In this document: positions 1 to 64,000 of the stretch, one piece after another
Layout of the letters: each line of letters begins with the position of its first letter
How positions within the stretch are numbered: the first letter of the stretch is position 1
Source: Escherichia coli
Lineage (GTDB): Bacteria; Pseudomonadota; Gammaproteobacteria; Enterobacterales; Enterobacteriaceae
Assembly: GCF_022846255.1 (NCBI RefSeq)
Contig: NZ_AP025682.1
Strand: one strand, 5' to 3'
Length of the DNA stretch: 64,000 bases
The notes under the pieces: generated by a model
What the model saw: the letters and a program-made list of their open reading frames with translations, nothing else
Database searches by the model: none
What the model was told of the DNA's origin: nothing
Position numbers and translations under genes: made by a program

Positions 1-749
1 GGTTTTATTCCCAGTGCGCAAAATATGATTTTATTGGCTCACGGCGTGATGGTGGATTTGCCGAATATATTGTCGTTAAGCGAAACAATGTCTTTGCACT
101 ACCTGCGGATATGCCTATTGAGGATGGCGCTTTTATTGAACCGATTACTGTTGGCCTGCATGCGTTCCATTTAGCGCAAGGATGTGAGAATAAAAACGTT
201 ATTATTATTGGTGCCGGAACCATTGGCCTGCTGGCAATTCAGTGCGCTGTCGCGTTGGGAGCAAAGAGTGTGACGGCTATCGACATTAGCTCAGAAAAAC
301 TGGCACTGGCAAAATCTTTCGGTGCGATGCAAACATTTAACAGCCGTGAAATGAGCGCGCCGCAAATACAGGGCGTTTTACGCGATCTGCGCTTTAATCA
401 GCTTATCCTCGAGACGGCTGGCGTCCCGCAAACCGTCGAACTGGCGGTAGAGATTGCCGGTCCTCATGCCCAACTGGCGCTGGTAGGCACGTTGCATCAG
501 GATCTGCATTTAACATCGGCAACGTTTGGCAAAATATTGCGTAAAGAGCTGACGGTTATCGGCAGTTGGATGAACTACTCCAGCCCTTGGCCGGGGCAGG
601 AGTGGGAAACGGCGAGCCGGTTGCTGACAGAACGTAAGTTAAGCCTGGAGCCATTAATCGCTCACCGTGGAAGCTTTGAAAGCTTCGCCCAGGCGGTGCG
701 TGACATCGCTCGTAATGCCATGCCGGGCAAAGTGTTGCTCATTCCCTGA
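1..749 (+). CDS. gatD: galactitol-1-phosphate 5-dehydrogenase (Zn-dependent alcohol dehydrogenase family), 5'-truncated by the window start; frame begins at nt 3
   Basis: The open frame runs from nt 3 with no stop until 749. The translation (FYSQCAKYDFIGSRRDGGFAEYIVVK...GKVLLIP) matches the GatD C-terminal half, including the GAGTIG Rossmann motif. Confidence 0.9.
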   Translation, partial: FYSQCAKYDFIGSRRDGGFAEYIVVKRNNVFALPADMPIEDGAFIEPITVGLHAFHLAQGCENKNVIIIGAGTIGLLAIQCAVALGAKSVTAIDISSEKLALAKSFGAMQTFNSREMSAPQIQGVLRDLRFNQLILETAGVPQTVELAVEIAGPHAQLALVGTLHQDLHLTSATFGKILRKELTVIGSWMNYSSPWPGQEWETASRLLTERKLSLEPLIAHRGSFESFAQAVRDIARNAMPGKVLLIP

Positions 750-754
750 AACCG

Positions 755-785
755 CGGGCCAGCGTGATGCTGGCCCGGTATTGTG
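755..785 (+). terminator. putative intrinsic terminator after gatD (9-bp GC-rich stem cgggccagc/gctggcccg, loop gtgat, then T-containing tail)
   Basis: Perfect inverted repeat immediately 3' of the gatD stop codon, read directly from the sequence. Confidence 0.4.
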
Positions 786-848
786 CAAAACAGATCATTC
801 ACCAATGGTCCCCCTTCGTTTACACTAGCCACAATTGAATATGGGTAA

Positions 849-1628
849 ATGACGATGAATTCATTCGAGCGAAGGAATAAGATCATCCAATTAGTGAATG
901 AACAGGGAACCGTGCTTGTTCAGGATCTGGCGGGAGTATTTGCTGCCTCGGAAGCGACAATCCGTGCCGATTTGCGCTTTCTCGAACAAAAAGGCGTGGT
1001 TACGCGCTTTCATGGCGGTGCGGCGAAAATAATGTCCGGTAATAGTGAAACCGAGACCCAGGAAGTCGGGTTTAAAGAGCGATTTCAGCTCGCCAGCGCG
1101 CCAAAAAACAGAATAGCGCAGGCGGCAGTCAAAATGATCCACGAAGGGATGACCGTTATTCTCGACAGCGGAAGTACGACAATGCTTATCGCCGAAGGAT
1201 TAATGACCGCCAAAAATATCACGGTGATTACCAACAGTCTCCCGGCAGCATTTGCCCTTTCCGAAAATAAAGACATTACTCTGGTCGTCTGCGGTGGGAC
1301 CGTCCGCCATAAAACACGCTCGATGCATGGCTCCATTGCTGAGCGTTCATTGCAGGATATTAATGCCGATTTAATGTTTGTCGGTGCTGATGGTATTGAT
1401 GCGGTTAATGGTATTACGACCTTTAATGAAGGCTATTCGATTAGCGGGGCGATGGTCACAGCCGCAAATAAAGTGATTGCCGTTCTCGATTCATCGAAAT
1501 TTAATCGTCGCGGTTTTAATCAGGTACTGCCAATCGAAAAAATTGACATTATTATTACCGATGATGCTGTGTCTGAGGTGGATAAACTGGCATTGCAGAA
1601 GACACGGGTAAAGTTAATTACGGTGTAG
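849..1628 (+). CDS. gatR: DeoR-family transcriptional repressor of the galactitol operon; appears intact (259 aa)
   Basis: Uninterrupted ORF with an N-terminal DeoR HTH (QDLAGVFAASEATIRADLRFLEQKG) and a C-terminal sugar-phosphate-binding domain, directly downstream of gatD. The start could be 849 or 855. Confidence 0.85.
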   Translation: MTMNSFERRNKIIQLVNEQGTVLVQDLAGVFAASEATIRADLRFLEQKGVVTRFHGGAAKIMSGNSETETQEVGFKERFQLASAPKNRIAQAAVKMIHEGMTVILDSGSTTMLIAEGLMTAKNITVITNSLPAAFALSENKDITLVVCGGTVRHKTRSMHGSIAERSLQDINADLMFVGADGIDAVNGITTFNEGYSISGAMVTAANKVIAVLDSSKFNRRGFNQVLPIEKIDIIITDDAVSEVDKLALQKTRVKLITV

Positions 1629-1640
1629 TATTGTTCTGTA

Positions 1641-1672
1641 TGCCGGATAAGGTGTTTACACCGCATCCGGCA
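1641..1672. repeat. REP-like palindromic element (tgccggataagg...ccgcatccggca)
   Basis: GCCGGATAAGG / CCGCATCCGGC inverted repeat typical of enterobacterial REP sequences, between the convergent gatR and yegS. Confidence 0.5.
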
Positions 1673-1709
1673 TTACGGATTCTCCCTGGTTCAACAGAGA
1701 ATAGTTTGA

Positions 1710-2609
1710 TTAACGCAATAATGGACAATCTGGTGGTAATCGACAACGCAACGCCGCCGGAAGTATTTCAATATGGAAGTTTTGCCCACTCAACGGTTCG
1801 CCATCAAGATTAAAAGTGATTTCGTGTGGGGCTTGTATATCAAACCACGACGAAGCGCCTTCGATAATATTCGGGTTATCTTCGTCAGATTTTAATGTTG
1901 ATACGAGAGCCGGAAGAATTTCATCGCCGGTAAAAATGCGCAGTTGCAGCAAGCCATCGTTAATTAACGCGTTCGGGCACAATTGCTGACCGCCACCGGC
2001 CTGACGCCCGTTACCAATACCAATGACCAGGGCGTCACCTTGCCAGTGAAAGTTTTCACCGCGGATTTCACAACGGTCCGGTTGCAGAGTATCCATGCGC
2101 ATTAAGCCATGAATGATGTAAGAGACGCCACCCAGCGCGGCTTTTAATTTTTCCGGCGTTTCTGTGGTAATACGCGTCCCAAATCCGCCTGTCGCCATAT
2201 TAATAAAACAGGTTTGTTTGTTGACCTGCGCCATATCTATCGCAATGGCGTTACCGGCAATTGCCAGTTTCAGCGCCTTATCCAGTGCCTCAGGAATCCC
2301 TACACTGGTGGCAAAATCATTGGCGGTTCCTAATGGCAAAATTCCCAGCGCGGGTATGTCATCCCCCTCACACTGAATCAACGCCGTAGAAACTTCATTA
2401 ATGGTGCCATCGCCACCACCGGCAATCACCGTTGCGACGCCCAACTTCCGGGCCTCCTCTACATATCGTGCGGCATCGCCTTTCTCCCAGGTGACCCGCA
2501 CATGGATCGTCATTCCTTCCTCACGCAACAGCATAATTGCTTCGCGCAAGGGTAAATTGTCAGTACTTTTGCCATTAAGAATCAGTAAGCTGGCGGGAAA
2601 TTCTGCCAT
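1710..2609 (-). CDS. yegS: lipid kinase YegS (diacylglycerol-kinase-like catalytic domain)
   Basis: 299-aa ORF starting [15 protein letters not shown] with a GGDGT motif; matches my recollection of E. coli YegS. Confidence 0.92.
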
Positions 2610-3023
2610 GATCGTATGTGCCTTTATGATTGGTCTGTAGATAGTGTAGAGCAGAAAAGAAAAGGTAGAGTCAGAACAGGATGAAAGTCGGAGGATAAAA
2701 AGTCAGTTCAAGTATGGAAGATTCAGTGGTTACCACCAGGAGCTTGCAATGGGGACAGCGAATACTAACGGCAGCCACCGATAAATTTCAAAAAAGAGCA
2801 TATACCTAATATTCAACTAAACAGTGGCATCTTCAATATACTATTAAAAATATATTAACCCCCCCATGGGGTTACCCGGAAGGGCATCCGTGTATGTAAT
2901 TCCTACTTATGTAGGAAATGTTGTACAGAACATTTATTATAATCCTATTCAAATATAATAATCATGCCATTATTATATTTAAACACCAGAGCGTGTCGTT
3001 GGTATTTAATGGGGGAAGGTAAG

Positions 3024-3341
3024 ATGAAAAAGATAGCTGCTATATCATTAATTAGTGTTTTTCTTATGTCTGGTTGTGCTGTGCATAATGATGAGACAAG
3101 TATCGGTAAATTTGGCCTTGCATATAAAAGTAATATTCAGCGTAAACTCGATAACCAATACTACACCGAAGCCGAAGCTTCTTTAGCCAGGGGCAGAATT
3201 TCTGGTGCAGAAAATATAGTAAAAAATGATGCAGCTCATTTCTGTGTTACTCAGGGAAAAAAAATGCAGATAGTTGACCTGAAGACAGAAGGTGCAGGAT
3301 TACATGGCGTCGCTCGTCTGACATTCAAATGTGGAGAGTGA
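3024..3341 (+). CDS. yegR: small lipoprotein YegR
   Basis: Start ATG at 3024 preceded by a ggaagg RBS; signal peptide with lipobox (FLMSGC); 105 aa, consistent with YegR. The supplied ORF (2964) has a 20-aa N-terminal extension that I reject. Confidence 0.8.
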   Translation: MKKIAAISLISVFLMSGCAVHNDETSIGKFGLAYKSNIQRKLDNQYYTEAEASLARGRISGAENIVKNDAAHFCVTQGKKMQIVDLKTEGAGLHGVARLTFKCGE

Positions 3342-3498
3342 GAATATTTTTTGGTAAGCGTCAAACATGCGCGTTCTGGCTGTGCGTAACCGGAACCTGT
3401 GCGAGCACGATGCCAATAAGTGAAAGGCATCGTGCTATGAGGGGAGATTCTATCGATGTGGTCAATGGAAGACGGTTACCAGGATACGGCTTATGCAT

Positions 3499-3585
3499 AA
3501 AAAATAAGCCCGTGTAAGGGAGATTACACAGGCTAAGGAGGTGGTTCCTGGTACAGCTAGCATTTTATGGGTTATGTTTTTCAGC
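3499..3585 (-). ncRNA. cyaR: CyaR (RyeE) Hfq-dependent sRNA
   Basis: The reverse complement of 3499-3585 matches the 87-nt CyaR sequence as I recall it (GCTGAAAAACATAACCCATAAAATGCTAGCTGTACCAGGAACCACCTCCTTAGCC...CGGGCTTATTTTTT), including its intrinsic terminator, and lies immediately 3' of yegQ as expected. Confidence 0.85.
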
Positions 3586-3619
3586 GAAACGGATGATAAC
3601 CTTAATAAATGCAGCTGTA

Positions 3620-3635
3620 TGTGATCGGTTTCTAA
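3620..3635 (-). promoter_or_regulatory. putative class II CRP site of the cyaR promoter (TGTGA-N6-TCTAA on plus strand)
   Basis: A TGTGA half-site plus a degenerate partner, centred about 42 bp upstream of the CyaR 5' end; CyaR is known to be CRP-activated. Confidence 0.5.
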
Positions 3636-3669
3636 GAATTTTCCATCCGGGAAAAATAATCGAAATTAA

Positions 3670-5031
3670 TCACTTACCGTGGGGGTTACGCGTGGTTTCC
3701 CCGGAGAAATTACGCATCAGCAGCGCGTAATTTAGCTCAAGATCCTGCGGCACCGGGATCCACACAGTATAACCATCGCCCGGTGCGACCGGCATTGCTT
3801 CGCCTTTGGCGTTTTCCATATGCTCAAGGGTAAAGTTAATGTTCCCTTGCGGCGTCATCAGCTCAAGGCTGTCGCCAACGGAGAATTTATTTTTCACCGC
3901 TACCGCCGCGAGGTCGCCCTTGCGCTCACCGGTAAACTCACCAACAAACTGCTGGCGGTCAGAAACTGAATAACCGTATTCGTAGTTCTGATAATCGTCG
4001 TGAGTATGACGACGCAGGAAACCTTCGGTATAGCCACGATGCGCCAGACCTTCCAGAGTTTCCAGCAGGCTGGTATCGAACGGTTTGCCCGCAGCGGCAT
4101 CATCGATAGCTTTACGGTAAACCTGCGCGGTGCGTGCGCAATAGTAGAAAGATTTGGTACGACCTTCGATTTTCAGCGAATGCACGCCCATTTTGGTCAG
4201 GCGTTCTACATGGGCGATGGCGCGCAGATCTTTCGAGTTCATGATGTAAGTGCCGTGCTCATCTTCAAACGCGGTCATATACTCGCCCGGACGCTGGGCT
4301 TCTTCGATCATAAACACTTTGTCGGTTGGCGCGCCGATACCCAGCGTCGGCTCAACATTTTGCACCGGAATCGGCTCGTACTTGTGTACGATGTTGCCAA
4401 CGTCATCTTCTTTCCCTTCCTGGACGTTGTACTCCCAGCGGCAGGCGTTGGTGCAGGTACCCTGGTTCGGGTCGCGCTTGTTGATATAGCCAGAGAGCAG
4501 GCAGCGACCGGAGTAGGCCATGCACAGCGCGCCGTGAACGAAGATCTCGATCTCCATATCCGGCACCTGATTGCGGATCTCTTCAATCTCTTCCAGCGAC
4601 AGCTCGCGAGAGAGGATCACGCGGGTCAGTCCCATTTGCTGCCAGAATTTCACCGTCGCCCAGTTCACGGCGTTAGCCTGTACCGAGAGATGGATCGGCA
4701 TTTCAGGGAAGTGCTCGCGCACCAGCATAATCAGCCCCGGATCGGACATAATCAGCGCATCCGGCCCCATTTCCACCACCGGTTTCAGGTCACGGATAAA
4801 GGTTTTCAGCTTGGCGTTGTGCGGTGCAATGTTGACCACAACATAAAACTTTTTCCCCAGCGCGTGGGCTTCATTGATGCCGAGCTGAAGATTTTCGTGG
4901 TTGAATTCGTTGTTGCGCACACGCAGGGAGTAACGCGGCTGGCCCGCATAAACAGCATCTGCGCCATAAGCGAAAGCGTAACGCATATTTTTCAGCGTTC
5001 CCGCCGGGGAAAGGAGTTCCGGTTTAAACAT
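3670..5031 (-). CDS. yegQ: peptidase U32-family protein YegQ (TrhP, tRNA ho5U34 hydroxylation)
   Basis: 453-aa ORF with U32 family signatures (MFKPELLSPAG...collagenase-like); length and position as expected for yegQ. Confidence 0.92.
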   Translation of the reverse strand: MFKPELLSPAGTLKNMRYAFAYGADAVYAGQPRYSLRVRNNEFNHENLQLGINEAHALGKKFYVVVNIAPHNAKLKTFIRDLKPVVEMGPDALIMSDPGLIMLVREHFPEMPIHLSVQANAVNWATVKFWQQMGLTRVILSRELSLEEIEEIRNQVPDMEIEIFVHGALCMAYSGRCLLSGYINKRDPNQGTCTNACRWEYNVQEGKEDDVGNIVHKYEPIPVQNVEPTLGIGAPTDKVFMIEEAQRPGEYMTAFEDEHGTYIMNSKDLRAIAHVERLTKMGVHSLKIEGRTKSFYYCARTAQVYRKAIDDAAAGKPFDTSLLETLEGLAHRGYTEGFLRRHTHDDYQNYEYGYSVSDRQQFVGEFTGERKGDLAAVAVKNKFSVGDSLELMTPQGNINFTLEHMENAKGEAMPVAPGDGYTVWIPVPQDLELNYALLMRNFSGETTRNPHGK

Positions 5032-5133
5032 AATTCTCTCGTTCTGATGACAGGTCAGATCCGCTTCACCTGATGAAGCGGTTAGGGGAGTGCCCCCACT
5101 TTAAGGGCGGGCATTGTAGCGCAATCGGCGGGT

Positions 5134-5430
5134 TTAGCTCCAGTGTAAATGTCTGGAGGCGTCCTGGTTTTGGTTAAGGATACGAATGACGATAATTTCC
5201 TCTGGTGATTGCAGGAAATAAATTACGTGGCGTTCAAAAGGAAGAACAAAAATACCTTCGCCTAATTCAGGTCTGGGTGTACCTATATTATTGTTACTCA
5301 GAATCTGGAGAACGTCTGAAAGATGTTCCACATATCTGTCGGCTTGTGGTTCGCCGAAATGGTGATAGCTGTAATACCAGATGCCTTCTAAATCCTCATT
5401 GGCTTTTGGCATGAGTTTTATAGTACGCAC
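5134..5430 (-). CDS. RelE/ParE-superfamily type II toxin (ParE-like)
   Basis: About 92-98 aa; ParE-like segments (EDLEGIWYY..FGEPQADRYVEHL...HVIYFLQSPEEIIVIRIL); directly downstream of, and nearly abutting, an RHH antitoxin ORF. Start is either GTG at 5430 or ATG at 5412. Confidence 0.75.
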   Translation of the reverse strand: MRTIKLMPKANEDLEGIWYYSYHHFGEPQADRYVEHLSDVLQILSNNNIGTPRPELGEGIFVLPFERHVIYFLQSPEEIIVIRILNQNQDASRHLHWS

Positions 5431-5431
5431 A

Positions 5432-5683
5432 TTATTTCCTTATCCCTGCTTTCACCTTCCGTAAAAACGCGTCCTTTTCCCACGGCTGAGCTTCACCACT
5501 ACTCAACCCTTCAGCGAGCATGTCACGTAACGCTTGCAGGCGAGACTCTGCTTGCTTTTCTCGAAGTAAGCGCAGCGACTCACGGATCACTTCGCTTTGG
5601 GTGCGATAGTCGCCGGATTCAATTAAGGACTCGATAAATTCACGCAACTCATCGCCGAGATCAACCGTCATCGTTCTGGCCAT
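5432..5683 (-). CDS. ParD-like (RHH/COG3609) type II antitoxin
   Basis: 83-aa product from ATG at 5683 (MARTMTVDLGDELREFIESLIESGDYRTQSEVIRESLRLLREKQ...); ribbon-helix-helix ParD signature; stop 1 nt before the toxin start. The supplied ORF extends to 5728. Confidence 0.75.
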   Translation of the reverse strand: MARTMTVDLGDELREFIESLIESGDYRTQSEVIRESLRLLREKQAESRLQALRDMLAEGLSSGEAQPWEKDAFLRKVKAGIRK

Positions 5684-5890
5684 TTTACGCCCGCCTGTAA
5701 GTAAAAATCTTACATCAGTGTATTTCATAAACCGGATAGCGTCACGAAAGTATTAGAAGATATTTTGGCATATGAACATGTTCAGGAAGATAAGTATGGG
5801 ATGGTAAACAAAGAAAGCACAACGAGTGCTTGTCAGTGCCCACTATTTTAATGGCGGAGGTTAATCTTAATTATCAATAACTAAGAGTTG

Positions 5891-5929
5891 TTTTGATATA
5901 AAGCCGGACGCCAACAACCCACGCCCGGC
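5891..5929 (-). terminator. putative intrinsic terminator downstream of yegP
   Basis: On the minus strand a GC-rich hairpin (gccgggcg...cgtccggc) followed by TTTATATCAAAA lies immediately 3' of the yegP stop. Confidence 0.5.
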
Positions 5930-5936
5930 ATCGTAA

Positions 5937-6269
5937 TTACGTATTGTCTTTTACCGTCTGACTTGTGCCATTGGCTTTAACGGAGGCAATTCCGGTTTCA
6001 CGAGATTGCGCGGTGGCGTACATCTGGCTGGAGCCGATAATTTGATGATTGGCGGCTTTCAGATTGAAATAGAATTTGCCGTTGCTTGCCGTTTTTTTCT
6101 CATAGCGTTCTTCTTGCGGGCTGTTGCTACGTACCGACGCGATGCCCTTTTCCGCAGAGGCTTTTGAGGTATACAGCTCGCTGGTGAGGATAGTCTCACC
6201 ATTGCCCGCTTTTAGCACAAACCGGAACTGATTATCACTGCTCTTACTGAGTTCAAACCAACCAGCCAT
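5937..6269 (-). CDS. yegP: UPF0339/DUF1508 tandem-repeat small protein YegP
   Basis: 110 aa from ATG at 6269 with a strong RBS (aaggagtcATG); MAGWFELSKSSDNQFRFVLKAGNGE... followed by an internal repeat (KFYFNLKAANHQIIGSSQMY). Confidence 0.85.
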   Translation of the reverse strand: MAGWFELSKSSDNQFRFVLKAGNGETILTSELYTSKASAEKGIASVRSNSPQEERYEKKTASNGKFYFNLKAANHQIIGSSQMYATAQSRETGIASVKANGTSQTVKDNT

Positions 6270-6448
6270 AATGACTCCTTGATTGAAATTGCGTATCGAA
6301 AACAGCATCTAAAGGTACTGTTTGCCAATTAAAGTATGAGCGATTTTCTGGTGCCTGCCAGGGCGGAGAGATAATGTCAGTTTGCTGACCATGCGTGGGA
6401 TAATGTTGCCGGATCTGGTCTGAAGGCCATCTCCGGCAGGTAAAAATG

Positions 6449-7171
6449 TTAAACGATGCGGCAGGCATCGGCTTCCCAGCGGTAACCGACGCCGTAAACG
6501 GCGCGGATAAATGACTGTTCGGCGTCGAGAGATTCCAGCTTGCGGCGCAGGTTTTTAATGTGGCTGTCGATGGTACGGTCAGTTACCACGCGGTAGTCGT
6601 CATAAAGATGGTTCAGCAACTGCTCGCGGGAGAACACTTTTCCTGGTTCATGAGAGAGCGTTTTCAGCAGACGAAATTCTGCAGGCGTCAGGTCAAGCAT
6701 TTTACCGCGCCATGAAGCCTGAAAACGACCTTCGTCGATAATCAACGGGCTTTCAGCATCCTGTTGCTGCAACTCACGCTGCGGTTTGCAACGGCGCAAA
6801 ATGGTTTTGACGCGCGCTACCACTTCCCGTGGGCTGTACGGTTTGCAGATGTAGTCATCTGCGCCAATCTCCAGCCCGAGCAGGCGGTCGATCTCTTCGA
6901 TTTTTGCTGTCACCATCACGATCGGAATGTCAGAAAAACGACGAATCTCCCGACACAACGTCAGGCCATCGGTGCCAGGGAGCATCAGATCCAACAGGAT
7001 CAGATCCGGTGGTGTCTGGCGCACATATGGCAGTACCTGATCGCCGTGGCTGATAAGCGTCGGCGCATAGCTCGCAGCACGCAGATAATCAATGAGTAAC
7101 TGTCCCAGCTTCGGTTCATCTTCCACGATCAAAATACGCGGTGTGTTTTCGTCGATTGGTAACTCGGTCAT
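6449..7171 (-). CDS. baeR: OmpR-family response regulator BaeR
   Basis: 240 aa; receiver domain ([11 protein letters not shown]...[11 protein letters not shown]) plus winged-helix output domain; overlaps the baeS stop. Confidence 0.95.
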
Positions 7172-8571
7172 ACTTCTCTCTGTAAATCCCGTTCCAGCGG
7201 TAACTCTACTGTAATGCTTACCCCGCCAAAAGGCGAATGGGCAGCAATAATGCGACCATTATGTGCTTCAACAATGTTCAGGCAAATCGCCAGCCCCAGC
7301 CCGGAACCGCCGCTGGCTCGGTTGCGGGAGCCTTCGGTGCGATAAAAACGTTCAAACAATTTTTGTAGCTGATCGTCACTGACGCCCGGCGCGCTGTCGG
7401 CAAAGGTCAGGCGCACCGTTTTGTCGTGCTGCTCGGCAGAGATTATCAGGCTACCGCCGCTGTCAGTGTAGCGCAGGCTGTTTTCCAGTAAGTTATTGAA
7501 TAACTGCATTAAACGGTCGCGATCGCCAAATACGGTAATACTGTCTGGCAGGGAAAATTGCAGTTTCAGGCCACGGCTGGCGAATCGTTCGCGAAATGCG
7601 CCGCCCGCCACTTCCAGCAGTGGGATCAAATCTACCGGTGCTTTTTGATAGGCGAGAGCGCCTTCATCAGACATCGACAACTGATGGAGATCGTCAACCA
7701 GTTTGGTCAGTGTACCGACCTCCGCCTGTAAAGACGCCACCGTCTCCGGCGTGAATTTACGCACGCCATCCTGAATGGCTTCCAGTTCACCGCGCAGCAC
7801 CGCTAATGGCGTACGCAGTTCGTGAGAAATATCGGCCATAAAATCGCGCCGCATTTGCTGGTTTTTCTCCAGCGTGCTGGCAAGCTGGTTGAAGTCTTGC
7901 GCCAGTTTGCCCAATTCATCTTCACTGGTGGGCGTCACGCGAGTAGTGAAATCGCCCGCTGCCAGTTTGTGTGTACCGTCCACCAGTCGTTTGACCGGAG
8001 CCAGCAAACCGCGCGCCAGTGGGAATGTCGCCAGCGCCGCTAACAAGGTAGATAAAGCGACAATCAGCCAACTGGTTTGCCTCTGTTGTCTGTCAAAATT
8101 GATATCGGTATTGCGGGTCAGTCGTTCAACAGGGGAGGCGATCACCGCACCCACTTCCGCCCCATTGACCATAATGGGCCGCCGTGTGCCGTCTGGTGGA
8201 ATCGGTGCTCGCGGGCCAACCAGCACTTTGTTGTTTTGATCAACCACCCAGAATTGCGTGCGCCAACCGTGTGGCGGCATACCGGGGCCGGGCTTATCTT
8301 CGTTGTTATCATGCTCCAGCGAACGTAGGATCTGAAATACAAAGCGATCGTTATTACGCAGGAAGCGCCAGTTCCCGTGCTGGGCGTACTGCTCACCAAG
8401 CGCATCGCCGAGCATTTGCAGCCGTTGTTCATTACCATGCTTGATGTAATCAATAAAGCCACGCTCAAAACTGATACGCACCGCCCAGTGCATACTGATC
8501 AGCAAGACAATGCAGGTGGCGAAAATCGCCAGAAACAGTTTGCCGGTAATACCGGGTCGCCAGAACTTCAT
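7168..8571 (-). CDS. baeS: envelope-stress sensor histidine kinase BaeS
   Basis: 467 aa; two transmembrane segments, HAMP, H-box ([11 protein letters not shown]) and HATPase domain. Confidence 0.95.
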
Positions 8572-9983
8572 TGCGCGCTCCTTTTTCGCCGCGAAATAGC
8601 GACATTTTGATGCGTATCGTTCGGCACTCTGGCAAAGATGAACGCCGGAAGGGCGATGATAAACGCCATGCTAAGCCAGGTGTACATAAAGACGGTTTGT
8701 GTGGTGCCGCTGTCGACGCTGACATGCTGTGAACCAAAAAGTCCCAGCAACAGCCCGGCGATAGTGACGCCGATACTCATCGACAATTGCATAATCATCG
8801 ACAGCAGGCTGTTTCCGCTGCTCGCCAGATTGTCCGGGAGATCTTTCAGCGTCAGGGTGTTCATGGAGGAGAAACGCGTTGAGTTGACCATTCCTTGTAA
8901 AAACAGGACGAACGGTAAAACGTAGTACCAGCCCAGCAGCGCGGTGGTCATAAACAACATGGTGACCAGCGACAGACCCAGCGTGGTCGCTACCAGTACC
9001 CGACGATAACCAAAGCGATTCACCACCTGTACCACAATTCGCTTCATTCCCATGCTGCCAAGCACCATCGGGATCATCATCAGTCCGGCATGAAAAGGCG
9101 AGAAACCGAGGCCAATTTGCAGGAAAACCGGCGTCATAAAGGGCAACATGCCGCTACCGATACGTCCGGCAAAGCTCCCCGCCAGGCCCAGTGAAAAGGT
9201 ACGAGTGCGGAACAGTTTCAGACTGAAAAGAGCGCGGTTGTTATTTCTGGCGTGCAGCAGATAAAGCACCAGTGCCACCACACCAACTGTGACCAGGCCA
9301 GCAATCGCCAGCGGCGATAAACCTGTACCTTTACTGCCGTCCAGCGCCAGGGTTAATACCGCCATGCCAACCGCCAGCAATAAAAAGCCGGAGAGATCAA
9401 AGCACCGCGTCTGCATGGTGTAGTTCGGCATTAACATCAGTGTGGCGATCGCGCCAATAATCCCCACCGGAATGTTGATCAAAAAGATCCAGTGCCACGA
9501 TGCGTACTCCACCAGCAGACCGCCGAGCGCCGGGCCAAGCAGCGGCCCGACCTGACCGGGCAGCGTGACAAAGGTCATCGCCGCCATATATTGCTCGCGC
9601 GGTACGATTTTCATCACCGTCAACCTACCGACCGGCACCATCATCGCGCCGCCAACGCCCTGTAACGCGCGTGCCAGCAACAGTTCGTTCAGCGTGCCGG
9701 AAAGCGCGCAAAACAGTGAACCGAGAGTAAACAGCACGATGGCGGTAAAGAAAATATTGCGCACGCCGACTTTGTCCGCCAGCCAGCCGCTGGCGGGCAG
9801 CATCACCGCCACGGTCAGTACATAAGAGACAATGACCATGTGCATATGCAACGGACTTTCCCCGAGGCTTTGCGCCATTGAGGGAAGCGCGGTGTTAACG
9901 ATGGTGGTGTCCAGCGACTGCATAAAGAAGCCGAAAGCCACAATCCACAATTGCCAGCGGGTGCTGTCGGGAAGATCTGTCAT
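8568..9983 (-). CDS. mdtD: MFS transporter MdtD
   Basis: 471 aa, 14-TM major facilitator profile; overlaps the baeS start by 4 nt. Confidence 0.93.
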
Positions 9984-12900
9984 TTACTCGGTTACCGCTT
10001 GTTTAGGTTTACGCGAAAAACGCAGCCGCAGACGGTCGAAAAAGAGATACACCACCGGCGTGGTATACAGCGTCAGAAGCTGGCTCATGACCAGACCGCC
10101 GACAATGGTGATCCCCAATGGTTGGCGCAACTCCGAGCCGTCACCGCCCGACAATACCAGCGGTAGCGCACCAAACAGCGCCGCCAGGGTAGTCATCATA
10201 ATCGGGCGAAAACGCAGCAGACAGGCCTGGAAAATAGCTTCCTGCGGCGTCAGGTTACCGTGCCGTTGGGCTTCAAGCGCAAAATCGACCATCATAATGG
10301 CGTTTTTCTTCACGATGCCGATTAATAACATGATCCCTATCAGCGCAATTAGGCTGAACGGGGCATTGAACAGCTCCAGCGCCAACAGCGCTCCGACGCC
10401 CGCCGAGGGTAGGGTGGAGAGAATCGTCAGTGGATGCACATAACTCTCGTAAAGGATACCCAGTACGATATATACCGTGGCGATGGCGGCGATAATCAGG
10501 ATCACCTGTGAGTTCATCGTCTCCTGGAACACTTGCGCTGTTCCGGCAAAACTGCCGCGCACCGTCGAAGGCACACCAAGCTGGGTCATTGCGCGATCGA
10601 TCGCCGCACTGGCGTCCGAGAGCGATTTCCCGGTCGGCAGGTTGAACGAAATGGTCGAGGCCGCCGATAATCCCTGATGATTCACCGACAGTGGAGCGTT
10701 CGCCGGTTGCCATTTAGCGAAATACGACAGCGGGATCGCTTTTCCTTCGTTATTGATAACGAACATTTTTTCCAGTGCACTGATGTCCTGGGTATAGCGC
10801 GGATCCACTTCCATCACCACTTTGTACTGGTTCATCGGCTGGTAAATGGTCGAGATTTGCCGCTGACCGAAGGCGTTATTTAACAGGCTGTTGGCGGCTT
10901 GCACGTCAATTCCCAATCGCGCCATAGTGTCGCGATCGTAAATAAGGTTCATCTCCGCGCCATTATCTTCCTGATCGGAGTTAACATCAGCCAGCTCTGG
11001 CAATGTCGCCAGTTTTTTGCGGATTTTCGGCTCCCATTCGCGCAGTGCCGCCAGGTCGTCGGATAACAACGTGTACTGGTAACTGGCGTTAGCCTGACGT
11101 CCGCCAACGCGAATATCCTGTACCGCCATCAGGAACAGATTCGCTCCCGGTTCTTTCGCCAGTTTTTTACGCAAGCGATCGATAATCTGTTGGGCCGTTT
11201 CGCTCCGCTCGCCGCGTGGTTTAAGGGTGATAAACATCATTCCACTGTTCACCCGTGAACCGCCGGTAAAGCCGGTGACATTATCCACCGCCGGATCGTC
11301 ACGGATAATTTTCATGAAGTCCTGCAACTTACCGCGCATCGCCTGAAACGAAATACTCTGGTCAGCCTGTATCCCGCCCATCAGTACGCCGGTATCCTGC
11401 TCCGGGAAGAAGGTTTTCGGGATCGAGATATACAGCCAGATATTCAGCGCAATGGTGCCAAGCAGCACCACGCCCACCAGACGGGTATGATTGAGCACCC
11501 ATTTCAGCGACTTGCCATAGCCTTGTTGCAGGGCTACCAACATGCGACCAAAGCCACGCAGTCGCTTTTGCTCGCGCGGCTTGCTGGCTTTTAGCATCCA
11601 GCCGCACATCATCGGCGTTAACGTCAGGGAAACCAGCAGCGAAATACCAATGGCGACAGAAAGCGTCACGGCAAACTCGCGTAACAGGCGACCCGGCAAT
11701 CCGCCCATCAACAGCAGCGGCAGGAACACCGCCACCAGTGACAGACTCATCGACAGCACTGTAAAGCCGACTTCACGAGTACCTTGCAGCGCGGCCTGTA
11801 GCGGTTTCATCCCCGCCTCCAGATGACGGGCAATGTTTTCCAGCACCACGATGGCGTCATCCACCACAAAGCCAGTGGCGATGGTGAGCGCCATTAACGA
11901 AAGATTATTGAGACTGAAACCACACAGGTACATCGCCGCAAACGTACCAATCAGCGAAACCGGCACCGCAACGGCGGGAATAATGGTGGCGCGACCCGAA
12001 CGCAGGAACAAAAACACCACCAGAATCACCAGTGCAACTGAGATTACCAGCGTCTGCTCAACCTCTTCCAGCGACGCGCGGATAGTAGGGGAGCGATCCT
12101 GGGCAATTTGCAGATCAATTGCTGCCGGGATGGTGGATTGTAATTCCGGCAGACGGGCGCGGATGCTGTCTACCGTCTGGATAATATTGGCTTCCGGCAG
12201 CTTGCGGATCATCAGCAAAATAGCCGGTTTGGCGTTGGTCATCCCGGCGTTACGTACATCTTGTACAGAGTCGGTCACCGTCGCCACATCGCCCAGACGA
12301 ACCGCGCCGCCGTTGTTGTAATGAATAATCAGCGGCTGATATTCAGCGGCGGTTTTCAGTTCATCGTTAGTCTGGATCTGCCAGCGGTGAGTACCATCTT
12401 CCAGCGCCCCCTGCGGTTTACGCACGTTGGCATTGCTGATGGCGGTGCGTACGTCGTCCAGCGAGACGCCCTGATTAAACAGCGCCTGCGGATTCAGCCC
12501 GACGCGTACGGCGGGCAGCGAGCTGCCGCCAACATCGACATCACCGACACCGTCGATTTGCGAAATCGTCGGAGCCAGCTGTGTCGAGGCGAAATCGTAC
12601 AGTTCACCCTGCGAATAAGTATCGGATGTCAGCGTGAGGATCATAATTGGCGCATCCGACGGGTTCGCTTTGCGATAGGTCGGACGGCTGGGCATCCCGC
12701 TGGGTAGCAGACTTTGCGCGGCGTTGATCGCCGCCTGCACATCGCGCGCTGCGCCGTTGATATCCCGGTCAAAATCAAACTGCAAAATAATGCGCGTGCT
12801 GCCGAGCGAACTGCTGGAGGTCATTTCGCTGACTCCGGCAATGCGCCCAAGTGAGCGCTCCAGCGGCGTGGCAACGGAAGACGCCATTGTTTCTGGTGAC

Positions 12901-13061
12901 GCACCGGGCAGCGAGGCGCTGACCATGATCACCGGAAAATCGACCTGCGGCAGCGGGGCGACTGGCAGCATACGGAAACCCAGTATGCCGCACAGGGTAA
13001 TGGCGACCGACAGTAAAATCGTCGCCACCGGGCGGTAAATGAAGAGGGCAAAAAACTTCAC
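9984..13061 (-). CDS. mdtC: RND multidrug efflux pump subunit MdtC
   Basis: 1025 aa AcrB-like RND transporter ([25 protein letters not shown]). Confidence 0.95.
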
Positions 13062-16000
13062 TTACGCCTCCTCTTCATGACGGGCAAAGCGGCTTTTGGT
13101 CCACAATGCCAGACGGTCGAACAGCAGATAAATCACCGGCGTGGTAAACAGCGTCAGCACCTGGCTGACAATCAGACCGCCGACCATGCCGATACCTAAC
13201 GGACGACGCAGTTCCGCGCCGACCCCGGTACTCAACATCAGCGGCAGCGCACCAAGCAGAGCCGCCAGAGTGGTCATCAGGATCGGACGAAAACGCAACA
13301 GACAAGCCTGGTAAATAGCTTCGCGCGGCGACATGCCTTGCTCGCGCTCAGCAGCCAGCGCGAAGTCGATCATCATGATGGCGTTCTTCTTCACGATACC
13401 GATCAGCAAAATAATGCCGATAATGGCAATCACATCCAGTTCGCTACCGGCAATCATTAACGCCAGCAGCGCGCCGACCCCTGCGGTGGGTAGCGTCGAG
13501 AGAATGGTGATCGGGTGAATAAAGCTCTCGTACAGAATGCCGAGCACGATATACATCGCCACCACCGCCGCGACAATCAGCCAGACAGTGCTGCCCAGCG
13601 CTGACTGGAAGGCGAGGGTGCTGCCCTGGAACTGCGTGGTGATATCCACCGGCAGATTCAGCGTCTTCTCTGTGTCCATAATCGCTTGCACCGCATCGCC
13701 CAGCGAATAGTTATCCGGCACGTTAAAGGAGATAGTCGTTACCGGGAACTGATCCAGATGGTTGATGGAAAGCGGCGCAAAACGCTGCTCAATTTTGGCA
13801 ATTGAGCTTAACGGCACCACGCCACCGTCGCTGCTGGTCAGGCGAATGGTATCCAGCGCCGCGAGGCCTGGGGTATTTTCGGTGTTGTGTTCCAGTACCA
13901 CGCGATACTGGTTAGCCTGAGTATAAATAGTGGAAATCAGTCGCTGACCAAACGCGTTGTACAGGGCGTTATCGACATCCGCCATGCTGATCCCTAGGCG
14001 GCTGGCGCTGTCCCTGTCGACATTGACATACGCCACCAGCCCTTTGTCCTGCCAGTCGCTGGAGACATCAGAAAGCTGTGGCAGCTGCTGGAGTTTTTCC
14101 ATCAACTGTGGCACCCAGGTACTGAGCGCATCCAGTGACGTGGCCTGCAAGGTAAACTGGTACTGGGTGCGGCTGACCTGAGTATCAATAGTCAGGTCCT
14201 GCGTTGGTTGCAGGAAGAGATCGACGCCCGGCACTTTATCTACCGCCGTTTGCAGACGGGCGATGACTTTTTGCACCCGGTCATCTCGTTCATCCAGTGG
14301 TTTGAGATTGATCTGTAAACGCGCACTGTTCAGCGACGGGTTAGTGCCATCAACGCCAACAAATGAGGTCAAACTTTGCACTGCCGGATCCTGCAAAATC
14401 ACGTCCGCGACCTGGCGTTGCCGCTGGGCCATATTCGCAAAGGAGCTGGATTGCGGTGCCTGCAAAGTGCCCTGAATAATGCCGTTGTCCTGCACCGGGA
14501 AGAAACCTTTCGGAATGAACACCCACAGCAGCACGCTAAGCAGCAGCGTGCTGAGCGCCACGCTTAAGGTCAGCCACGGATGATTCAGCACTTTCGCCAG
14601 CCCACGACCATAGGCGGCGATTATCCTGTCGAACATTTTCTCCGAGGCACGGGAGAAGCGGTTCTGTTTACGCAGCGACTCCTGGCTGAGCATCCGCGCG
14701 CACATCATCGGTGTCAGGGTCAGCGACACCACCGCCGAGATCAAAATCGCGACTGCCAGGGTAATAGCAAATTCGCGGAACAGTCGCCCGACGATATCGC
14801 CCATAAACAGCAGGGGGATCAACACCGCAATCAGCGAGAAGGTCAGCGAGATAATGGTAAAGCCGATTTCACCCGCGCCTTTGAGCGCCGCCGCCAACGG
14901 TTTTTCGCCTTTTTCGATATAGCGGGAAATATTTTCGATCACCACGATGGCGTCATCGACCACGAATCCGGTGGCGATAGTTAACGCCATCAGCGTCAGG
15001 TTATTGATTGAAAAATCGAGAAACACCATGACCGCAAAGGTGCCAATTAACGACAGCGGTACAGCAACACCGGGAATGATGGTCGCCGGAATATTGCGCA
15101 AAAACAGGTAGATAATCATGACTACCAGCGCGATAGCCATCATCAGCTCAAACTGGGTATCGTCGACCGATGCGCGGATATTGGTGGTACGGTCAGAAAG
15201 TACCGTCACCTTCACCGATTTCGGCAGACTCTCGGTGAGCTGTGGTAGCATCTGCCGGATGCTGTCGGCGGTGGAGATAATGTTAGCACCGGGCTGGCGC
15301 TGGACATTCATCACAATGGCCTGTTCTTTGTTCGCCCATGCGCCGAGCCAGCTGTTTTCTGCTCCTTGCTCTACAGTAGCGACATCGCCCAGACGAATTG
15401 GTGCGCCGTTCTGGTAGGCGATGATTAGCTGGCGATACTCTTCGGCGGATTGCATCTGGTCGTTAGCGGAAAGCGTGACCGCGCGGGAAGGGCCGTCGAG
15501 GCTACCTTTTGCCGAGTTAACGTTAGCGCCGGTAATAGCGGTGCGTACGGTTTCGCTGGTCAGGCCGAGGGCGGCAATCGCCTGAGCGTTAAGTTTGACG
15601 CGAACAGCCGGACGCTGGCCGCCGGAAAGTGTGACCAGCCCTACGCCGGAAATCTGCGAGATTTTCTGCGCGACGCGGGTTTCCACCATATCTTCCACCT
15701 GGGTCATCGGCATGGCGGTTGAGGTGACGGCGAGCGTCATGATCGGTGGATCTGCCGGGTTCACTTTGCTGTAAACCGGCGGGTTAGGCAGATCGCTCGG
15801 TAGCAGGTTAGTGGCAGCGTTAATCGCGGCCTGCACTTCCTGCTCGGCGACATCCAGCGGCAATGTTAGCTGGAACTGTAAAGTGATAACTGACGCACCG
15901 CCGGAACTTTGCGACGACATCTGTTTCAGGCCAGACATCTGCCCGAACTGGCGTTCGAGCGGCGCGGTAACGGCAGAGGTCATGACATCCGGGCTTGCAC

Positions 16001-16184
16001 CTGGATAAAGCGTGACCACCTGAATGGTTGGATAGTCCACTTCCGGCAGCGCCGAAACGGGCAGGGCGCGATAACCGATAATCCCGGCGAGTAAGATCGC
16101 CACCATCAGCAGCGTGGTGGCGACAGGACGCATAATAAACAGGCGCGACGGGCCGCCTGTGCTGCTCGGGGGTAACACCTGCAT
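13062..16184 (-). CDS. mdtB: RND multidrug efflux pump subunit MdtB
   Basis: 1040 aa AcrB-like RND transporter, paralogous to the adjacent MdtC. Confidence 0.95.
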
Positions 16185-17431
16185 CAGGAGCGCGCTCCTT
16201 TTTTCGCGTATTCGCGGCTGGTGGCTTTATCTTCCGGGGTAGTGGCGCTCTGGGCTTCCACGACTTCCACTTTCGCCCCTTCGGTCAGGCGATCAATGCC
16301 GTCCGTCACTACGCGGTCGCCCGCAGAAATACCTGCACGGATCACCACTTTCTGACTGTCCTGAATGCCCGGTGTCACCAGATGTTTGCTGACTTTGTTT
16401 TCGCTATTCAGTACCCAGACAAAATGGCCTTCGTTGCCCATTTGCAGTGCGGCGGTGGGGATCACCACGGCGTTTTGTTCGGTATCGACTAACATGCGAG
16501 CGTTAACAAACTGATTAGGGAAAAGCGCATCATCCTGATTATTAAAGCGAGCTTTCACTTTAATCGTACCGGTAGTGGCATCGATTTGGTTATCGAGACT
16601 TAACAGCGTGCCTTCACTTAACTTCTTCGAGTTGGTGCGATCCCAGGCTTCTACCACCAGCGGTTTTCCGGCTTTTTGCGCCTGTACAACGGTGGCGATA
16701 TCGCTTTCCGGCAGAGTAAAGACCAGATCGATAGGATGCGTCTGGGTGATCACCACAATCCCGGTGGTGTCGCCACTGGAGATTTGGTTACCAACATCAA
16801 CCTGCTTGAGACCAACGCGACCATCAACTGGTGCGGTGATACGGCTCCAGTCGAGTTGCAGCTGTGCGCTGGCGACGCTTGCTTCATCAGCCTTAATGGT
16901 ACCTTCGGTTTCACTGACCAGCGCTTGTTGGGCATCCAGTTCCTGACGAGATACGAGATTGGTTTTTGCCAGTTGTTGATAACGCGCCAGGTCACGGCGG
17001 GCGTTGGCGAGCGTGGCTTTATCTTTTGCCAGTTGGCCCTGGGCTTGTGCTAATGCAACTTTGAACTGGCTTGGGTCAATTTCTGCCAGTAAATCGCCTG
17101 CTTTGACCTGCTGGCCTTCCTGGAAATGTAACGCCATCAGTTGACCGTCCACGCGGCTGCGCACCGTAACAGTATTAGCGGCGGTAATGGTGCCAAGCCC
17201 GGTGAGGTAACGCGGAACAGCCTGTTCTACTGCGGTCGCCGCCTGAACCGGAGCTAATGGGCCGGCACGCATACCACGGCGACCACCCGCTGGCGATTGC
17301 TGCGCTTGTTTCGTCGCCCCAGGGGCTGCACTCTGGGAGTCATTGCGGCCTTGCCAGAACCAGAATGCGGCGATGGCGGCGATAACCACCACGATTACGA
17401 TTACCCAACGGGATTTATAACTGCCTTTCAT
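16184..17431 (-). CDS. mdtA: RND efflux membrane fusion (periplasmic adaptor) protein MdtA
   Basis: 415 aa from ATG at 17431 ([16 protein letters not shown]...). The supplied ORF start at 17578 adds 49 residues upstream that I reject. Confidence 0.9.
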
Positions 17432-17484
17432 CGTTAAGAGTTTCTCTTCCTGAAACGTTTCGCGGAATGATACTAGTGTAGCCA

Positions 17485-17502
17485 GCCAATAAGGGAGAAA
17501 AA
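17485..17502 (-). promoter_or_regulatory. putative BaeR box upstream of mdtA (TTTTTCTCCCTTATTGGC on minus strand)
   Basis: Close match to the recalled BaeR consensus TTTTTCTCCATDATTGGC, about 55-70 bp upstream of the mdtA start. Confidence 0.45.
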
Positions 17503-17669
17503 TGGAGGAATTATGAAACACTGTCGGGAATCGTCTGAATGACGGGCACATTTGCGAGCACGCATCCAGTAATAACACATGAAACTATTTTATCTACGCG
17601 TTAGCGATAGACTGCTTGCATGGCGAAAGGAGATAAGCCGACGATTTCAGCGGGACGCTGAAACGGAAA

Positions 17670-17815
17670 AGCCCCTCCCGAGGAAGGGGCCTTAAATAAG
17701 GAAAGGGTCATGATGAAGTGGATCATCATCGTGGTGCTCTTAGTGATTAGCTACCCAGCATACTAAGACTACCAGGGCGGGGGAAACCCCGCTCTACCCT
17801 CACTCCTGAAAGTAT
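17670..17815 (-). ncRNA. sibA: SibA-like antisense sRNA (type I antitoxin); ends approximate
   Basis: The minus strand carries an intrinsic terminator (aaggcccc-ttcctcggga-ggggctt + TTTTCCGTTT) at about 17675-17704, antisense to and fully overlapping the ibs ORF. The 5' end is not determinable from sequence. Confidence 0.5.
17710..17766 (+). CDS. ibsA: Ibs-family hydrophobic toxic peptide, 18 aa (MMKWIIIVVLLVISYPAY)
   Basis: Translated directly from the sequence; RBS aaggaaagg upstream; characteristic Ibs peptide. Confidence 0.7.
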   Translation: MMKWIIIVVLLVISYPAY

Positions 17816-17994
17816 GCCTTCACGGTCCAATTGTCAATCCGCAGACTTTGCAGTCTGCGATCCTGCCAGCAAATATTCTTTGCGAGTCGTTACGCAATAA
17901 TCACACTTGAAACTATTTTATCCGCAAGTCAGCGATAGACTGCATACAGGGCGAAAGGAGGTAAGCCGAAGATTTCAGCGGGACGCTGAAACGG

Positions 17995-18140
17995 GAAAGC
18001 CCCTCCCGAGGAAGGGGCCTTAAATAAGGAAAGGGTCATGATGAAGCTACTCATCATCGTGGTGCTCTTAGTCATTAGCTGGCCAGCTTACTAAGACTAC
18101 CAGGGCGGGGGAAACCCCGCTCTACCCTCACTCCTGAAAT
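17995..18140 (-). ncRNA. sibB: SibB-like antisense sRNA (type I antitoxin); ends approximate
   Basis: Second copy of the same terminator hairpin on the minus strand at about 17997-18022, antisense to the second ibs ORF. Confidence 0.5.
18038..18094 (+). CDS. ibsB: Ibs-family hydrophobic toxic peptide, 18 aa (MMKLLIIVVLLVISWPAY)
   Basis: Translated directly from the sequence; second repeat unit. Confidence 0.7.
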   Translation: MMKLLIIVVLLVISWPAY

Positions 18141-18311
18141 TATGTCACTCCGCCCTTAGTGTCAATCGACGGCTCTCCGTTCTTGCGAGGCGAATAGCAA
18201 AATTTTCTGCGCCGCCGGGCCTAATTCTGAAAGTTTCTTCGTTTGCTCTTATTTCATTATTGCAATCGGTATGATACCGGACCTCAATAATTCTCTAAGA
18301 AAGGATTTCTT

Positions 18312-18971
18312 ATGAGCGAACAAATCACGTTTGCCACCAGCGATTTTGCCAGTAACCCGGAACCACGTTGCCCCTGCATTTTGCTGCTGGATGTTTCTGG
18401 CTCGATGAGCGGCAGACCCATTAATGAACTTAACGCCGGATTGGTTACCTTTCGCGATGAGCTGCTTGCCGACCCGCTGGCCTTAAAAAGAGTGGAACTC
18501 GGTATTGTGACGTTCGGCCCAGTGCATGTGGAACAACCCTTTACCAGCGCCGCTAATTTTTTCCCGCCCATCCTGTTTGCCCATGGGGATACACCAATGG
18601 GCGCCGCCATTACCAAAGCCCTGAATATGGTTGAGGAGCGCAAACGTGAGTATCGCGCCAATGGTATTTCCTATTATCGTCCGTGGATTTTCCTGATTAC
18701 CGATGGCGCACCAACCGATGAGTGGCAGGCTGCTGCCAACAAGGTGTTTCAGGGGGAAGAAGATAAGAAGTTTGCCTTCTTTTCCATCGGTGTTCAGGGG
18801 GCGGATATGAAGACGCTGGCCCAAATCAGCGTTCGTCAGCCTTTGCCATTGCAGGGATTACAATTCCGTGAACTGTTTAGCTGGTTATCCAGTTCGCTGC
18901 GTTCGGTTTCCCGCTCCACGCCGGGAACGGAAGTTGTGCTGGAAGCGCCAAAAGGCTGGACGTCAGTGTGA
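18312..18971 (+). CDS. yegL: von Willebrand factor A (TerY-like) domain protein YegL
   Basis: 219 aa; MIDAS motif DVSGSMSG in a VWA fold; first gene of a three-gene operon. Confidence 0.9.
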
Positions 18972-19729
18972 GCTGGCGTCTGGTCTATGCATCAACCGTT
19001 GGAACGTCGCACATCAGCGCGGACTTGCCTTGCCAGGATGCCTGCCAGATGCAGGTTGCCTGGTTAAATGACCAGCAGCCATTATTGTCGGTATTTGTCG
19101 CTGATGGCGCAGGCAGTGTCTCGCAGGGTGGCGAAGGTGCGATGCTCGCCGTCAATGAAGCGATGGCTTATATGTCGCAAAAAGTGCAGGGCGGGGAATT
19201 GGGGCTTAATGATGTCCTCGCAACGGACATTGTGCTGACCATTCGTCAGCGACTTTTTGCCGAGGCGGAAGCCAAAGAATTAGCGGTTCGCGATTTTGCC
19301 TGCACGTTTTTGGGATTGATTTCATCAGCTAATGGCACCTTGATTATGCAGATTGGCGATGGCGGCGTGGTGGTAGATTTGGGTCACGGTTTGCAACTGC
19401 CGCTCACGCCGATGGTGGGGGAATATGCCAATATGACGCACTTCATTACCGATGACGATGCTGTTTCCAGACTGGAAACTTACACCAGTACTGAGCGTGC
19501 GCATAAAGTTGCAGCATTTACGGATGGTATTCAGCGACTGGCGTTAAATATGCTGGATAATTCTCCGCATGTGCCTTTCTTTACCCCGTTTTTCAATGGA
19601 CTGGCGTCAGCAACGCAGGAACAACTCGATTTATTACCTGAATTGTTAAAGCAGTTTTTGTCCAGCCCGACGGTAAACGAGCGTACCGATGATGATAAAA
19701 CGTTGGCACTGGCGCTGTGGTTACCATGA
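18968..19729 (+). CDS. yegK: PP2C-family Ser/Thr protein phosphatase YegK (PphC)
   Basis: 253 aa; GTG start overlaps the yegL stop (GTGA); PP2C-like motifs (FVADGAGS..., IGDGG). Confidence 0.88.
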
Positions 19730-21666
19730 AACCCACTTTATATACTGCTACTGGTGAGTGCGTTACGCCTGGCCGTGAACTGGGCAAAGGCGGTGAAGGT
19801 GCGGTTTATGATATCGAGGAGTTTGCCGATAGCGTCGCCAAGATTTATCACACGCCGCCACCCGCCTTAAAACAGGACAAACTTGCCTTTATGGCTGCGA
19901 CAGCTGACGCGCAGTTGTTGAATTATGTCGCCTGGCCGCAGGCAACGCTTCACGGTGGACGAGGCGGAAAAGTTATCGGTTTTATGATGCCAAAAGTTTC
20001 TGGTAAAGAACCGATTCATATGATCTATAGCCCGGCACATCGTCGCCAGAGTTACCCTCATTGTGCGTGGGATTTTCTACTCTATGTTGCGCGCAATATT
20101 GCTTCATCTTTTGCTACTGTTCATGAGCACGGGCACGTCGTGGGTGACGTAAACCAGAACAGCTTTATGGTAGGTCGCGACAGCAAAGTGGTGTTGATTG
20201 ATAGCGACTCCTTTCAGATTAATGCCAATGGTACACTGCATTTATGCGAAGTCGGCGTGTCGCATTTTACGCCGCCAGAGCTGCAAACCATGCCATCATT
20301 TGTCGGCTTTGAACGCACAGAAAATCACGATAATTTTGGCCTTGCGTTGCTGATATTTCACATCTTGTTTGGTGGGCGGCATCCTTATTCCGGTGTACCG
20401 CTTATCTCTGATGCGGGTAATGCGCTGGAGACGGATATTGCCCATTTCCGTTATGCCTACGCGTCAGATAATCAGCGACGTGGTTTAAAACCGCCGCCAC
20501 GATCGATTCCGCTGTCGATGTTACCGGGCGATGTTGAAGCCATGTTTCAGCAGGCATTCACGGAAAGTGGCGTGGCAACCGGGCGTCCGACGGCAAAAGC
20601 GTGGGTAGCGGCACTTGATTTACTACGCCAACAGTTAAAGAAATGTACCGTTTCGGCAATGCATGTTTACCCCGCTCATTTGACTGACTGCCCGTGGTGT
20701 GCGCTGGATAATCAAGGCGTTATCTATTTTATTGATCTCGGCGAAGAGGTCATTACCACCGGCGGTGATTTTGTGCTGGCGAGAGTCTGGGCGATGGTGA
20801 TGGCGTCAGTAGCACCGCCAGCATTGCAATTACCATTACCCGATCATTTCCAACCGACTGGCAGGCCGCTTCCTTTAGGCCTGTTAAGGCGTGAATACAT
20901 CATTCTGATTGAGATCGCACTGTCAGCGTTATCGCTGCTGCTTTGCGGCCTTCAGACAGAACCACGTTATATTATTTTGGTTCCTGTGCTGTCGGCTATC
21001 TGGATTATTGGCAGCCTGACAAGCAAAGCGTACAAAGCAGAAATCCAGCAACGCCGTGAGGCGTTTAATCGTGCGAAAATGGACTATGACCATTTAGTCA
21101 GCCAGATCCAACAGTTGGGCGGGCTGGAAGGTTTTATCGCCAAACGGACGATGCTCGAAAAAATGAAGGACGAAATTCTTGGGTTACCGGAAGAAGAAAA
21201 GCGCGATCTGGCAGCACTTCAGGACACCGCAAGGGAACGGCAGAAGCAGAAGTTTCTGGAGGGATTTTTTATTGATGTTGCCTCTATTCCCGGCGTTGGC
21301 CCTGCGCGTAAAGCGGCGTTACGGTCCTTTGGTATTGAAACAGCAGCGGATGTTACCCGACGGAGCGTTAAGCAAGTGAAAGGTTTTGGTGATCATCTGA
21401 CCCAGGCGGTTATCGACTGGAAAGCGAGCTGTGAACGCCGTTTTTTGTTCAGGCCGAACGAAGCGGTAACGCCTGCAGACAGACAAGCGGTAATGGCAAA
21501 AATGGCCGCCAAACGACATCGGCTGGAATCGGCGCTGACTGTCGGTGCGACAGAGTTGCAGCGATTCCGCCTTCATGCTCCAGCACGGACCATGCCGTTG
21601 ATGGAACCGCTACGTCAGGCGGCAGAAAAACTGGCTCAGGCGCAGGCTGATTTAAGCCGTTGCTGA
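19726..21666 (+). CDS. yegI: eukaryotic-like Ser/Thr protein kinase YegI with C-terminal transmembrane, coiled-coil and helix-hairpin-helix regions
   Basis: ATG at 19726 overlaps the yegK stop (ATGA). Gly-rich loop LGKGGEGAVY, a VAIK-like lysine (VAKIY) and a catalytic-loop-like VGDVNQNS; predicted TM helices (IILIEIALSALSLLLCGL, ILVPVLSAIWIIGSL) and an HhH-like IPGVGPARKAALRSFGI. Confidence 0.88.
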   Translation: MKPTLYTATGECVTPGRELGKGGEGAVYDIEEFADSVAKIYHTPPPALKQDKLAFMAATADAQLLNYVAWPQATLHGGRGGKVIGFMMPKVSGKEPIHMIYSPAHRRQSYPHCAWDFLLYVARNIASSFATVHEHGHVVGDVNQNSFMVGRDSKVVLIDSDSFQINANGTLHLCEVGVSHFTPPELQTMPSFVGFERTENHDNFGLALLIFHILFGGRHPYSGVPLISDAGNALETDIAHFRYAYASDNQRRGLKPPPRSIPLSMLPGDVEAMFQQAFTESGVATGRPTAKAWVAALDLLRQQLKKCTVSAMHVYPAHLTDCPWCALDNQGVIYFIDLGEEVITTGGDFVLARVWAMVMASVAPPALQLPLPDHFQPTGRPLPLGLLRREYIILIEIALSALSLLLCGLQTEPRYIILVPVLSAIWIIGSLTSKAYKAEIQQRREAFNRAKMDYDHLVSQIQQLGGLEGFIAKRTMLEKMKDEILGLPEEEKRDLAALQDTARERQKQKFLEGFFIDVASIPGVGPARKAALRSFGIETAADVTRRSVKQVKGFGDHLTQAVIDWKASCERRFLFRPNEAVTPADRQAVMAKMAAKRHRLESALTVGATELQRFRLHAPARTMPLMEPLRQAAEKLAQAQADLSRC

Positions 21667-21678
21667 GCCAGTTTTCAA

Positions 21679-23031
21679 TTAACGAAACACCACTTCCGCC
21701 CAGCGTGCCAGCCCGGCGGTGACGGAGCCAAAGTCATCGCCACCTGCAATCGGAATGCCCGGCAACTGTTCTGTCAGCGCTTTTTTAATCAGCGGTGAAC
21801 GGGCGCTACCGCCGGTCAGATAGATAACATCCGGTTTTTCCTGGGCGTTATCCAGCGCCAGTTGCACCTGTTCCAGAATCCGCGCCAGTGGCTGGTTGAG
21901 GGCGCTTTCCAGCCCTTGCTGGCTAATCAGCGTAGCCAGTTCATCGCTGATAAACGGCAGTGAGGCGCGGGTTTCCGCTACGCTTGAAAGCGCAATTTTG
22001 CTCTCTTCTGCGCTACGTACCAGGCGATAGCTTAAACGCTGACGCCAGACTTTCTGTAACAGGGCCACTTTTTCCGGTTCGCGGGCATCGCGTACCAGAT
22101 CGTTAAGCAGACGACCGTTGGCACTACTGTAGAAATCACTTTGCGCAGGTACGTCGTTGATGGCAACCGCATTCCACCACGGCAGAATCGGCAGGGCGAT
22201 GCCTTTTTCGGTTTCGCCACCCATGCCCAGTAACGGCATCAGGTTCTTAAACGCCAGTGCGATATCCAGATCGTTACCACCAATACGGCAACCACTGTGA
22301 CCCAGCAGGCTGGCTTCACGATCGAGACGCGAACGCCACTGCGGCCCCATCAGCAGCAATGAACAGTCAGTCGTACCACCGCCGATATCCACCACCAGCA
22401 CCCGTTTTTCTTCCTGCAAGGTGGCTTCGTAATCCAGCCCAGCCGCCACCGGCTCGTACTGGAATACCACGTCCTTAAACCCGGCACGCTTCGCTGCGCG
22501 CTCCAGAATCCCTTGTGCCTGGGCGTTTGCTTCATCGCCGCCCAGCCCCTGGAAGTTGATCGGGCGACCAATCACCGCCTGGGTAATTGCCTCCGGCAAT
22601 TGCGCCTGCGCCTGCTGGCGAATGTGCAACATCATTGCGCAGACCAGATCCTCAAACAGCGCTACCTGCTGCGGTTTTAAGCCGCTGGCACCGAGGAACG
22701 ATTTTGGTGATTTCACAAACCACACTTCTTCTGGATCATCAATGTACTGTGCCAGTGAGGAAAGACCGAACTGCACGCTTTTCGCCGTAACATCGATATC
22801 TTCTTCGCGGTTATAACGAATCGCCCGACGCAGCAGCGCCTGCGTTTCATCGTCGTCTGCCGGAACATCATGATAGCGGTACAGCCATTCGCTTACCGCT
22901 TCACGCGTTGGCGCGCAAAGCATTGAAGGCAGCAGCGTGCTGTCGTTTTCCATTTTCAGTAATTGCGGCTTACCGTCGCGCATGACCGCCACTGAACAGT
23001 TTGCTGTACCGTAATCAAAACCAATAAACAC
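21679..23031 (-). CDS. yegD: Hsp70/actin-fold ATPase family protein YegD
   Basis: 450 aa from GTG at 23031 (MFIGFDYGTANCSVAVM...), DnaK-like phosphate-binding motifs; convergent with yegI. The supplied ORF adds 21 N-terminal residues that I reject. Confidence 0.88.
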   Translation of the reverse strand: MFIGFDYGTANCSVAVMRDGKPQLLKMENDSTLLPSMLCAPTREAVSEWLYRYHDVPADDDETQALLRRAIRYNREEDIDVTAKSVQFGLSSLAQYIDDPEEVWFVKSPKSFLGASGLKPQQVALFEDLVCAMMLHIRQQAQAQLPEAITQAVIGRPINFQGLGGDEANAQAQGILERAAKRAGFKDVVFQYEPVAAGLDYEATLQEEKRVLVVDIGGGTTDCSLLLMGPQWRSRLDREASLLGHSGCRIGGNDLDIALAFKNLMPLLGMGGETEKGIALPILPWWNAVAINDVPAQSDFYSSANGRLLNDLVRDAREPEKVALLQKVWRQRLSYRLVRSAEESKIALSSVAETRASLPFISDELATLISQQGLESALNQPLARILEQVQLALDNAQEKPDVIYLTGGSARSPLIKKALTEQLPGIPIAGGDDFGSVTAGLARWAEVVFR

Positions 23032-23104
23032 GAAATAATCCCCATGCCGGTGAAGAAGGGGCGAGACTTTAGCGAAATGTTGCCGTCGCGACAACCGGAA
23101 TATG

Positions 23105-23117
23105 AAAGCAAAGCGTA
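23105..23117 (+). promoter_or_regulatory. putative Ada box in the alkA promoter (AAAGCAAAGCGTA)
   Basis: Resembles the Ada recognition sequence (AAAGCGCA-type) about 50 bp upstream of the alkA start; alkA is a known Ada regulon member. Confidence 0.35.
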
Positions 23118-23164
23118 GCGTCTGAATAACGTTTATGCTGAAAGCGGATTAAAAAGGAGATGCG

Positions 23165-24013
23165 ATGTATACCCTGAACTGGCAGCCGCCATATGACTGG
23201 TCGTGGATGTTGGGATTTCTCGCCGCCCGTGCGGTGAGCGGTGTGGAAACGGTTGCGGACGATTATTATGCCCGTAGTCTGGCGATGGGCGAATATCGCG
23301 GCGTGGTGACTGCTATTCCGGATATAGCCAGCCATACTCTGCACATAAATTTAAGTGCAGGTTTAGAACCTGTTGCCGCTGAGTGTCTGGCGAAAATGAG
23401 CCGCCTGTTTGATTTGCAATGTAACCCGCAGATTGTTAACGGTGCGTTGGGCAAGTTAGGCGCGGCGCGGCCCGGATTGCGTTTACCCGGCAGTGTTGAT
23501 GCTTTTGAGCAGGGCGTGCGGGCGATTTTAGGCCAACTGGTGAGCGTGGCGATGGCGGCAAAATTGACCGCCAGAGTGGCACAGCTTTATGGCGAAAGGC
23601 TGGATGATTTTCCGGATTATGTCTGCTTCCCCACGCCTCAGCGGCTGGCAGCAGCAGATCCGCAGGCATTAAAAGCGTTAGGTATGCCGTTGAAACGGGC
23701 AGAGGCGCTGATTCATCTGGCAAATGCGGCGCTGGAGGGCACCTTACCAATGACAATACCGGGCGATGTGGAGCAGGCGATGAAAACGCTGCAAACTTTT
23801 CCGGGTATCGGGCGCTGGACGGCGAATTATTTCGCCTTGCGCGGCTGGCAGGCGAAAGATGTTTTCCTGCCGGATGATTATCTGATTAAACAGCGATTTC
23901 CGGGAATGACACCGGCACAAATCCGCCGTTATGCCGAACGCTGGAAGCCCTTGCGTTCTTATGCGCTGTTGCATATCTGGTATACGGAAGGCTGGCAACC
24001 AGACGAAGCATGA
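23165..24013 (+). CDS. alkA: 3-methyladenine DNA glycosylase II
   Basis: 282 aa, MYTLNWQPPYDWSWMLGFLAARAV...; HhH-GPD glycosylase; matches AlkA. Confidence 0.95.
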   Translation: MYTLNWQPPYDWSWMLGFLAARAVSGVETVADDYYARSLAMGEYRGVVTAIPDIASHTLHINLSAGLEPVAAECLAKMSRLFDLQCNPQIVNGALGKLGAARPGLRLPGSVDAFEQGVRAILGQLVSVAMAAKLTARVAQLYGERLDDFPDYVCFPTPQRLAAADPQALKALGMPLKRAEALIHLANAALEGTLPMTIPGDVEQAMKTLQTFPGIGRWTANYFALRGWQAKDVFLPDDYLIKQRFPGMTPAQIRRYAERWKPLRSYALLHIWYTEGWQPDEA

Positions 24014-24021
24014 CGTTGGTC

Positions 24022-24105
24022 GCCGGATGCGGTGCGAGCGCCTTATCCGGCCTGGGGAATGAGCGATTTGTAGGCATGATAAGACGCGTTAGCGTCGCAT
24101 CAGGC
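24022..24105. repeat. BIME: two REP palindromes in opposite orientation
   Basis: gccggatgcggtgcgagcgccttatccggc and gtaggcatgataagacgcgttagcgtcgcatcaggc between the convergent alkA and dgcE. Confidence 0.6.
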
Positions 24106-24121
24106 AATGGGCAACGCTCCC

Positions 24122-27100
24122 TCAGTTAATCGCGAAATAACTGCTATTCACCAGCAAATCCAGTGGTTGGGCATCGGCAATCATATCGCCATAAATCAGA
24201 TCGACGCCGATGCCAGAAAGCGTATCCATCACCAGGGGTAAAACTACTGGCCCGGCGATGGTCTTCATCCCGAGCCGCTGAGCGTGCCCCTGAATGATCG
24301 TAATCAGCATCTCATCCATCAAATTTCCCTGCACATTGGCGCATAACTCACCATCAAGTAGCAGGTAATCTGCCATATTCGCTTTCAGCGAGTTGAAGAT
24401 TTGCAGATCGCGGCCCACCTGACTGAATACGATCCGACATCCCGCCAGCCGCAGTTTTTGCACGCTTTCTGCGTGATCTAAAATCGCGTCTGCCGGAATA
24501 ATCAGATGTAATAACCGTGGGGGTAGAGGGCTATTTTCCAGCTGCTCAATTAGTTCATTCACCAGCGTGGCGCTACTCAAACCGGCAACGGAAAGGGGGA
24601 GGGCGATACTTAAGCCTTTACTGGCAATCGCTTTTGCGGCCTGCTGGAAAAAATCGTGGAATACCCGTCGGTCAAGAGCATGGCTAAGTGCCGGATCGCT
24701 GAAGCTACGACGAAATGTTTGTTCATCAATAATCTCGCCTTCGCAACTCCAGAGCTTAAGTGAAATCAGCCACAAATTACGTGCTTCCGGGATCCGCGGC
24801 GAAGCGACACCGTGGGCGATCATCATCAACTGATTTTCTTTAATCATCCGCCACTGTTCATCAAGCGATATCGCCGCCCGTTCGCTATGTGTGGCAGCTT
24901 GCTGCGGTTCGTAAATCGTCACCCGGCCCCGTCCACCATTTTTGGAGGCATAACAGGCGATATCAGCCTGCGACATCACTTCAGCTGCCTGATGATTGTT
25001 GTCATCAATCAAGGTAATCCCGGCACTGGCACCTACCCGATGTACTCGTCCTTCCCAGATAAAGTGATAGTCATTAACGGCGCTGATAATGCGTGTAGCG
25101 ATAAAACGCGCACTTTCGACATTACAGTCTGGCAGCAGCAGACCAAATTCATCGCCACCGAGTCGCGCCAGCACGTCGCTGGAGCGCAGCATACTCAGCA
25201 TCAATGACGCCAGTTCGCGCAACAAAGCGTCGCCAGCGGCGTGCCCGGCGCTGTCATTCACCGCTTTAAAGCGATCAAGATCGATAAACACCAGTGCATG
25301 TCGCTGATGTGTACTGTTTACCGTTTGCAGCAGGATGCGTAGTTGCTTCTCAAAACTGGCGCGATTGGCGAGATGCGTCAGTGCATCATGGGAGGCGCTG
25401 TAGCTCAGCTGGCGCAGCATTTTACGTGATTCGGTGACGTCCTGAATCACCAGAACCGAGCCTATATTGCTGCCGTCCAGAGTACTTAACGGCGTAATAC
25501 TGTAATGCACGTCGTAGCTGCCGCCGCTTCGGCAGTGCAACACCACATCTTGTTCAATCGCGGAACGTGAGGTGTCGGCACTGTAAATGTTCTCCATTAA
25601 TGGTCCGTTGTCGCCAAAAGTAATATGCAACACCGTCAGGAGCGGAACACCTAACGCTTCTTCCTGCGTCCAGCCGCTCATCTTCTCCGCCACCGGATTC
25701 ATAAAGGTAATTTTCATTGCCATATCAATACAGACCACGGCTTCGCCGATGGAATCAAGCGTAATGTGCAGGCGCTCTTTTTCCTGAAACAATGCCTCGT
25801 TAAGCTGTTTCACTTCGGTCATATCCATATTAATGCCGAGCAGGCGTTCGACTTCGCCTTCTTTATTCAGTACCCGGTTGGCGAGGGCGCGGATATGGCG
25901 AATGCCGTCTTTCACGGTAATGCGAAATTCCAGTTTAAAGGGAGAGCGTGATTGCAATGAATCGCGAATCACTTTTTCGGCGTGCTGGCGATCTTCCGGC
26001 AGTACGCACTCGTACCACACCTGCCAGTTCGGTTTGATATGCGGAGGAATTTCATACAGCTCGAACATCCGCTTATCCCAGCTAAAAATATTCGGCTTTA
26101 GCTCCCACTCCCAGATGCCAATCCCGCCCGCTTCGTTAGCCAGCGTGATGCGCTCCATCAGTTGCTGGTTCACCTGTTCGGTGCGTTTTAGCTCGTTAAT
26201 GTCTTCAATCTGAGCGATAAAATAGAGCGGCGTACCATCGGTGTGGCGCACCAGTGAGACGGCAAGCAACGCCCAGACAACATCGCCATTGCGGTTGTAG
26301 TAGCGTTTTTCCATTGAATAGGTGTTTATTTCACCGCTGATCAGCTTTTCAACCTGTTGCAGATCTTTATTGAGATCCTCCGGCCAGGTCAGTTGCTGAA
26401 AGGTGAGTCCGCGCAGCTCTTCCTGACTGTAACCGAGAAACTGGCAGAGTGCTTTGTTGGATTGCAGCCATTGTCCCTCGGTGCCCACTAATGCCATGCC
26501 GATGGCGGAATATTCCATGGCATTACGAAAACGGGTTTCGCTTTCGGAAATGTGTTTGCGTTCCGCACGAAAGGCATACATCACCATGGTCATGATGTTG
26601 GCGGGCAGCAGGATCAGCAAAAACGGTAGCCACGGCATATGGCTCATCAGGTATGTACGCGGCGTAGCAAGCAGGGAGGGATCCGCGGCCATCATCAGTG
26701 ACACCATCATCACCGTGGTAAGGAAGATCAAAAAGGCTTCCATTCGTGGCAGGCGCACGGCGCTCCACATCAACAGCACAATAATGAAAGTAAAAGGCCA
26801 CGGCAGATACAGCATCGAAAGCCAGCTTAACGTCAGTGTGATGGCTAACGTGAGCAGCGACTCAAAAAGCAACCGTGGGTTGCGATGGCGCAGCAGATAG
26901 TGTGGTTTAAATAACAATCCCAGCGGCACCAGTGCCAGTGCGCCGATGGATTCTGACAGTACCCATATCAAAAATGCCCTGAGAGGATCGTCTCCGGGCG
27001 TCAGCAGGACAACCAGAACACCCCCCAACAGAGGCGGAATAATGGCGCTGCCGAGTGCCAGACGCAGCCAGTCAGCCAGATTTTGCAAGGGGTTATACCA

Positions 27101-27439
27101 CGGCAGCAATTTACGTAGCAGCACTGCCCCGACCACGGCTTCAACAATATTGATGGTCGTCCAGGTCATGTTCAGCGAGCTGGTGGAAAAAAGCAGGATG
27201 GATGCGGCGATATTTCCCAGCGAGCAGCTCAGCGCAATTCCCGGCCACATGCGCCCGGCATGGCGATAAAACGCCACCATCATGATGGACGTCGGGAACC
27301 ACAGTGGGGCGAGTTGGGTGCCAAACTGCGAAAGCTCAAGTGAGAAAAGGGTGAAGATAAACGAGACTAAACCTAAACTGACCAGGTGAAGCAGCGGGTG
27401 GGGCAGGGCAATTAATACATGCTGTGATTGTTTGCTCAT
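24122..27439 (-). CDS. dgcE: membrane-anchored diguanylate cyclase DgcE (YegE): MASE1 - PAS - GGDEF - degenerate EAL
   Basis: 1105 aa; N-terminal multi-TM region, PAS segments, GGDEF motif (RLGGDEFGLLL), C-terminal EAL-like domain. Confidence 0.92.
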   Translation of the reverse strand: MSKQSQHVLIALPHPLLHLVSLGLVSFIFTLFSLELSQFGTQLAPLWFPTSIMMVAFYRHAGRMWPGIALSCSLGNIAASILLFSTSSLNMTWTTINIVEAVVGAVLLRKLLPWYNPLQNLADWLRLALGSAIIPPLLGGVLVVLLTPGDDPLRAFLIWVLSESIGALALVPLGLLFKPHYLLRHRNPRLLFESLLTLAITLTLSWLSMLYLPWPFTFIIVLLMWSAVRLPRMEAFLIFLTTVMMVSLMMAADPSLLATPRTYLMSHMPWLPFLLILLPANIMTMVMYAFRAERKHISESETRFRNAMEYSAIGMALVGTEGQWLQSNKALCQFLGYSQEELRGLTFQQLTWPEDLNKDLQQVEKLISGEINTYSMEKRYYNRNGDVVWALLAVSLVRHTDGTPLYFIAQIEDINELKRTEQVNQQLMERITLANEAGGIGIWEWELKPNIFSWDKRMFELYEIPPHIKPNWQVWYECVLPEDRQHAEKVIRDSLQSRSPFKLEFRITVKDGIRHIRALANRVLNKEGEVERLLGINMDMTEVKQLNEALFQEKERLHITLDSIGEAVVCIDMAMKITFMNPVAEKMSGWTQEEALGVPLLTVLHITFGDNGPLMENIYSADTSRSAIEQDVVLHCRSGGSYDVHYSITPLSTLDGSNIGSVLVIQDVTESRKMLRQLSYSASHDALTHLANRASFEKQLRILLQTVNSTHQRHALVFIDLDRFKAVNDSAGHAAGDALLRELASLMLSMLRSSDVLARLGGDEFGLLLPDCNVESARFIATRIISAVNDYHFIWEGRVHRVGASAGITLIDDNNHQAAEVMSQADIACYASKNGGRGRVTIYEPQQAATHSERAAISLDEQWRMIKENQLMMIAHGVASPRIPEARNLWLISLKLWSCEGEIIDEQTFRRSFSDPALSHALDRRVFHDFFQQAAKAIASKGLSIALPLSVAGLSSATLVNELIEQLENSPLPPRLLHLIIPADAILDHAESVQKLRLAGCRIVFSQVGRDLQIFNSLKANMADYLLLDGELCANVQGNLMDEMLITIIQGHAQRLGMKTIAGPVVLPLVMDTLSGIGVDLIYGDMIADAQPLDLLVNSSYFAIN

Positions 27440-27756
27440 TACCGCTTTATCCGCAAGGCCAGGTCGCCAGTATTCGTTTCTGTGTTTATGCTAGTACAAA
27501 AGTTTTACATTTTATATGCGAATTGCTCATAAAGTGACGTAAAGGCGGATAATTTGCGCAACTGCGTATAACATTTTTTACCTTGTATAAAACTGATCAA
27601 CGTAATTTGCCACCGGGAATTCTTCGTCAACAATTAACTCTGAGCGCGCGGCAACGCTATTCGACTGGTATCAGGCGGATGAAATCCCTATAATTGCCGC
27701 GTTTGGCGCTTCGTCGCCCCCTTCCTAACATCCAGGTTAATCAGGTCGCTAAATAT

Positions 27757-28398
27757 ATGACTGATCAGTCTCATCAGTGCGTCATTATCGGTATCGCTGG
27801 CGCATCGGCTTCCGGCAAGAGTCTTATTGCCAGTACCCTTTATCGTGAATTACGTGAGCAAGTCGGTGATGAACACATCGGCGTAATTCCCGAAGACTGC
27901 TATTACAAAGATCAAAGCCATCTGTCGATGGAAGAACGCGTTAAGACCAACTACGACCATCCCAGCGCGATGGATCACAGCCTGCTGCTTGAGCATTTAC
28001 AAGCGTTGAAACGCGGCTCGGCAATTGACCTGCCGGTTTACAGCTATGTTGAACATACGCGTATGAAAGAAACGGTGACGGTTGAGCCGAAGAAGGTCAT
28101 CATTCTCGAAGGCATTTTGTTGCTGACGGATGCGCGTTTGCGTGACGAACTTAACTTCTCCATTTTCGTTGATACCCCGCTGGATATCTGCCTGATGCGC
28201 CGCATCAAGCGTGACGTTAACGAGCGTGGGCGTTCAATGGATTCAGTGATGGCGCAATATCAAAAAACCGTGCGTCCGATGTTCCTGCAATTCATTGAGC
28301 CTTCTAAACAATATGCGGACATTATCGTGCCGCGCGGCGGGAAAAACCGCATCGCCATCGATATATTGAAAGCGAAAATAAGTCAGTTCTTTGAATAA
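27757..28398 (+). CDS. udk: uridine/cytidine kinase
   Basis: 213 aa from ATG at 27757 ([23 protein letters not shown]-loop). The supplied ORF start at 27694 is an upstream extension. Confidence 0.95.
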
Positions 28399-28489
28399 GC
28401 TTGATAAATTGTGTACCGTTCAGTGATAACCTGGTATGCCCTTGACGTAATTGGCGTTAAGGGAGTGATGCGCGAAAGGAGAAAATGCC

Positions 28490-29071
28490 ATGCGTCTGTG
28501 TGACCGAGATATTGAAGCCTGGCTTGATGAAGGCCGTTTGTCGATCAACCCACGTCCGCCAGTGGAGCGTATTAACGGCGCGACGGTGGATGTGCGCCTG
28601 GGCAATAAATTTCGTACCTTCCGTGGTCACACGGCTGCGTTTATCGATCTGAGCGGTCCCAAAGATGAAGTGAGCGCCGCGCTTGACCGCGTGATGAGCG
28701 ATGAGATCGTACTCGATGAAAGCGAGGCGTTTTATCTTCACCCAGGAGAGCTGGCGCTGGCGGTGACGCTGGAGTCGGTGACGCTGCCAGCCGATCTGGT
28801 GGGATGGCTGGACGGTCGTTCCTCACTGGCGCGTCTGGGGCTTATGGTGCACGTCACCGCGCACCGTATCGATCCGGGCTGGTCTGGCTGTATTGTGCTG
28901 GAGTTCTACAACTCCGGTAAGCTGCCGCTGGCGCTGCGTCCGGGCATGTTAATTGGTGCGCTGAGCTTTGAGCCGCTTTCCGGCCCGGCGGCGCGACCTT
29001 ACAACCGCCGTGAAGATGCGAAATATCGCAACCAGCAGGGCGCGGTAGCCAGTCGAATCGATAAAGACTAA
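28490..29071 (+). CDS. dcd: dCTP deaminase
   Basis: 193 aa, [23 protein letters not shown]...; dUTPase-like fold. Confidence 0.95.
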
Positions 29072-29092
29072 TTCAGGCCCATTGAGGATACC

Positions 29093-30946
29093 ATGAGACG
29101 ATTTCTGACGACGCTGATGATACTCCTGGTCGTGCTGGTGGCCGGGTTATCTGCGTTAGTGTTGCTGGTGAATCCGAATGATTTCCGCGACTATATGGTC
29201 AAGCAAGTTGCTGCACGTAGCGGTTATCAATTGCAGCTCGACGGGCCACTGCGTTGGCACGTCTGGCCGCAGCTTAGTATCCTCTCCGGGCGAATGTCTC
29301 TCACTGCCCAGGGCGCGAGCCAGCCACTGGTTCGCGCAGACAACATGCGTCTGGACGTGGCGCTTTTACCACTGCTGAGTCATCAACTGAGCGTTAAGCA
29401 GGTGATGCTAAAAGGGGCAGTGATCCAACTGACGCCGCAGACGGAAGCGGTGCGCAGTGAAGACGCTCCGGTTGCACCGCGCGACAATACCTTGCCGGAT
29501 CTGTCAGACGATCGCGGATGGTCGTTTGATATATCCAGTCTTAAGGTGGCGGACAGCGTGCTGGTGTTCCAGCATGAAGATGACGAGCAGGTGACAATCC
29601 GCAATATCCGCCTGCAAATGGAACAAGATCCCCAACATCGTGGCTCATTTGAGTTTTCCGGGCGGGTTAATCGCGATCAGCGCGATCTCACGATATCCCT
29701 TAACGGTACGGTGGATGCTTCTGATTATCCGCATGATTTAACGGCGGCTATTGAACAAATTAACTGGCAGTTGCAGGGTGCCGATTTACCAAAACAAGGT
29801 ATTCAGGGGCAGGGGAGTTTCCAGGTCCAGTGGCAGGAGTCACATAAACGCCTTTCATTTAACCAAATTAGTTTGACCGCCAATGACAGTACGCTGAGCG
29901 GGCAAGCACAGGTCACGTTGACAGAGAAACCGGAATGGCAGCTGAGACTGCAATTCCCGCAACTGAATCTTGACAACCTCATCCCCCTTAATGAAACAGC
30001 GAATGGTGAGAACGGTGCCGCGCAGCAAGGGCAGAGCCAATCAACGTTGCCGCGCCCGGTCATTTCTTCGCGTATTGATGAACCGGCCTATCAGGGACTG
30101 CAAGGCTTTACGGCTGATATTTTGTTGCAGGCCAGTAACGTGCGCTGGCGCGGAATGAATTTTACAGATGTTGCCACGCAAATGACCAACAAGTCGGGTT
30201 TGCTGGAAATTACTCAACTGCAGGGCAAACTTAACGGTGGACAGGTTTCACTGCCGGGCACGCTGGACGCGACATCAATAAATCCGCGGATAAACTTCCA
30301 GCCACGGCTGGAAAACGTTGAGATTGGCACCATTCTGAAGGCGTTTAACTATCCGATTTCGTTGACCGGAGAGATGTCACTGGCTGGTGATTTCTCCGGT
30401 GCTGACATAGATGCCGACGCATTCCGCCACAACTGGCAAGGACAGGCACATGTCGAAATGACCGACACACGCATGGAAGGGATGAACTTCCAGCAGATGA
30501 TTCAGCAAGCGGTAGAACGTAATGGTGGTGATGTGAAGGCCGCTGAAAACTTCGATAACGTGACGCGTCTTGACCGCTTTACCACCGATTTGACGTTGAA
30601 GGATGGCGTCGTGACGTTAAACGACATGCAAGGTCAATCGCCAGTGCTGGCGCTGACAGGGGAAGGCATGTTGAATCTGGCAGATCAAACCTGTGACACC
30701 CAGTTTGATATTCGGGTCGTGGGTGGCTGGAACGGGGAAAGCAAACTGATTGATTTCCTCAAAGAAACGCCAGTACCGCTGCGGGTTTATGGCAACTGGC
30801 AGCAACTTAATTACAGCCTGCAAGTGGATCAGTTACTGCGTAAACATCTACAGGATGAAGCAAAACGCCGTCTTAACGACTGGGCCGAGCGGAATAAAGA
30901 TTCCCGCAATGGCAAAGATGTGAAGAAGTTGCTGGAGAAGATGTAG
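29093..30946 (+). CDS. asmA: outer-membrane assembly protein AsmA (AsmA-like lipid-transport family)
   Basis: 617 aa with an N-terminal membrane anchor (LMILLVVLVAGLSALVLLV); downstream of dcd as in E. coli. Confidence 0.92.
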   Translation: MRRFLTTLMILLVVLVAGLSALVLLVNPNDFRDYMVKQVAARSGYQLQLDGPLRWHVWPQLSILSGRMSLTAQGASQPLVRADNMRLDVALLPLLSHQLSVKQVMLKGAVIQLTPQTEAVRSEDAPVAPRDNTLPDLSDDRGWSFDISSLKVADSVLVFQHEDDEQVTIRNIRLQMEQDPQHRGSFEFSGRVNRDQRDLTISLNGTVDASDYPHDLTAAIEQINWQLQGADLPKQGIQGQGSFQVQWQESHKRLSFNQISLTANDSTLSGQAQVTLTEKPEWQLRLQFPQLNLDNLIPLNETANGENGAAQQGQSQSTLPRPVISSRIDEPAYQGLQGFTADILLQASNVRWRGMNFTDVATQMTNKSGLLEITQLQGKLNGGQVSLPGTLDATSINPRINFQPRLENVEIGTILKAFNYPISLTGEMSLAGDFSGADIDADAFRHNWQGQAHVEMTDTRMEGMNFQQMIQQAVERNGGDVKAAENFDNVTRLDRFTTDLTLKDGVVTLNDMQGQSPVLALTGEGMLNLADQTCDTQFDIRVVGGWNGESKLIDFLKETPVPLRVYGNWQQLNYSLQVDQLLRKHLQDEAKRRLNDWAERNKDSRNGKDVKKLLEKM

Positions 30947-30966
30947 GTTACCAGGTGACCTGTCCT

Positions 30967-31007
30967 GTAGGCCTGATAAGACGCGTAAAGCGTCGCATCA
31001 GGCCTAC
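30967..31007. repeat. REP palindrome (gtaggcctgataagacgcg...cgtcgcatcaggcctac)
   Basis: Perfect REP-type inverted repeat between the convergent asmA and yegH. Confidence 0.6.
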
Positions 31008-31013
31008 ATGCCA

Positions 31014-32597
31014 TCACACCTCGTACTCCATCTCGCCATCCTTATGCAGCGGAATAATCTGTACCTTCTGCACGCGATGGCTTTCCACCTGCAACGTTTT
31101 AAGCAAATAATTCCCCACCTGAACTTCTTCGCCAGGTTTTGGAATACGTTGCAAATATTCCATCAATAGCCCGGCAATGGTGTGATATTCACGTTTTTCA
31201 TCCAGCGGCAACGGCACATATTGCACCAGATCTTCCAGCGGCATATGACCATTCGCCGTCCAGGAACCGTCCGCATTCTTCTGAATATCATGGCGGGCGT
31301 CGATCTCTTCCACTTCGTTCGGTAAGTTACCGGCAATGGTTTCAGTGACGTCACTTAATGTCACAATCCCTTCCACCGAGCCAAACTCATCCACCACAAA
31401 AGCAAAGTGTGTGCGGGCATTACGGAACTGCTCCAGGGCAGGTAACAACGGCAAGGTTTCCGGGAACACCAGCGGCTGACGAATCAACACCCGCAGGTTG
31501 AGCGGTTCGCCGCGCAGTGACTGTTGTAACAGGTCGATAACGTGAACAACACCGAGCAAATCTTCTGCGTCATCGCCATCAGTAACAACAAGCCGCGTAT
31601 GCTGATTTCGCTCCAGTAACTGGCGGATCTCGTCTTCCGGCGCGTTGAGATCGATATGCTCAATATCGTGGCGCGACGTCATAATGCTGCTGACGGTACG
31701 CTGGTTAAGATTAAGTACCCGCTCAATCATCCGCCGTTCCTGCGGATTAAAGATCTGCTGGTTACCATGATCCACCAGCATGGACGCGGTTTCGGCGTCC
31801 AGTTCCGCATCTTCTTTTTGCCCGCTAAGCAGGCGCATTACCGCTTCGGTAGTCCGCTGGCGCAGTGTCTGGTTAGCGGAAAGAAAACGTCGCCGGTTAA
31901 AGATAGCCAACTGATTGAGTGCCTCGATCATCACCGAGAAACCAATGGCAGCGTACAGGTAGCCTTTCGGAATGACGAAGCCGAAACCTTCCGCCACCAG
32001 GCTAAAGCCAATCATCAACAGGAAGCTTAAGCAGAGAATAACGATCGTCGGGTGACTGTTAACGAACTGGGTTAACGGCTTGCTGGCCATCAACATCAGG
32101 CTGATAGCGATAACCACGGCGGCCATCATGACCAGTAAATGGTCGACCATCCCGACGGCGGTAATCACCGAGTCGAGTGAGAAGATGGCGTCCAGTACCA
32201 CAATTTGTGTCACCACCCCCCAGAACTTCGCACCTTTGCGTTGGGTGGGGTTATTGCTGTCTTTCCCTTCCAGCCGTTCGTTCAGCTCCATCGTGGCTTT
32301 GAACAACAGGAAGAAACCACCAAACAGCATGATTAAGTCGCGGGCGCTAAAGGTAAACGAGCGGAAGCTGAACAGTGGTTGAGTCAGGGTGACCAGCCAG
32401 GAGATTGACGCCAGCAGTAACAGGCGCATTAACATCGCCAGCAGGAGCCCGGTAACCCGTGCGCGGTCGCGCTGCTTAGGCGGTAGTTTTTCGGCGAGGA
32501 TGGCAATAAAGACCAGGTTATCAATGCCGAGGACCAGTTCGATCACAATCAGCGTGATTAATCCAGCCCAGATAGACGGATCGGCAATCCATTCCAT
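31014..32597 (-). CDS. yegH: TerC-family membrane protein with CBS pair and CorC/HlyC-type transporter-associated domain (YegH)
   Basis: 527 aa from ATG at 32597 ([33 protein letters not shown]...). The supplied ORF start at 32663 is an extension. Confidence 0.88.
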
Positions 32598-33038
32598 AGT
32601 AAGTACAAAACCTATTCGTTGTATGACAAATGTCACAATTCGATCATGGATAAATCGGGGCAAAAATGCAATGTTGCAGCACTATTTATCTCATATTATT
32701 TGAGGGTTATAACTTCACATTATCCCCGAATTATAAGTGGTAATAATAAAGCGTTATTTAAGAAATATCGCATGTGGAGACGCCATATTAAATATTGTCA
32801 ACCTAAAGAAACTCCTAAAAACCATATTGAATGACACTTAATATAATTCTTAAAAATAGCCAATTGCCGAATTGTTACCTTGCCTGCTATTCCGTTAGCT
32901 GTAACACTTCCTCCTGCATTATTGGAGAGCCAATATTCAATTACCATAATGTCACCTTATATTCGGAAATTAATTTCCGCAATAACCCTTTCTCATCAAC
33001 GACTGTATGCAGAGAGGGTTTGAAAAATTAAACTAAAT

Positions 33039-33077
33039 CAGTGTGTTGGTAGCTAAAAAGCCAGGGGCGGTAGCGTG
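33039..33077 (+). promoter_or_regulatory. JUMPstart element with ops site (GGCGGTAGCGTG at 33066-33077) in the colanic acid operon leader
   Basis: Exact ops consensus GGCGGTAGnnTG preceded by GGTAGC, about 180 bp upstream of wza; the RfaH-dependent anti-termination signal known for cps operons. Confidence 0.75.
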
Positions 33078-33255
33078 TCTGGATGCCTGAAAGACCAGTC
33101 TGAATTATTCTGTCAATAGCCTGCGGATGAAATCAATTTTTTTAGGACTGATGCCAGTTAAATTTTTATTCAATTAACTGCAAGGTAAATGTGCATGGCG
33201 ACATTGCTATTAATAGTGCACAGGATAATTACTCTGCCAAAGTGATAAATAAACA

Positions 33256-34395
33256 ATGATGAAATCCAAAATGAAATTGATGCCATTATTGGTGTCAGTA
33301 ACCTTGATAAGCGGTTGCACAGTACTTCCGGGCAGCAATATGTCGACGATGGGGAAAGACGTCATCAAACAGCAGGACGCTGATTTCGACCTCGACAAAA
33401 TGGTGAATGTTTATCCGTTAACCCCGCGCCTGATTGATCAATTACGCCCACGACCCAACGTAGCGCGCCCCAATATGACGCTGGAAAGTGAGATCGCGAA
33501 TTACCAGTATCGCGTCGGGCCGGGGGACGTTCTTAATGTCACCGTCTGGGATCACCCGGAACTCACCACGCCAGCCGGTCAGTACCGCAGCTCCAGCGAC
33601 ACCGGCAACTGGGTACAGCCTGACGGCACCATGTTCTACCCGTATATCGGCAAGGTTCACGTCGTGGGGAAAACGCTCGCTGAAATCCGCAGTGATATTA
33701 CCGGGCGCTTAGCGACGTACATCTCTGACCCGCAGGTGGACGTTAATATCGCCGCCTTCCGCTCGCAAAAAGCCTATATCTCCGGTCAGGTGAATAAATC
33801 CGGTCAACAGGCGATTACCAACGTGCCTCTGACCATTCTCGACGCTATCAACGCCGCAGGTGGCCTGACCGACACCGCTGACTGGCGCAACGTGGTGCTA
33901 ACACACAATGGTCGTGAAGAGCGCATTTCTTTGCAGGCGCTGATGCAAAACGGCGACCTCAATCAGAACCGACTGCTTTACCCCGGCGATATTCTTTACG
34001 TGCCACGTAATGATGATCTGAAAGTGTTTGTGATGGGTGAAGTGAAGAAACAGAGCACCCTGAAAATGGACTTTAGCGGCATGACCCTGACTGAAGCCCT
34101 GGGCAATGCTGAAGGCATCGACATGACCACCTCCAACGCCAGCGGCATCTTTGTCATTCGTCCGCTGAAAGGCGAGAGCGGGCGTAACGGCAAGATTGCC
34201 AATATCTACCAGCTGGATATGTCCGATGCGACGTCGCTGGTAATGGCGACAGAATTCCGCCTGCAACCTTATGACGTGGTGTATGTCACCACCGCCCCGG
34301 TATCCCGCTGGAACCGTCTGATCAATCAGTTGCTGCCAACTATTAGCGGTGTCCGTTACATGACGGATACAGCCAGCGACATTCATAACTGGTAA
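33256..34395 (+). CDS. wza: outer-membrane polysaccharide export lipoprotein Wza
   Basis: 379 aa; lipoprotein signal (LISGC); first gene of the colanic acid cluster. Confidence 0.95.
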
Positions 34396-34400
34396 TCGTC

Positions 34401-34844
34401 ATGTTTAACAACATTTTAGTTGTCTGTGTCGGCAATATTTGCCGTTCCCCGACGGCGGAACGCTTACTGCAACGTTATCACCCGGAGCTGAAAGTGGAGT
34501 CCGCTGGACTCGGCGCGCTGGTCGGTAAGGGCGCTGACCCTACTGCTATCAGCGTCGCCGCAGAACATCAACTGTCTCTGGAAGGTCACTGTGCACGGCA
34601 AATCAGCCGTCGCCTGTGTCGCAACTACGACCTGATTTTGACCATGGAAAAGCGCCATATCGAACGCTTATGCGAGATGGCACCTGAGATGCGCGGCAAA
34701 GTGATGCTGTTTGGTCACTGGGATAACGAATGTGAAATCCCCGATCCGTATCGCAAAAGCCGGGAAACGTTTGCAGCGGTGTACACATTACTTGAACGGT
34801 CTGCCCGCCAGTGGGCGCAGGCATTGAACGCAGAGCAGGTATAA
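34401..34844 (+). CDS. wzb: low-molecular-weight protein-tyrosine phosphatase Wzb
   Basis: 147 aa; CX5R P-loop (VCVGNICRSP). Confidence 0.95.
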   Translation: MFNNILVVCVGNICRSPTAERLLQRYHPELKVESAGLGALVGKGADPTAISVAAEHQLSLEGHCARQISRRLCRNYDLILTMEKRHIERLCEMAPEMRGKVMLFGHWDNECEIPDPYRKSRETFAAVYTLLERSARQWAQALNAEQV

Positions 34845-34846
34845 GA

Positions 34847-37009
34847 ATGACAGAAAAAGTAAAACAACATGCCGCTCCGGTAACGGGCAGTGATGAAATC
34901 GATATTGGTCGCCTGGTCGGCACCGTCATTGAAGCGCGCTGGTGGGTGATTGGCATCACCGCTGTATTTGCCCTCTGTTCCGTGGTTTACACTTTCTTCG
35001 CCACGCCGATTTATAGTGCCGACGCACTGGTACAAATCGAGCAAAACAGTGGCAATTCGTTAGTGCAGGACATTGGTTCGGCATTAGCCAACAAACCGCC
35101 AGCATCGGACGCCGAGATCCAGTTGATTCGTTCGCGTCTGGTGCTTGGTAAAACGGTGGACGATCTCGACCTCGATATTGCGGTGAGCAAAAACACGTTC
35201 CCGATTTTCGGTGCGGGCTGGGATCGCCTGATGGGACGTCAGAACGAGACGGTGAAAGTGACCACCTTTAACCGCCCGAAAGAGATGGCGGATCGGGTGT
35301 TTACGCTTAATGTGCTTGATGACAAAAACTACACCCTGAGCAGTGATGGCGGCTTTAGCGCCCGTGGGCAAGCGGGCCAGATGCTGAAAAAAGAAGGCGT
35401 CACGCTGATGGTTGAAGCTATTCACGCCAGCCCGGGGAGTGAGTTTACCGTCACCAAATACTCCACGCTGGGGATGATCAACCAACTGCAAAACAGCCTG
35501 ACGGTAACGGAGAACGGCAAAGACGCAGGCGTACTGAGCTTGACTTATACCGGTGAAGATCGCGAACAGATCCGCGACATTCTTAACAGCATCGCCCGTA
35601 ACTATCAGGAGCAAAATATTGAGCGCAAATCGGCGGAAGCGTCGAAAAGCCTCGCCTTCCTCGCGCAACAGTTGCCGGAAGTACGTAGCCGCCTTGATGT
35701 TGCCGAAAACAAACTGAATGCCTTCCGTCAGGATAAAGATTCTGTTGATCTGCCGCTGGAAGCAAAAGCGGTGCTCGATTCGATGGTGAACATCGACGCG
35801 CAGTTGAACGAACTGACCTTTAAAGAGGCGGAAATCTCCAAGCTGTACACCAAAGTTCATCCGGCGTACCGCACGCTGCTGGAGAAACGGCAGGCGCTGG
35901 AAGACGAAAAAGCCAAACTTAATGGTCGCGTAACGGCGATGCCGAAAACCCAGCAGGAAATTGTCCGTCTGACCCGCGATGTCGAGTCTGGGCAGCAGGT
36001 CTATATGCAACTGCTGAATAAAGAGCAGGAGCTGAAAATCACCGAAGCCAGCACCGTCGGCGATGTGCGCATTGTTGACCCGGCAATCACCCAGCCAGGT
36101 GTACTGAAACCGAAGAAAGGGCTGATTATCCTTGGGGCGATTATCCTTGGCCTGATGCTCTCTATCGTGGGTGTGCTGCTGCGCTCGTTGTTTAATCGCG
36201 GTATCGAAAGCCCGCAGGTGCTGGAAGAACACGGTATCAGCGTCTATGCCAGCATCCCGCTGTCGGAGTGGCAGAAAGCGCGCGATAGCGTCAAAACCAT
36301 CAAAGGGATTAAACGCTATAAACAGAGCCAGCTACTGGCGGTGGGGAATCCAACCGATCTGGCGATTGAAGCCATCCGTAGTCTGCGTACCAGTCTGCAC
36401 TTCGCGATGATGCAGGCACAGAACAATGTGTTGATGATGACCGGGGTTAGCCCGTCAATCGGTAAAACCTTTGTCTGCGCCAACCTGGCGGCGGTGATTA
36501 GCCAGACCAATAAACGGGTGTTGTTGATCGACTGCGATATGCGCAAAGGCTACACCCACGAGCTGTTGGGCACTAATAACGTTAATGGCCTGTCGGAAAT
36601 TCTGATTGGTCAGGGCGATATTACTACCGCTGCTAAACCGACCTCTATTGCCAAATTTGATCTGATCCCGCGCGGTCAGGTTCCGCCAAATCCTTCTGAA
36701 CTGTTGATGAGCGAACGTTTTGCCGAACTGGTGAACTGGGCGAGTAAAAACTACGACCTGGTGTTGATTGATACGCCGCCGATTCTGGCAGTGACCGATG
36801 CGGCAATTGTTGGTCGTCATGTCGGAACCACGTTGATGGTGGCGCGTTATGCAGTCAACACATTGAAAGAAGTGGAAACCAGTCTGAGCCGCTTTGAGCA
36901 AAACGGTATTCCGGTGAAAGGGGTGATTCTGAACTCCATCTTCCGCCGCGCCAGCGCATATCAGGATTATGGCTATTACGAATACGAATATAAGTCGGAC
37001 GCGAAATAA
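34847..37009 (+). CDS. wzc: tyrosine autokinase / polysaccharide co-polymerase Wzc
   Basis: 720 aa from ATG at 34847 (MTEKVKQHAAP...); Walker A (SPSIGKT); C-terminal Tyr-rich tail (YQDYGYYEYEYKSDAK). Confidence 0.93.
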   Translation: MTEKVKQHAAPVTGSDEIDIGRLVGTVIEARWWVIGITAVFALCSVVYTFFATPIYSADALVQIEQNSGNSLVQDIGSALANKPPASDAEIQLIRSRLVLGKTVDDLDLDIAVSKNTFPIFGAGWDRLMGRQNETVKVTTFNRPKEMADRVFTLNVLDDKNYTLSSDGGFSARGQAGQMLKKEGVTLMVEAIHASPGSEFTVTKYSTLGMINQLQNSLTVTENGKDAGVLSLTYTGEDREQIRDILNSIARNYQEQNIERKSAEASKSLAFLAQQLPEVRSRLDVAENKLNAFRQDKDSVDLPLEAKAVLDSMVNIDAQLNELTFKEAEISKLYTKVHPAYRTLLEKRQALEDEKAKLNGRVTAMPKTQQEIVRLTRDVESGQQVYMQLLNKEQELKITEASTVGDVRIVDPAITQPGVLKPKKGLIILGAIILGLMLSIVGVLLRSLFNRGIESPQVLEEHGISVYASIPLSEWQKARDSVKTIKGIKRYKQSQLLAVGNPTDLAIEAIRSLRTSLHFAMMQAQNNVLMMTGVSPSIGKTFVCANLAAVISQTNKRVLLIDCDMRKGYTHELLGTNNVNGLSEILIGQGDITTAAKPTSIAKFDLIPRGQVPPNPSELLMSERFAELVNWASKNYDLVLIDTPPILAVTDAAIVGRHVGTTLMVARYAVNTLKEVETSLSRFEQNGIPVKGVILNSIFRRASAYQDYGYYEYEYKSDAK

Positions 37010-37047
37010 CGAGGCCGGTTGCCCGATACCTGCATTCGCACCGCCCC

Positions 37048-37084
37048 GTAGGCCGGATAAGGCGTTCACGCCGCATCCGGCAAG
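37048..37084. repeat. REP palindrome between wzc and wcaA
   Basis: gtaggccggataaggcgttcacgccgcatccggcaag. Confidence 0.55.
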
Positions 37085-37115
37085 CAAACCAGCTCATAAG
37101 CCGGGAGAACAACCT

Positions 37116-37955
37116 ATGAAAGACAATCCGCTGATTTCAATCTATATGCCGACCTGGAACCGCCAACAACTGGCGATTCGGGCGATAAAATCGGTCCTGC
37201 GCCAGGACTACAGTAACTGGGAGATGATCATCGTGGATGATTGCTCCACCTCCTGGGAACAACTCCAACAGTACGTCACCGCCCTCAACGATCCGCGTAT
37301 CACTTACATTCACAACGACATTAACAGCGGAGCGTGCGCGGTACGTAACCAGGCGATTATGCTGGCGCAAGGGGAATACATCACCGGGATCGATGATGAT
37401 GATGAATGGACACCCAACCGCCTGAGCGTCTTCCTCGCCCATAAACAGCAACTGGTCACAAACGCCTTTTTGTACGCTAACGACTACGTTTGCCAGGGCG
37501 AAGTCTATTCCCAACCGGCAAGTTTGCCGCTGTATCCCAAATCGCCGTATTCACGCCGCCTGTTTTACAAACGCAATATCATTGGCAATCAGGTCTTTAC
37601 CTGGGCGTGGCGTTTCAAAGAGTGCTTGTTCGATACCGAACTGAAAGCGGCACAGGATTACGACATCTTCCTGCGGATGGTGGTGGAGTACGGCGAACCG
37701 TGGAAAGTAGAAGAGGCGACGCAGATCCTGCATATCAATCACGGCGAAATGCAGATCACCTCGTCACCGAAAAAATTCTCCGGATACTTCCACTTTTACC
37801 GCAAGCACAAAGACAAATTCGACCGCGCCAGCAAAAAATATCAGCTGTTTACCCTCTACCAGATCCGCAATAAACGCATGACCTGGCGCACTTTGCTGAC
37901 GCTGCTGTCGGTGCGTAACGGCAAACGTCTGGCTGATGGTATTCGGGGGCGCTAA
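37116..37955 (+). CDS. wcaA: colanic acid glycosyltransferase WcaA (GT2 family)
   Basis: 279 aa from ATG at 37116 (MKDNPLISIYMPTWNRQQ...); GT-A DxD motif (DDDDEW). Confidence 0.9.
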   Translation: MKDNPLISIYMPTWNRQQLAIRAIKSVLRQDYSNWEMIIVDDCSTSWEQLQQYVTALNDPRITYIHNDINSGACAVRNQAIMLAQGEYITGIDDDDEWTPNRLSVFLAHKQQLVTNAFLYANDYVCQGEVYSQPASLPLYPKSPYSRRLFYKRNIIGNQVFTWAWRFKECLFDTELKAAQDYDIFLRMVVEYGEPWKVEEATQILHINHGEMQITSSPKKFSGYFHFYRKHKDKFDRASKKYQLFTLYQIRNKRMTWRTLLTLLSVRNGKRLADGIRGR

Positions 37956-37957
37956 AG

Positions 37958-38446
37958 ATGCTGGAAGATCTGCGCGCCAACAGCTGGAGTTTACGCCCGT
38001 GCTGCATGGTTCTCGCCTATCGCGCTGCTCATTTTTGTTCGGTGTGGCGCAAAAAGAACGTCCTCAACAATCTTTGGGCGGCCCCGCTGCTGGTGCTGTA
38101 TCGCATTATCACCGAATGCTTTTTCGGTTATGAAATCCAGGCCGCCGCGACCATTGGCCGACGCTTTACTATCCATCACGGTTACGCCGTAGTGATCAAT
38201 AAAAACGTGGTAGCGGGGGATGATTTCACCATTCGTCACGGCGTCACTATCGGCAATCGTGGTGCCGATAACATGGCATGTCCACACATTGGCAACGGCG
38301 TCGAACTCGGTGCCAACGTCATTATTCTTGGTGATATCACGATTGGTAACAACGTCACCGTGGGCGCGGGCAGCGTGGTGCTCGACTCTGTCCCGGACAA
38401 CGCGCTGGTGGTGGGAGAAAAAGCGCGAGTGAAGGTAATTAAATGA
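37958..38446 (+). CDS. wcaB: colanic acid acetyltransferase WcaB (hexapeptide-repeat family)
   Basis: 162 aa; left-handed beta-helix hexapeptide repeats. Confidence 0.9.
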   Translation: MLEDLRANSWSLRPCCMVLAYRAAHFCSVWRKKNVLNNLWAAPLLVLYRIITECFFGYEIQAAATIGRRFTIHHGYAVVINKNVVAGDDFTIRHGVTIGNRGADNMACPHIGNGVELGANVIILGDITIGNNVTVGAGSVVLDSVPDNALVVGEKARVKVIK

Positions 38447-39660
38447 ATATTCTGCAATTTAATGTGCGACTGGCGGAAGGCGGGGCAGCAGGTGTGGCGT
38501 TAGATCTCCACCAGCGCGCGCTGCAACAGGGGCTGGCGTCACATTTTGTCTACGGCTACGGCAAAGGCGGCAAAGAGAGCGTCAGCCATCAGAACTATCC
38601 GCAGGTCATCAAACATACGCCACGGATGACCGCGATGGCGAACATTGCGTTGTTTCGTCTGCTTAATCGCGATCTGTTCGGCAATTTCAATGAGTTATAT
38701 CGCACCATTACTCGCACACCGGGCCCGGTGGTTCTGCATTTTCATGTGCTGCACAGCTACTGGTTGAATCTTAAGAGCGTGGTGCGCTTTTGCGAAAAAG
38801 TGAAAAACCATAAACCGGATGTCACTCTGGTCTGGACGCTACACGACCATTGGAGCGTTACCGGACGCTGCGCCTTTACCGACGGTTGCGAAGGCTGGAA
38901 AACGGGCTGCCAGAAATGCCCGACCTTAAATAACTATCCACCGGTAAAGATTGATCGCGCGCACCAGCTGGTGGCGGGCAAACGGCAGTTATTTCGCGAG
39001 ATGCTGGCGCTGGGCTGTCAGTTTATTTCCCCCAGCCAGCATGTGGCTGATGCTTTCAATAGTCTGTACGGTCCAGGGCGTTGCCGGATTATCAATAATG
39101 GCATTGATATGGCAACCGAAGCGATTCTGGCGGACTTGCCTCCGGTGCGCGAAACTCAGGGCAAGCCGAAAATCGCGGTGGTAGCGCATGACCTGCGTTA
39201 CGACGGCAAGACTAACCAGCAACTGGTGCGTGAGATGATGGCGCTGGGCGACAAAATCGAACTACATACCTTCGGTAAGTTCTCGCCGTTCACCGCTGGC
39301 AACGTGGTTAATCACGGCTTTGAAACTGACAAGCGCAAGTTGATGAGCGCGCTCAATCAGATGGATGCGCTGGTATTCAGTTCTCGCGTCGATAACTACC
39401 CACTGATTTTGTGTGAGGCGCTATCGATTGGTGTGCCGGTGATTGCCACCCATAGCGATGCGGCGCGGGAAGTGCTGCAAAAATCCGGTGGTAAAACCGT
39501 CAGCGAAGAAGATGTGCTGCAACTGGTGCAGTTAAGCAAACCGGAAATCGCACAGGCGATATTTGGTACCACGCTGGCTGAGTTCAGCCAGCGCAGCCGC
39601 GCCGCCTACAGTGGACAACAGATGCTGGAGGAGTATGTCAACTTCTATCAGAATCTGTAG
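38443..39660 (+). CDS. wcaC: colanic acid glycosyltransferase WcaC (GT4 family)
   Basis: 405 aa; position and length match wcaC. Confidence 0.9.
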   Translation: MNILQFNVRLAEGGAAGVALDLHQRALQQGLASHFVYGYGKGGKESVSHQNYPQVIKHTPRMTAMANIALFRLLNRDLFGNFNELYRTITRTPGPVVLHFHVLHSYWLNLKSVVRFCEKVKNHKPDVTLVWTLHDHWSVTGRCAFTDGCEGWKTGCQKCPTLNNYPPVKIDRAHQLVAGKRQLFREMLALGCQFISPSQHVADAFNSLYGPGRCRIINNGIDMATEAILADLPPVRETQGKPKIAVVAHDLRYDGKTNQQLVREMMALGDKIELHTFGKFSPFTAGNVVNHGFETDKRKLMSALNQMDALVFSSRVDNYPLILCEALSIGVPVIATHSDAAREVLQKSGGKTVSEEDVLQLVQLSKPEIAQAIFGTTLAEFSQRSRAAYSGQQMLEEYVNFYQNL

Positions 39661-40855
39661 CTACCTGCTGCTGCCGCTGATCTACCTGCTGGTTAACGTT
39701 AAAATCGCCCAGCTTGGCGAAAGTTTCCCCATCACCATCGTCACTTTTTTACCTGTCTTGTTACTGCTGTTTTTAGAGCGCATCAGCGTTAAAAAATTGA
39801 TGATTGCCTTAGGGATTGGCGCGGGGCTCACGGCGTTTAACTACCTGTTTGGTCAGTCGTTGGATGCCAGTAAATATGTCACTTCAACCATGCTGTTTGT
39901 CTATATTGTGATCATTATTGGCATGGTGTGGAGTATTCGCTTTAAAACGATTTCTCCACACAACCATCGCAAGATATTACGTTTCTTTTATCTGGTGGTC
40001 GGGCTGGTGGTGGTGCTGGCGGCGGTGGAGATGGCGCAAATTATCCTCACCGGCGGTAGCAGTATTATGGAGTCGATTTCGAAATATCTGATTTACAGCA
40101 ACAGCTATGTGCTGAATTTCATTAAATTTGGCGGCAAGCGCACGACAGCACTTTATTTCGAACCGGCATTTTTCGCTCTGGCATTAATCTCAATTTGGCT
40201 CAGCATCAAACAGTTTGGTATCAAAACGCCTAAAACCGATGCTATGATTCTCGCAGGGATAATATTATCCGGATCGTTTTCAGGGGTTATGACCTTTATC
40301 CTGTTTTATTTGCTGGAGTGGGCATTTCAATATCTGAATAAAGAGGCGATTAAGAAAAAGTTACCGTTAGCATTGATTTCTCTGGCTGTATTCCTGGTTG
40401 GTGTGGTAATCGCGTTCCCTTATATTTCCACCCGTCTGGGCGATTTAGGTACAGAAGGATCGTCATCGTATTATCGTATTGTCGGTCCGCTGGTGATGGT
40501 CGGTTATTCTTTAACCCATATTGACGGTGTAGTCAGATTTGGCTCACTTTATGAATATGTCGCATCATTCGGAATATTTAACGGTGCGGATGTCGGAAAA
40601 ACCATAGACAATGGTTTGTATCTGCTGATTATTTATTTTTCCTGGTTCGCGGTGCTTTTATCACTGTGGTACATGGGGAAAGTGATAAAAATGATGATCA
40701 ACGCTTTTGGTGATAACCGCAATTTTCGCGTGCAATTATATCTTTTTACTCCGGTATCGCTGTTTTTTACCGGTTCGATATTTAGCCCGGAATATGCATT
40801 TTTAATCGTCTGTCCGTTTATTTTGCGAAAAGCGTTAAATATACACCCTAAATAA
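39635..40855 (+). CDS. wcaD: colanic acid polymerase WcaD (Wzy-like)
   Basis: About 406 aa, polytopic membrane protein, visibly AT-richer than its neighbours. Start chosen at ATG 39635 (MSTSIRICSYLLLP); uncertain by a few codons. Confidence 0.85.
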   Translation: MSTSIRICSYLLLPLIYLLVNVKIAQLGESFPITIVTFLPVLLLLFLERISVKKLMIALGIGAGLTAFNYLFGQSLDASKYVTSTMLFVYIVIIIGMVWSIRFKTISPHNHRKILRFFYLVVGLVVVLAAVEMAQIILTGGSSIMESISKYLIYSNSYVLNFIKFGGKRTTALYFEPAFFALALISIWLSIKQFGIKTPKTDAMILAGIILSGSFSGVMTFILFYLLEWAFQYLNKEAIKKKLPLALISLAVFLVGVVIAFPYISTRLGDLGTEGSSSYYRIVGPLVMVGYSLTHIDGVVRFGSLYEYVASFGIFNGADVGKTIDNGLYLLIIYFSWFAVLLSLWYMGKVIKMMINAFGDNRNFRVQLYLFTPVSLFFTGSIFSPEYAFLIVCPFILRKALNIHPK

Positions 40856-40890
40856 TTCGAGTTGCAGGAAGTGGGTGAGCGAGGAAAACC

Positions 40891-40922
<32 letters not shown>

Positions 40923-40935
40923 TACGAGGTAAAAC

Positions 40936-41682
40936 ATGTTGCTTAGCATAATCACTGTCGCGTTTCGTAACCTCGAAGGAATAGTCAAAACACACGCCTC
41001 GCTGGCGCATCTGGCGCAGGCGGACGATATCAGCTTCGAATGGATTGTTGTTGATGGCGGTTCCAACGACGGCACCCGTGAGTATCTGGAAAATCTCAAT
41101 GGTATCTATAACCTACGCTTTGTCAGCGAGCCAGATAACGGTATCTACGACGCCATGAACAAAGGTATTGAAATGGCGCAAGGCAAGTTCGCGCTGTTTC
41201 TCAATTCAGGCGATATTTTTCATCAGGATGCCGCAAATTTTGTCCGTAAGTTAAAAATGCAAAAAGATAACGTGATGATCACCGGCGATGCGCTGCTGGA
41301 TTTTGGCGACGGGCATAAAATTAAACGTAGCGCCAAACCGGGTTGGTATATTTATCACAGCCTGCCCGCCAGTCATCAGGCGATATTTTTCCCGGTATCC
41401 GGCTTGAAAAAATGGCGTTATGACCTGGAATATAAAGTTTCTTCCGATTACGCGCTGGCGGCCAAAATGTATAAAGCTGGTTATGCATTTAGAAAACTCA
41501 ATGGCCTGGTGTCTGAATTTTCTATGGGTGGGGTATCAACCACCAATAATATGGAATTGTGTGCTGACGCCAAAAAAGTCCAAAGGCAGATATTACATGT
41601 GCCTGGCTTCTGGGCTGAATTATCCTGGCATTTACGCCAACGTACTACCTCAAAGACGAAAGCCTTATATAACAAAAGCTGA
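40936..41682 (+). CDS. wcaE: colanic acid glycosyltransferase WcaE (GT2 family)
   Basis: 248 aa, [15 protein letters not shown]... Confidence 0.9.
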
Positions 41683-41697
41683 ATATAAGGGAAAACG

Positions 41698-42246
41698 ATG
41701 CAAGATTTAAGCGGTTTCTCGGTACCGAAAGGGTTCCGGGGCAGCAATGCTATTAAAGTGCAATTGTGGTGGGCGGTACAGGCAACAATATTTGCCTGGT
41801 CGCCACAAGTATTGTATCGCTGGCGGGCTTTTTTATTACGTTTATTCGGCGCAAAAATAGGAAAAAACGTAGTTATTCGTCCGTCAGTAAAAATTACCTA
41901 TCCGTGGAAATTAACTTTAGGTGATTACGCGTGGGTCGGCGATGAGGTCAATTTATATACCCTAGGTGAAATAACCATTGGCGCACATTCGGTGATATCG
42001 CAAAAAAGTTATTTATGCACCGGGAGCCACGACCATGCAAGTCAACATTTCACCATTAACGCCACGCCTATTGTGATAGGCGAGAAATGCTGGCTGGCGA
42101 CAGATGTTTTTGTTGCCCCTGGCGTCACGATCGGCAACGGCACCGTCGTGGGTGCGCGAAGCAGTGTTTTTAAATCGCTTCCGGCAAATGTGGTTTGCCG
42201 GGGGAACCCCGCAGTGGTGATACGCAAACGCGTTGAAACTGAATAA
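41698..42246 (+). CDS. wcaF: colanic acid acetyltransferase WcaF (hexapeptide-repeat family)
   Basis: 182 aa; hexapeptide repeats. Confidence 0.9.
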   Translation: MQDLSGFSVPKGFRGSNAIKVQLWWAVQATIFAWSPQVLYRWRAFLLRLFGAKIGKNVVIRPSVKITYPWKLTLGDYAWVGDEVNLYTLGEITIGAHSVISQKSYLCTGSHDHASQHFTINATPIVIGEKCWLATDVFVAPGVTIGNGTVVGARSSVFKSLPANVVCRGNPAVVIRKRVETE

Positions 42247-42272
42247 ATTCAAAAAATACAGAGGAATAAGAC

Positions 42273-43394
42273 ATGTCAAAAGTCGCTCTCATCACCGGTG
42301 TAACCGGACAAGACGGTTCTTACCTGGCAGAGTTTCTGCTGGAAAAAGGTTACGAGGTGCATGGTATTAAGCGTCGCGCATCGTCATTCAACACCGAGCG
42401 CGTGGATCACATTTATCAGGATCCGCACACCTGCAACCCGAAATTCCATCTGCATTATGGCGACCTGAGTGATACCTCCAACCTGACGCGCATTTTGCGT
42501 GAAGTACAGCCGGATGAAGTGTACAACCTGGGGGCAATGAGCCACGTTGCGGTTTCTTTTGAGTCACCGGAATATACCGCAGACGTTGATGCGATGGGTA
42601 CGCTGCGTCTGCTGGAGGCGATCCGCTTCCTCGGTCTGGAAAAGAAAACCCGTTTCTATCAGGCTTCCACCTCTGAACTGTATGGTCTGGTGCAGGAAAT
42701 TCCGCAGAAAGAAACCACGCCGTTCTATCCACGCTCTCCGTATGCGGTCGCCAAACTGTACGCCTACTGGATCACCGTTAACTACCGCGAATCCTACGGC
42801 ATGTACGCCTGTAACGGTATTCTCTTCAACCATGAATCCCCGCGCCGCGGCGAAACCTTCGTTACCCGCAAAATCACCCGCGCAATCGCCAACATCGCCC
42901 AGGGGCTGGAATCGTGCCTGTACCTCGGCAATATGGATTCCCTGCGTGACTGGGGCCATGCCAAAGACTACGTAAAAATGCAGTGGATGATGCTGCAACA
43001 GGAACAACCGGAAGATTTCGTTATTGCCACCGGCGTTCAGTACTCCGTACGTCAGTTCGTGGAAATGGCGGCAGCACAACTGGGCATCAAACTGCGCTTT
43101 GAAGGTACGGGCGTTGAAGAGAAGGGCATTGTGGTTTCCGTCACCGGGCATGACGCGCCGGGCGTTAAACCGGGCGATGTAATTATCGCCGTTGACCCGC
43201 GTTACTTCCGTCCGGCTGAAGTTGAAACGCTGCTCGGCGACCCGACCAAAGCACACGAAAAGCTGGGCTGGAAACCGGAAATCACCCTCAGAGAAATGGT
43301 ATCTGAAATGGTGGCTAATGACCTTGAAGCAGCGAAAAAACACTCTCTGCTGAAATCTCACGGCTACGACGTGGCGATCGCGCTGGAGTCATAA
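42273..43394 (+). CDS. gmd: GDP-mannose 4,6-dehydratase
   Basis: 373 aa, [31 protein letters not shown]... Confidence 0.95.
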
Positions 43395-43396
43395 GC

Positions 43397-44362
43397 ATGA
43401 GTAAACAACGCATTTTTATCGCTGGCCATCGCGGGATGGTCGGTTCTGCCATCAGGCGGCAGCTCGAACAGCGCGGTGATGTGGAACTGGTATTACGCAC
43501 CCGCGACGAACTGAACCTGCTGGACAGCCGCGCGGTGCATGATTTCTTTGCCAGCGAGCGCATTGACCAGGTCTATCTGGCGGCGGCGAAAGTAGGCGGC
43601 ATTGTTGCCAACAACACATATCCGGCAGATTTCATCTACCAGAACATGATGATTGAGAGCAACATCATTCACGCCGCGCATCAGAACGACGTCAACAAAC
43701 TGCTGTTTCTCGGATCGTCCTGTATCTACCCAAAACTGGCAAAACAGCCGATGGTAGAAAGCGAGCTGTTACAGGGCACGCTGGAGCCGACCAACGAGCC
43801 ATACGCCATTGCCAAAATCGCCGGGATCAAACTGTGCGAATCTTACAACCGCCAGTACGGACGCGATTACCGCTCTGTCATGCCGACCAACCTGTACGGG
43901 CCGCACGACAACTTCCATCCGAGTAATTCGCATGTGATCCCTGCATTGCTGCGTCGCTTCCACGAGGCGACGGCACAGAATGCACCGGACGTGGTGGTGT
44001 GGGGCAGCGGTACACCGATGCGCGAATTTCTGCACGTCGATGATATGGCGGCGGCGAGCATTCATGTGATGGAGCTGGCGCACGAAGTCTGGCTGGAGAA
44101 CACCCAACCGATGCTGTCGCACATTAACGTCGGCACGGGCGTTGACTGCACTATCCGCGAGCTGGCGCAAACCATCGCCAAAGTGGTGGGTTACAAAGGT
44201 CGGGTGGTTTTTGATGCCAGTAAACCGGATGGTACGCCGCGCAAACTGCTGGATGTGACGCGGTTGCATCAGCTTGGCTGGTATCACGAAATTTCACTGG
44301 AAGCGGGGCTTGCCAGCACTTACCAGTGGTTCCTTGAGAATCAAGACCGCTTTCGGGGGTAA
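43397..44362 (+). CDS. fcl: GDP-L-fucose synthase (GDP-4-keto-6-deoxymannose 3,5-epimerase/4-reductase)
   Basis: 321 aa, [19 protein letters not shown]... Confidence 0.95.
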
Positions 44363-44844
44363 TGATGTTTTTACGTCAGGAAGACTTTGCCACGGTAGTG
44401 CGCTCCACACCGCTTGTCTCTCTCGACTTTATTGTTGAGAACAGTCGCGGCGAGTTTCTGCTTGGCAAAAGAACCAACCGCCCGGCGCAGGGTTACTGGT
44501 TTGTGCCGGGAGGGCGCGTGCAGAAAGACGAAACGCTGGAAGCCGCATTTGAGCGGCTGACGATGGCGGAACTGGGGCTGCGTCTGCCGATAACAGCAGG
44601 CCAGTTTTACGGTGTCTGGCAGCACTTTTATGACGATAACTTCTCCGGCACGGATTTTACCACTCACTATGTGGTGCTCGGTTTTCGCTTCAGAGTAGCG
44701 GAAGAAGAGCTGTTACTGCCGGATGAGCAGCATGACGATTACCGCTGGCTGACGCCGGACGCGTTGCTCGCCAGTAACGATGTTCACGCTAACAGCCGCG
44801 CCTATTTTCTCGCTGAGAAGCGTGCCGGAGTACCCGGATTATGA
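44362..44844 (+). CDS. gmm: GDP-mannose mannosyl hydrolase (Nudix)
   Basis: About 160 aa with a Nudix fold; start overlaps the fcl stop. Confidence 0.9.
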
Positions 44845-46064
44845 AAATACTGGTCTACGGCATTAACTACTCGCCGGAGTTAACCGGCATCGGCAAATAC
44901 ACCGGAGAGATGGTTGAATGGCTGGCGGCGCAAGGTCATGAGGTGCGGGTTATTACCGCACCGCCTTACTACCCGCAGTGGCAGGTGGGCGAGAACTATT
45001 CCGCCTGGCGGTACAAACGGGAAGAGGGGGCCGCCACGGTGTGGCGCTGCCCGCTGTACGTGCCAAAACAGCCGAGCACCCTGAAACGCCTGTTGCATCT
45101 CGGCAGTTTTGCCGTCAGCAGTTTTTTCCCGTTGATGGCGCAACGTCGCTGGAAGCCGGATCGCATTATCGGCGTAGTGCCAACGCTGTTTTGCACGCCA
45201 GGAATGCGCCTGCTGGCGAAACTGTCTGGTGCGCGCACGGTGCTCCATATTCAGGATTACGAAGTGGACGCCATGCTGGGGCTGGGCCTTGCCGGAAAAG
45301 GTAAAGGCGGCAAAGTGGCACAGCTGGCAACGGCGTTCGAACGTAGCGGACTGCATAACGTCGATAACGTCTCCACGATTTCGCGTTCGATGATGAATAA
45401 AGCTATCGAAAAAGGCGTGGCGGCGGAAAACGTCATCTTCTTCCCCAATTGGTCGGAAATCGCCCGTTTTCAACATGTTGCAGACGCCGATGTTGACGCC
45501 CTTCGTAACCAGCTTGGCCTGCCGGATAACAAAAAAATCATTCTTTACTCCGGCAATATTGGTGAAAAGCAGGGACTGGAAAACGTTATTGAAGCTGCCG
45601 ATCGCCTGCGCGATGAACCGCTGATTTTTGCCATTGTCGGGCAGGGCGGCGGCAAAGCGCGGCTGGAAAAAATGGCGCAGCAGCGTGGACTGCGCAACAT
45701 GCAATTTTTTCCGCTGCAATCGTATGACGCTTTACCCGCACTGCTGAAGATGGGGGATTGCCATCTGGTGGTGCAAAAACGCGGCGCGGCAGATGCCGTA
45801 TTGCCGTCGAAACTGACCAATATTCTGGCGGTAGGCGGTAACGCGGTGATTACCGCAGAAGCCCACACAGAACTGGGGCAGCTTTGCGAAACCTTTCCGG
45901 GCATTGCGGTTTGCGTGGAACCGGAATCGGTCGAGGCGCTGGTGGCGGGGATTCGTCAGGCGTTCCTGCTGCCCAAACACAACACGGTGGCACGTGAATA
46001 TGCCGAACGCACGCTCGATAAAGAGAACGTGTTACGTCAATTTATAAATGATATTCGGGGATAA
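44841..46064 (+). CDS. wcaI: colanic acid glycosyltransferase WcaI (GT4 family)
   Basis: 407 aa, [24 protein letters not shown]... Confidence 0.9.
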
Positions 46065-46066
46065 TT

Positions 46067-47503
46067 ATGGCGCAGTCGAAACTCTATCCAGTTGTGATGG
46101 CAGGTGGCTCCGGTAGCCGCTTATGGCCGCTTTCCCGCGTACTTTACCCCAAGCAGTTTTTATGCCTGAAAGGCGATCTCACCATGCTGCAAACCACCAT
46201 CTGCCGCCTGAACGGCGTGGAGTGCGAAAGCCCGGTGGTGATTTGCAATGAGCAGCACCGCTTTATTGTCGCGGAACAGCTGCGTCAACTGAATAAACTC
46301 ACCGAGAACATTATTCTCGAACCGGCAGGGCGTAACACTGCACCGGCCATTGCGCTGGCGGCGCTGGCGGCAAAACGTCATAGCCCGGAGAGCGACCCGT
46401 TAATGCTGGTCTTGGCGGCGGATCATGTGATTGCCGACGAAGACGCGTTCCGTGCCGCCGTGCGTAATGCCATGCCGTATGCCGAAGCGGGTAAGCTGGT
46501 CACCTTCGGCATTGTGCCGGATCTACCTGAAACCGGATATGGCTATATTCGTCGCGGTGAAGTGTCGGCGGGCGAGCAGGATACGGTGGCCTTTGAAGTG
46601 GCGCAGTTTGTCGAAAAACCGAATCTGGAAACCGCTCAGGCCTATGTGGCAAGCGGCGAATATTACTGGAACAGCGGTATGTTCCTGTTCCGTGCCGGAC
46701 GCTATCTCGAAGAACTGAAAAAATATCGCCCGGATATTCTCGATGCCTGCGAAAAAGCGATGAGCGCCGTCGATCCGGATCTCGATTTTATTCGTGTGGA
46801 TGAAGAAGCGTTTCTGGCCTGCCCGGAAGAGTCGGTGGATTACGCGGTCATGGAACGCACGGCAGATGCCGTTGTGGTGCCGATGGATGCAGGCTGGAGC
46901 GATGTCGGCTCCTGGTCCTCTTTATGGGAGATCAGCGCCCACACCGCCGAGGGCAACGTTTGCCATGGCGATGTGATTAATCACAAAACTGAAAACAGCT
47001 ATGTGTATGCCGAATCTGGCCTGGTCACCACCGTCGGGGTGAAAGATTTGGTGGTAGTGCAGACCAAAGATGCGGTGCTGATTGCCGACCGTAATGCGGT
47101 GCAGGATGTGAAAAAAGTGGTCGAGCAGATCAAAGCTGATGGTCGCCATGAGCATCGGGTGCATCGCGAAGTGTATCGTCCGTGGGGCAAATATGACTCT
47201 ATCGACGCGGGCGACCGCTATCAGGTGAAACGCATCACCGTGAAACCGGGCGAAGGCTTGTCAGTACAGATGCACCATCACCGCGCGGAACACTGGGTAG
47301 TGGTCGCGGGAACGGCAAAAGTCACTATTGACGGTGATATCAAACTGCTTGGTGAAAACGAGTCCATTTATATTCCGCTGGGGGCGACGCACTGCCTGGA
47401 AAACCCGGGGAAAATTCCGCTCGATTTAATTGAAGTGCGCTCCGGCTCTTATCTCGAAGAGGATGATGTGGTGCGCTTCGCGGATCGCTACGGACGGGTG
47501 TAG
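46067..47503 (+). CDS. manC: mannose-1-phosphate guanylyltransferase (CpsB/ManC)
   Basis: 478 aa; nucleotidyltransferase ([11 protein letters not shown]) plus C-terminal cupin domain. Confidence 0.95.
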
Positions 47504-47603
47504 CCGTTGAATAATCAACCGGATTAATTCTCCGGTAAATAACGAAAAAACAAAATTGGCCGTTTCGGTCAGGGCCAACTATTGCCTGAAAAAGGGTAAC
47601 GAC

Positions 47604-48974
47604 ATGAAAAAATTAACCTGCTTTAAAGCCTATGATATTCGCGGGAAATTAGGCGAAGAACTGAATGAAGATATCGCCTGGCGCATTGGTCGCGCCTATG
47701 GCGAATTTCTCAAACCGAAAACCATTGTGTTAGGCTGTGATGTCCGCCTCACCAGCGAAACCTTAAAACTGGCGCTGGCGAAAGGTTTACAGGATGCGGG
47801 CGTCGATGTGCTGGATATTGGCATGTCCGGCACCGAAGAGATCTATTTCGCCACGTTCCATCTCGGCGTGGATGGTGGCATTGAAGTTACCGCCAGCCAT
47901 AACCCGATGGATTACAACGGCATGAAGCTGGTGCGCGAGGGGGCCCGCCCGATCAGCGGTGATACCGGACTGCGCGATGTCCAGCGTCTGGCAGAAGCCA
48001 ACGACTTCCCTCCCGTTGATGAAACCAAACGCGGTCGCTATCAGCAAATCAATCTGCGTGACGCTTACGTTGATCACCTGTTCGGTTATATCAACGTCAA
48101 AAACCTCACGCCGCTCAAGCTGGTGATCAACTCCGGGAACGGCGCAGCGGGTCCGGTGGTGGACGCCATCGAAGCCCGCTTTAACGCCCTCGGCGCACCT
48201 GTGGAATTGATCAAAGTGCACAACACGCCGGACGGCAATTTCCCCAACGGTATTCCTAACCCGCTGCTGCCAGAATGTCGCGACGACACTCGCAATGCGG
48301 TCATTAAACACGGCGCGGATATGGGCATTGCCTTTGATGGCGATTTTGACCGCTGTTTCCTGTTTGACGAAAAAGGGCAGTTTATCGAGGGTTACTACAT
48401 TGTCGGTTTGCTGGCAGAAGCGTTCCTCGAAAAAAATCCCGGCGCGAAGATCATCCACGATCCACGTCTCTCCTGGAACACCGTTGATGTGGTGACTGCC
48501 GCAGGTGGCACGCCGGTAATGTCGAAAACCGGACACGCCTTTATTAAAGAACGTATGCGCAAGGAAGACGCCATCTACGGTGGCGAAATGAGCGCCCACC
48601 ATTACTTCCGTGATTTCGCTTACTGCGACAGCGGCATGATCCCATGGCTGCTGGTGGCCGAACTGGTGTGCCTGAAAGGAAAAACGCTGGGCGAACTGGT
48701 GCGCGACCGGATGGCAGCGTTTCCGGCAAGCGGTGAGATCAACAGCAAACTGGCGCAACCCGTTGAGGCGATTAACCGCGTCGAACAGCATTTTAGCCGT
48801 GAGGCGCTGGCGGTGGATCGCACCGATGGCATCAGTATGACCTTTGCCGACTGGCGCTTTAATCTGCGCTCCTCCAACACCGAACCGGTGGTGCGGTTGA
48901 ATGTGGAATCGCGCGGTGACGTGCCGCTGATGGAAGCGCGAACGCGAACTCTGCTGACGTTGCTGAACGAGTAA
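47604..48974 (+). CDS. manB: phosphomannomutase (CpsG/ManB)
   Basis: 456 aa from ATG at 47604 ([14 protein letters not shown]...); active-site TASHNP motif. Confidence 0.95.
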
Positions 48975-48985
48975 TGTCGGATCTT

Positions 48986-49010
48986 CCCTTACCCCACTGC
49001 GGGTAAGGGG
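48986..49010 (+). terminator. stem-loop between manB and wcaJ (cccttacccc-actgc-gggtaagggg); possible intra-operon attenuator or RNA-processing hairpin
   Basis: Perfect 9-10 bp inverted repeat read from the sequence; no clear U-tract, so function is uncertain. Confidence 0.3.
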
Positions 49011-49028
49011 CTAATAACAGGAACAACG

Positions 49029-50423
49029 ATGACAAATCTAAAAAAGCGCGAGCGAGCGAAAACCAATGCATCGTTAATCTCTATGGTGCAACGCTTTTCA
49101 GATATCACCATCATGTTTGCCGGACTATGGCTGGTTTGCGAAGTGAGCGGACTGTCATTCCTCTACATGCACCTGTTGGTGGCGCTGATTACGCTGGTGG
49201 TGTTCCAGATGCTGGGCGGCATCACCGATTTTTATCGCTCATGGCGCGGTGTTCGGGCATCGACAGAATTTGCTCTGTTGCTACAAAACTGGACGTTAAG
49301 CGTGATTTTCAGCGCCGGACTGGTGGCGTTTAACAATGATTTCGACACGCAACTGAAAATCTGGCTGGCGTGGTATGGACTGACCAGCATCGGACTGGTG
49401 GTTTGCCGTTCGTGTATTCGCATTGGGGCGGGCTGGCTGCGTAATCATGGCTATAACAAACGCATGGTCGCCGTAGCGGGGGATTTAGCCGCCGGACAAA
49501 TGCTGATGGAAAGCTTCCGTAATCAGCCGTGGTTAGGGTTTGAAGTGGTGGGCGTTTACCACGACCCGAAACCGGGCGGCGTTTCTAACGACTGGGCGGG
49601 CAATCTGCAACAACTGGTCGAGGATGCGAAAGCGGGCAAGATTCATAACGTCTATATCGCGATGCAGATGTGCGACGGCGCGCGAGTGAAAAAACTGGTC
49701 CATCAACTGGCGGACACCACCTGTTCGGTGCTGCTGATCCCCGATGTCTTTACCTTCAACATTCTCCATTCCCGTCTCGAAGAGATGAACGGCGTACCGG
49801 TGGTGCCGCTGTATGACACGCCGCTTTCCGGGGTTAACCGCCTGCTAAAACGTGCGGAAGATATTGTGCTGGCGACGCTTATTCTGCTGCTGATCTCCCC
49901 GGTGCTGTGCTGTATTGCGCTGGCGGTAAAACTCAGTTCACCAGGACCGGTTATTTTCCGCCAGACTCGCTATGGCATGGATGGCAAGCCGATCAAAGTG
50001 TGGAAGTTCCGTTCGATGAAAGTGATGGAGAACGACAAAGTGGTGACCCAGGCGACGCAGAACGATCCGCGCGTCACCAAAGTGGGGAACTTTCTGCGCC
50101 GCACCTCGCTGGATGAATTGCCGCAGTTTATCAATGTGCTGACCGGGGGGATGTCGATTGTCGGTCCACGTCCGCACGCGGTGGCGCATAACGAACAGTA
50201 TCGCCAGCTCATTGAAGGCTACATGCTGCGCCATAAAGTGAAACCGGGCATTACCGGTTGGGCGCAGATTAACGGCTGGCGCGGCGAAACCGACACGCTG
50301 GAGAAAATGGAAAAACGCGTCGAGTTCGACCTTGAGTACATCCGCGAATGGAGCGTCTGGTTCGATATCAAAATCGTTTTCCTGACGGTATTCAAGGGCT
50401 TCGTTAACAAAGCGGCATATTGA
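49029..50423 (+). CDS. wcaJ: undecaprenyl-phosphate glucose phosphotransferase WcaJ (initiating transferase)
   Basis: 464 aa; polyisoprenyl-phosphate hexose-1-phosphate transferase C-terminal domain (PGITGWAQINGWRGETD). Confidence 0.93.
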   Translation: MTNLKKRERAKTNASLISMVQRFSDITIMFAGLWLVCEVSGLSFLYMHLLVALITLVVFQMLGGITDFYRSWRGVRASTEFALLLQNWTLSVIFSAGLVAFNNDFDTQLKIWLAWYGLTSIGLVVCRSCIRIGAGWLRNHGYNKRMVAVAGDLAAGQMLMESFRNQPWLGFEVVGVYHDPKPGGVSNDWAGNLQQLVEDAKAGKIHNVYIAMQMCDGARVKKLVHQLADTTCSVLLIPDVFTFNILHSRLEEMNGVPVVPLYDTPLSGVNRLLKRAEDIVLATLILLLISPVLCCIALAVKLSSPGPVIFRQTRYGMDGKPIKVWKFRSMKVMENDKVVTQATQNDPRVTKVGNFLRRTSLDELPQFINVLTGGMSIVGPRPHAVAHNEQYRQLIEGYMLRHKVKPGITGWAQINGWRGETDTLEKMEKRVEFDLEYIREWSVWFDIKIVFLTVFKGFVNKAAY

Positions 50424-50424
50424 T

Positions 50425-51903
50425 ATGAGCTTACGTGAAAAAACCATCAGCGGCGCGAAGTGGTCGGCGATTGCCACGGTGATCATCATCGGCCTCGGGC
50501 TGGTGCAAATGACCGTGCTGGCGCGGATTATCGACAACCACCAGTTCGGTTTGCTGACTGTGTCGCTGGTGATTATCGCGTTGGCAGATACACTTTCTGA
50601 CTTCGGTATCGCTAACTCGATTATTCAGCGAAAAGAAATCAGCCACCTTGAACTCACCACGCTGTACTGGCTGAACGTTGGGCTGGGGCTTGTGGTGTGC
50701 GTGGCGGTGTTTTTGTTGAGTGATCTCATCGGTGACGTGCTGAATAACCCGGACCTGGCACCGTTGATTAAAACATTGTCGCTGGCGTTTGTGGTGATCC
50801 CCCACGGGCAGCAGTTCCGCGCGTTGATGCAAAAAGAGCTGGAGTTCAACAAAATCGGCATGATCGAAACCAGCGCGGTGCTGGCGGGCTTCACTTTTAC
50901 GGTGGTTAGCGCCCATTTCTGGCCACTGGCGATGACCGCGATCCTCGGTTATCTGGTCAATAGTGCGGTAAGAACGCTGCTGTTTGGCTACTTTGGTCGC
51001 AAAATTTATCGCCCCGGTCTGCATTTCTCGCTGGCGTCGGTGGCACCGAACTTACGCTTTGGTGCCTGGCTGACGGCGGACAGCATCATCAACTATCTCA
51101 ATACCAACCTTTCAACGCTGGTGCTGGCGCGTATTCTCGGCGCGGGCGTGGCAGGGGGATACAACCTGGCGTACAACGTGGCCGTTGTGCCGCCGATGAA
51201 GCTGAACCCAATCATCACCCGCGTGTTGTTTCCGGCATTTGCCAAAATTCAGGACGACACCGAAAAGCTGCGCGTTAACTTCTACAAGCTGCTGTCGGTA
51301 GTGGGGATTATCAACTTTCCGGCGCTGCTGGGGCTGATGGTGGTGTCGAATAACTTTGTACCGCTGGTCTTTGGTGAGAAGTGGAACAGCATTATTCCGG
51401 TGCTGCAATTGCTGTGTGTGGTGGGGCTGCTGCGCTCAGTGGGGAACCCGATTGGTTCGCTGCTGATGGCGAAAGCGCGGGTCGATATCAGCTTTAAATT
51501 CAACGTATTCAAAACCTTTCTGTTTATTCCGGCGATTGTTATTGGTGGGCAGATGGCGGGCGCAATCGGCGTCACGCTTGGCTTCCTGCTGGTGCAGATT
51601 ATCAACACCATTCTGAGCTATTTCGTGATGATTAAACCGGTTCTTGGTTCCAGTTATCGCCAGTACATCCTGAGTTTGTGGCTGCCGTTTTACCTCTCGC
51701 TGCCGACGCTGGTGGTTAGTTCTGCGCTGGGCATTGTGCTGAAAGGGCAACTGGCGCTGGGGATGCTGCTGGCGGTGCAAATAACCGCGGGCGTGCTGGC
51801 GTTTGTGGTGATGATTGTGCTGTCACGCCATCCGCTGGTAGTGGAAGTGAAGCGTCAGTTTTGTCGCAGCGAAAAAATGAAAATGCTTTTACGGGCGGGG
51901 TGA
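50425..51903 (+). CDS. wzxC: colanic acid repeat-unit flippase WzxC
   Basis: 492 aa polytopic membrane protein of the Wzx/MOP family. Confidence 0.92.
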   Translation: MSLREKTISGAKWSAIATVIIIGLGLVQMTVLARIIDNHQFGLLTVSLVIIALADTLSDFGIANSIIQRKEISHLELTTLYWLNVGLGLVVCVAVFLLSDLIGDVLNNPDLAPLIKTLSLAFVVIPHGQQFRALMQKELEFNKIGMIETSAVLAGFTFTVVSAHFWPLAMTAILGYLVNSAVRTLLFGYFGRKIYRPGLHFSLASVAPNLRFGAWLTADSIINYLNTNLSTLVLARILGAGVAGGYNLAYNVAVVPPMKLNPIITRVLFPAFAKIQDDTEKLRVNFYKLLSVVGIINFPALLGLMVVSNNFVPLVFGEKWNSIIPVLQLLCVVGLLRSVGNPIGSLLMAKARVDISFKFNVFKTFLFIPAIVIGGQMAGAIGVTLGFLLVQIINTILSYFVMIKPVLGSSYRQYILSLWLPFYLSLPTLVVSSALGIVLKGQLALGMLLAVQITAGVLAFVVMIVLSRHPLVVEVKRQFCRSEKMKMLLRAG

Positions 51904-51975
51904 ATGGCTGTTTTCGGTTCCGGCAACGAACACAACAAACATAGCCTCACCTGGCATCAAATTTATGAGGAAAAA

Positions 51976-53256
51976 ATGAAATTACTTATTCTGGGCAACC
52001 ACACTTGCGGCAATCGCGGCGACAGCGCCATCTTGCGCGGCTTACTTGATGCCATCAACATCCTCAATCCACACGCCGAAGTGGACGTGATGAGTCGCTA
52101 TCCGGTCAGTTCTTCCTGGCTGCTCAACCGTCCGGTAATGGGCGATCCGCTGTTCCTGCAAATGAAACAACACAACAGCGCGGCGGGCGTGGTTGGGCGC
52201 GTTAAAAAAGTTCTCCGTCGCCGCTACCAGCACCAGGTATTGCTCTCACGCGTCACCGACACTGGCAAGCTGCGTAATATCGCCATCGCCCAGGGATTCA
52301 CCGACTTCGTGCGCCTGCTGTCAGGTTACGACGCCATTATTCAGGTCGGCGGATCGTTTTTTGTCGATCTCTACGGCGTTCCGCAGTTTGAACATGCGCT
52401 TTGCACGTTTATGGCGAAAAAGCCGCTGTTTATGATTGGTCACAGCGTCGGCCCGTTCCAGGATGAGCAATTTAACCAACTGGCGAACTACGTATTCGGT
52501 CACTGCGACGCGCTGATCCTGCGCGAATCGGTCAGCCTTGAACTGATGAAACGCAGCAATATCACCACCGCAAAAGTCGAACATGGCGTCGATACCGCGT
52601 GGCTGGTCGATCACCACACCGAAGACTTCACCGCCAGCTATGCCGTTCAACACTGGCTGGACGTTGCCGCACAACAGAAAACGGTGGCCATTACCCTGCG
52701 CGAACTGGCACCGTTTGACAAACGTCTCGGCACCACCCAACAAGCGTATGAAAAAGCCTTTGCCGGGGTGGTCAATCGCATTCTCGATGAAGGGTATCAG
52801 GTGATTGCGCTCTCCACCTGTACGGGCATCGACAGCTATAACAAAGACGACCGCATGGTGGCGCTCAATCTGCGCCAGCACATCAGCGATCCTGCCCGTT
52901 ACCACGTAGTGATGGATGAACTCAACGATCTGGAAATGGGCAAAATTCTCGGTGCCTGTGAACTCACCGTTGGTACGCGCCTGCACTCTGCCATTATCTC
53001 GATGAACTTTGCCACTCCGGCGATTGCCATCAACTACGAACATAAATCCGCCGGGATCATGCAACAACTGGGGCTACCAGAGATGGCAATTGATATCCGT
53101 CATTTATTAGACGGCAGCCTGCAAGCGATGGTTGCGGATACCTTAGGTCAGCTTCCGGCGCTGAACGCACGACTTAACGAAGCTGTCAGTCGCGAACGTC
53201 AGACGGGAATGCAGATGGTGAAATCTGTGCTTGAACGCATCGGGGAGGCAAAATGA
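51976..53256 (+). CDS. wcaK: colanic acid pyruvyl transferase WcaK
   Basis: 426 aa from ATG at 51976 (MKLLILGNHTCGNRGD...). The supplied ORF start at 51904 is an extension. Confidence 0.9.
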   Translation: MKLLILGNHTCGNRGDSAILRGLLDAINILNPHAEVDVMSRYPVSSSWLLNRPVMGDPLFLQMKQHNSAAGVVGRVKKVLRRRYQHQVLLSRVTDTGKLRNIAIAQGFTDFVRLLSGYDAIIQVGGSFFVDLYGVPQFEHALCTFMAKKPLFMIGHSVGPFQDEQFNQLANYVFGHCDALILRESVSLELMKRSNITTAKVEHGVDTAWLVDHHTEDFTASYAVQHWLDVAAQQKTVAITLRELAPFDKRLGTTQQAYEKAFAGVVNRILDEGYQVIALSTCTGIDSYNKDDRMVALNLRQHISDPARYHVVMDELNDLEMGKILGACELTVGTRLHSAIISMNFATPAIAINYEHKSAGIMQQLGLPEMAIDIRHLLDGSLQAMVADTLGQLPALNARLNEAVSRERQTGMQMVKSVLERIGEAK

Positions 53257-54473
53257 AGGTCGGCTTCTTTTTACTGAAATTTCCGTTGTCGTCGGAAACC
53301 TTCGTCCTCAATCAAATTACCGCGTTTATTGATATGGGCTTTGAAGTGGAGATTGTCGCGCTGCAAAAAGGCGACACACAAAACACCCACGCGGCATGGA
53401 CGAAATACAACCTTGCCGCCAGAACCCGCTGGTTACAGGACGAACCTGCGGGCAAAGTGGCGAAACTGCGCCACCGCGCCAGCCAGACCTTACGCGGCAT
53501 TCATCGTAAAAATACCTGGCAGGCGCTCAACCTCAAACGCTATGGTGCTGAGTCGCGGAACCTGATTTTGTCTGCCATTTGCGGTAAGGTCGCAACACCG
53601 TTTCATGCCGATGTCTTTATCGCTCATTTTGGCCCTGCGGGGGTAACCGCAGCAAAACTACGCGAACTGGGTGTCATTCGCGGCAAAATTGCCACTATCT
53701 TCCACGGTATTGATATCTCCAGTCGGGAGGTGCTCAACCACTACACTCCCGAATATCAGCAACTGTTCCGCCGTGGCGACCTGATGCTACCGATCAGCGA
53801 TCTGTGGGCCGGAAGGCTGCAAAAAATGGGATGCCCGAGGGAAAAAATCGCCGTATCGCGCATGGGCGTGGACATGACGCGCTTTAGCCCGCGTCCGGTG
53901 AAAGCGCCCGCAACACCGCTGGAAATCATTTCCGTCGCACGCTTAACCGAGAAAAAAGGCCTGCATGTGGCGATTGAAGCCTGCCGTCAGTTGAAAGAGC
54001 AGGGCGTGGCATTTCGCTATCGCATCCTCGGCATTGGTCCGTGGGAACGACGCCTGCGCACCCTCATCGAACAATATCAACTGGAAGATGTGGTGGAGAT
54101 GCCGGGCTTTAAACCGAGCCACGAAGTGAAAGCGATGCTAGACGACGCGGATGTCTTCCTGTTGCCATCGGTTACAGGTGCGGATGGCGATATGGAAGGT
54201 ATTCCGGTGGCGCTGATGGAAGCGATGGCGGTCGGTATTCCGGTGGTTTCTACTCTGCATAGCGGAATTCCTGAACTGGTGGAGGCCGATAAATCCGGCT
54301 GGTTGGTGCCTGAGAACGATGCTCGCGCACTGGCGCAACGACTGGCGGCGTTTAGCCAACTGGACACCGACGAACTGGCTCCGGTCGTCAAACGTGCTCG
54401 CGAAAAAGTCGAACACGATTTTAACCAGCAGGTGATCAATCGAGAACTCGCCAGCTTGCTGCAGGCTTTATAG
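53253..54473 (+). CDS. wcaL: colanic acid glycosyltransferase WcaL (GT4 family)
   Basis: 406 aa, [22 protein letters not shown]... Confidence 0.9.
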
Positions 54474-54483
54474 AGGAGAACGC

Positions 54484-55878
54484 ATGCCATTTAAAAAACT
54501 CTCCCGACGCACGTTCCTGACGGCAAGCTCGGTGCTTGCCTTCCTCCATACGCCTTTCGCCCGTGCAATTCCCGCTCAACAAAGCGTTAACATTAACGAC
54601 TACAACCCTCACGACTGGATCGCCTCATTTAAACAAGCCTTCAGCGAAGGGCAAACGGTCGTCGTGCCTGCCGGATTGGTTTGTGACAATATCAACACTG
54701 GCATCTTCATTCCTTCTGGCAAAACGTTACACATCCTCGGAAGCCTGCGCGGCAACGGTAGAGGGCGATTTGTCTTACAGGACGGCAGCCAGGTGACAGG
54801 GGAGGAGGGCGGCAGTATGCATAACATCACCCTGGATGTGCGTGGTTCTGACTGCACCATCAAAGGGCTGGTGATGAGCGGCTTTGGCCCGGTGACGCAG
54901 ATCTATATCGGCGGCAAAAACAAACGGGTCATGCACAACCTGACCATCGATAACCTGACCGTTAGCCACGCTAATTACGCCATCTTACGCCAGGGATTTC
55001 ATAACCAGATAATCGGTGCCAACATCACCAACTGTAAGTTCAGCGACTTACAGGGCGACGCTATTGAATGGAACGTGGCGATTAACGACAGTGATATTTT
55101 GATATCCGACCATCTCATTGAGCGCATTAACTGTACCAACGGCAAAATCAACTGGGGCATCGGCATAGGTCTTGCGGGAAGCACTTATGATAACAACTAC
55201 CCGGAAGACCAGGCAGTGAAAAACTTTGTCGTGGCGAATATCACGGGATCGGATTGTCGGCAACTGATCCATGTTGAAAATGGTAAACATTTTGTTATTC
55301 GTAATATCAAAGCCCGTAATATCACGCCGGATTTCAGTAAGAAAGCAGGTATTGATAACGCCACAGTTGCTATTTATGGTTGTGACAACTTTGTGATTGA
55401 TAATATTGAAATGATTAATAGTGCCGGGATGTTAATCGGCTATGGGGTAATTAAAGGCAAATATCTCTCGATACCGCAGAATTTCCGAGTGAATGATATT
55501 CAACTGGATAATACTCATCTTGCTTATAAATTGCGCGGCATTCAAATCTCCGCCGGGAATGCTGTCTCCTTTGTGGCGCTGACTAACATTGAGATGAAGC
55601 GTGCGTCGCTTGAGCTACACAACAAACCGCAACATCTTTTTATGCGCAATATCAATGTGATGCAGGAATCCTCAGTTGGACCCGCATTGAGCATGAACTT
55701 TGACATGCGCAAAGACGTTCGAGGCGTTTTTATGGCGAAAAAAGAAACACTGCTGTCTCTTGCAAATGTTCATGCGGTGAATGAAAAAGGACAAAGCTCC
55801 GTCGATATCGACAGGATTAATCACCATATTGTTAATGTGGCAAAGATTAACTTTAGATTGCCGGAACGGAGAGAGTAG
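54484..55878 (+). CDS. wcaM: colanic acid biosynthesis protein WcaM (secreted beta-helix-like protein)
   Basis: 464 aa with an N-terminal signal peptide; last gene of the cluster. Confidence 0.88.
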
Positions 55879-56052
55879 ATTTGCGACCATTCCTGGAAAA
55901 ATGGAGCCATACTTAGGAACAATGCTACTGCAATCCACAACGAAGCGGCGTAACATCACAAGTAATTCAGTAATCAATTCAGGGTAATTGATGCTGGCGA
56001 AAAAAATCGAACAAGCTATAATTCAGCAACCATTTTACAGGTGGATGAAATA

Positions 56053-56946
56053 ATGACGAATTTAAAAGCAGTTATTCCTGTAGCGGGTCTTGGGATGCAT
56101 ATGTTGCCTGCCACTAAGGCGATTCCCAAAGAGATGCTACCGATCGTCGACAAGCCAATGATTCAGTACATCGTTGACGAGATTGTGGCTGCAGGGATCA
56201 AAGAAATCCTCCTGGTAACTCACGCTTCCAAGAACGCGGTCGAAAACCACTTCGACACCTCTTATGAATTAGAATCTCTCCTTGAACAGCGCGTGAAGCG
56301 TCAACTGCTGGCGGAAGTACAGTCCATTTGCCCGCCGGGCGTGACAATTATGAACGTGCGTCAGGGCGAACCTTTAGGTTTGGGCCACTCCATTTTATGT
56401 GCACGACCTGCCATTGGTGACAATCCATTTGTCGTGGTGCTGCCAGACGTTGTGATCGACGACGCCAGCGCCGACCCGCTGCGCTACAACCTTGCTGCCA
56501 TGATTGCGCGCTTCAACGAAACGGGCCGCAGCCAGGTGCTGGCAAAACGTATGCCGGGTGACCTCTCTGAATACTCTGTCATCCAGACCAAAGAGCCGCT
56601 GGACCGCGAAGGTAAAGTCAGCCGCATTGTTGAATTCATCGAAAAACCGGATCAGCCGCAGACGCTGGACTCAGACATCATGGCCGTTGGTCGCTATGTG
56701 CTTTCTGCCGATATTTGGCCGGAACTTGAACGCACTCAGCCTGGTGCATGGGGGCGTATTCAGCTGACTGATGCCATTGCCGAACTGGCGAAAAAACAGT
56801 CCGTTGATGCCATGCTGATGACCGGCGACAGCTACGACTGCGGTAAAAAAATGGGTTATATGCAAGCGTTCGTGAAGTATGGACTACGCAACCTCAAAGA
56901 AGGGGCGAAGTTCCGTAAAGGGATTGAGAAGCTGTTAAGCGAATAA
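56053..56946 (+). CDS. galF: UTP-glucose-1-phosphate uridylyltransferase regulatory subunit GalF
   Basis: 297 aa from ATG at 56053 ([32 protein letters not shown]...). Confidence 0.93.
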
Positions 56947-57204
56947 TGAAAATCTGACCGGATGTAACGGTTGATAAGAAAATTATAACGGCAGTGAAGA
57001 TTAGCGGCGAAAGTAATTTGTTGCGAATTTTCCTGCCGTTGTTTTATATAAACAATCAGAATAACAACGACTTAGCAATAGGATTTTAGTCAAAGTTTTC
57101 CAGGATTTTCCTTGTTTCCAGAGCGGATTGGTAAGACAATTAGCGCTTGAATTTTTCGAGTTAAGCGCGAGTGGGTAACGCTCGTCACATCGTAGGAATG
57201 CATG

Positions 57205-57243
57205 CAGTGCTCTGGTAGCTGTAAAGCCAGGGGCGGTAGCGTG
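57205..57243 (+). promoter_or_regulatory. JUMPstart element with ops site (GGCGGTAGCGTG at 57232-57243) in the O-antigen operon leader
   Basis: Exact ops consensus preceded by GGTAGC, about 75 bp upstream of rmlB; the same 30-nt core (agccaggggcggtagcgtg) as the cps leader copy. Confidence 0.75.
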
Positions 57244-57318
57244 CATTAATACCTCTATTAATCAAACTGAGAGCCGCTTATTTCACAGCATGCTCTGAAG
57301 TAATATGGAATAAATTAA

Positions 57319-58404
57319 GTGAAGATACTTGTTACTGGGGGCGCAGGATTTATTGGTTCTGCTGTAGTTCGTCACATTATAAATAATACGCAGGATAGTG
57401 TTGTTAATGTCGATAAATTAACGTACGCCGGAAACCTGGAATCACTTGCTGATGTTTCTGACTCTGAACGCTATGTTTTTGAACATGCGGATATTTGCGA
57501 TGCTGCTGCAATGGCGCGGATTTTTGCTCAGCATCAGCCGGATGCAGTGATGCACCTGGCTGCTGAAAGCCATGTGGATCGTTCAATTACAGGCCCTGCG
57601 GCATTTATTGAAACCAATATTGTTGGTACTTATGTCCTTTTGGAAGCGGCTCGCAATTACTGGTCTGCTCTTGATGGCGACAAGAAAAATAGCTTCCGTT
57701 TTCATCATATTTCTACTGACGAAGTCTATGGTGATTTGCCTCATCCTGACGAAGTAAATAATAAAGAACAATTACCCCTCTTTACTGAGACGACAGCTTA
57801 CGCGCCTAGTAGTCCTTATTCCGCATCAAAAGCATCCAGCGATCATTTAGTCCGCGCGTGGAAACGTACCTATGGTTTACCGACTATTGTGACTAACTGT
57901 TCGAATAACTACGGTCCTTATCACTTTCCGGAAAAATTGATTCCACTAGTAATTCTTAATGCTCTGGAAGGTAAGGCATTACCTATTTATGGCAAAGGGG
58001 ATCAAATTCGTGACTGGCTGTATGTTGAAGATCATGCGCGTGCGTTATATACCGTAGTTACTGAAGGTCAAGCGGGTGAAACCTATAACATTGGCGGACA
58101 CAACGAAAAGAAAAACATCGATGTTGTGCTGACTATTTGTGATTTGTTGGACGAGATAGTCCCGAAAGAGAAATCTTATCGTGAGCAAATTACTTATGTT
58201 GCTGATCGCCCAGGGCATGATCGCCGTTATGCGATTGATGCTGAGAAGATTGGTCGCGAATTGGGATGGAAACCACAGGAAACGTTTGAGAGTGGGATTC
58301 GTAAAACGGTGGAATGGTATTTGGCTAATGCAAAATGGGTTGATAATGTGAAAAGTGGTGCCTATCAATCGTGGATTGAACAGAACTATGAGGGCCGCCA
58401 GTAA
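57319..58404 (+). CDS. rmlB: dTDP-glucose 4,6-dehydratase
   Basis: 361 aa, GTG start, (M)[20 protein letters not shown]...; SDR family. Confidence 0.93.
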
Positions 58405-59303
58405 TGAATATCCTCCTTTTTGGCAAAACAGGGCAGGTAGGTTGGGAACTACAGCGTGCTCTGGCACCTCTGGGTAATTTGATTGCTCTTGATGTTCACT
58501 CCACTGATTACTGTGGTGATTTTAGTAACCCTGAAGGTGTGGCTGAAACAGTCAAAAGAATTCGACCTGATGTTATTGTTAATGCTGCGGCTCACACCGC
58601 AGTAGATAAGGCTGAGTCAGAACCCGAATTTGCACAATTACTCAATGCGACTAGCGTTGAATCAATTGCAAAAGCGGCAAATGAAGTTGGGGCTTGGGTA
58701 ATTCATTACTCAACTGACTACGTATTCCCTGGAAATGGCGACACGCCATGGCTGGAGATGGATGCAACCGCACCGCTAAATGTTTACGGTGAAACCAAGT
58801 TAGCTGGAGAAAAAGCATTACAAGAGCATTGTGCGAAGCACCTAATTTTCCGTACCAGCTGGGTCTATGCAGGTAAAGGAAATAATTTCGCCAAAACGAT
58901 GTTGCGTCTGGCAAAAGAGCGTGAAGAACTAGCCGTTATTAATGATCAGTTTGGTGCGCCAACAGGTGCTGAACTGCTGGCTGATTGTACGGCACATGCC
59001 ATTCGTGTCGCACTGAATAAACCGGATGTCGCAGGCTTGTACCATTTGGTAGCCAGTGGTACCACAACCTGGTACGATTATGCTGCGCTGGTTTTTGAAG
59101 AGGCGCGCAATGCAGGCATTCCTCTTGCACTCAACAAGCTCAACGCAGTACCAACAACTGCCTATCCTACACCAGCTCGTCGTCCACATAACTCTCGCCT
59201 TAATACAGAAAAATTTCAGCAGAATTTTGCGCTTGTATTGCCTGACTGGCAGGTTGGTGTGAAACGCATGCTCAACGAATTATTTACGACTACAGCAATT
59301 TAA
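58404..59303 (+). CDS. rmlD: dTDP-4-dehydrorhamnose reductase
   Basis: 299 aa, [20 protein letters not shown]... Confidence 0.93.
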   Translation: MNILLFGKTGQVGWELQRALAPLGNLIALDVHSTDYCGDFSNPEGVAETVKRIRPDVIVNAAAHTAVDKAESEPEFAQLLNATSVESIAKAANEVGAWVIHYSTDYVFPGNGDTPWLEMDATAPLNVYGETKLAGEKALQEHCAKHLIFRTSWVYAGKGNNFAKTMLRLAKEREELAVINDQFGAPTGAELLADCTAHAIRVALNKPDVAGLYHLVASGTTTWYDYAALVFEEARNAGIPLALNKLNAVPTTAYPTPARRPHNSRLNTEKFQQNFALVLPDWQVGVKRMLNELFTTTAI

Positions 59304-59360
59304 TAGTTTTTGCATCTTGTTCGTGATGGTGGAGCAAGATGAATTAAAAGGAATGATGAA

Positions 59361-60239
59361 ATGAAAACGCGTAAAGGTATTATTTTAGCGGGTGGTTCTG
59401 GTACTCGTCTTTATCCTGTGACTATGGTCGTCAGTAAACAGCTATTACCTATATATGATAAACCGATGATCTATTATCCGCTTTCTACACTGATGTTAGC
59501 GGGTATTCGCGATATTCTGATTATTAGTACGCCACAGGATACTCCTCGTTTTCAACAACTGCTGGGTGACGGTAGCCAGTGGGGCCTGAATCTTCAGTAC
59601 AAAGTGCAACCGAGTCCGGATGGTCTTGCGCAGGCATTTATTATCGGTGAAGAGTTTATTGGTGGTGATGATTGTGCTTTGGTACTTGGTGATAATATCT
59701 TCTACGGTCACGACCTGCCTAAGTTAATGGATGCCGCTGTTAACAAAGAAAGTGGTGCAACGGTATTTGCCTATCACGTTAATGATCCTGAACGCTATGG
59801 TGTCGTTGAGTTTGATAAAAACGGTACGGCGATCAGCCTGGAAGAAAAACCGCTACAACCAAAAAGTAATTATGCGGTAACCGGGCTTTATTTTTATGAT
59901 AACGACGTTGTCGAAATGGCGAAAAATCTTAAGCCTTCTGCCCGCGGTGAACTGGAAATTACCGATATTAACCGTATCTATATGGAACAAGGGCGTTTAT
60001 CTGTTGCCATGATGGGGCGTGGTTATGCGTGGTTAGACACGGGGACACATCAGAGCCTGATTGAGGCAAGCAACTTTATTGCAACAATTGAAGAGCGTCA
60101 GGGGCTGAAAGTTTCCTGCCCGGAAGAAATTGCTTACCGTAAAGGGTTTGTTGATGCTGAGCAGGTGAAAGTATTAGCTGAACCTCTGAAAAAAAATGCT
60201 TATGGTCAGTATCTGCTGAAAATGATTAAAGGTTATTAA
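59361..60239 (+). CDS. rmlA: glucose-1-phosphate thymidylyltransferase
   Basis: 292 aa, [21 protein letters not shown]... Confidence 0.95.
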
Positions 60240-60243
60240 TAAA

Positions 60244-60792
60244 ATGAACGTAATTAAAACAGAAATTCCTGATGTACTGATTTTTGAACCGAAAGTTTTT
60301 GGTGATGAGCGTGGTTTCTTTTTTGAGAGCTTTAACCAGAAGGTTTTTGAGGAAGCTGTAGGCCGCAAAGTTGAATTTGTTCAGGATAACCATTCGAAGT
60401 CTAGTAAAGGTGTTTTACGCGGGCTGCATTATCAGTTGGAACCTTATGCACAAGGAAAATTGGTGCGTTGCGTTGTCGGTGAAGTTTTTGACGTAGCTGT
60501 TGATATTCGTAAATCGTCATCGACTTTTGGCAAATGGGTTGGGGTGAATTTATCTGCTGAGAATAAGCGGCAATTGTGGATTCCTGAGGGATTTGCACAT
60601 GGTTTTTTAGTGCTGAGTGAGACGGCGGAGTTTTTGTATAAGACGACAAATTATTATCATCCTCAGAGTGATAGAGGAATAAAATGGGATGATCCAAGTA
60701 TCAATATTTCATGGCCAGTCGATTCACAAGTGCTGCTATCAGCTAAAGATAATAAGCATCCTCCATTAACAAAGATTGAAATGTATAGTTAA
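60244..60792 (+). CDS. rmlC: dTDP-4-dehydrorhamnose 3,5-epimerase
   Basis: 182 aa cupin-fold RmlC (…GLHYQLEPYAQGKLVRCVVGEVFDVAVDIRK…). Confidence 0.93.
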   Translation: MNVIKTEIPDVLIFEPKVFGDERGFFFESFNQKVFEEAVGRKVEFVQDNHSKSSKGVLRGLHYQLEPYAQGKLVRCVVGEVFDVAVDIRKSSSTFGKWVGVNLSAENKRQLWIPEGFAHGFLVLSETAEFLYKTTNYYHPQSDRGIKWDDPSINISWPVDSQVLLSAKDNKHPPLTKIEMYS

Positions 60793-60823
60793 GATCACGA
60801 TAAATCTTGGAAGGGTTGCAAAA

Positions 60824-62062
60824 TTGAATAAAATAGTGAGCAAAAGTGAAATAAGGAACGTAATCCACAATGCTGGCTATATGATGATTACTCAGATAGC
60901 TTTATATGTTGCACCATTATTTATACTGAGTTATCTGTTAAAAACACTGGGGGTTGCACAGTTTGGTAATTATGCCTTAATACTATCAATCGTTGCATAT
61001 TTACAGATTATAACGGATTATGGTTTTTCTTTTAGTGCAAGTCGTGCGATCTCACAGAATAGAGAGGACAAAGAATATATATCAAAAATTTATCTGTCAA
61101 CTATGACTATCAAGTTGGCGATATGCGCTTTCTTATTCTTATTGCTCATGCTATTTTTAAATCTTTTGCCTGTGCAAGCTGAATTAAAACAAGGAATATT
61201 ATATGGATATCTTCTTGTAATAGGAAATACTTTCCAACCACAATGGTTTTTCCAAGGTATCGAAAAATTAAAAATCATAGCCCTTTCTAATGTTATATCA
61301 AGATGCGCCGCGTGTTTACTTGTATTTATCTATGTGAGGAATAGCGAGGATTTACAAAAAGCACTTTTAGTACAGTCACTTCCATTAGTAATTTCTGCGA
61401 TTGGATTAAATATATTTATATTGAAATATATCAATATTATTTTTCCGGAAAAAAAATTATTTAAGGTAATTTTAAAAGAAGGTAAGGATTTTTTTCTTGC
61501 ATCACTTTATTCTGTTATTCTCAATAATAGTGGCATTTTTCTATTAGGGATTTTTACTAATCCTGTTATTGTTGGTGTATATGCCGCCGCTGAAAAGATA
61601 GTCAAGGCCGTATTGTCGCTATTTACACCACTGACGCAAGCTATATATCCTTATAATTGTCGTAAGTTTTCACTATCCGTATTTGACGGCATTGAGGCAG
61701 CAAAAAAAACTGGTATACCAATTATAATTTTAGCATTTATAGCTGCTGTTATCGTTGCAATTACCTTACCTGTTGCAATCGACTATCTTAATTTTCCAAA
61801 AGAAACAATTTTTGTAGGTCAAATATTAAGTGCATGGATCTTTTTTGGTGTTCTTAATAATGTATTCGGCATTCAGATATTGAGTGCATCAGGAAGAAGT
61901 AAAATATATAGTAGGATGGTATTCGTATCAGCGCTTATAACATTACTTTTGATTACTCTATTATTGCAGTTTTGTAACGCCACTGGAGTGGCATGTGCAA
62001 TATTATTGGGTGAAATGTTCTTATCAATATTGTTACTTAAGCGATATAAAAAAATAATTTAA
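60824..62062 (+). CDS. wzx: O-antigen flippase Wzx (start codon uncertain: TTG at 60824 or ATG at 60881)
   Basis: Very AT-rich, polytopic membrane protein of about 395-410 aa directly after rmlC. The supplied ORF begins at 60776, overlapping rmlC. A ggaagg RBS precedes TTG 60824. Confidence 0.75.
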   Translation: MNKIVSKSEIRNVIHNAGYMMITQIALYVAPLFILSYLLKTLGVAQFGNYALILSIVAYLQIITDYGFSFSASRAISQNREDKEYISKIYLSTMTIKLAICAFLFLLLMLFLNLLPVQAELKQGILYGYLLVIGNTFQPQWFFQGIEKLKIIALSNVISRCAACLLVFIYVRNSEDLQKALLVQSLPLVISAIGLNIFILKYINIIFPEKKLFKVILKEGKDFFLASLYSVILNNSGIFLLGIFTNPVIVGVYAAAEKIVKAVLSLFTPLTQAIYPYNCRKFSLSVFDGIEAAKKTGIPIIILAFIAAVIVAITLPVAIDYLNFPKETIFVGQILSAWIFFGVLNNVFGIQILSASGRSKIYSRMVFVSALITLLLITLLLQFCNATGVACAILLGEMFLSILLLKRYKKII

Positions 62063-62071
62063 GGAATAGTT

Positions 62072-63199
62072 ATGAAGAAGTTATTATTAGTGTTCGGTAC
62101 TAGGCCTGAAGCAATAAAGATGGCCTCTATCATTGAATTATTAAAAAAAGATTGTAGATTCGAATATAAAATATGTGTGACAGGCCAACATAAAGAGATG
62201 CTTGATCAAGTTATGCAAGTATTTGATGTTAAACCTGATTATAATTTACGGATTATGCAGCCTGGGCAAACATTAGTATCTGTAGCAACAAATATACTCT
62301 CACGGTTAAGTGAAGTTTTAATTATAGAAAAGCCAGATATTATACTTGTGCATGGGGATACAACGACTACCCTTGCTGCTACTTTAGCTGGGTATTACCA
62401 CCAAATAAAAGTTTGTCATGTGGAAGCAGGATTAAGAACAGGGGATATTTACTCTCCTTGGCCTGAAGAGGGCAATCGTAAAGTTACAGGGGCATTAGCA
62501 TGTATTCATTTCGCCCCAACAGAGAGATCAAAAGATAATCTCCTGAGGGAGGGGGTCAAAGTAAATAATATATTTGTAACGGGTAATACCGTCATCGACT
62601 CTTTATTTATTGCAAAAGATATCATAGATAATGACCCTAATATAAAGAACGCTTTACATAATAAATTTAATTTTCTTGATAAAAGCCGACGAGTAGTACT
62701 TATAACAGGTCATCGAAGAGAAAATTTCGGGAAAGGTTTTGAAGATATATGCTTTGCAATAAAGGAATTAGCTTTCATTTATCCTAATGTAGATTTTATT
62801 TATCCGGTGCATCTTAATCCCAATGTAATGGAACCAGTACATCGTATATTAGATAATATATGTAATATTTACCTTATTGAGCCCTTGGATTATTTGCCTT
62901 TTGTTTATTTAATGAATGAGTCATATTTAATATTGACTGATTCAGGGGGGATACAAGAAGAAGCGCCTTCGTTAGGTAAACCGGTTTTGGTTATGCGTGA
63001 TACTACTGAACGCCCTGAGGCGGTTGAGGCTGGTACTGTTGTATTAGTGGGGACTTCTAAGATAAAAATAGTAAATAAAGTAACGGAGCTATTAAACAAT
63101 GCTGATATCTACAATGCTATGTCTCTGTTACATAATCCATATGGCGATGGAACAGCTGCTCAAAAAATTCTTAATGTGCTCGCCCAAGAGCTAATTTAA
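62072..63199 (+). CDS. UDP-N-acetylglucosamine 2-epimerase (non-hydrolysing, WecB/MnaA-like)
   Basis: 375 aa, MKKLLLVFGTRPEAIKMASII... and the HVEAGLRT and DSGGIQEEAPSLGKPVLVMRDTTERPE motifs typical of the WecB family. Confidence 0.85.
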   Translation: MKKLLLVFGTRPEAIKMASIIELLKKDCRFEYKICVTGQHKEMLDQVMQVFDVKPDYNLRIMQPGQTLVSVATNILSRLSEVLIIEKPDIILVHGDTTTTLAATLAGYYHQIKVCHVEAGLRTGDIYSPWPEEGNRKVTGALACIHFAPTERSKDNLLREGVKVNNIFVTGNTVIDSLFIAKDIIDNDPNIKNALHNKFNFLDKSRRVVLITGHRRENFGKGFEDICFAIKELAFIYPNVDFIYPVHLNPNVMEPVHRILDNICNIYLIEPLDYLPFVYLMNESYLILTDSGGIQEEAPSLGKPVLVMRDTTERPEAVEAGTVVLVGTSKIKIVNKVTELLNNADIYNAMSLLHNPYGDGTAAQKILNVLAQELI

Positions 63200-63213
63200 T
63201 TTAAGCTAAAAAT

Positions 63214-64000
63214 ATGTTATTAATTATTGCTGATTATCCAAACGAAATGAATATGCGCGAGGGAGCTATGCAACGAATAGATGCGATAGACTCTCTCATT
63301 CGAGATCGCAAGCGAGTGTATTTGAATATTTCATTCAAAAAGCATCTAGTTCGCTCAAATAGTTCCTTTAATAATGTTATAGTTGAAAATCTAAATGCAA
63401 TTATTCACAGAAACATCATAAAACAGTACATGCAAAAATCAACAACTATATATGTTCATTCTGTTTATAATTTATTAAAGGTTATAACGCTCATTGATCT
63501 AAAAAAAACAATTCTTGATATACATGGTGTTGTACCGGAAGAACTTTTGGCAGATAATAAAAAATTACTTAGTAAAGTATATAACATGGTGGAAAAAAAA
63601 GGTGTCCTTGGATGCAAAAAATTAATACACGTCAGTACAGAAATGCAAAAACACTATGAAGCAAAATATGGAGTAAACTTGGCTGAAAGGTCAATAGTGC
63701 TCCCGATTTTTGAATATAAAAATATAACCCAATCGCAAAACAAATGGACAGAAAATAAAATACGAAGTATCTATCTTGGAGGATTACAAACATGGCAAAA
63801 TATTGATAAAATGATTCAAATTTGTGATGACACAGTGATAAACAATGAAGCAGGTAAGTATGAATTCAACTTTTTCATCCCACAGAGTAACTTGGAAGGG
63901 TTTATAGATAAATATTCGTTAAAATTACATAATATCAATGCTAATGCATCTACGCTATCACGTGATGAAGTAATTCCCTTTCTAAAAGAATGTCATATTG
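63214..64000 (+). CDS. putative O-antigen glycosyltransferase-like protein, 3'-truncated by the window end
   Basis: Open frame from ATG 63214 to the window end (262 codons, no stop; translated by hand: MLLIIADYPNEMNMREGAMQRIDAIDS...). AT-rich, in the O-antigen cluster; family not assignable without a search. Confidence 0.5.
   Translation, partial: MLLIIADYPNEMNMREGAMQRIDAIDSLIRDRKRVYLNISFKKHLVRSNSSFNNVIVENLNAIIHRNIIKQYMQKSTTIYVHSVYNLLKVITLIDLKKTILDIHGVVPEELLADNKKLLSKVYNMVEKKGVLGCKKLIHVSTEMQKHYEAKYGVNLAERSIVLPIFEYKNITQSQNKWTENKIRSIYLGGLQTWQNIDKMIQICDDTVINNEAGKYEFNFFIPQSNLEGFIDKYSLKLHNINANASTLSRDEVIPFLKECHI

Follow-up and report, generated by a model that had tools for sequence, protein, structure and literature searches.

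The AT-rich colanic acid polymerase gene wcaD of Escherichia coli is probably part of an ancient low-GC module, wcaD-wcaE-wcaF

The composition of wcaD, the colanic acid polymerase gene, is likely to be that of a module: we see it as the most AT-rich of three genes, wcaD-wcaE-wcaF (~39.7-42.0 kb of the window, i.e. the whole 64,000-nucleotide stretch of the Escherichia coli contig NZ_AP025682.1 analyzed here), which are old, have diverged together with their neighbors and keep, in a gene-specific manner, a GC3 equilibrium of their own. The low-GC block comprises wcaD, wcaE and wcaF, and not wcaD alone. By itself the composition is of little consequence, since this oddity of a much-studied cluster is already on record: the per-gene values are found in a published table (G+C of 42.4, 45.9 and 47.5% for wcaD, wcaE and wcaF, respectively; PMC5359238) and the annotation is unchanged. 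What it offers is a caution. Genes that combine low GC with H-NS silencing are often labeled 'horizontally acquired'; wcaD-F bear this same signature, yet have been inherited vertically with the operon since before the enterobacterial genera split, with no drift to the host composition.

By its sequence, WcaD is classified as the polymerase (Wzy type) of colanic acid synthesis, a Wzx/Wzy-dependent pathway, with a predicted polymerization activity, and wcaD is the colanic acid polymerase gene of the known E. coli K-12/Salmonella cluster. The open reading frame coincides exactly with that of the initial annotation, and its product matches the NCBIfam equivalog TIGR04010 with 872.3 bits (cutoff 589.65; residues 1-403 of the 404 profile positions). 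It sits between wcaC, with which it overlaps by 26 nt, and wcaE; the surrounding colanic acid cluster is complete and has the order wza-wzb-wzc-wcaA-B-C-D-E-F-gmd-fcl-gmm-wcaI-manC-manB-wcaJ-wzxC-wcaK-L-M, and the RefSeq annotation of a K-12-like genome concurs with this placement. All the cluster genes scanned (wza-wcaF, gmd, wcaI and wcaJ-wcaM) match their own NCBIfam equivalog or subfamily model. The Wzx/Wzy partners are co-encoded: the MOP flippase wzxC (830 bits), the Und-P glucose phosphotransferase wcaJ (992 bits), wza, wzb and wzc. The AlphaFold2 model of WcaD (pLDDT 91.5) has 17 helices, and at least 8 segments exceed the strict Kyte-Doolittle 19-mer threshold, as in a polytopic inner-membrane protein. 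WcaD itself has no match in the Pfam search or the PDB sequence search; fold comparison and remote homologs relate it to the Wzy_C (O-antigen ligase/polymerase) superfamily.

Table 1. Coordinates of the features discussed, in positions of the window
Feature	Position	Strand	Basis and properties
wcaC, upstream flank	38443..39660	+	TIGR04015, 898 bits; GC 0.537, GC3 0.633; normal composition
wcaD, colanic acid Wzy-type polymerase (predicted activity)	39635..40855	+	ATG 39635, stop 40853-40855
Low-GC block, GC 0.435	39693..42018		Three-segment likelihood change-point fit, gain 42 lnL units; sliding profile
Patch A, wcaD codons 181-197	40175..40225	+	Third positions almost invariant, 81 taxa
H-NS-repressed intragenic wcaD promoter fragment	40206..40286	+	Exact mapping of published primers
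Extended -10 TGCTATGAT	40240-40248	+	Inside the intragenic wcaD promoter fragment
Patch B, wcaD codons 307-326	40553..40612	+	Frozen synonymous sites, relative entropy 0.46
Sigma-70-like site TAGACA-16-GATTAT	40605-40632	+	Consensus scan; -35-like hexamer overlapped by Patch B
80-nt short-form ERIC/IRU-like palindromic repeat	40843..40922	+	Alignment with K-12-like genome, absent from the site there
wcaE, GT2 glycosyltransferase; block member	40936..41682	+	TIGR04009, 516 bits; GC 0.456, GC3 0.502
wcaF, hexapeptide-repeat acetyltransferase; block member	41698..42246	+	TIGR04008, 396 bits; GC 0.477, GC3 0.470
gmd, downstream flank	42273..43394	+	TIGR01472, 587 bits; GC 0.537, GC3 0.615, CAI ~0.53; normal composition
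wcaM, a further low-GC gene, 3'-terminal in the cluster	54484..55878	+	NF007517, 1016 bits; GC 0.469, GC3 0.548

The GC content of wcaD is 0.424 (GC1 0.428, GC2 0.344, GC3 0.501), with the first and second codon positions being the lowest in the cluster. The 16 other, ordinary colanic acid genes have a mean GC of 0.542 (sd 0.012, range 0.517-0.559) and a mean GC3 of 0.637 (sd 0.032, range 0.58-0.71), against which wcaD lies at z = -10.2 and -4.3, respectively; elsewhere in positions 1-56900 of the window just 0.64% of the 1221-bp segments are equally AT-rich. Its synonymous codon usage departs from that of the pooled cluster (chi2/df 4.45, p 7e-19), and with Sharp-Li weights the CAI is roughly 0.25 for wcaD, 0.32 for wcaE and 0.21 for wcaF, where the rest of the cluster has 0.31-0.53. 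The share of rare codons in wcaD-wcaF is 4.0-7.2%, the highest figure being that of wcaF. The claim of the initial annotation that wcaD is compositionally distinct holds, both sliding-window GC and codon adaptation being low relative to the cluster genes. Its description of the flanks as normal is borne out for wcaC and gmd and fails for wcaE, which is itself low in GC; the two AT strings it quoted are absent verbatim, the nearest being TTTTATTTGCTGG at 40304 and TTATTTATTTTTCCTGG at 40629.

The three-segment fit places the left change point (support 39600-39876) at the wcaC/wcaD junction and the right one (support 41975-42394) in the 3' portion of wcaF or where that gene ends, with a GC of 0.53-0.55 on both sides. 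The K-12-like genome gives the same composition values. Stevenson and colleagues are said to have perhaps already remarked on the low-GC genes of the cluster, in 1996 and 2000. How far wcaD stands out depends on the comparison: against 20 non-cluster genes of the window it is an outlier in total GC (z ~-3.7; their GC 0.532, sd 0.029) but not in GC3 (z ~-1.4; their GC3 0.585, sd 0.060). Since the GC3 of 0.47-0.50 seen in wcaD-F is at the low end of normal among these genes, a part of the contrast comes from the rest of the cluster being unusually rich in GC3.

The GC deficit of wcaD, -0.117, divides into an amino-acid term of -0.061 and a synonymous term of -0.056; the respective terms are -0.040 and -0.046 in wcaE, +0.011 and -0.074 in wcaF, and -0.016 and +0.015 in the WzxC control. 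Two effects are superimposed in wcaD: one specific to the WcaD protein, which is rich in Phe, Ile, Tyr, Ser and Lys and poor in Val, Leu and Ala (FYMINK residues 0.365 as against ~0.22-0.29, and GARP residues 0.197 as against 0.23-0.30, in most other genes) and thereby lowers the GC of the first two codon positions; the other a shift to A/T-ending, poorly adapted codons that is common to wcaD, wcaE and wcaF. The WzxC flippase is as hydrophobic as WcaD (both 46% FILVMW) and yet has a GC of 0.54 and a GC3 of 0.71; therefore, being a membrane protein does not suffice as an explanation. Consequently, the suggestion that AT-richness is a trait of Wzy-like genes accounts for the amino-acid share of the deficit and not for the synonymous one, which extends to the soluble WcaE and WcaF and leaves WzxC unaffected.

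We surveyed 80 species-representative loci from ~20 named Enterobacteriaceae genera and ranked the per-gene GC over 70 of them. In every one of the 70 species-level loci wcaD is the lowest-GC gene, with a mean deficit of 0.122 in GC and 0.151 in GC3, and the GC3 of wcaE is below that of all reference genes in 67 of the 70, and that of wcaF in 64. Within E. coli the wcaC-gmd block is found at the same place in 4780 of 5426 complete genomes, the block here being 97-98% identical to that of other genomes. The divergence at four-fold sites is 0.485 for wcaD and 0.43-0.53 for most flanking genes, which argues for co-divergence with them and against a recent spread. Few proteins of the cluster are as well conserved as WcaD (median identity across genera 90%), and the GC3 of wcaD follows that of the lineage only partly (slope 0.59 +/- 0.07). 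A search of PLSDB recovered no genuinely mobile copy: its 17 records are all from Escherichia, Salmonella or Klebsiella, and several of those listed are chromosome-sized.

The ratio of AT-to-GC over GC-to-AT changes (W>S/S>W) in wcaDEF, with the polarity of substitutions taken from Fitch parsimony only and the sequences strongly diverged (four-fold differences ~0.5), is 0.93 [0.81-1.07] when all synonymous sites are counted, as compared to 0.58-0.62 in the flanks; restricted to four-fold sites, it is 0.64 in wcaDEF. Fitch parsimony on such diverged sequences over-counts GC-to-AT changes in GC-rich genes. The corresponding equilibrium GC3 is 0.468 [0.443-0.496] for wcaDEF, whose present value is 0.49, and 0.58 [0.566-0.598] for the flanks. 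Of the features expected of a recent island, the block has an AT excess; its distribution is not patchy, its divergence is not low and, by parsimony, there is no ongoing amelioration. Given its presence in 70 of 70 loci, the flank-like synonymous divergence and the lack of an AT-to-GC excess under parsimony, the block is ancient, stable and at a compositional equilibrium of its own: it is neither a recent transfer nor a decaying relic. The 'older mosaic origin' proposed initially is consistent with the antiquity of the block; a passively decaying relic is contradicted.

One stretch of wcaD has been studied experimentally: it is among six intragenic promoters tested by Warman et al. (2020), is H-NS-repressed in vitro and depends on an AT-tract (-23 to -17) and on sigma-70 R451 (PMC7229825). 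Such 'spurious' intragenic promoters have been viewed as arising by chance in AT-rich DNA of foreign origin (Warman et al., 2020, PMC7229825; Singh et al., 2014, PMC3923964), with wcaD finding no mention in the text of the latter. The promoter sequence here is identical to the published fragment. Its extended -10, TGNTATGAT, is retained in 79 of 81 taxa, including at two synonymous sites, with the free N position varying with the encoded amino acid, and is the only one of 12 such motifs to be conserved in at least 90% of the taxa; the AT-tract shows no conservation at synonymous sites. Patch A, at ~-80 to -30 from the start of this promoter, is the lowest 15-column window of synonymous entropy in 16 genes (0.36; mean 1.01, sd 0.14). 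The sigma-70-like site overlapping Patch B is kept in 99% of taxa at 8 or more of 12 positions. Overall, 9.3% of the synonymous columns are frozen in wcaD, as against 0-3.6% in the other genes. The near-invariance of the extended -10 and of the two patches across 81 taxa is possibly a new observation.

Several other sources of constraint were examined. RNAalifold on 25 diverse taxa (90-nt windows, codon-position-preserving column shuffles) gave no conserved RNA structure over the two patches (z -0.1 to +2.1), and elsewhere in wcaD just two weak, unrelated dips (z -2.7 and -2.4). No alternative frame within wcaD is conserved open beyond ~50 codons; a 150-nt antisense open stretch was dismissed, as its third positions coincide with those of wcaD and add no constraint. 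At threshold, no Rfam family is found in 39-43 kb, and inspection of Patch A by eye for FNR, RcsAB and marbox consensus sequences yielded no convincing match. Neither the patches nor the promoter box are conserved in the homolog from the Klebsiella capsule locus. Internal signals were rejected as the cause of the AT-richness, because a consensus scan of 36-46 kb showed no enrichment of promoter-like sites (6, as against 9.8 +/- 3.2 expected) or terminator-like sites (15, as against 12.8 expected).

The 3' end of wcaD carries an ERIC-like insertion, which supplies its last three codons and stop, changing the C-terminus from ..NITR* to ..NIHPK*, and lengthens the gap between wcaD and wcaE from 10 to 80 nt. 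It is present at this site in 730 of 5426 complete E. coli genomes (~13%), and the family is dispersed, occurring in 5425 of the 5426 (places per genome: median 6, maximum 12); the other copies are ~123-125 bp long. With ERIC/IRU repeats it shares the imperfect palindrome, the transcribed intergenic position, a stable RNA hairpin (-24.5 kcal/mol, z -3.0) and the dispersed family, and its ends appear to resemble the ERIC consensus; it differs from them in being a short form without ~45 central bases and in overlapping a stop codon. In Rfam it has only sub-threshold matches, to the unrelated sRNA families Ysr49 and V_AS5.

What, then, accounts for the composition of the module? A recent acquisition by E. 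coli of wcaD, or of wcaD-F, as xenogeneic AT-rich DNA would be in keeping with the AT-richness relative to the neighbors and with the inclusion of wcaD in a list of H-NS-silenced genes that are called 'horizontally acquired' and carry spurious promoters (PMC7229825); it is, however, highly improbable, being already contradicted by the presence at one place in most complete E. coli genomes, the same gene order in all 70 Enterobacteriaceae loci and the flank-like divergence. The strong conservation of the protein, block boundaries that are gene junctions within a translationally overlapping operon and the lack of a genuine plasmid carrier among the 17 PLSDB matches speak against it as well. An older event, in which a module from a low-GC donor is still drifting slowly toward the host composition under the pressures acting on its neighbors, accommodates the sharp gene-level boundaries and the only partial dependence of wcaD on lineage GC3. 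Low-GC versions of the trio do exist in the polysaccharide gene pool: the closest non-colanic (non-orthologous) homolog of WcaD comes from a capsule locus of Klebsiella pneumoniae in which wcaD-wcaE-wcaF-gmd-fcl follow one another as they do here and the overall GC is 0.34. The identity of this homolog is 45% and no donor lineage can be named, but a low-GC origin of the module in this pool is plausible. Continuing amelioration is nonetheless unlikely: by our back-calculation from these compositions, movement toward the flank equilibrium predicts a W>S/S>W of ~1.6-2.4, far from the ratios seen, the equilibrium GC3 is no higher than the present one, and the four-fold pairwise divergence of ~0.5 implies that synonymous sites have largely turned over. 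The notion that a polytopic Wzy-like protein needs AT-rich Phe, Ile, Tyr, Lys and Asn codons, and nothing more, draws on the low GC1 and GC2, the residue frequencies and the amino-acid term of wcaD, and on the wcaD homolog of the Klebsiella locus, which is among the lowest there in GC (0.289) with a GC3 ordinary for that locus. It has little probability: half of the deficit is synonymous (GC3 of 0.50 where cluster codon usage would give 0.637), WzxC is equally hydrophobic without the low GC, and the soluble WcaE and WcaF have an equal or larger synonymous shift. As the sole cause, protein composition is already insufficient.

Selection for low or slow translation, with rare codons keeping the levels of the polymerase, WcaE and WcaF low or pacing their translation, is a tentative possibility. 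It agrees with the low CAI and the rare codons of the trio; those of wcaD are position-matched in 48% of other taxa (background 0.02-0.34 by amino acid), and the invariant ones include GGA313, TCA186, TCA311 and TTA/CTA184. On the other hand, the frozen sites hold as many optimal codons (ATC, TTC, AAC, CTG, GGT) as rare ones, which is unlike the prediction of plain codon selection; neighboring identical residues are fixed on different codons (TTC312/TTT315; AAC316/AAT326), and gmm, wcaI and wcaL have similar percentages of rare codons. The 'selection for low expression' of the initial annotation is compatible with the low CAI and the shared rare codons. Somewhat more doubtful is a function at the DNA level, whereby the block is kept for conserved regulatory DNA acting in H-NS silencing or as a roadblock, together with internal sense promoters feeding wcaE to the distal genes. 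The in vitro promoter (PMC7229825), its singularly conserved extended -10, the excess of frozen columns and the location in wcaD of the two strongest patches of synonymous constraint in 16 genes, both touching promoter-like elements, all point to it; against this, the AT-tract required by the published promoter varies at synonymous sites, 36-46 kb has no surplus of promoter-like sites, the protein motifs encoded at the patches are the most conserved ones, and wcaE and wcaF have a low GC3 without frozen patches, such that the patches cannot explain the block-wide composition.

We therefore return to the reading of an old module with a composition of its own. It predates the radiation of the Enterobacteriaceae and has co-diverged with its neighbors, and its lower GC3 equilibrium implies that something gene-specific keeps it AT-rich. 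The maintaining cause would most likely be that selection favors GC-ending optimal codons only weakly or not at all, the products being wanted at a low level, combined with DNA-level constraints tied to H-NS silencing and to conserved internal promoter elements. It is conceivable, though we hold this only tentatively, that the 'spurious' wcaD promoter and the patches (40175-40225, 40240-40248 and 40553-40632) form an element that acts as DNA or RNA and is conserved throughout the Enterobacteriaceae, and are not a chance by-product. In that event, points of control within the 20-gene operon would lie inside wcaD, such as internal promoters for wcaE-gmd and the distal genes or H-NS nucleation/roadblock sites, which would help explain the retained AT-richness of the block. 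If functional, the patches and the promoter box would provide an example of a 'spurious' intragenic promoter under purifying selection and a way into the question of how a polysaccharide operon of such length distributes expression among its genes.

In gene content and order the cluster is identical to the colanic acid (wca/cps) cluster of E. coli K-12 and Salmonella. With the O-antigen and capsule wzy/wzx loci (the rml/wzx cluster at 57.3-63.2 kb of the window; Klebsiella K loci) it has in common an AT-rich, poorly codon-adapted Wzy-type gene, and WcaD shares the WaaL/Wzy_C/SEDS superfamily fold with their polymerases. These loci, however, are AT-rich throughout (GC3 of 0.24-0.37 in the window and 0.20-0.34 in Klebsiella), whereas only 3-4 of the ~20 genes of the colanic cluster are so, with the GC3 of wcaD being only moderately low; likewise, their polymerases are hypervariable and serotype-specific, whereas WcaD is well conserved across genera. 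Finally, wcaD departs from the H-NS-silenced 'spurious' promoters in that it is not foreign on a recent timescale and in that its extended -10 is conserved family-wide at synonymous sites.

The colanic acid (CA) polymerase gene wcaD is one member of a three-gene low-GC block that also includes wcaE and wcaF. Its GC is 0.424 (GC1 0.428, GC2 0.344, GC3 0.501), against 0.542 +/- 0.012, with a GC3 of 0.637 +/- 0.032, in the 16 compositionally ordinary CA genes (z = -10.2 for GC and -4.3 for GC3). Its synonymous codon usage differs strongly from that of the pooled cluster (chi2/df 4.45, p 7e-19) and its CAI, computed with Sharp-Li weights, is about 0.25 versus 0.31-0.53. The GC and codon-usage analysis suggested in the initial annotation, the coordinates of which correspond exactly to wcaD, thus places the gene outside the range of the cluster. 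That annotation had described wcaD as AT-richer than wcaC, wcaE and gmd: the low GC of wcaD is real, but wcaE is itself low in GC, and the AT runs quoted in support are not found verbatim in the sequence. Both wcaE (GC 0.456, GC3 0.502) and wcaF (GC 0.477, GC3 0.470) are as deviant as wcaD, with GC z-scores between -5.6 and -7.4; hence, the observation pertains to the block and not to the polymerase gene alone. A three-segment likelihood fit gives this block a GC of 0.435 and places its bounds at the wcaC/wcaD junction and in the end region of wcaF. Relative to the 20 non-CA genes of the window (GC 0.532 +/- 0.029, GC3 0.585 +/- 0.060), wcaD stands out in total GC, whereas its GC3 is not extreme, so the contrast stems in part from the GC3-rich remainder of the cluster. 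A fourth low-GC gene is wcaM (GC 0.469, GC3 0.548, Nc 55), which is FYMINK-rich. The original CA cluster papers reportedly remarked on gene-to-gene differences in G+C. As per-gene values have been published (wcaD 42.4, wcaE 45.9 and wcaF 47.5%, other genes 51-56%; PMC5359238), the low GC of wcaD is not in itself a new observation.

Coordinates in the window of the features of the CA cluster discussed in the text
Feature	Coordinates	Strand	Remark
Complete CA cluster	33256-55878		
wcaC-gmd stretch	38400-43400		
wcaD	39635-40855		
wcaC/wcaD overlap	39635-39660		26 nt, differing frames
Low-GC block, first bound	39693		support 39600-39876
Low-GC block, second bound	42018		support 41975-42394
Patch A (near-invariant synonymous sites)	40175-40225	+	wcaD codons 181-197; relative entropy 0.36
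Warman promoter fragment	40206-40286	+	published primers map here
Extended -10 box TGCTATGAT	40240-40248	+	inside Warman fragment
Patch B (near-invariant synonymous sites)	40553-40612	+	wcaD codons 307-326; relative entropy 0.46
Predicted sigma-70-like site TAGACA-16-GATTAT	40605-40632	+	overlaps patch B
80-nt insertion	40843-40922		3' end of wcaD
wcaM	54484-55878		

The cluster is complete, with the gene order wza, wzb, wzc, wcaA-F, gmd, fcl, gmm, wcaI, manC, manB, wcaJ, wzxC, wcaK-M, and is followed on its 3' side by galF and then the rml/wzx O-antigen cluster. All CA genes scanned match an NCBIfam equivalog or subfamily model above cutoff, while fcl, gmm, manC and manB were assigned solely by their position and ORFs. 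The cluster is annotated identically in a K-12-like RefSeq genome. The host is E. coli: its mdtBC matches E. coli genomes at 99.7% identity. Of 5426 complete genomes, 4780 contain the wcaC-gmd stretch, at 97-98% identity, and 622 have no match whatever to it. The best full-length identity of this stretch among these genomes is 97.9%, versus up to 99.7% for mdtBC in the same window, which points to an unusually divergent or recombinant CA allele in this strain.

To partition the GC deficit, an expected GC was derived for each gene from its amino-acid sequence and the pooled synonymous usage of the cluster. The wcaD deficit of -0.117 comprises -0.061 from protein composition and -0.056 from codon choice; the corresponding components are -0.040 and -0.046 in wcaE, and +0.011 and -0.074 in wcaF. 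Compared to the flippase WzxC, WcaD is high in Tyr, Phe, Ile, Ser and Lys and low in Val, Leu and Ala. However, FILVMW residues constitute 46% of both proteins and wzxC has a GC of 0.54 and a GC3 of 0.71: being equally rich in these residues without low GC, it indicates that a Wzy-like membrane nature explains about half of the wcaD deficit and none of that in wcaE or wcaF. The initial annotation, which regarded the low GC as typical of Wzy-like genes, was partly right in its interpretation.

The age of the block was assessed in a survey of one genome per species, covering 80 loci with 10-kb flanks from roughly 20 named Enterobacteriaceae genera. In all 70 loci with enough genes the GC of wcaD lies below that of all 13 reference genes, with mean deficits of 0.122 in GC and 0.151 in GC3; in 67 of these loci wcaE, and in 64 wcaF, is lower in GC3 than any reference gene. 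WcaD is highly conserved, its median identity of 90% being surpassed within the cluster only by Gmd and ManC, and the four-fold-site differences of wcaD between the window and other taxa (0.485) are comparable to those of most neighbours (0.43-0.53). The presence of the pattern in all loci together with flank-like divergence indicates that the block has co-diverged with the operon, which rules out a recent import into E. coli or spread between genera. The regression of wcaD GC3 on lineage GC3 has a slope of 0.59 +/- 0.07, versus about 0.8-1.2 for most genes, so that wcaD tracks the GC3 of its lineage only in part.

A block of older foreign composition might instead be a relic decaying toward its surroundings. 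Synonymous changes polarised by Fitch parsimony on block-specific trees give an AT-to-GC/GC-to-AT ratio for wcaD-F of 0.93 (bootstrap 0.81-1.07), i.e. balanced, with an implied equilibrium GC3 of 0.468 (0.443-0.496) close to the present 0.486; in the flanks, the ratios are 0.58-0.62 and the equilibrium lies at 0.58 (0.566-0.598). The calculated ratio for a block relaxing to the flank equilibrium is about 1.6-2.4, and no AT-to-GC excess is seen in wcaD-F on short branches only or at four-fold sites only, which argues against a decaying relic. As far as parsimony can resolve such diverged data, the block is at a lower equilibrium of its own. It may have an ancient mosaic origin, such as the older one proposed for wcaD in the initial annotation, but origin by itself does not explain the persistence of the low GC. 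Taken together, we consider it probable that wcaD-F is an ancient, vertically inherited low-GC module kept at a compositional equilibrium of its own, and that in wcaD the protein composition lowers the GC further; a force that would maintain the low GC of the block is inferred.

A further peculiarity of wcaD is its synonymous conservation across 81 Enterobacteriaceae taxa: 9.3% of its synonymous columns are near-invariant, versus 0-3.6% in the other 15 CA genes compared. Most of these columns cluster in patches A and B, which are the two lowest 15-column windows across the 16 genes (overall relative entropy 1.01 +/- 0.14). A third low-entropy window is accounted for by the wcaC/wcaD overlap; lowered synonymous diversity on both sides of it (wcaC codons 385-403, wcaD codons 2-22) reaches somewhat past the dual-coding stretch. 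The frozen codons of wcaD include both optimal and rare ones, and the same amino acid nearby may have different fixed codons (TTC312/TTT315; AAC316/AAT326), which makes simple selection for codon preference unlikely. A conserved RNA structure, an overlapping ORF and an Rfam match were each looked for as explanations of the patches, and none was found.

Simple promoter elements are a candidate explanation for these patches and the -10 box. An H-NS-repressed 'spurious' promoter has been reported within wcaD (Warman et al., 2020; PMC7229825), and patch A lies at about -80 to -30 relative to its inferred start. The version TGNTATGAT of its extended -10 box is kept in 79 of the 81 taxa: both synonymous positions are fixed (GAT in 80/81; third-position T of codon 203 in 79/81), while the free N position covaries with the encoded residue (Ala, Gly or Val). 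The 16 CA genes as present in the window contain 12 TGnTAnnnT motifs, of which this box is the only one kept in at least 90% of the taxa, the next best being kept in 67%. The predicted sigma-70-like site overlapping patch B retains 8 of 12 matches in 99% of the taxa. Several observations speak against a simple promoter: the synonymous sites of the AT-tract required by the published promoter are not conserved, promoter-like sites show no overall enrichment, patches of this kind are absent from wcaE and wcaF, and those in wcaD fall on the protein motifs that are conserved best. Of all the observations made here, the conserved promoter box within wcaD and the synonymous patches are the only lead that merits experiment.

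Compared with a K-12-like genome, wcaD also has at its 3' end a palindromic 80-nt insertion, which replaces the last three codons and stop (..NITR* to ..NIHPK*) and puts 80 instead of 10 nt between wcaD and wcaE. It forms a stable hairpin (-24.5 kcal/mol, z -3.0), is present at the same site in 730 of 5426 E. coli genomes, and is one member of a dispersed repeat family; genomes have a median of six detectable copies, and those at other sites measure about 125 bp. These properties, and an apparent resemblance to the ERIC consensus, suit a short-form ERIC/IRU repeat.

The nearest non-orthologous WcaD (45% identity) is encoded in a CA-like capsule locus of Klebsiella pneumoniae, a species with a genome of about 57% GC (contigs L082/L083, 1-17203). 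This homologous gene lacks the patches and the promoter box. The locus shares the order wcaD-wcaE-wcaF-gmd-fcl-gmm-wcaI-wcaJ with the CA cluster, but differs in its rearranged 5' genes and in a GC of 0.34 across the whole locus.

Follow-up and report, generated by a model that had tools for sequence, protein, structure and literature searches.

Stable hairpins between cistrons are known to protect the 3' end of the upstream mRNA, and the conservation of such 3'-protective hairpins has also been described (PMC5927463). The REP/BIME hairpin of malE-malF belongs to this type, being a stable stem-loop in a short gap between co-transcribed genes and lacking a U-tract (PMC5927463). Hairpins that protect the 5' end of the downstream mRNA have precedents as well, and in papBA the intercistronic hairpin lies directly upstream of the ribosome-binding site of the downstream gene (PMC5927463). 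Another group of palindromes, designated BoxC, PIT or TMECO, consists of intrastrand-triplex repeats found in E. coli and other Enterobacteriaceae (Bergler 1992; Hoyne and Maher 2000, 2002; PMC4666352). The TMECO pattern is composed of CCCTCNCCC, 3-6 nt of any sequence, GGGNGAGGG, 3 nt and a second GGGNGAGGG, with one mismatched pair allowed (Holder 2015, PMC4666352). Triplex formation by BoxC was seen in vitro, and the element has been linked to genomic variability; the PIT/BoxC elements were reported to possess neither terminator nor promoter activity and to leave transcription without detectable change (PMC4666352). Partial deletion of palindromic BoxC sites is common and leaves a hairpin, no function is known for these sites, and Salmonella was reported to be without TMECO repeats altogether (Holder et al., PMC4666352). 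Within polysaccharide operons, a stem-loop attenuator located after wzc has been described for cps and colanic-acid clusters (PMC2516531, PMC3438125).

The hairpin analysed here is located in the 54-nt gap between cpsG (manB) and wcaJ in the colanic-acid operon of E. coli, at positions 48985-49010 on the plus strand of the window (the whole 64-kb stretch of DNA that was analysed). This operon is barely expressed in standard laboratory culture. An earlier note on this DNA had given the same length for the gap, and the cpsG stop at 48972-48974 and the wcaJ ATG at 49029 agree with it. The note had also claimed a perfect 10-bp stem with a 5-nt loop. Both of its 10-mers are present and do form a hairpin in the gap, but the pairing as claimed is one base out of register: the two 10-mers are not exact reverse complements over 10 nt, and the correct structure consists of nine perfect base pairs plus one U·G pair, closed around a 6-nt loop. 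The features of the junction are as follows.

48985-49010, plus strand: hairpin of 10 pairs with a 6-nt loop, identified by RNAfold and covariation
48986-48994, plus strand: pyrimidine-rich 5' arm CCCTTACCC, read from the sequence and differing from the BoxC outer arm CCCTCACCC only at position 5
48995-49000, plus strand: loop CACTGC, the most variable part both within E. coli and between genera
49001-49009, plus strand: purine-rich 3' arm GGGTAAGGG, equal to the BoxC outer arm GGGTGAGGG except for the partner of the changed 5'-arm base
48972-48974, plus strand: stop codon TAA of cpsG (manB), 10 nt upstream of the hairpin
49011-49028, plus strand: unpaired linker and wcaJ ribosome-binding region, with AGGA at 49019-49022 and containing ACAGGAACAACG
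49029-50423, plus strand: wcaJ coding sequence for undecaprenyl-phosphate glucose phosphotransferase, the cistron downstream of the hairpin
47604-48974, plus strand: cpsG coding sequence for phosphomannomutase, the cistron upstream of the hairpin

The sequence of the window between 48980 and 49016 is GATCTTCCCTTACCCCACTGCGGGTAAGGGGCTAATA, and the whole junction from 48972 to 49031 reads TAA TGTCGGATCTT CCCTTACCC CACTGC GGGTAAGGG GCTAATAACAGGAACAACG ATG. By RNAfold, a single hairpin was predicted, in which the closing pair U48985·G49010 is followed by nine Watson-Crick pairs between CCCTTACCC (48986-48994) and GGGTAAGGG (49001-49009), with CACUGC as the loop. With a folding energy of -17.1 kcal/mol (z = -3.7), it was more stable than every one of 200 dinucleotide shuffles. 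The Shine-Dalgarno sequence of wcaJ is left unpaired in the minimum-energy fold. The identity of the flanking genes was taken from E. coli RefSeq genomes 97-99% identical to the window, in which the two open reading frames are annotated as cpsG and wcaJ.

In the 64-kb window, a custom count of perfect hairpins of at least 9 bp gave 5, against 1.9 expected under a Markov model; the same model predicts about 0.002 such hairpins for a 54-nt gap. The exact hairpin motif has a single occurrence in the window, where 0.01 would be expected. The cpsG-wcaJ hairpin is not a chance feature. A permissive cmscan of positions 47000-51000 (E up to 10) gave no Rfam match at the hairpin; the only real hit in this interval was the algC RNA motif (RF02929) at 47550-47599 on the plus strand (78.2 bits against a gathering threshold of 33.8, E = 7e-17), which places it in the 100-nt gap between cpsB and cpsG, immediately before the phosphomannomutase gene. 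The RefSeq record of K-12 carries only coding sequences here, and since even a known REP is left out of it, the missing annotation of the hairpin is uninformative. No published account of the cpsG-wcaJ hairpin was found in a literature search. In its presumed function it is comparable to a REP-type protective hairpin, and by position and sequence it is related to BoxC.

Several other elements were noticed in the window. A classic REP palindrome, GCCGGATAAGGCGTTCACGCCGCATCCGGC, lies in the wzc-wcaA gap at about 37052-37081 (plus strand), where Iguchi et al. (2011, PMC3158064) had located a REP, and sits at the junction of the described post-wzc stem-loop attenuator. The REP copy number is variable at the wzxC-wcaK junction (PMC3158064), where the gap at 51904-51975 (plus strand) is about 72 nt long, if the K-12 wcaK start is assumed, against 275 nt in K-12 MG1655. 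The wcaD-wcaE gap at 40856-40935 (plus strand) measures 80 nt against 10 nt in K-12 MG1655, and about 630-730 of 5426 E. coli genomes carry an insertion of about 70 nt (containing GGGTGAGCGAGGAAAACCAACGCACATGCAGCTTGAAGTATGACGGGTAT) here. This insertion may resemble part of an ERIC/IRU element. A perfect hairpin, CGGGCCAGC-GTGAT-GCTGGCCCG, is located at 755-777 (plus strand) directly after an open reading frame ending at 749, and is possibly a terminator. Between 2951 and 2980, a 12-bp palindrome consisting entirely of A and T was detected, AAATATAATAAT-CATGCC-ATTATTATATTT.

The distribution of the hairpin was then determined in 5426 complete E. coli genomes. In K-12 MG1655, the identical sequence is found on the minus strand of NC_000913.3 at 2,121,574-2,121,597. 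The cpsG-wcaJ junction was found in 4669 genomes, while the remaining 757 gave no megablast match to the 601-nt junction. The short hairpin allele is carried by 4129 genomes (about 76% of all), and short and BoxC-containing alleles make up about 88% and about 11%, respectively, of the junction-bearing genomes. Within the short allele, the 36-nt core matches that of the window exactly in 2162 genomes, with one mismatch in 1811 and with two in 156; it occurs at a median of one place per E. coli genome and once in the window. In all ten variant alleles sampled, a stem of at least 8 bp is kept, with folding energies between -13.6 and -18.0 kcal/mol, and the changes fall mostly in the loop or the flanks. 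The loop variants within E. coli include CATTGC, TACTGC, a 5-nt loop and an extra C at the boundary between 5' arm and loop; the stem variants among these ten are a change of the basal U·G to U-A, the loss of one outer pair, and a 1-base deletion that shifts the register of the 3' arm.

About 10% of the E. coli genomes (about 509) have, in place of the short hairpin, a gap of 125-135 nt with a full BoxC repeat. This long allele includes CCCTCGCCCCTTTGGGGAGAGGGCCGGGGTGAGGGG, a sequence identical at every letter to TMECO #3 of MG1655 (Holder et al. 2015), together with a degenerate inverted copy upstream of it, and belongs to a dispersed repeat found at a median of 6 places per genome (maximum 15). 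In the long allele, the positions of the short hairpin's arms are taken by the outermost arms, CCCCTCACCC and GGGGTGAGGGG, from which the short ones are one compensated pair (C-G to T-A) apart. A simple insertion or deletion does not account for the two E. coli alleles, as some 37 nt in one correspond to some 118 nt in the other and their inner flanks are not the same. The CpsG and WcaJ protein accessions around both alleles are sometimes identical, and the short and long forms therefore look like old alleles shuffled by recombination.

We then compared the short hairpin with the TMECO pattern. Its first blocks, CCCTTACCC, a 6-nt loop and GGGTAAGGG, have the right geometry, and position 5 is a T/A pair instead of C/G. 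The second G block expected 3 nt after the first is absent, the stem being followed by GCTAATAACAGG, and a search of the whole window for GGGNGAGGGNNNGGGNGAGGG with up to two mismatches gave no match. Membership in the TMECO or triplex class was rejected for the short hairpin on account of this missing third block; as both the third block and the multi-copy distribution are missing, the hairpin should not be filed as TMECO. The positional homology to BoxC is nonetheless clear from the allelic long forms of E. coli and from the occupation of the same gap in 27 of 73 species (see below). Like BoxC, the hairpin has a pyrimidine-rich 5' arm, a purine-rich 3' arm, a 9-nt GC-rich stem and a loop within the 3-6 nt range, and its arms differ from CCCTCACCC/GGGTGAGGG by a single compensated pair. 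Unlike BoxC, it is single-copy, is devoid of the second G block and of triplex potential, and fails the strict pattern at position 5; it is also conserved in Salmonella, where the TMECO family is reported to be absent. Judged from these sequence comparisons, the hairpin is a minimal single-copy relative of the BoxC palindromes, resembling the BoxC outer stem.

The same gap was examined in other Enterobacteriaceae. Among the GTDB species representatives with WcaJ, 80 loci were collected, of which 74 have cpsG as the upstream neighbour and 73 a usable gap. A hairpin of -12 kcal/mol or stronger was found in 72 of the 73 species, Salmonella included; the only weak gap was that of Citrobacter sp. 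MGH106 (-7.5 kcal/mol), all others reaching -12.4 kcal/mol or stronger. Three types of occupant were distinguished. In 33 species, the gap is short (39-67 nt) and holds one simple hairpin, mostly of the pyrimidine-arm/purine-arm type. In 27 species, the TMECO pattern was matched with up to three substitutions, often as nested or double inverted units. The other 13 carry degenerate BoxC-like sequences or unrelated hairpins. The arms CCCTTACCC/GGGTAAGGG are shared by Escherichia, Salmonella arizonae, Citrobacter sedlakii and C. amalonaticus, while the C. freundii complex carries CCTTTGCCC/GGGCAAAGG or CCTTCGCCC/GGGCGAGGG and Kosakonia carries CTCTCCCC/GGGGAGAG. In Lelliottia, Leclercia, Silvania, Enterobacter mori and E. 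soli, the sequence is CCCTCTCCC-N3-GGGAGAGGG, which corresponds to the BoxC inner stem. The sequence ACAGGAACAACG just downstream of the stem is near-invariant across genera. The cpsG-wcaJ gap is as long as 357 nt in Enterobacteriaceae bacterium UBA5654 (L060) and 247 nt in RIT714 (L035), and holds tandem BoxC-like arrays (repeats beginning with GGGCCGGGGAGAGGGGGAGCGTTTA) in both, indicating that the slot can expand as well as shrink.

Selection on the pairing was tested by scoring the 10-pair helix in 15 aligned sequences from Escherichia, Salmonella and Citrobacter. Pairing was kept in 98% of the pair cells, and three pairs were changed on both sides (11 cells). No shuffle of this alignment reached the observed pairing or the observed number of two-sided changes, and when the 3' partner was moved by 1-3 columns, pairing was 44-66% with only 0-1 pairs changed on both sides. 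At fourfold-degenerate sites of the adjacent codons, the identity of Salmonella and Citrobacter to the window is only 62-77%, and thus unselected decay should have broken many pairs; the corresponding identities are 17-67% for the loop and 50-100% for the flanks. These sequence comparisons indicate that the hairpin pairing has been under selection across Escherichia, Salmonella and Citrobacter.

For the wider set of genera, a MAFFT alignment was found to be out of structural register, and was replaced for pair counting by the alignment to a covariance model built from the 15 sequences. The model matches only this junction at each locus, in more than 50 species, and once per strand in the window. 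In this alignment 96% of cells are paired and compensatory changes are seen in 7 of the 10 pairs, counts that lean towards the structure because the alignment was fitted to it. The earlier note had proposed conservation as a check; the structure is kept with compensatory substitutions across genera, and the objection that the hairpin might not be conserved therefore fails. With respect to the strand, the sense hairpin was more stable than the antisense one in 50 of the 73 species and less stable in 20, with a mean difference of -1.85 kcal/mol (Wilcoxon p = 5e-4, the species not being independent samples), and on the sense strand the wobble pairs read U·G. Covariation alone does not distinguish an RNA hairpin from a DNA palindrome, and the strand asymmetry favours RNA structure; as the species are not independent, the support is modest, and we infer with corresponding reserve that the selected form is the sense RNA rather than DNA.

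These observations bear on two explanations in which the hairpin has no role in the mRNA of this operon. One is that it is a neutral or selfish remnant, a BoxC outer stem whose palindrome is maintained by template switching or by gene conversion between the arms and which has no operon-specific role. The full BoxC/TMECO units occupying the same slot in about 509 E. coli genomes and in 27 of 73 species, the arms only one compensated position away from the BoxC outer arms, and the partly deleted BoxC sites known to leave hairpins without known function (Holder et al., PMC4666352) are all consistent with such an origin. We consider this explanation unlikely, however, since the hairpin is single-copy, three compensated pairs persist while fourfold-degenerate sites have fallen to 62-77% identity, the hairpin is kept in Salmonella, reported to lack the repeat family, and has been lost in almost no lineage, and the wobble and strand asymmetry favours sense RNA. 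The other is an element acting at the DNA level, as an intrastrand triplex, a cruciform or a palindromic protein-binding site. Kinship with the triplex-forming BoxC (PMC4666352) and the polymorphism of the junction in E. coli would agree with it, but the third G block needed for a triplex is absent, and what is conserved across genera is pairing rather than arm sequence, which makes a sequence-specific protein site unlikely. Of all readings considered here, this one appears the least probable.

Compensatory substitutions have preserved the structure across genera, which makes a functional RNA likely, and of the roles proposed in the earlier note, that of an element for mRNA stability or processing appears to fit the hairpin best. 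We tentatively favour one form of this role, which may well be correct: a selected sense-strand stem-loop in the colanic-acid mRNA that blocks 3'-to-5' exonucleases. In such a mechanism, endonucleolytic cleavage downstream of the hairpin would be the first step; the 10-bp GC-rich hairpin would then stall the 3'-to-5' exonucleases PNPase and RNase II, and the part of the transcript from wza to cpsG would outlive the wcaJ-wzxC-wcaKLM part, as in the case of the malE-malF REP hairpin. The locus resembles the malEFG type in having a stable, conserved stem-loop between cistrons and no promoter-like site nearby, and shares with the REP/BIME of malE-malF the short gap, the co-transcribed genes and the lack of a U-tract (PMC5927463). 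It differs from REP/BIME in having no similarity to the REP consensus and in not being repeated in the genome, and a protective effect at this site is presumed by analogy. Membership in the REP family itself was rejected, the hairpin being single-copy and unlike the wzc-wcaA REP GCCGGATAAGGCGTTCACGCCGCATCCGGC. An exonuclease barrier is favoured because any stable stem suffices for it, in keeping with the different hairpin types that replace one another freely in the slot. What speaks against it is the reported lack of a transcriptional effect of BoxC/PIT elements (PMC4666352) and the weak hairpin of Citrobacter sp. MGH106. In the Term-seq and decay supplements of PMC7815308 and PMC5927463 that were searched, neither cpsG nor wcaJ is listed.

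The hairpin could instead serve the downstream cistron, either by protecting the 5' end of the wcaJ mRNA after an upstream RNase E cut, as in papBA, or by insulating the wcaJ ribosome-binding site from cpsG translation and so setting the WcaJ level. Its position directly upstream of the ribosome-binding site is like that of the papBA hairpin (PMC5927463), the 5'-protective precedents belong to the same literature, and the Shine-Dalgarno sequence is unpaired in the minimum-energy fold. In most simple-hairpin species, moreover, the stem ends at a near-constant distance of 18-21 nt before the ATG, just outside ACAGGAACAACG. This constancy may reflect only the conservation of the ribosome-binding region, and the distance is 22-48 nt in species with long BoxC alleles. 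In addition, inspection by eye of the 10 nt between the cpsG stop and the stem revealed no RNase E motif (RN|WUU), and in this respect the junction is unlike papBA. A role for the downstream cistron is doubtful, and the exonuclease barrier is favoured over it by the REP in the same operon and by the lack of an RNase E motif next to the stem.

The earlier note had also suggested a partial terminator. In the form of an intrinsic terminator or attenuator lowering transcription of wcaJ-wcaM, this would be in keeping with a GC-rich hairpin inside an RfaH-dependent operon and with the post-wzc stem-loop attenuator described for cps and colanic-acid clusters (PMC2516531, PMC3438125). The hairpin is like this attenuator in lying at the boundary of functional blocks in an RfaH/JUMPStart-controlled polysaccharide operon, but, unlike the attenuator, it lies at the cpsG-wcaJ junction and has no terminator-like U-tract. 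The absence of a U-tract, which the note itself had recorded, was borne out on scanning both strands: the GC-rich stem is followed by CUAAUAAC, within the downstream sequence CUAAUAACAGG. A terminator scan on both strands and a promoter scan detected nothing at the hairpin site. Neither E. coli nor any ortholog has a U-tract, the sequence 3' of the stem being A-rich in all, and PIT/BoxC elements are without terminator activity (PMC4666352). The absence of the U-tract in every ortholog rules against an intrinsic terminator, and we regard this suggestion as very improbable. Its framing, by which the hairpin would set the ratio of precursor-synthesis to polymerisation genes, was loose, since the polymerase gene wcaD lies upstream of the hairpin; the genes downstream are those for the initiating transferase (wcaJ) and the flippase (wzxC), followed by wcaK, wcaL and wcaM.

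The colanic-acid operon consists of about 20 genes, whose products are needed in very different amounts, and WcaJ uses up the scarce carrier undecaprenyl phosphate. With a conserved hairpin just before wcaJ, the mRNA of the upstream sugar-nucleotide genes could plausibly be made to last longer than that of the membrane-protein genes downstream. The practical import is modest: anyone engineering the cluster should either keep the hairpin intact or change it on purpose. For the BoxC family, the locus links a single-copy hairpin maintained by selection to a dispersed repeat, and the natural short and long alleles of E. coli offer a ready-made comparison for BoxC as RNA structure. It is conceivable, if rather improbable, that the cpsG-wcaJ junction represents an ancient syntenic slot for BoxC-type palindromes, with occupants ranging from minimal hairpins to double BoxC units, which would be selected as Watson-Crick stems in RNA and not as triplexes. 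If true, this would be the first functional reading of BoxC/PIT/TMECO, whose role has been unknown since 1992, namely as modules of intercistronic RNA structure.

Follow-up and report, generated by a model that had tools for sequence, protein, structure and literature searches.

Two JUMPstart elements ending in ops precede the colanic acid and O1-type O-antigen gene clusters in a region of the Escherichia coli chromosome

The ops element is among the strongest pause signals of E. coli, with RNA polymerase pausing at U11 (PMC5995543). The exposed non-template strand of ops adopts a small hairpin with C3:G8 as closing pair and so offers G5 and T6 to the elongation factor RfaH, which has been shown biochemically to read the non-template DNA strand; G4, G5, A7 and G8 are essential for its recruitment, while T11-G12 drive the pause (PMC5995543). 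Once loaded, RfaH lessens pausing and excludes NusG, so that Rho-dependent termination is limited; it also recruits a ribosome and counteracts H-NS/StpA filaments (PMC9765446). In strain CFT073, RfaH ChIP-seq gave signal at eight leader ops, including those of the O-antigen operon ('wzx') and of wza-wcaM; sigma-70 peaks lie upstream of ops in the CFT073 leaders homologous to those described here, while 22 ops-like sites in coding regions, on the non-template strand, were without RfaH binding (PMC9765446). The wza-wcaM signal was obtained only in a Δhns ΔstpA background and the locus was called 'cryptic' by the authors (PMC9765446), a restriction that stems from silencing of that promoter by H-NS.

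Genetic data point in the same direction for the O antigen, as an rfaH mutant of the ExPEC strain EC958 displays lipid A-core only (PMC3789825). For colanic acid, the operon is said to use a 'JUMPStart-RfaH antitermination mechanism', with Stout 1996 and Hobbs & Reeves 1994 cited in support (PMC9976346), and RfaH has been described as needed for kps 'and presumably cps' (PMC3673037). The evidence for an RfaH requirement is thus less direct, and weaker, for colanic acid than for the O antigen. RfaH-dependent O antigen, core LPS and capsules underlie the serum resistance of pathogenic E. coli and their virulence, and RfaH has been discussed as a drug target. Here, we compare two ops copies and their surroundings in a 64,000-nt stretch of E. 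coli chromosome (hereafter the window) with these described systems.

Two ops copies within JUMPstart elements

The window runs from gatD to the rfb cluster of an O1-type O antigen. Sequence comparison revealed 100% identity of the galF-rfbB region and the next 7 kb to several complete genomes, in which the cluster is annotated as rfbBDAC, 'O1 family O-antigen flippase' and 'O1 family O-antigen polymerase'. The colanic acid cluster is collinear with, and 97-98% identical to, a stretch of strain 144. The G+C content of the O-antigen genes is 32-39%, compared to ~53% for the colanic acid (cps) genes, and a low value of this kind is typical of H-NS targets. The features on which the analysis rests are collected in Table 1.

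Table 1. Features of the two leaders and of the clusters that they precede, in window coordinates.
Feature	Position	Strand	Basis and remarks
Candidate RcsAB box TAAGAAATATCGCA	32759..32772	+	upstream of cps leader; 9/14 positions, including all five conserved ones; by eye
JUMPstart, colanic acid leader	33039..33077	+	yegH-wza spacer; 39 nt; RF01707, 53.8 bits
JUMPstart hairpin, cps copy	33046..33064	+	arms TTGGT 33046-33050 and GCCAG 33060-33064; Rfam alignment
ops GGCGGTAGCGTG, colanic acid leader	33066..33077	+	exact match; yegH-wza spacer, 178 nt before wza ATG at 33256
Colanic acid cluster wza-wzb-wzc-wcaABCDEF-gmd-fcl-gmm-wcaI-cpsBG-wcaJ-wzxC-wcaKLM	33256..55878	+	20 genes, one strand; ORFs and strain 144 annotation
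REP/BIME-like palindrome GCCGGATAAGGCGTTCACGCCGCATCCGGC	37010..37100	+	wzc-wcaA spacer
galF	56053..56946	+	between both clusters; ORF and annotation of 100% identical matches
Strong hairpin with U-tract	56985..57049	+	directly after galF stop; long, terminator-like; inner stem also found by terminator scan
Candidate sigma-70 promoter, O-antigen operon	57112..57140	+	-35 TTGTTT 57112-57117, 17-nt spacer, -10 GACAAT 57135-57140; by eye
JUMPstart, O-antigen leader	57205..57243	+	galF-rfbB spacer; 39 nt; RF01707, 60.0 bits
JUMPstart hairpin, O-antigen copy	57212..57230	+	arms CTGGT 57212-57216 and GCCAG 57226-57230; RF01707 structure line
ops GGCGGTAGCGTG, O-antigen leader	57232..57243	+	exact match; 372-nt galF-rfbB spacer, 75 nt before rfbB GTG at 57319
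O1-type O-antigen cluster rfbB-rfbD-rfbA-rfbC-wzx-wecB-GT2...	57319..64000	+	runs off the window; 100% identity to annotated O1 clusters

Exactly two copies of the ops 12-mer are found on the + strand of the window, 24,166 nt apart, which bears out the original prediction that both leaders carry the same 12-nt ops on the same strand, about 24 kb from each other. Each copy lies in a non-coding spacer and on the coding (non-template) strand, ahead of the first gene of a one-strand cluster of at least seven genes, the presumed targets being the wza-wcaM cluster for the first and the O1 rfb cluster for the second. When one mismatch is allowed, three matches are obtained in the window against 0.27 expected, a number that was reached in none of 100 dinucleotide-preserving shuffles; the recurrence of ops is therefore beyond chance. 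Both sites carry the consensus GGCGGTAGnnTG with its C3:G8 pair, with G4, G5, T6 and A7 and with the pause-inducing T11-G12, and their sequence is the same as that of ops12, the oligonucleotide with which the RfaH:ops structure was studied (PMC5995543). The pause at T11 is expected at position 33076 in the colanic acid leader and 57242 in the O-antigen leader.

An unsupervised repeat search recovered the pair on its own (family D5, 33039-33088 and 57205-57254, 80% identity over 50 nt). The longest exact run common to both leaders is AAAGCCAGGGGCGGTAGCGTG, 21 nt at 33057-33077 and 57223-57243, while the identity is 28/30 over the last 30 nt and 34/39 over the full JUMPstart. The identical 30-nt core that had been claimed for the pair is thus shorter than proposed. 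Comparison of the two leaders gave no similarity beyond the 39-nt element, whose flanks are unrelated.

Both elements match model positions 1-38 of 38 in the Rfam covariance model RF01707 (gathering score 35; scores in Table 1). Each consists of CAGTG, a 5-bp stem around a 9-nt loop, one G and the 12-nt ops in which it ends, and each has the same orientation as the polysaccharide cluster just downstream. A second GGTAGC (57214-57219) falls within the 5' arm and loop of the O-antigen copy, 21 nt upstream of the GGTAGC inside ops. The O-antigen copy is identical to the JUMPstart of the K-12 rfb leader at 39/39 positions, and the cps copy is identical to that of K-12 wza at 38/39.

The 39-mer is matched in 5425 of 5426 complete E. 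coli genomes, at a median of three places per genome (maximum six), and in 61 records of a plasmid collection from Escherichia, Klebsiella, Citrobacter, Salmonella, Enterobacter, Providencia and Pantoea. The wza leader is conserved in 4818 of the 5426 genomes and rfaH, which lies outside the window, is present in 5425 of them. In K-12, a third copy is found in the waaQ leader, wholly inside the annotated sRNA RirA (b4760); alignment of the two window copies with those of K-12 rfb, wza and waaQ leaves 31 of 61 columns invariant. RirA itself (73 nt, L004 1167-1239, - strand, in the K-12 waaQ leader) consists for the most part of the JUMPstart and ops of waaQ, and its end comes a short way past a T-run downstream of ops. 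With about three copies per genome, the element is a regulon signal present in several copies, not a pairwise duplication that ties both operons together. The description of the motif as duplicated and as linking the two operons consequently stands only so far as ops does recur in both leaders.

The consensus GGCGGTAGnnTG has one further match in the window, GGCGGTAGCCTG at 7447-7458 (-), which lies within baeS, on its coding, non-template strand, and is there read in frame as Gly-Gly-Ser-Leu. Since coding-region ops-like sites are unbound by RfaH in CFT073 (PMC9765446), the baeS site is probably inert. The 8-nt ops core GGCGGTAG is found ten times in the window against 1.3 expected, the non-leader copies lying at 443, 3900, 7451, 14240, 21806, 32479, 40052 and 45827. 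Seven of these eight are on the coding strand, when 1.4 would be expected from synonymous-codon shuffling (seven were reached in 2/500 shuffles). Three other 50-kb regions, taken from K-12, hold 2, 3 and 1 copies; these low counts led us to reject a genome-wide coding-strand enrichment of GGCGGTAG, and the excess in the window seems to be a local fluctuation accompanied by a slight bias towards the coding strand.

Other elements were observed in the part of the window upstream of the polysaccharide clusters. The sRNA CyaR (RF00112) is encoded at 3502-3587 (-), with 100.7 bits; strain 144 has a P2-like prophage (tail genes, ogrK) beside CyaR, whereas the window shows an uninterrupted gatD-gatR-yegS-yegR order. 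Two tandem Sib antitoxin RNAs (RF00113; 17695-17837 and 18023-18165, - strand; 137 and 141 bits) make up a direct repeat of 289 nt with 86% identity. The pairing partners of Sib RNAs are the type I toxin genes Ibs, of which three are annotated at the corresponding place in strain 144, so the copy number differs between strains. Finally, the diverged direct repeats at 11593-12370 and 14689-15466 (70-71% identity, spacing 3096 nt) correspond to the tandem paralogous RND transporter genes mdtB and mdtC.

Promoter, terminator and spacer elements of the two operons

The region directly after galF holds a hairpin with a U-tract, and the 141-nt stretch that contains it (56940-57080) has a minimum free energy of -37.6 kcal/mol (z = -4.2), with 0/200 shuffles as stable. 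This hairpin is probably the galF terminator, which would insulate the O-antigen leader from upstream transcription. The presence of a terminator-like hairpin at this place suggests that the O-antigen operon has its own promoter within the 155 nt before the JUMPstart. Scanning around both leaders for sigma-70 promoters returned one weak match each, no more than expected by chance. By eye, a tentative candidate is TTGTTT-17-GACAAT, which falls in the sole available interval between the galF hairpin and the JUMPstart (57050-57204) and from which a leader of ~172 nt would be predicted. The leader of the O7 cluster studied by Marolda and Valvano in 1998 is reportedly 173 nt long, and the predicted length fits this value. 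A link between the capsule and O-antigen operons, as originally proposed, is hence an overstatement, the two starting from separate promoters with the strong terminator-like hairpin after galF between them.

Colanic acid expression is normally silenced by H-NS and dependent on Rcs. The RcsAB box has the consensus TaAGaatatTCcta (PMC4325325), and a search upstream of wza with at most three mismatches gave no match; the candidate TAAGAAATATCGCA, which agrees at 9/14 positions, therefore lies outside that search. A literature search for the exact candidate string gave no match either. We tentatively consider it as an RcsAB box, by which initiation might be controlled separately from ops.

Within the colanic acid cluster, the palindrome stretch of the wzc-wcaA spacer is the sole part without an alignment to strain 144. 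It might serve as an internal attenuator, to be read through by RfaH-modified polymerase. Elsewhere in the two operons, the count of terminator-like sites equals the shuffle expectation, and intrinsic terminators inside the operons were rejected as antitermination targets, their counts being no higher than in shuffled sequence. RfaH therefore probably acts here by overcoming Rho and H-NS more than by overcoming intrinsic terminators. Further downstream, the phosphomannomutase gene cpsG is immediately preceded by a match to the 'algC RNA' motif, located in the cpsB-cpsG spacer (RF02929, 47550-47599, + strand; 78 bits, gathering score 33.8).

Proposed action of RfaH and alternative readings

We consider that the two sites are JUMPstart elements ending in ops, located in the transcribed leaders of the colanic acid wza-wcaM and O1 rfb operons, with a probability of about 0.93. 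Their placement in a transcribed leader is deduced from homology to K-12 and CFT073. The dependence of both operons on RfaH that had been predicted is supported, at the level of sequence, by the exact ops12, its strand and its leader position; it is further backed by the CFT073 ChIP-seq signal at both leaders (PMC9765446) and by the lipid A-core-only phenotype of the rfaH mutant (PMC3789825).

At either site, RNA polymerase transcribing ops would pause at U11, and the hairpin of the exposed non-template GGCGGTAGCGTG would present G5 and T6. RfaH would then bind ops, with release and refolding of its C-terminal domain, and would remain attached to the polymerase until the end of the operon, where it would suppress pausing, exclude NusG, limit Rho-dependent termination, counteract H-NS/StpA bridged filaments and recruit the ribosome to genes with poor Shine-Dalgarno sites. 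The distal genes of both operons would consequently need RfaH in this strain. For the O-antigen operon this need would be constitutive, while for the colanic acid operon it would arise only after RcsAB activates a promoter otherwise silenced by H-NS. We infer that a single regulon signal occurs here twice, each time independently, with no structural link between the operons.

The RfaH-ops reading of both operons is already known, since RfaH recruitment at ops, the ChIP signal at both leaders and the loss of O antigen in mutants have all been published. For the window, its value is one of correct annotation: the sites mark the starts of the colanic acid and O1 O-antigen transcription units. They would explain the full transcription of operons of ~22 kb and >7 kb, one of which has a very low G+C content, and no new biology is implied.

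A regulatory coupling would be added if the shared ops made capsule and O-antigen output depend on each other through competition for RfaH. An Rcs-induced colanic acid operon would then deplete the RfaH available to the O-antigen and core-LPS operons or, by an alternative route, the leaders would yield decoy RNAs resembling RirA. Because at least three polysaccharide leaders (waaQ, wza, rfb) share the same ops and RfaH is scarce, induction of cps could divert the factor; if true, this would be a real regulatory 'link' beyond regulon co-membership. We regard such a coupling as very unlikely.

Also very unlikely is that the element acts mainly as RNA, with a leader hairpin or a RirA-like sRNA that binds or titrates RfaH or another factor, the DNA ops being secondary. 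JUMPstart is indeed listed in Rfam among the cis-regulatory RNAs and has a stem of 5 bp, the K-12 waaQ copy is wholly contained in RirA, and the stem is retained in five of five copies, all five pairs being formed (100% of cells) with one wobble and one compensatory change, U:A to A:U in waaQ. However, that single compensatory pair is not significant among only five sequences, its level being reached by 103/500 shuffles, and neither 39-mer differs from shuffled sequence in its predicted folding energy (z = -0.03 and +0.28). RNA structure as the main signal was rejected, as the 140-nt leaders fold no better than shuffles either. Neither window leader, moreover, shows a T-run just behind ops at which a short transcript could terminate, and RfaH reads non-template DNA (PMC5995543). 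An RNA-level role might apply to the half of the element upstream of ops.

The match might instead be left over from a segmental duplication, or be a junction through which polysaccharide cassettes are exchanged by recombination, with no regulatory role of its own. The two copies are indeed direct repeats flanking a 24-kb polysaccharide cassette, and O-antigen clusters are exchanged laterally, their G+C content departing sharply from that of the surroundings. Against this, conservation falls on precisely the positions that RfaH binding and pausing require (PMC5995543), and the element is also present at the waaQ locus, which is unlinked, and on plasmids from seven genera of enterobacteria. The likeness is limited to 39 nt between unrelated flanks. 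Efficient RecA recombination usually needs a homology at least as long as the exact run found here, which at 21 nt is too short or borderline, and we hold this origin to be very unlikely.

A chance recurrence of a G-rich 12-mer can be dismissed, despite the locally frequent 8-nt core (ten window copies, mostly inside genes), given the shuffling result, the extension of the match to 21 exact and 34/39 nt, and the fact that both copies pass the covariance model and lie in operon leaders.

Comparison with described systems

The RfaH reading of the two leaders places them beside the E. coli ops/RfaH regulon (rfb, waa/rfa, hly, kps, tra, wza), with which they have in common an exact ops12 carried by the non-template strand within a 5' leader. 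As in that regulon, the operons of the window are long, partly low-G+C envelope operons whose first genes have no clear Shine-Dalgarno sequence, none being recognisable by eye just before the wza ATG or the rfbB GTG. The wza site, however, is a 'cryptic' target, and its promoter has to be activated, by Rcs or by loss of H-NS, before RfaH would act.

When compared to the JUMPstart family (Hobbs & Reeves 1994; RF01707), the window copies have the same 39-nt length, the same location upstream of polysaccharide clusters, the ops end and the 5-bp stem. Nothing of substance differs; the cps copy has U:G for C:G at the first stem pair and AAAAA in place of GTAAA within the loop. The JUMPstart and ops core is also that of the RirA/waaQ leader, in which the JUMPstart copy lies ~40 nt from the start of the sRNA and the T-run GCGTGCTTTTTTCTG follows ops, whereas neither window leader has a T-run just after ops or an sRNA annotated there.

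Finally, the colanic acid operon resembles the cps operons of group 1 capsules (K30-type) in its wza-wzb-wzc head, its upstream JUMPstart and the structured spacer after wzc. In group 1 capsules this spacer is a stem-loop attenuator, while here it is a REP-like palindrome and a putative attenuator. In strains that make colanic acid, galF and its JUMPstart precede the O-antigen cluster and not the capsule cluster (PMC6128206), which is the arrangement of the window.

Follow-up and report, generated by a model that had tools for sequence, protein, structure and literature searches.

The interval from 57319 to 64000 of the 64,000-nucleotide stretch of Escherichia coli DNA that we analyzed (hereafter the window) is very probably the promoter-proximal half of the E. 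coli O1 (O1A genotype) O-antigen cluster, a Wzx/Wzy-dependent locus lying between galF and gnd. O1 ranks among the most frequent serogroups of extraintestinal and avian pathogenic E. coli, and candidate O-antigen conjugate vaccines have included it among their components (PMC9907479; PMC12529432). Recognizing the O1A locus types the strain, but the cluster is an ordinary one that has already been described, and typing of the strain adds no new biology.

The serotype can be read from the wzx gene and from the sequence that follows it. The wzx gene (60836..62062, + strand) encodes an O1-type O-unit flippase that matched the Pfam Polysacc_synt model (PF01943, E=3.5e-41); it starts at a GTG codon at position 60836, as in RefSeq, and the open frame reaches back to a TTG codon at 60776. 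The DNA from 60776 to 64000 was 100% identical to that of 91 of the 5,426 complete E. coli genomes (1.7%), in which wzx is annotated as 'O1 family O-antigen flippase' (WP_157658977.1). The part of the cluster from wzx onward is thus serotype-specific and not housekeeping, in agreement with a previous reading of this DNA made from the sequence alone. No NCBIfam model matched Wzx, Wzy, or the glycosyltransferase encoded downstream of mnaA (the GT-B protein, see below), and PGAP evidently assigns its 'O1 family' names by a rule of a different kind from these models. In all 91 genomes the sequence continues with wzy(O1), a GT2 gene, a DUF1972 glycosyltransferase gene, and gnd, with the stretch from wzx to the DUF1972 gene being contiguous in every one of them (91/91). 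The APEC O1 genome (NC_008563) aligned at 99.8% over the full cluster. O1A-specific wzy primers and probe, and wzx oligonucleotides for the O1non-A type, are available from Delannoy 2017 (PMC5293828). The wzy gene lies past base 64000, and the O1A call hence combines the 5' half of the cluster with its constant continuation in the 91 genomes: the wzyO1A oligonucleotides matched exactly at positions 16342, 16370, and 16407 of locus L001, a locus that does not differ from the window over 60776-64000, and the O1non-A wzx primers and probe had no match with 5 or fewer mismatches in either the window or L001. The 91-genome identity and the missing O1non-A oligonucleotide sites mark the wzx allele as O1A. 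Therefore, the serotype, which the sequence-only reading had left undetermined, is O1, genotype O1A.

Similarity to O1 strains extends upstream of wzx. Genomes sharing the 5' part of the window include 'O1:H42 strain CLSC36', and an ungapped alignment of positions 55792-64000 with strain FDAARGOS_497 contained 0 mismatches. The flanking colanic acid genes carry 139 substitutions relative to the closest O1 genomes, which points either to another chromosomal background or to recombination in the flank. When a 14-kb stretch that includes upstream sequence was compared, no genome in the collection matched better than 99.0%. Small indels separate the window from L001 in the upstream region, and locus L002 aligns gap-free.

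The galF gene (56053..56946, + strand), which forms the conserved border on the upstream side of the locus, is 100% identical to that of FDAARGOS_497 and matches the galF gene annotated in L001 and L002. This border is thus present directly upstream, and gnd follows the DUF1972 gene in both inspected loci (L001 and L002) and flanks the other side of the locus, which here lies beyond the window end, in all matching genomes, in keeping with an O-antigen locus. The positions of the ORFs and the family models also upheld the gene order initially proposed, rmlBDAC, wzx, UDP-GlcNAc 2-epimerase gene, and glycosyltransferase ORF. The dTDP-L-rhamnose pathway is complete, with four intact ORFs that each score above the curated NCBIfam equivalog cut-off, all on the + strand: rmlB (rfbB, dTDP-glucose 4,6-dehydratase, 57319..58404; NF007490, 795 bits for a cut-off of 649, and TIGR01181, 512 for 365), rmlD (rfbD, dTDP-4-dehydrorhamnose reductase, 58404..59303; NF007440, 654 bits for 308), rmlA (rfbA, glucose-1-phosphate thymidylyltransferase, 59361..60239; NF012024, 677 bits for 588), and rmlC (rfbC, dTDP-4-dehydrorhamnose 3,5-epimerase, 60244..60792; TIGR01221, 292 bits for 156). 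This rml block is present in 2,649 genomes, whereas the part from wzx onward occurs in only the 91 of 5,426 mentioned above. Following wzx, mnaA (a wecB paralogue, 62072..63199, + strand) encodes a non-hydrolysing UDP-GlcNAc 2-epimerase that produces UDP-ManNAc. Its product passed the TIGR00236 wecB model (503.7 bits, cut-off 210.15) but not the TIGR03568 model of the hydrolysing NeuC enzymes (108.8 bits, cut-off 235.9), so that the epimerase assignment holds and the gene does not belong to another family.

JUMPstart with its ops sequence is an RfaH-dependent antitermination signal found in the leader of O-antigen operons. In the window, this element, GGCGGTAG (57205..57243, + strand), precedes the start of rmlB by 76 bases and matched the full Rfam model RF01707 with 60 bits (gathering score 35, E=3.4e-12). 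Both marks of an RfaH-controlled Wzx/Wzy operon, a gene for a MOP-superfamily flippase and a JUMPstart/ops leader, are therefore present. A hairpin after galF (56981-57048) was marked by a weak match to the plant microRNA family MIR8001, which is a chance match (25 bits, Rfam gathering score 90).

The sharp drop in GC content after galF that had been noticed in the sequence is real and can be refined to two steps, from 0.52 in galF to 0.43 in the rml genes and to 0.33 from wzx onward (0.521 for galF, 0.401 for the galF-rmlB spacer, 0.433 for rmlBDAC, and 0.326 from wzx to the window end, where GC3 is 0.25-0.26). Compared with one-kb windows over positions 1-55000 (mean 0.525, sd 0.037, minimum 0.395), the stretch from wzx to the end lies approximately 5 sd under the mean, and no other part of the window is as low. 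This low-GC serotype-specific part is a horizontally exchanged cassette. Upstream of galF, a dip to 0.42 is already seen in the 3' half of wcaM.

The published O1A unit is ->3)-[b-D-ManNAc-(1->2)]-a-L-Rha-(1->3)-a-L-Rha-(1->3)-b-L-Rha-(1->4)-b-D-GlcNAc-(1-> (PMC11148006, Table 1), and thus contains 3 L-Rha residues, D-ManNAc, and D-GlcNAc (PMC11148006; PMC5293828). The L-Rha and ManNAc that had been predicted from the gene content are sugars of this unit. Its structure calls for precisely those two nucleotide-sugar pathways for which the locus carries genes. From the established pathway we infer the following course of synthesis for O1A, including which glycosyltransferase forms which linkage. 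With RfaH bound at ops, transcription would read through the operon; RmlABCD would supply dTDP-L-rhamnose and MnaA would supply UDP-ManNAc. WecA, encoded elsewhere, would start the unit by transferring GlcNAc-P onto undecaprenyl phosphate. The DUF1972 protein encoded beyond the window matched the model of the Cps2T beta-1,4-rhamnosyltransferase at 5e-68, and this Cps2T-like enzyme would add the beta-L-Rha-(1->4) residue. The GT2 enzyme would attach L-Rha in alpha-(1->3) linkage, probably twice, and the GT-B protein starting at 63214 would add the beta-D-ManNAc-(1->2) side branch. The resulting pentasaccharide would then be flipped by Wzx, polymerised by Wzy, and ligated to the lipid A core by WaaL.

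The last ORF (63214..64000, + strand) was expected to run off the window, and indeed the frame is open from the ATG at 63214 to position 64000. Its 262 amino acids are identical to residues 1-262 of the 354-residue protein WP_000924430.1, the window ending 92 codons short of the end of the gene. The glycosyltransferase-like character given to this ORF stands, but its description as unassignable to a family does not, since structure prediction places the protein among divergent GT-B (GT4-like) glycosyltransferases. The predicted structure has a two-domain GT-B fold and not a GT-A fold, it is closest to GT4 structures, and the nearest folds are those of retaining enzymes. On this model, the RefSeq name of WP_000924430.1, 'glycosyl transferase family 2', is wrong, the protein being a GT-B enzyme; exposing this mislabel is of modest value. 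PF00535 (Glycos_transf_2) did not match the GT-B protein or any of 35 relatives. In Pfam searches with the GT-B protein alone, Glyco_transf_4 gave a marginal match (E=0.015) and Glycos_transf_1 none, and among the 35 relatives 15 and 7, respectively, passed 0.001. The first Glu of the EX7E motif is replaced by Val275, eight positions before the invariant E283, in 94% of the members, and a YxGGxQxWQN sequence replaces the R/K pair that usually follows the first strand of the C-domain. The GT-B protein thus lacks the combination of a significant profile match and an EX7E motif that identifies GT4 enzymes by sequence, and its identity to the retaining CAZy GT4 enzymes PimA, WaaG, BshA, and GlgM is 9-13%. 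When the 35-member alignment was used as a profile against PDB sequences, no relative came up (the best hits, at E 0.17, were unrelated glycan-binding proteins), and the GT-B assignment therefore needed structure prediction.

Judging from its sequence neighbourhood, the last ORF probably attaches the ManNAc side branch. The mnaA and GT-B genes are kept together in 10 of 10 sampled loci, including Aeromonas, Comamonas, and Iodobacter clusters that otherwise share nothing with O1. According to the structure in PMC11148006, the three O1A linkages left outside the Cps2T-like enzyme are all inverting, which argues against retention by the GT-B protein. CAZy GT4 enzymes are retaining, whereas the product expected of the O1 GT-B protein is beta-linked and implies inversion. 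Formation of beta-ManNAc from UDP-alpha-ManNAc requires inversion, and the retaining character of the nearest folds speaks against the proposed ManNAc role. A different division of labour would make the GT-B protein a rhamnosyltransferase and leave ManNAc to the GT2 enzyme, the adjacency to mnaA then reflecting shared inheritance of a cassette and not donor specificity. We consider this unlikely. In the Aeromonas, Comamonas, and Iodobacter loci the pair persists without rmlD, rmlA, or rmlC homologues (tblastn, 13-15 kb each), so that a rhamnose donor is unlikely to be the common feature of the family, and the GT-B gene often overlaps or abuts the epimerase gene (L007, L009, L011, and L013). 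Moreover, a rhamnosyltransferase role leaves the same stereochemical tension, all three remaining linkages being inverting. Members of the GT-B family were found in Enterobacteriaceae, Aeromonas, Neisseria, Comamonas, Iodobacter, Acinetobacter, Bacteroidota, and a Chloroflexi-labelled MAG, and our literature searches turned up neither a biochemical study of this glycosyltransferase nor a characterised family member. We tentatively propose, at somewhat less than even chances, that ManNAc transfer by the GT-B protein reflects a widespread, uncharacterised family that is coupled to MnaA, uses UDP-ManNAc, and inverts despite its GT4-like fold. If true, this would be a type of ManNAc transferase separate from GT26 (WecG/TagA), to which RefSeq at present gives the wrong name, 'family 2'. 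The conserved mnaA and GT-B pair provides a testable prediction of donor specificity for the family.

Because the window stops inside the third specific gene, an O1A-type 5' module (rml-wzx-mnaA-GT) could in principle be joined past the window to another wzy/glycosyltransferase module, giving an antigen other than O1A. Mosaics related to O1 are documented, as strain A47 combines an O1-variant 5' module with an O10-like wzy module (PMC5293828), and a Salmonella locus (L005) has wzx-mnaA-GT in common with O1 and unrelated genes downstream. Such a mosaic is nonetheless very improbable here, since every complete genome with this exact 5' half has the O1A 3' half contiguous with it, and the A47 mosaic derives from an O1non-A allele, the wzx of which has approximately 54% nucleotide identity to that of the O1A reference G1632 (PMC5293828) and the oligonucleotides of which are missing here. 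That the genes belong to a housekeeping or other non-O-antigen polysaccharide cluster, such as those for colanic acid or ECA, is vanishingly improbable: the colanic acid operon is next to the locus, and ECA synthesis in E. coli uses a housekeeping wecB, but the colanic acid genes stop at wcaM, upstream of galF, the locus has its own JUMPstart in its leader, and this reading is ruled out because so few complete genomes contain the stretch from wzx onward, which in them invariably lies between galF and gnd and is part of a contiguous O1A cluster.

Several known clusters resemble this locus. The E. coli O1A clusters of G1632 and APEC O1 have the same order, rmlBDAC-wzx-mnaA-GT, with no difference in the visible part; G1632 is the reference strain U5-41 (GenBank GU299791), attributed to Li et al. 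2010 in the citing text of PMC5293828. The O1non-A strains (O1B/O1C-type; CB11070, CB13533, CB14293, and A47) share the 5' architecture found here, with rmlBDAC, wzx, mnaA, and one glycosyltransferase gene (PMC5293828), and their O units carry the ManNAc-(b1->2)-Rha side branch as in O1A (PMC5293828; PMC11148006), but one Rha is replaced by Gal. Citrobacter freundii (CP048382.1, L004; also L003) has an identical order between galF and gnd, rmlBDAC-wzx-mnaA-GT-B-wzy(EpsG)-GT2-DUF1972. The proteins of its specific genes are only 52-74% identical to those of O1, so that the relationship is old and does not stem from recent transfer. In an Acinetobacter locus (L008), rmlBDAC-wzx-mnaA is followed by a GT-B homologue and wzy, with Wzx and the GT-B protein showing 32-36% identity to those of O1, in a capsule/K locus context and not between galF and gnd. 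The PSgc10 cluster of Acinetobacter baumannii (Hu et al. 2013, PMC3726653) contains rml genes, mnaA, and three glycosyltransferase genes for four linkages, and its unit includes three consecutive Rha residues. PSgc10 thus follows the same logic as O1A, in which three glycosyltransferases serve a unit with three Rha and ManNAc.

In the six-frame ORF list, galF is followed by a series of ORFs on the same (+) strand: rmlB (57319-58404), rmlD (58404-59303), rmlA (59361-60239), rmlC (60244-60792), wzx (60836-62062; the frame is open from 60776, and the GTG at 60836 is the RefSeq-equivalent start), the epimerase gene mnaA (62072-63199), and a final ORF (63214-64000), which starts at the ATG at 63214 and, as the sequence-only reading had stated, leaves the window with its frame still open. 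All 4 dTDP-L-rhamnose enzymes exceed the cut-offs of curated NCBIfam models. The epimerase scores as the non-hydrolysing WecB type (504 bits, cut-off 210) and stays below the cut-off of the hydrolysing NeuC model (109 bits, cut-off 236), and thus does not belong to another family, an outcome that the earlier reading had named as refuting. Wzx, for which the NCBIfam search returned no model, matches Pfam Polysacc_synt (3.5e-41). The order rmlBDAC, wzx, UDP-GlcNAc 2-epimerase, and glycosyltransferase-like ORF is therefore supported, and the proposed O-antigen locus is real and was correctly interpreted.

The sharp drop in base composition claimed after galF was also found, but it occurs in two steps rather than one. 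GC content goes from 0.521 in galF to 0.401 in the galF-rmlB spacer and 0.433 in rmlBDAC (GC3 0.32-0.37), and then to 0.326 from wzx to the window end (GC3 about 0.25); moreover, it is already down to 0.42 in the 3' half of wcaM, before galF. One-kb windows over the background (1-55000; mean 0.525, sd 0.037) never fall below 0.395, and the last 3.2 kb are therefore by a wide margin the most AT-rich DNA of the window. JUMPstart with its ops octamer is characteristic of the leader of RfaH-dependent polysaccharide operons, and Rfam detected a full-length copy with ops at 57205-57243 (+), 76 bases upstream of rmlB (60 bits, gathering score 35). A second JUMPstart (RF01707, 53.8 bits) lies at 33039-33077 (+), in the low-GC spacer before wza, where the colanic acid operon starts. 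Directly after galF, a long imperfect hairpin (56981-57048, +) with a terminator-like stem (57004-57024) is probably the galF terminator; its sole database echo, a sub-threshold match to a plant microRNA family, was put down to chance. Elsewhere in the window there are 2 SIB antitoxin RNAs of ibs/sib type I toxin-antitoxin loci (17695-17837 and 18023-18165, -), the CyaR sRNA (3502-3587, -), and an algC RNA motif (47550-47599, +) close to cpsG in the colanic acid gene cluster. No tRNA genes were found in the whole window.

The sequence-only reading had left the serotype undetermined, which a genome search and published oligonucleotides resolve as O1 (O1A genotype). When 60776-64000 was compared by megablast with 5,426 complete E. 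coli genomes, it was found in 91, in every case at 99% identity or more and in many at 100%, with the annotations 'O1 family O-antigen flippase', wecB, and a glycosyltransferase. The whole 6.6-kb specific region is unbroken in these 91 genomes, among them APEC O1 (99.8%), and 'O1:H42 strain CLSC36' was among the matches of a 14-kb search. The rml block has no serotype specificity: matches to it occur in 2,649 genomes, for the most part at 90-95% identity, so that only the sequence from wzx onward discriminates serotype. Annotated full O1 loci from 2 other genomes (L001 and L002) read rfbBDAC, wzx, wecB, GT (354 aa), wzy, GT2, DUF1972 protein, and gnd, their wzy being annotated 'O1 family O-antigen polymerase'. 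Serogroup O1 comprises more than one cluster, for which discriminating assays have been published (Delannoy et al. 2017, PMC5293828). The wzyO1A primers and probe, whose design was based on strain G1632/U5-41, the O1A reference (PMC5293828), match L001 exactly at 16342, 16370, and 16407 (+), and the wzxO1non-A oligonucleotides of that study have no match at up to 5 mismatches in the window or L001. The window thus holds the 5' half of an O1A-type cluster. The wzyO1A 'reverse primer' (Table 1, PMC5293828) shares its strand with the forward primer and the probe and was apparently printed in sense orientation. The genome search also returned one plasmid-classed record with the O1-specific stretch and one genome with it in 2 places, which may reflect either a replicon assigned to the wrong class or a true duplication. 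In O1A strain NR329 (NZ_AP040219.1), an IS5 element lies within the rfbB-rfbC region, apparently in rfbB, and this strain may be rough.

Compared with L002, among the closest O1 genomes, the window shows no mismatches at 55792-64000 or at 50000-51499, and all 139 mismatches fall in 51500-55791, from wcaK to wcaM. These mismatches form a recombination patch, part of the familiar mosaic that recombination leaves near O-antigen loci; one of its junctions is inside wcaM, where GC also falls to 0.42. In the closest O1 genome, FDAARGOS_497, an IS110 transposase and a RelE/ParE remnant lie between yegH and asmA (19167-21128 of its extracted locus, L014). A collinear Citrobacter cluster shares 52-74% protein identity with O1A in the specific genes but 84-96% in rml and gnd, which makes the O1A-type cassette old and common to enterobacterial genera. 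In C. freundii CP048382.1, the DUF1972 glycosyltransferase is called in 2 pieces (50 + 295 aa; 10106-11171 of locus L004), a probable frameshift or pseudogene, unlike the intact gene (354 aa) of the other Citrobacter cluster, L003.

The O1A cluster is long described and clinically common, and the locus was already known; what novelty remains lies in the GT-B family of the final ORF, which is linked to mnaA, unstudied, and probably misannotated. The window encodes residues 1-262 of the 354 of this protein, identical to WP_000924430.1, which RefSeq names 'glycosyl transferase family 2' or 'glycosyltransferase family protein'. It has zero NCBIfam matches and a single, marginal Pfam match (Glyco_transf_4, E=0.015), and no relative emerged when PDB sequences were searched with a profile. 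Of its 508 relatives in a large protein collection, 35 diverse members were aligned; Pfam assigned Glyco_transf_4 to 15, Glyco_trans_4_4 to 12, Glycos_transf_1 to 7, and Glycos_transf_2 to none. The confident AlphaFold2 model built from this alignment (pLDDT 94.1, pTM 0.88) has 2 Rossmann domains in a GT-B fold, and its top Foldseek matches are GlgM, glycogen synthase, OtsA, BshA, WaaG, and MshA (E down to 7e-12). This fold, together with GT4/GT1 and never GT2 domains in the relatives, gives no support to 'glycosyl transferase family 2' for WP_000924430.1 (14439-15503 of L001), and this RefSeq name is therefore wrong. The protein is a divergent, non-canonical GT4-like enzyme: Val occupies the position 8 residues ahead of the invariant Glu283 in 94% of family members, the C-terminal domain starts with YxGGxQxWQN in place of the usual basic pair, and the family has invariant motifs of its own (DxHGVVPEE and NRVACPTKxxEY).

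To place this protein functionally, the genomic neighbourhoods of 10 homologues (32-61% identity) were examined: Citrobacter (61%), Salmonella (49%), Aeromonas (42%), Iodobacter (38%), Acinetobacter, Neisseria, and a Chloroflexi-labelled MAG (36% each), Pedobacter and a JGI metagenome contig (35% each), and Comamonas (32%). All 10 have a PF02350 Epimerase_2 gene directly upstream on the same strand, abutting or overlapping in several. In tblastn searches with the O1 proteins, only the epimerase and the GT-B protein were clearly homologous in the Aeromonas, Comamonas, and Iodobacter loci, with no rmlD, rmlA, rmlC, wzx, or wzy homologue in the 13-15 kb covered. For a pair that outlasts a full exchange of the genes around it, the best explanation is a transferase that would use the product of the epimerase. 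From this conserved pairing we infer a UDP-ManNAc:rhamnosyl ManNAc transferase, putatively the one for the O1 side branch. O1A, O1B, and O1C share the ManNAc branch (PMC11148006), and their clusters all keep the epimerase and GT-B module (PMC5293828).

The published O1A unit, ->3)-[b-D-ManNAc-(1->2)]-a-L-Rha-(1->3)-a-L-Rha-(1->3)-b-L-Rha-(1->4)-b-D-GlcNAc-(1-> (PMC11148006, Table 1; composition also in PMC5293828), contains both the L-rhamnose and the probable N-acetylmannosamine predicted from gene content. The DUF1972 protein, which resembles the Cps2T beta-1,4-rhamnosyltransferase model (5e-68, below the NCBIfam equivalog cut-off), would form b-L-Rha-(1->4)-GlcNAc. Addition of the a-(1->3) rhamnoses would fall to the GT2 enzyme, and that of the b-D-ManNAc branch, from UDP-ManNAc, to the GT-B protein. 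All 3 bonds left to enzymes other than the Cps2T-like one invert the donor anomeric configuration, in tension with the retaining mechanism of the enzymes closest in fold to the GT-B protein. These fold neighbours leave the stereochemistry unsettled, because identity is 9-13% and the first Glu of EX7E is missing. Past the WecA-initiated GlcNAc, the unit has 4 glycosidic bonds for 3 glycosyltransferase genes. Acinetobacter baumannii PSgc10 is like O1A in combining 3 rhamnoses and ManNAc with fewer glycosyltransferases than bonds; for this equal mismatch, Hu et al. proposed that one enzyme adds 2 of the rhamnoses (PMC3726653).

Follow-up and report, generated by a model that had tools for sequence, protein, structure and literature searches.

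Translation of wzx at the rmlC–wzx junction of the Escherichia coli O1 O-antigen gene cluster very probably begins at a non-ATG codon upstream of the first in-frame ATG, namely at TTG 60824 or at GTG 60836. Orthology favours GTG 60836, which aligns with the start of related genes, whereas ribosome-binding-site geometry favours TTG 60824, the one codon of the pair with a usable Shine–Dalgarno (SD) sequence, so that the two approaches point to different codons. The choice between them is inferred from the comparisons below: we favour TTG 60824 as the principal start in O1, at about even odds, over GTG 60836, which we judge somewhat less likely.

Gene identity and candidate start codons

All coordinates refer to the window, the whole stretch of 64,000 nucleotides that was analysed. 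Its 1.9 kb around the rmlC–wzx junction are 100 per cent identical to many complete E. coli genomes, in which RefSeq labels the genes rfbA, rfbC, 'wzx: O1 family O-antigen flippase', and wecB. The wzx gene occurs at 99 per cent identity or more in 91 complete E. coli genomes, and 'O1 family O-antigen flippase' is its annotation in 27 of the 27 genomes listed in the table of matches and in the 30 best full-length matches; beyond these, the nearest relative in E. coli has a DNA identity of about 67 per cent. In the RefSeq annotation of the identical locus, wzx lies between galF and gnd in an O-antigen cluster that also carries wzy and glycosyltransferase genes, and the annotated order in the type strain ATCC 11775 is galF-rfbBDAC-wzx-wecB-GT2-wzy-GT2-DUF1972-gndA. 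Sequence identity thus places the region at the rmlC–wzx junction of the known O1 cluster.

The wzx open reading frame (ORF) matches Pfam Polysacc_synt (PF01943) with 141.7 bits (cut-off 28.2; E = 4e-41) over profile positions 3–269 of 274, and its neighbours match dTDP_sugar_isom and Epimerase_2. An AlphaFold model of the protein is all-helical (pLDDT 91.2, pTM 0.87), and its top structural match in the PDB is the flippase WzxE (9g9p, TM 0.78), followed by MATE and MurJ structures; a PDB search with the sequence returned only noise and no sequence-level match. By Pfam match, predicted fold and cluster context, O1 Wzx qualifies as a PST-type O-antigen flippase of the MOP superfamily, with a predicted role in translocating the Und-PP-linked O unit. 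An NCBIfam scan of the ORF found no family, and hence the RefSeq name does not derive from a hidden Markov model in that library; another type of rule may be its source.

The features relevant to the start of wzx are as follows.

60244..60792, plus strand: rmlC (rfbC), dTDP-4-dehydrorhamnose 3,5-epimerase (ORF list; Pfam dTDP_sugar_isom, E = 1.6e-79; RefSeq rfbC has the same coordinates)
60776..60778, plus strand: TTG, first start-type codon of the wzx frame, giving a 428 aa form; overlaps the last 17 nt of rmlC
60790–60792, plus strand: TAA, stop codon of rmlC
60809..60814, plus strand: GGAAGG, SD-like, with spacers of 9 nt to TTG 60824 and 21 nt to GTG 60836
60824..62062, plus strand: wzx, O1 O-antigen flippase, 12-helix MOP/PST transporter (from the favoured TTG; RefSeq from 60836)
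60824..60826, plus strand: TTG, candidate start of a 412 aa Wzx (MNKIVSKSEIRN...), favoured by ribosome-binding-site geometry
60836..60838, plus strand: GTG, candidate start of a 408 aa Wzx (MSKSEIRN...), used by RefSeq/PGAP and orthologous to the starts of the family
60869..60871, plus strand: AAT, codon of Asn16 (412 aa numbering), a residue shared by all 26 aligned homologues; precedes the first ATG
60881..60886, plus strand: ATG ATG, first in-frame ATGs, giving 393 and 392 aa forms; rejected as starts

The first-pass annotation had placed the beginning of the open wzx frame inside the 3' end of rmlC, and this is correct, as are its other sequence statements: an in-frame TAA occupies 60767–60769, and the frame is open from 60770, ahead of the rmlC stop. 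The in-frame start-type codons are TTG 60776, TTG 60824, GTG 60836, ATG 60881, and ATG 60884. The annotation had offered a choice between overlap with rmlC and the TTG at 60824. Its second option stands in so far as TTG 60824 does have an SD sequence; the overlap codon TTG 60776 has neither an SD sequence nor conserved residues behind it, and GTG 60836, which encodes the valine of 'NKIVSK', had been omitted from the choice. The stretch between the rmlC stop and GTG 60836 is 43 nt long, and its last 16 nt are strongly A-rich. From TTG 60824 to ATG 60881, the segment translates as (L/M)NKIVSKSEIRNVIHNAGY (19 codons).

Several further signals were recorded in the same region. In the galF–rmlB intergenic region upstream of rmlB, a JUMPstart RNA element (Rfam RF01707, 60 bits) lies at 57205–57243 on the plus strand; an antitermination signal of this type is expected in O-antigen operons. 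The longest galF ORF starts at GTG 56041 and the RefSeq start is ATG 56053; rmlB is annotated from GTG 57319. Within wzx, an SD-like TAAGGA (60852–60857) precedes by 12 nt an out-of-frame ATG at 60870, which opens a mini-ORF of four codons (ATG CTG GCT ATA TGA) whose stop overlaps the ATG ATG of wzx; this arrangement (60852–60884, plus strand) is probably due to chance.

The first ATG and the overlap with rmlC

The homologues compared are Wzx proteins of Enterobacterales and Aeromonas that are paired with a UDP-GlcNAc 2-epimerase (proteins P0004–P0033, loci L002–L018), and they are 37–65 per cent identical to O1 Wzx. Their evidence bears directly on ATG 60881, which the first-pass annotation had expected to strip genuine N-terminal Wzx sequence. 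It would indeed do so: Asn16 and the start of the Pfam domain lie upstream of it, and the homologues keep the motif xxKEIRNVIHNAGYLL. In a protein alignment of 26 homologues (29–64 per cent identity), Asn16 is invariant, and the Polysacc_synt match starts, at profile position 3, with residue 31 of the long ORF (60866), five codons before the ATG. In the AlphaFold model, helix 1 spans residues 7–42 and contains Met20, the residue encoded by ATG 60881, so that initiation there would remove 13 of the 36 residues of the helix. The positions of O1 Met20 and Met21 are occupied by leucine in most homologues. Of 10 homologue loci inspected, at least 8 lack an ATG within 20 codons of their start codon. 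The ATG is also preceded by only a weak SD sequence (−1.5 kcal/mol) and sits in the most stable local mRNA fold among the candidates (−10.3 kcal/mol).

Translation from the first ATG (60881 or 60884), as annotated in some GenBank entries, would have in its favour that ATG is the most efficient start codon, that proteins of 393 and 392 aa are deposited (on 72 and 7 contigs, respectively), and that homologues P0007, P0009, and P0010 are likewise called from internal ATGs. We nevertheless consider it highly improbable: it is already contradicted by the conservation seen in the alignments, and ATG 60881 was rejected as a start. The first-pass annotation had named homologues that consistently begin at this ATG as the observation that would overturn its view; the homologues begin instead at the position of GTG 60836, plus or minus one codon. 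None begins at the position of TTG 60824 either.

Initiation at TTG 60776, inside rmlC, would produce the 428 aa protein with a 17-nt overlap and translational coupling to rmlC. Overlapping starts are common in operons, no start-type codon of the open frame lies further upstream, and the 428 aa form is present on 21 database contigs. The codon has no SD pairing (−0.9 and +2.0 kcal/mol in two computations), however, and the 16 residues that it would add (MKCIVKITINLGRVAK) are found in no homologue; a stop two codons ahead of the GTG closes the frame in the four closest relatives. With no SD sequence at TTG 60776 and an extension that is absent from all homologues, rmlC and wzx do not qualify as an overlapping, translationally coupled pair. 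TTG 60776 was rejected on these grounds, and we regard initiation there as the least credible of the readings considered.

The sequence that follows rmlC was also compared with that of other serogroups. In the 38 non-O1 E. coli matches listed, which reach query position 236 or lower, homology ends by the rmlC stop, and GGAAGG is therefore not a conserved post-rmlC sequence of these serogroups. This comparison indicates that the rmlC–wzx joint is O1-specific, and the open frame at TTG 60776 is consequently best read as accidental.

E. coli strain 0-4 (NZ_CP076262.1) carries the O1 wzx. Relative to window positions 60095–60699 (the 3' end of rmlA and rmlC), this genome has 59 differences up to 60609 and one at 60699, and there are none from there through 61002. 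The distribution of differences points to a recombination breakpoint within the 3' part of rmlC, with the last ~90–180 nt of the gene travelling with the O1-specific block.

TTG 60824 and GTG 60836

The first-pass annotation had described TTG 60824 as preceded by a ggaagg ribosome-binding site, and the pairing is well placed: GGAAGG forms a duplex with the 3' end of 16S rRNA at −4.6 to −6.0 kcal/mol, with a 9-nt spacer and an aligned spacing of 5, which is optimal. The aligned distance from the same element to GTG 60836 is 17 nt. GGAAGG is the sole SD-like element in the wzx leader, and among the in-frame candidates TTG 60824 has SD-like pairing 5–10 nt upstream, whereas GTG 60836, ATG 60881, and TTG 60776 do not. 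The pairing before TTG 60824 (−6.0 kcal/mol) ranks among the strongest 5 per cent of the 6148 NTG triplets in the window, which makes a chance origin unlikely, though not overwhelmingly so. For GTG 60836, no SD-like pairing is found within 18 nt (+0.4 kcal/mol, the 77th percentile of the NTG triplets). Among the three E. coli start codons, TTG is used least often.

Relative initiation rates were estimated with our own rough re-implementation of an RBS-Calculator-style thermodynamic model, which is uncalibrated and gave ~10,760 for TTG 60824, 217 for ATG 60881, ~100 for TTG 60776, and 52 for GTG 60836. On this scale, initiation at TTG 60824 is about 200-fold higher than at GTG 60836, whose rate is the lowest among all candidates and all homologue starts; homologue wzx starts range from 200 to 9,400 and neighbouring genes from 700 to 9,500. 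The cluster genes that were checked (rmlB, rmlD, rmlA, rmlC, and wecB) have SD-like elements at aligned spacings of 3–9. So do all 13 homologue wzx starts, at aligned spacings of 3–8, whereas the O1 GTG has none; in 12 of these 13 the element pairs at −3.3 kcal/mol or better, the exception being L014 (−0.4 kcal/mol).

Orthology gives the opposite answer. In a comparison with the unambiguous starts of close homologues, GTG 60836 aligns and neither TTG 60824 nor ATG 60881 does. The wzx starts of the 13 homologue loci all lie within one codon of the GTG 60836 position and never at that of TTG 60824. Within one codon of the GTG position, the start is ATG in L009, L013, and L014, GTG in L010, L012, and L017, and TTG in L011, L016, and L018. 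The TTG starts of L011, L016, and L018, which are Salmonella and E. coli relatives, are obligatory and set a family precedent for TTG initiation.

The four closest relatives (L002, L004, L006, and L008), which are 61–65 per cent identical to O1 Wzx, are the most informative. They align as TTG GAA TGA AAA GTG, and O1 reads TTG AAT AAA ATA GTG; the TTG and GTG columns are both invariant in the DNA alignment of the five sequences. Two codons before the GTG, where O1 reads AAA, the relatives have an in-frame stop (TGA, TGA, TAA, or TAG), and GTG is therefore their only possible start. Their weak SD sequence is the GGA of TTGGAAT; O1, which has lost a G, reads TTGAAT and lacks it. Conversely, in a MAFFT alignment the relatives show a 5-column gap at the position of the O1 GGAAGG.

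The most economical account of these differences takes GTG 60836 as the ancestral start of this Wzx subfamily. In O1, the in-frame stop between TTG and GTG and the weak GGA that serves the GTG in relatives both seem to have disappeared, and as a result initiation has probably shifted four codons upstream. The GGAAGG, which relatives lack at the rmlC–wzx joint, would provide a ribosome-binding site that, measured from the coding sequence, lies 12 nt farther upstream than in the Wzx homologues. By pairing with it, the 30S subunit would bring TTG 60824 into the P site at optimal aligned spacing, and the product would be the 412 aa protein. A start migration of this kind in the O1 lineage, from GTG to TTG and driven by GGAAGG, possibly with both codons in use, is a tentative reading to which we give slightly less than an even chance. 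If true, it would be a small, datable example of start-codon turnover beside an O1-specific gene joint. Dual use of TTG 60824 and GTG 60836, which would yield two N-terminal proteoforms of Wzx, is possible.

Alternatively, translation may begin at GTG 60836, as RefSeq has it, to give 408 aa; the TTG 12 nt upstream would then be an accidentally open leader codon, and an unstructured A-rich leader would take the place of the SD sequence. Beyond the orthology of the GTG and its use by RefSeq/PGAP and in UniProt D7PDU0 (408 aa), this reading is consistent with the predicted unpaired probability, which peaks around GTG 60836 (0.07, against 0.008 at TTG 60824). E. coli ribosomes are documented to select correct starts without SD pairing and to initiate more strongly behind A-rich upstream sequence (Saito et al. 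2020; PMC7043885). Against it stand the missing SD pairing, the lowest modelled rate, and the loss in O1 of the relatives' GGA; moreover, ribosomes initiating at the SD-served TTG 60824 would read through the GTG. We regard a start at the GTG as possible, though less likely than not, and TTG 60824 remains the start that we favour.

The four additional residues of the 412 aa form (MNKI) align with nothing in the homologues and come out as disordered in the structure prediction. In the AlphaFold model, residues 1–5 have a pLDDT below 50 because no homologue covers them, and the structure model therefore cannot discriminate TTG from GTG. Given that only four disordered residues change, a functional difference between the 412 and 408 aa proteins is, on the model, unlikely. 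Population data do not separate the two codons either, since no leader polymorphism occurs in 60700–61002 in the two most divergent O1 genomes examined (strain 0-4 and APEC O1). In the literature searched, the start of O1 wzx is neither mapped nor discussed, and no initiation-site data appear for any O1 strain. To our knowledge, published initiation maps mostly describe K-12 derivatives, which are without the O1 wzx.

Some of the homologue loci are of interest in their own right. In every fetched locus (L002, L004–L014, and L016–L018), a UDP-GlcNAc 2-epimerase gene (Epimerase_2) directly follows the wzx relative, and the upstream neighbour varies (rmlC, rmlA, the galF leader, a gene of the EpsG family [PF14897], or a reverse-transcriptase fragment); judged by gene order, the flippase–epimerase pair behaves as a conserved module. 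In the metagenomic locus L008 (1321–1803), an ORF with a reverse-transcriptase domain (RVT_1) lies ~500 nt upstream of the wzx homologue; a group II intron or a remnant of a retron within this polysaccharide locus is a possible explanation. Locus L016 (E. coli E600003, NZ_CM128598.1) carries at 2480–3727 a second E. coli flippase in the same rmlBDAC-flippase-wecB layout, with a TTG start at the counterpart of 60836. Over its first 30 residues it matches P0023 (46 per cent identical to O1 Wzx) at all but 2 positions, and it may be the 'O1 non-A' wzx of PMC5293828.

Database N-termini and comparison with known systems

The suspicion, raised in the first-pass annotation, that this is a likely spot for database misannotation is borne out by the deposited sequences. 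The O1 wzx protein is present at no fewer than five lengths; four were surveyed by exact-sequence look-up (428, 412, 408, and 393 aa), and the 392 aa form is a member of the same cluster.

428 aa: 21 contigs
412 aa: at least 1000 contigs; UniProt A0A0A1A9N4
408 aa: at least 1000 contigs; RefSeq; UniProt D7PDU0
393 aa: 72 contigs
392 aa: 7 contigs

The RefSeq protein, WP_157658977.1, begins at the GTG (locus position 6637, window position 60836), and the 412 aa form, from Logan and ENA predictions, is the representative of the protein cluster.

Similar start calls were noted in homologues. The Rahnella aquatilis gene (L017:1501–1533) is called from an upstream ATG without a usable SD sequence, giving 430 aa, and a GTG with an SD sequence lies at the orthologous position (1531). 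The gene in L018 (1501–1530) is called from an ATG that overlaps rmlC, giving 427 aa, and a TTG with an SD sequence of −11 kcal/mol lies at the orthologous position (1528). P0007, P0009, and P0010, called from internal ATGs, are missing part of helix 1. From these sequences, start misannotation appears to run through the Wzx subfamily, and the error recurs because the true starts are mostly GTG or TTG.

The O1 wzx is an established gene and ambiguity of this kind is familiar in annotation; the case is an ordinary annotation problem rather than new biology. Its main relevance lies in annotation: one invariant gene carries at least five N-termini, which is useful to know for curation and for construct design. 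Multiple N-termini inflate protein-cluster counts and can mislead the design of Wzx expression and structural constructs. To judge from the model, the ATG-started versions, which are without a third of transmembrane helix 1, would probably be non-functional if cloned as annotated.

The closest known system is the O1 (O1A) wzx itself (WP_157658977.1, D7PDU0). The DNA across rmlC–wzx is 100 per cent identical in many complete genomes and 99.9 per cent identical to ATCC 11775, with the same gene order (galF-rmlBDAC-wzx-wecB-GT-wzy-GT-GT-gnd), and the records differ only in the annotated start: RefSeq uses GTG 60836, A0A0A1A9N4 and the Logan and ENA predictions use TTG 60824, and some GenBank entries use an ATG or the upstream TTG. 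The Wzx homologues share with O1 the N-terminus xxKEIRNVIHNAGYLL, the downstream epimerase gene, and mostly non-ATG (GTG or TTG) starts, each of which, in the homologues, is preceded by an SD-like element. WzxE, the ECA lipid III flippase of E. coli (PDB 9g9p and related structures), likewise has the MOP-superfamily fold (Foldseek E = 7.6e-9 over 415 aligned columns with the O1 Wzx model), and its helix 1 also begins a few residues after the N-terminus, but it is only 16 per cent identical, has a different substrate, and belongs to a different gene cluster. In its start region, O1 wzx resembles the non-AUG (GUG or UUG) genes of E. coli with alternative in-frame starts, having two close non-ATG codons and a downstream ATG decoy; retapamulin Ribo-seq resolves alternative-start sites of this kind (bioRxiv 10.1101/520783; PMC7043885).
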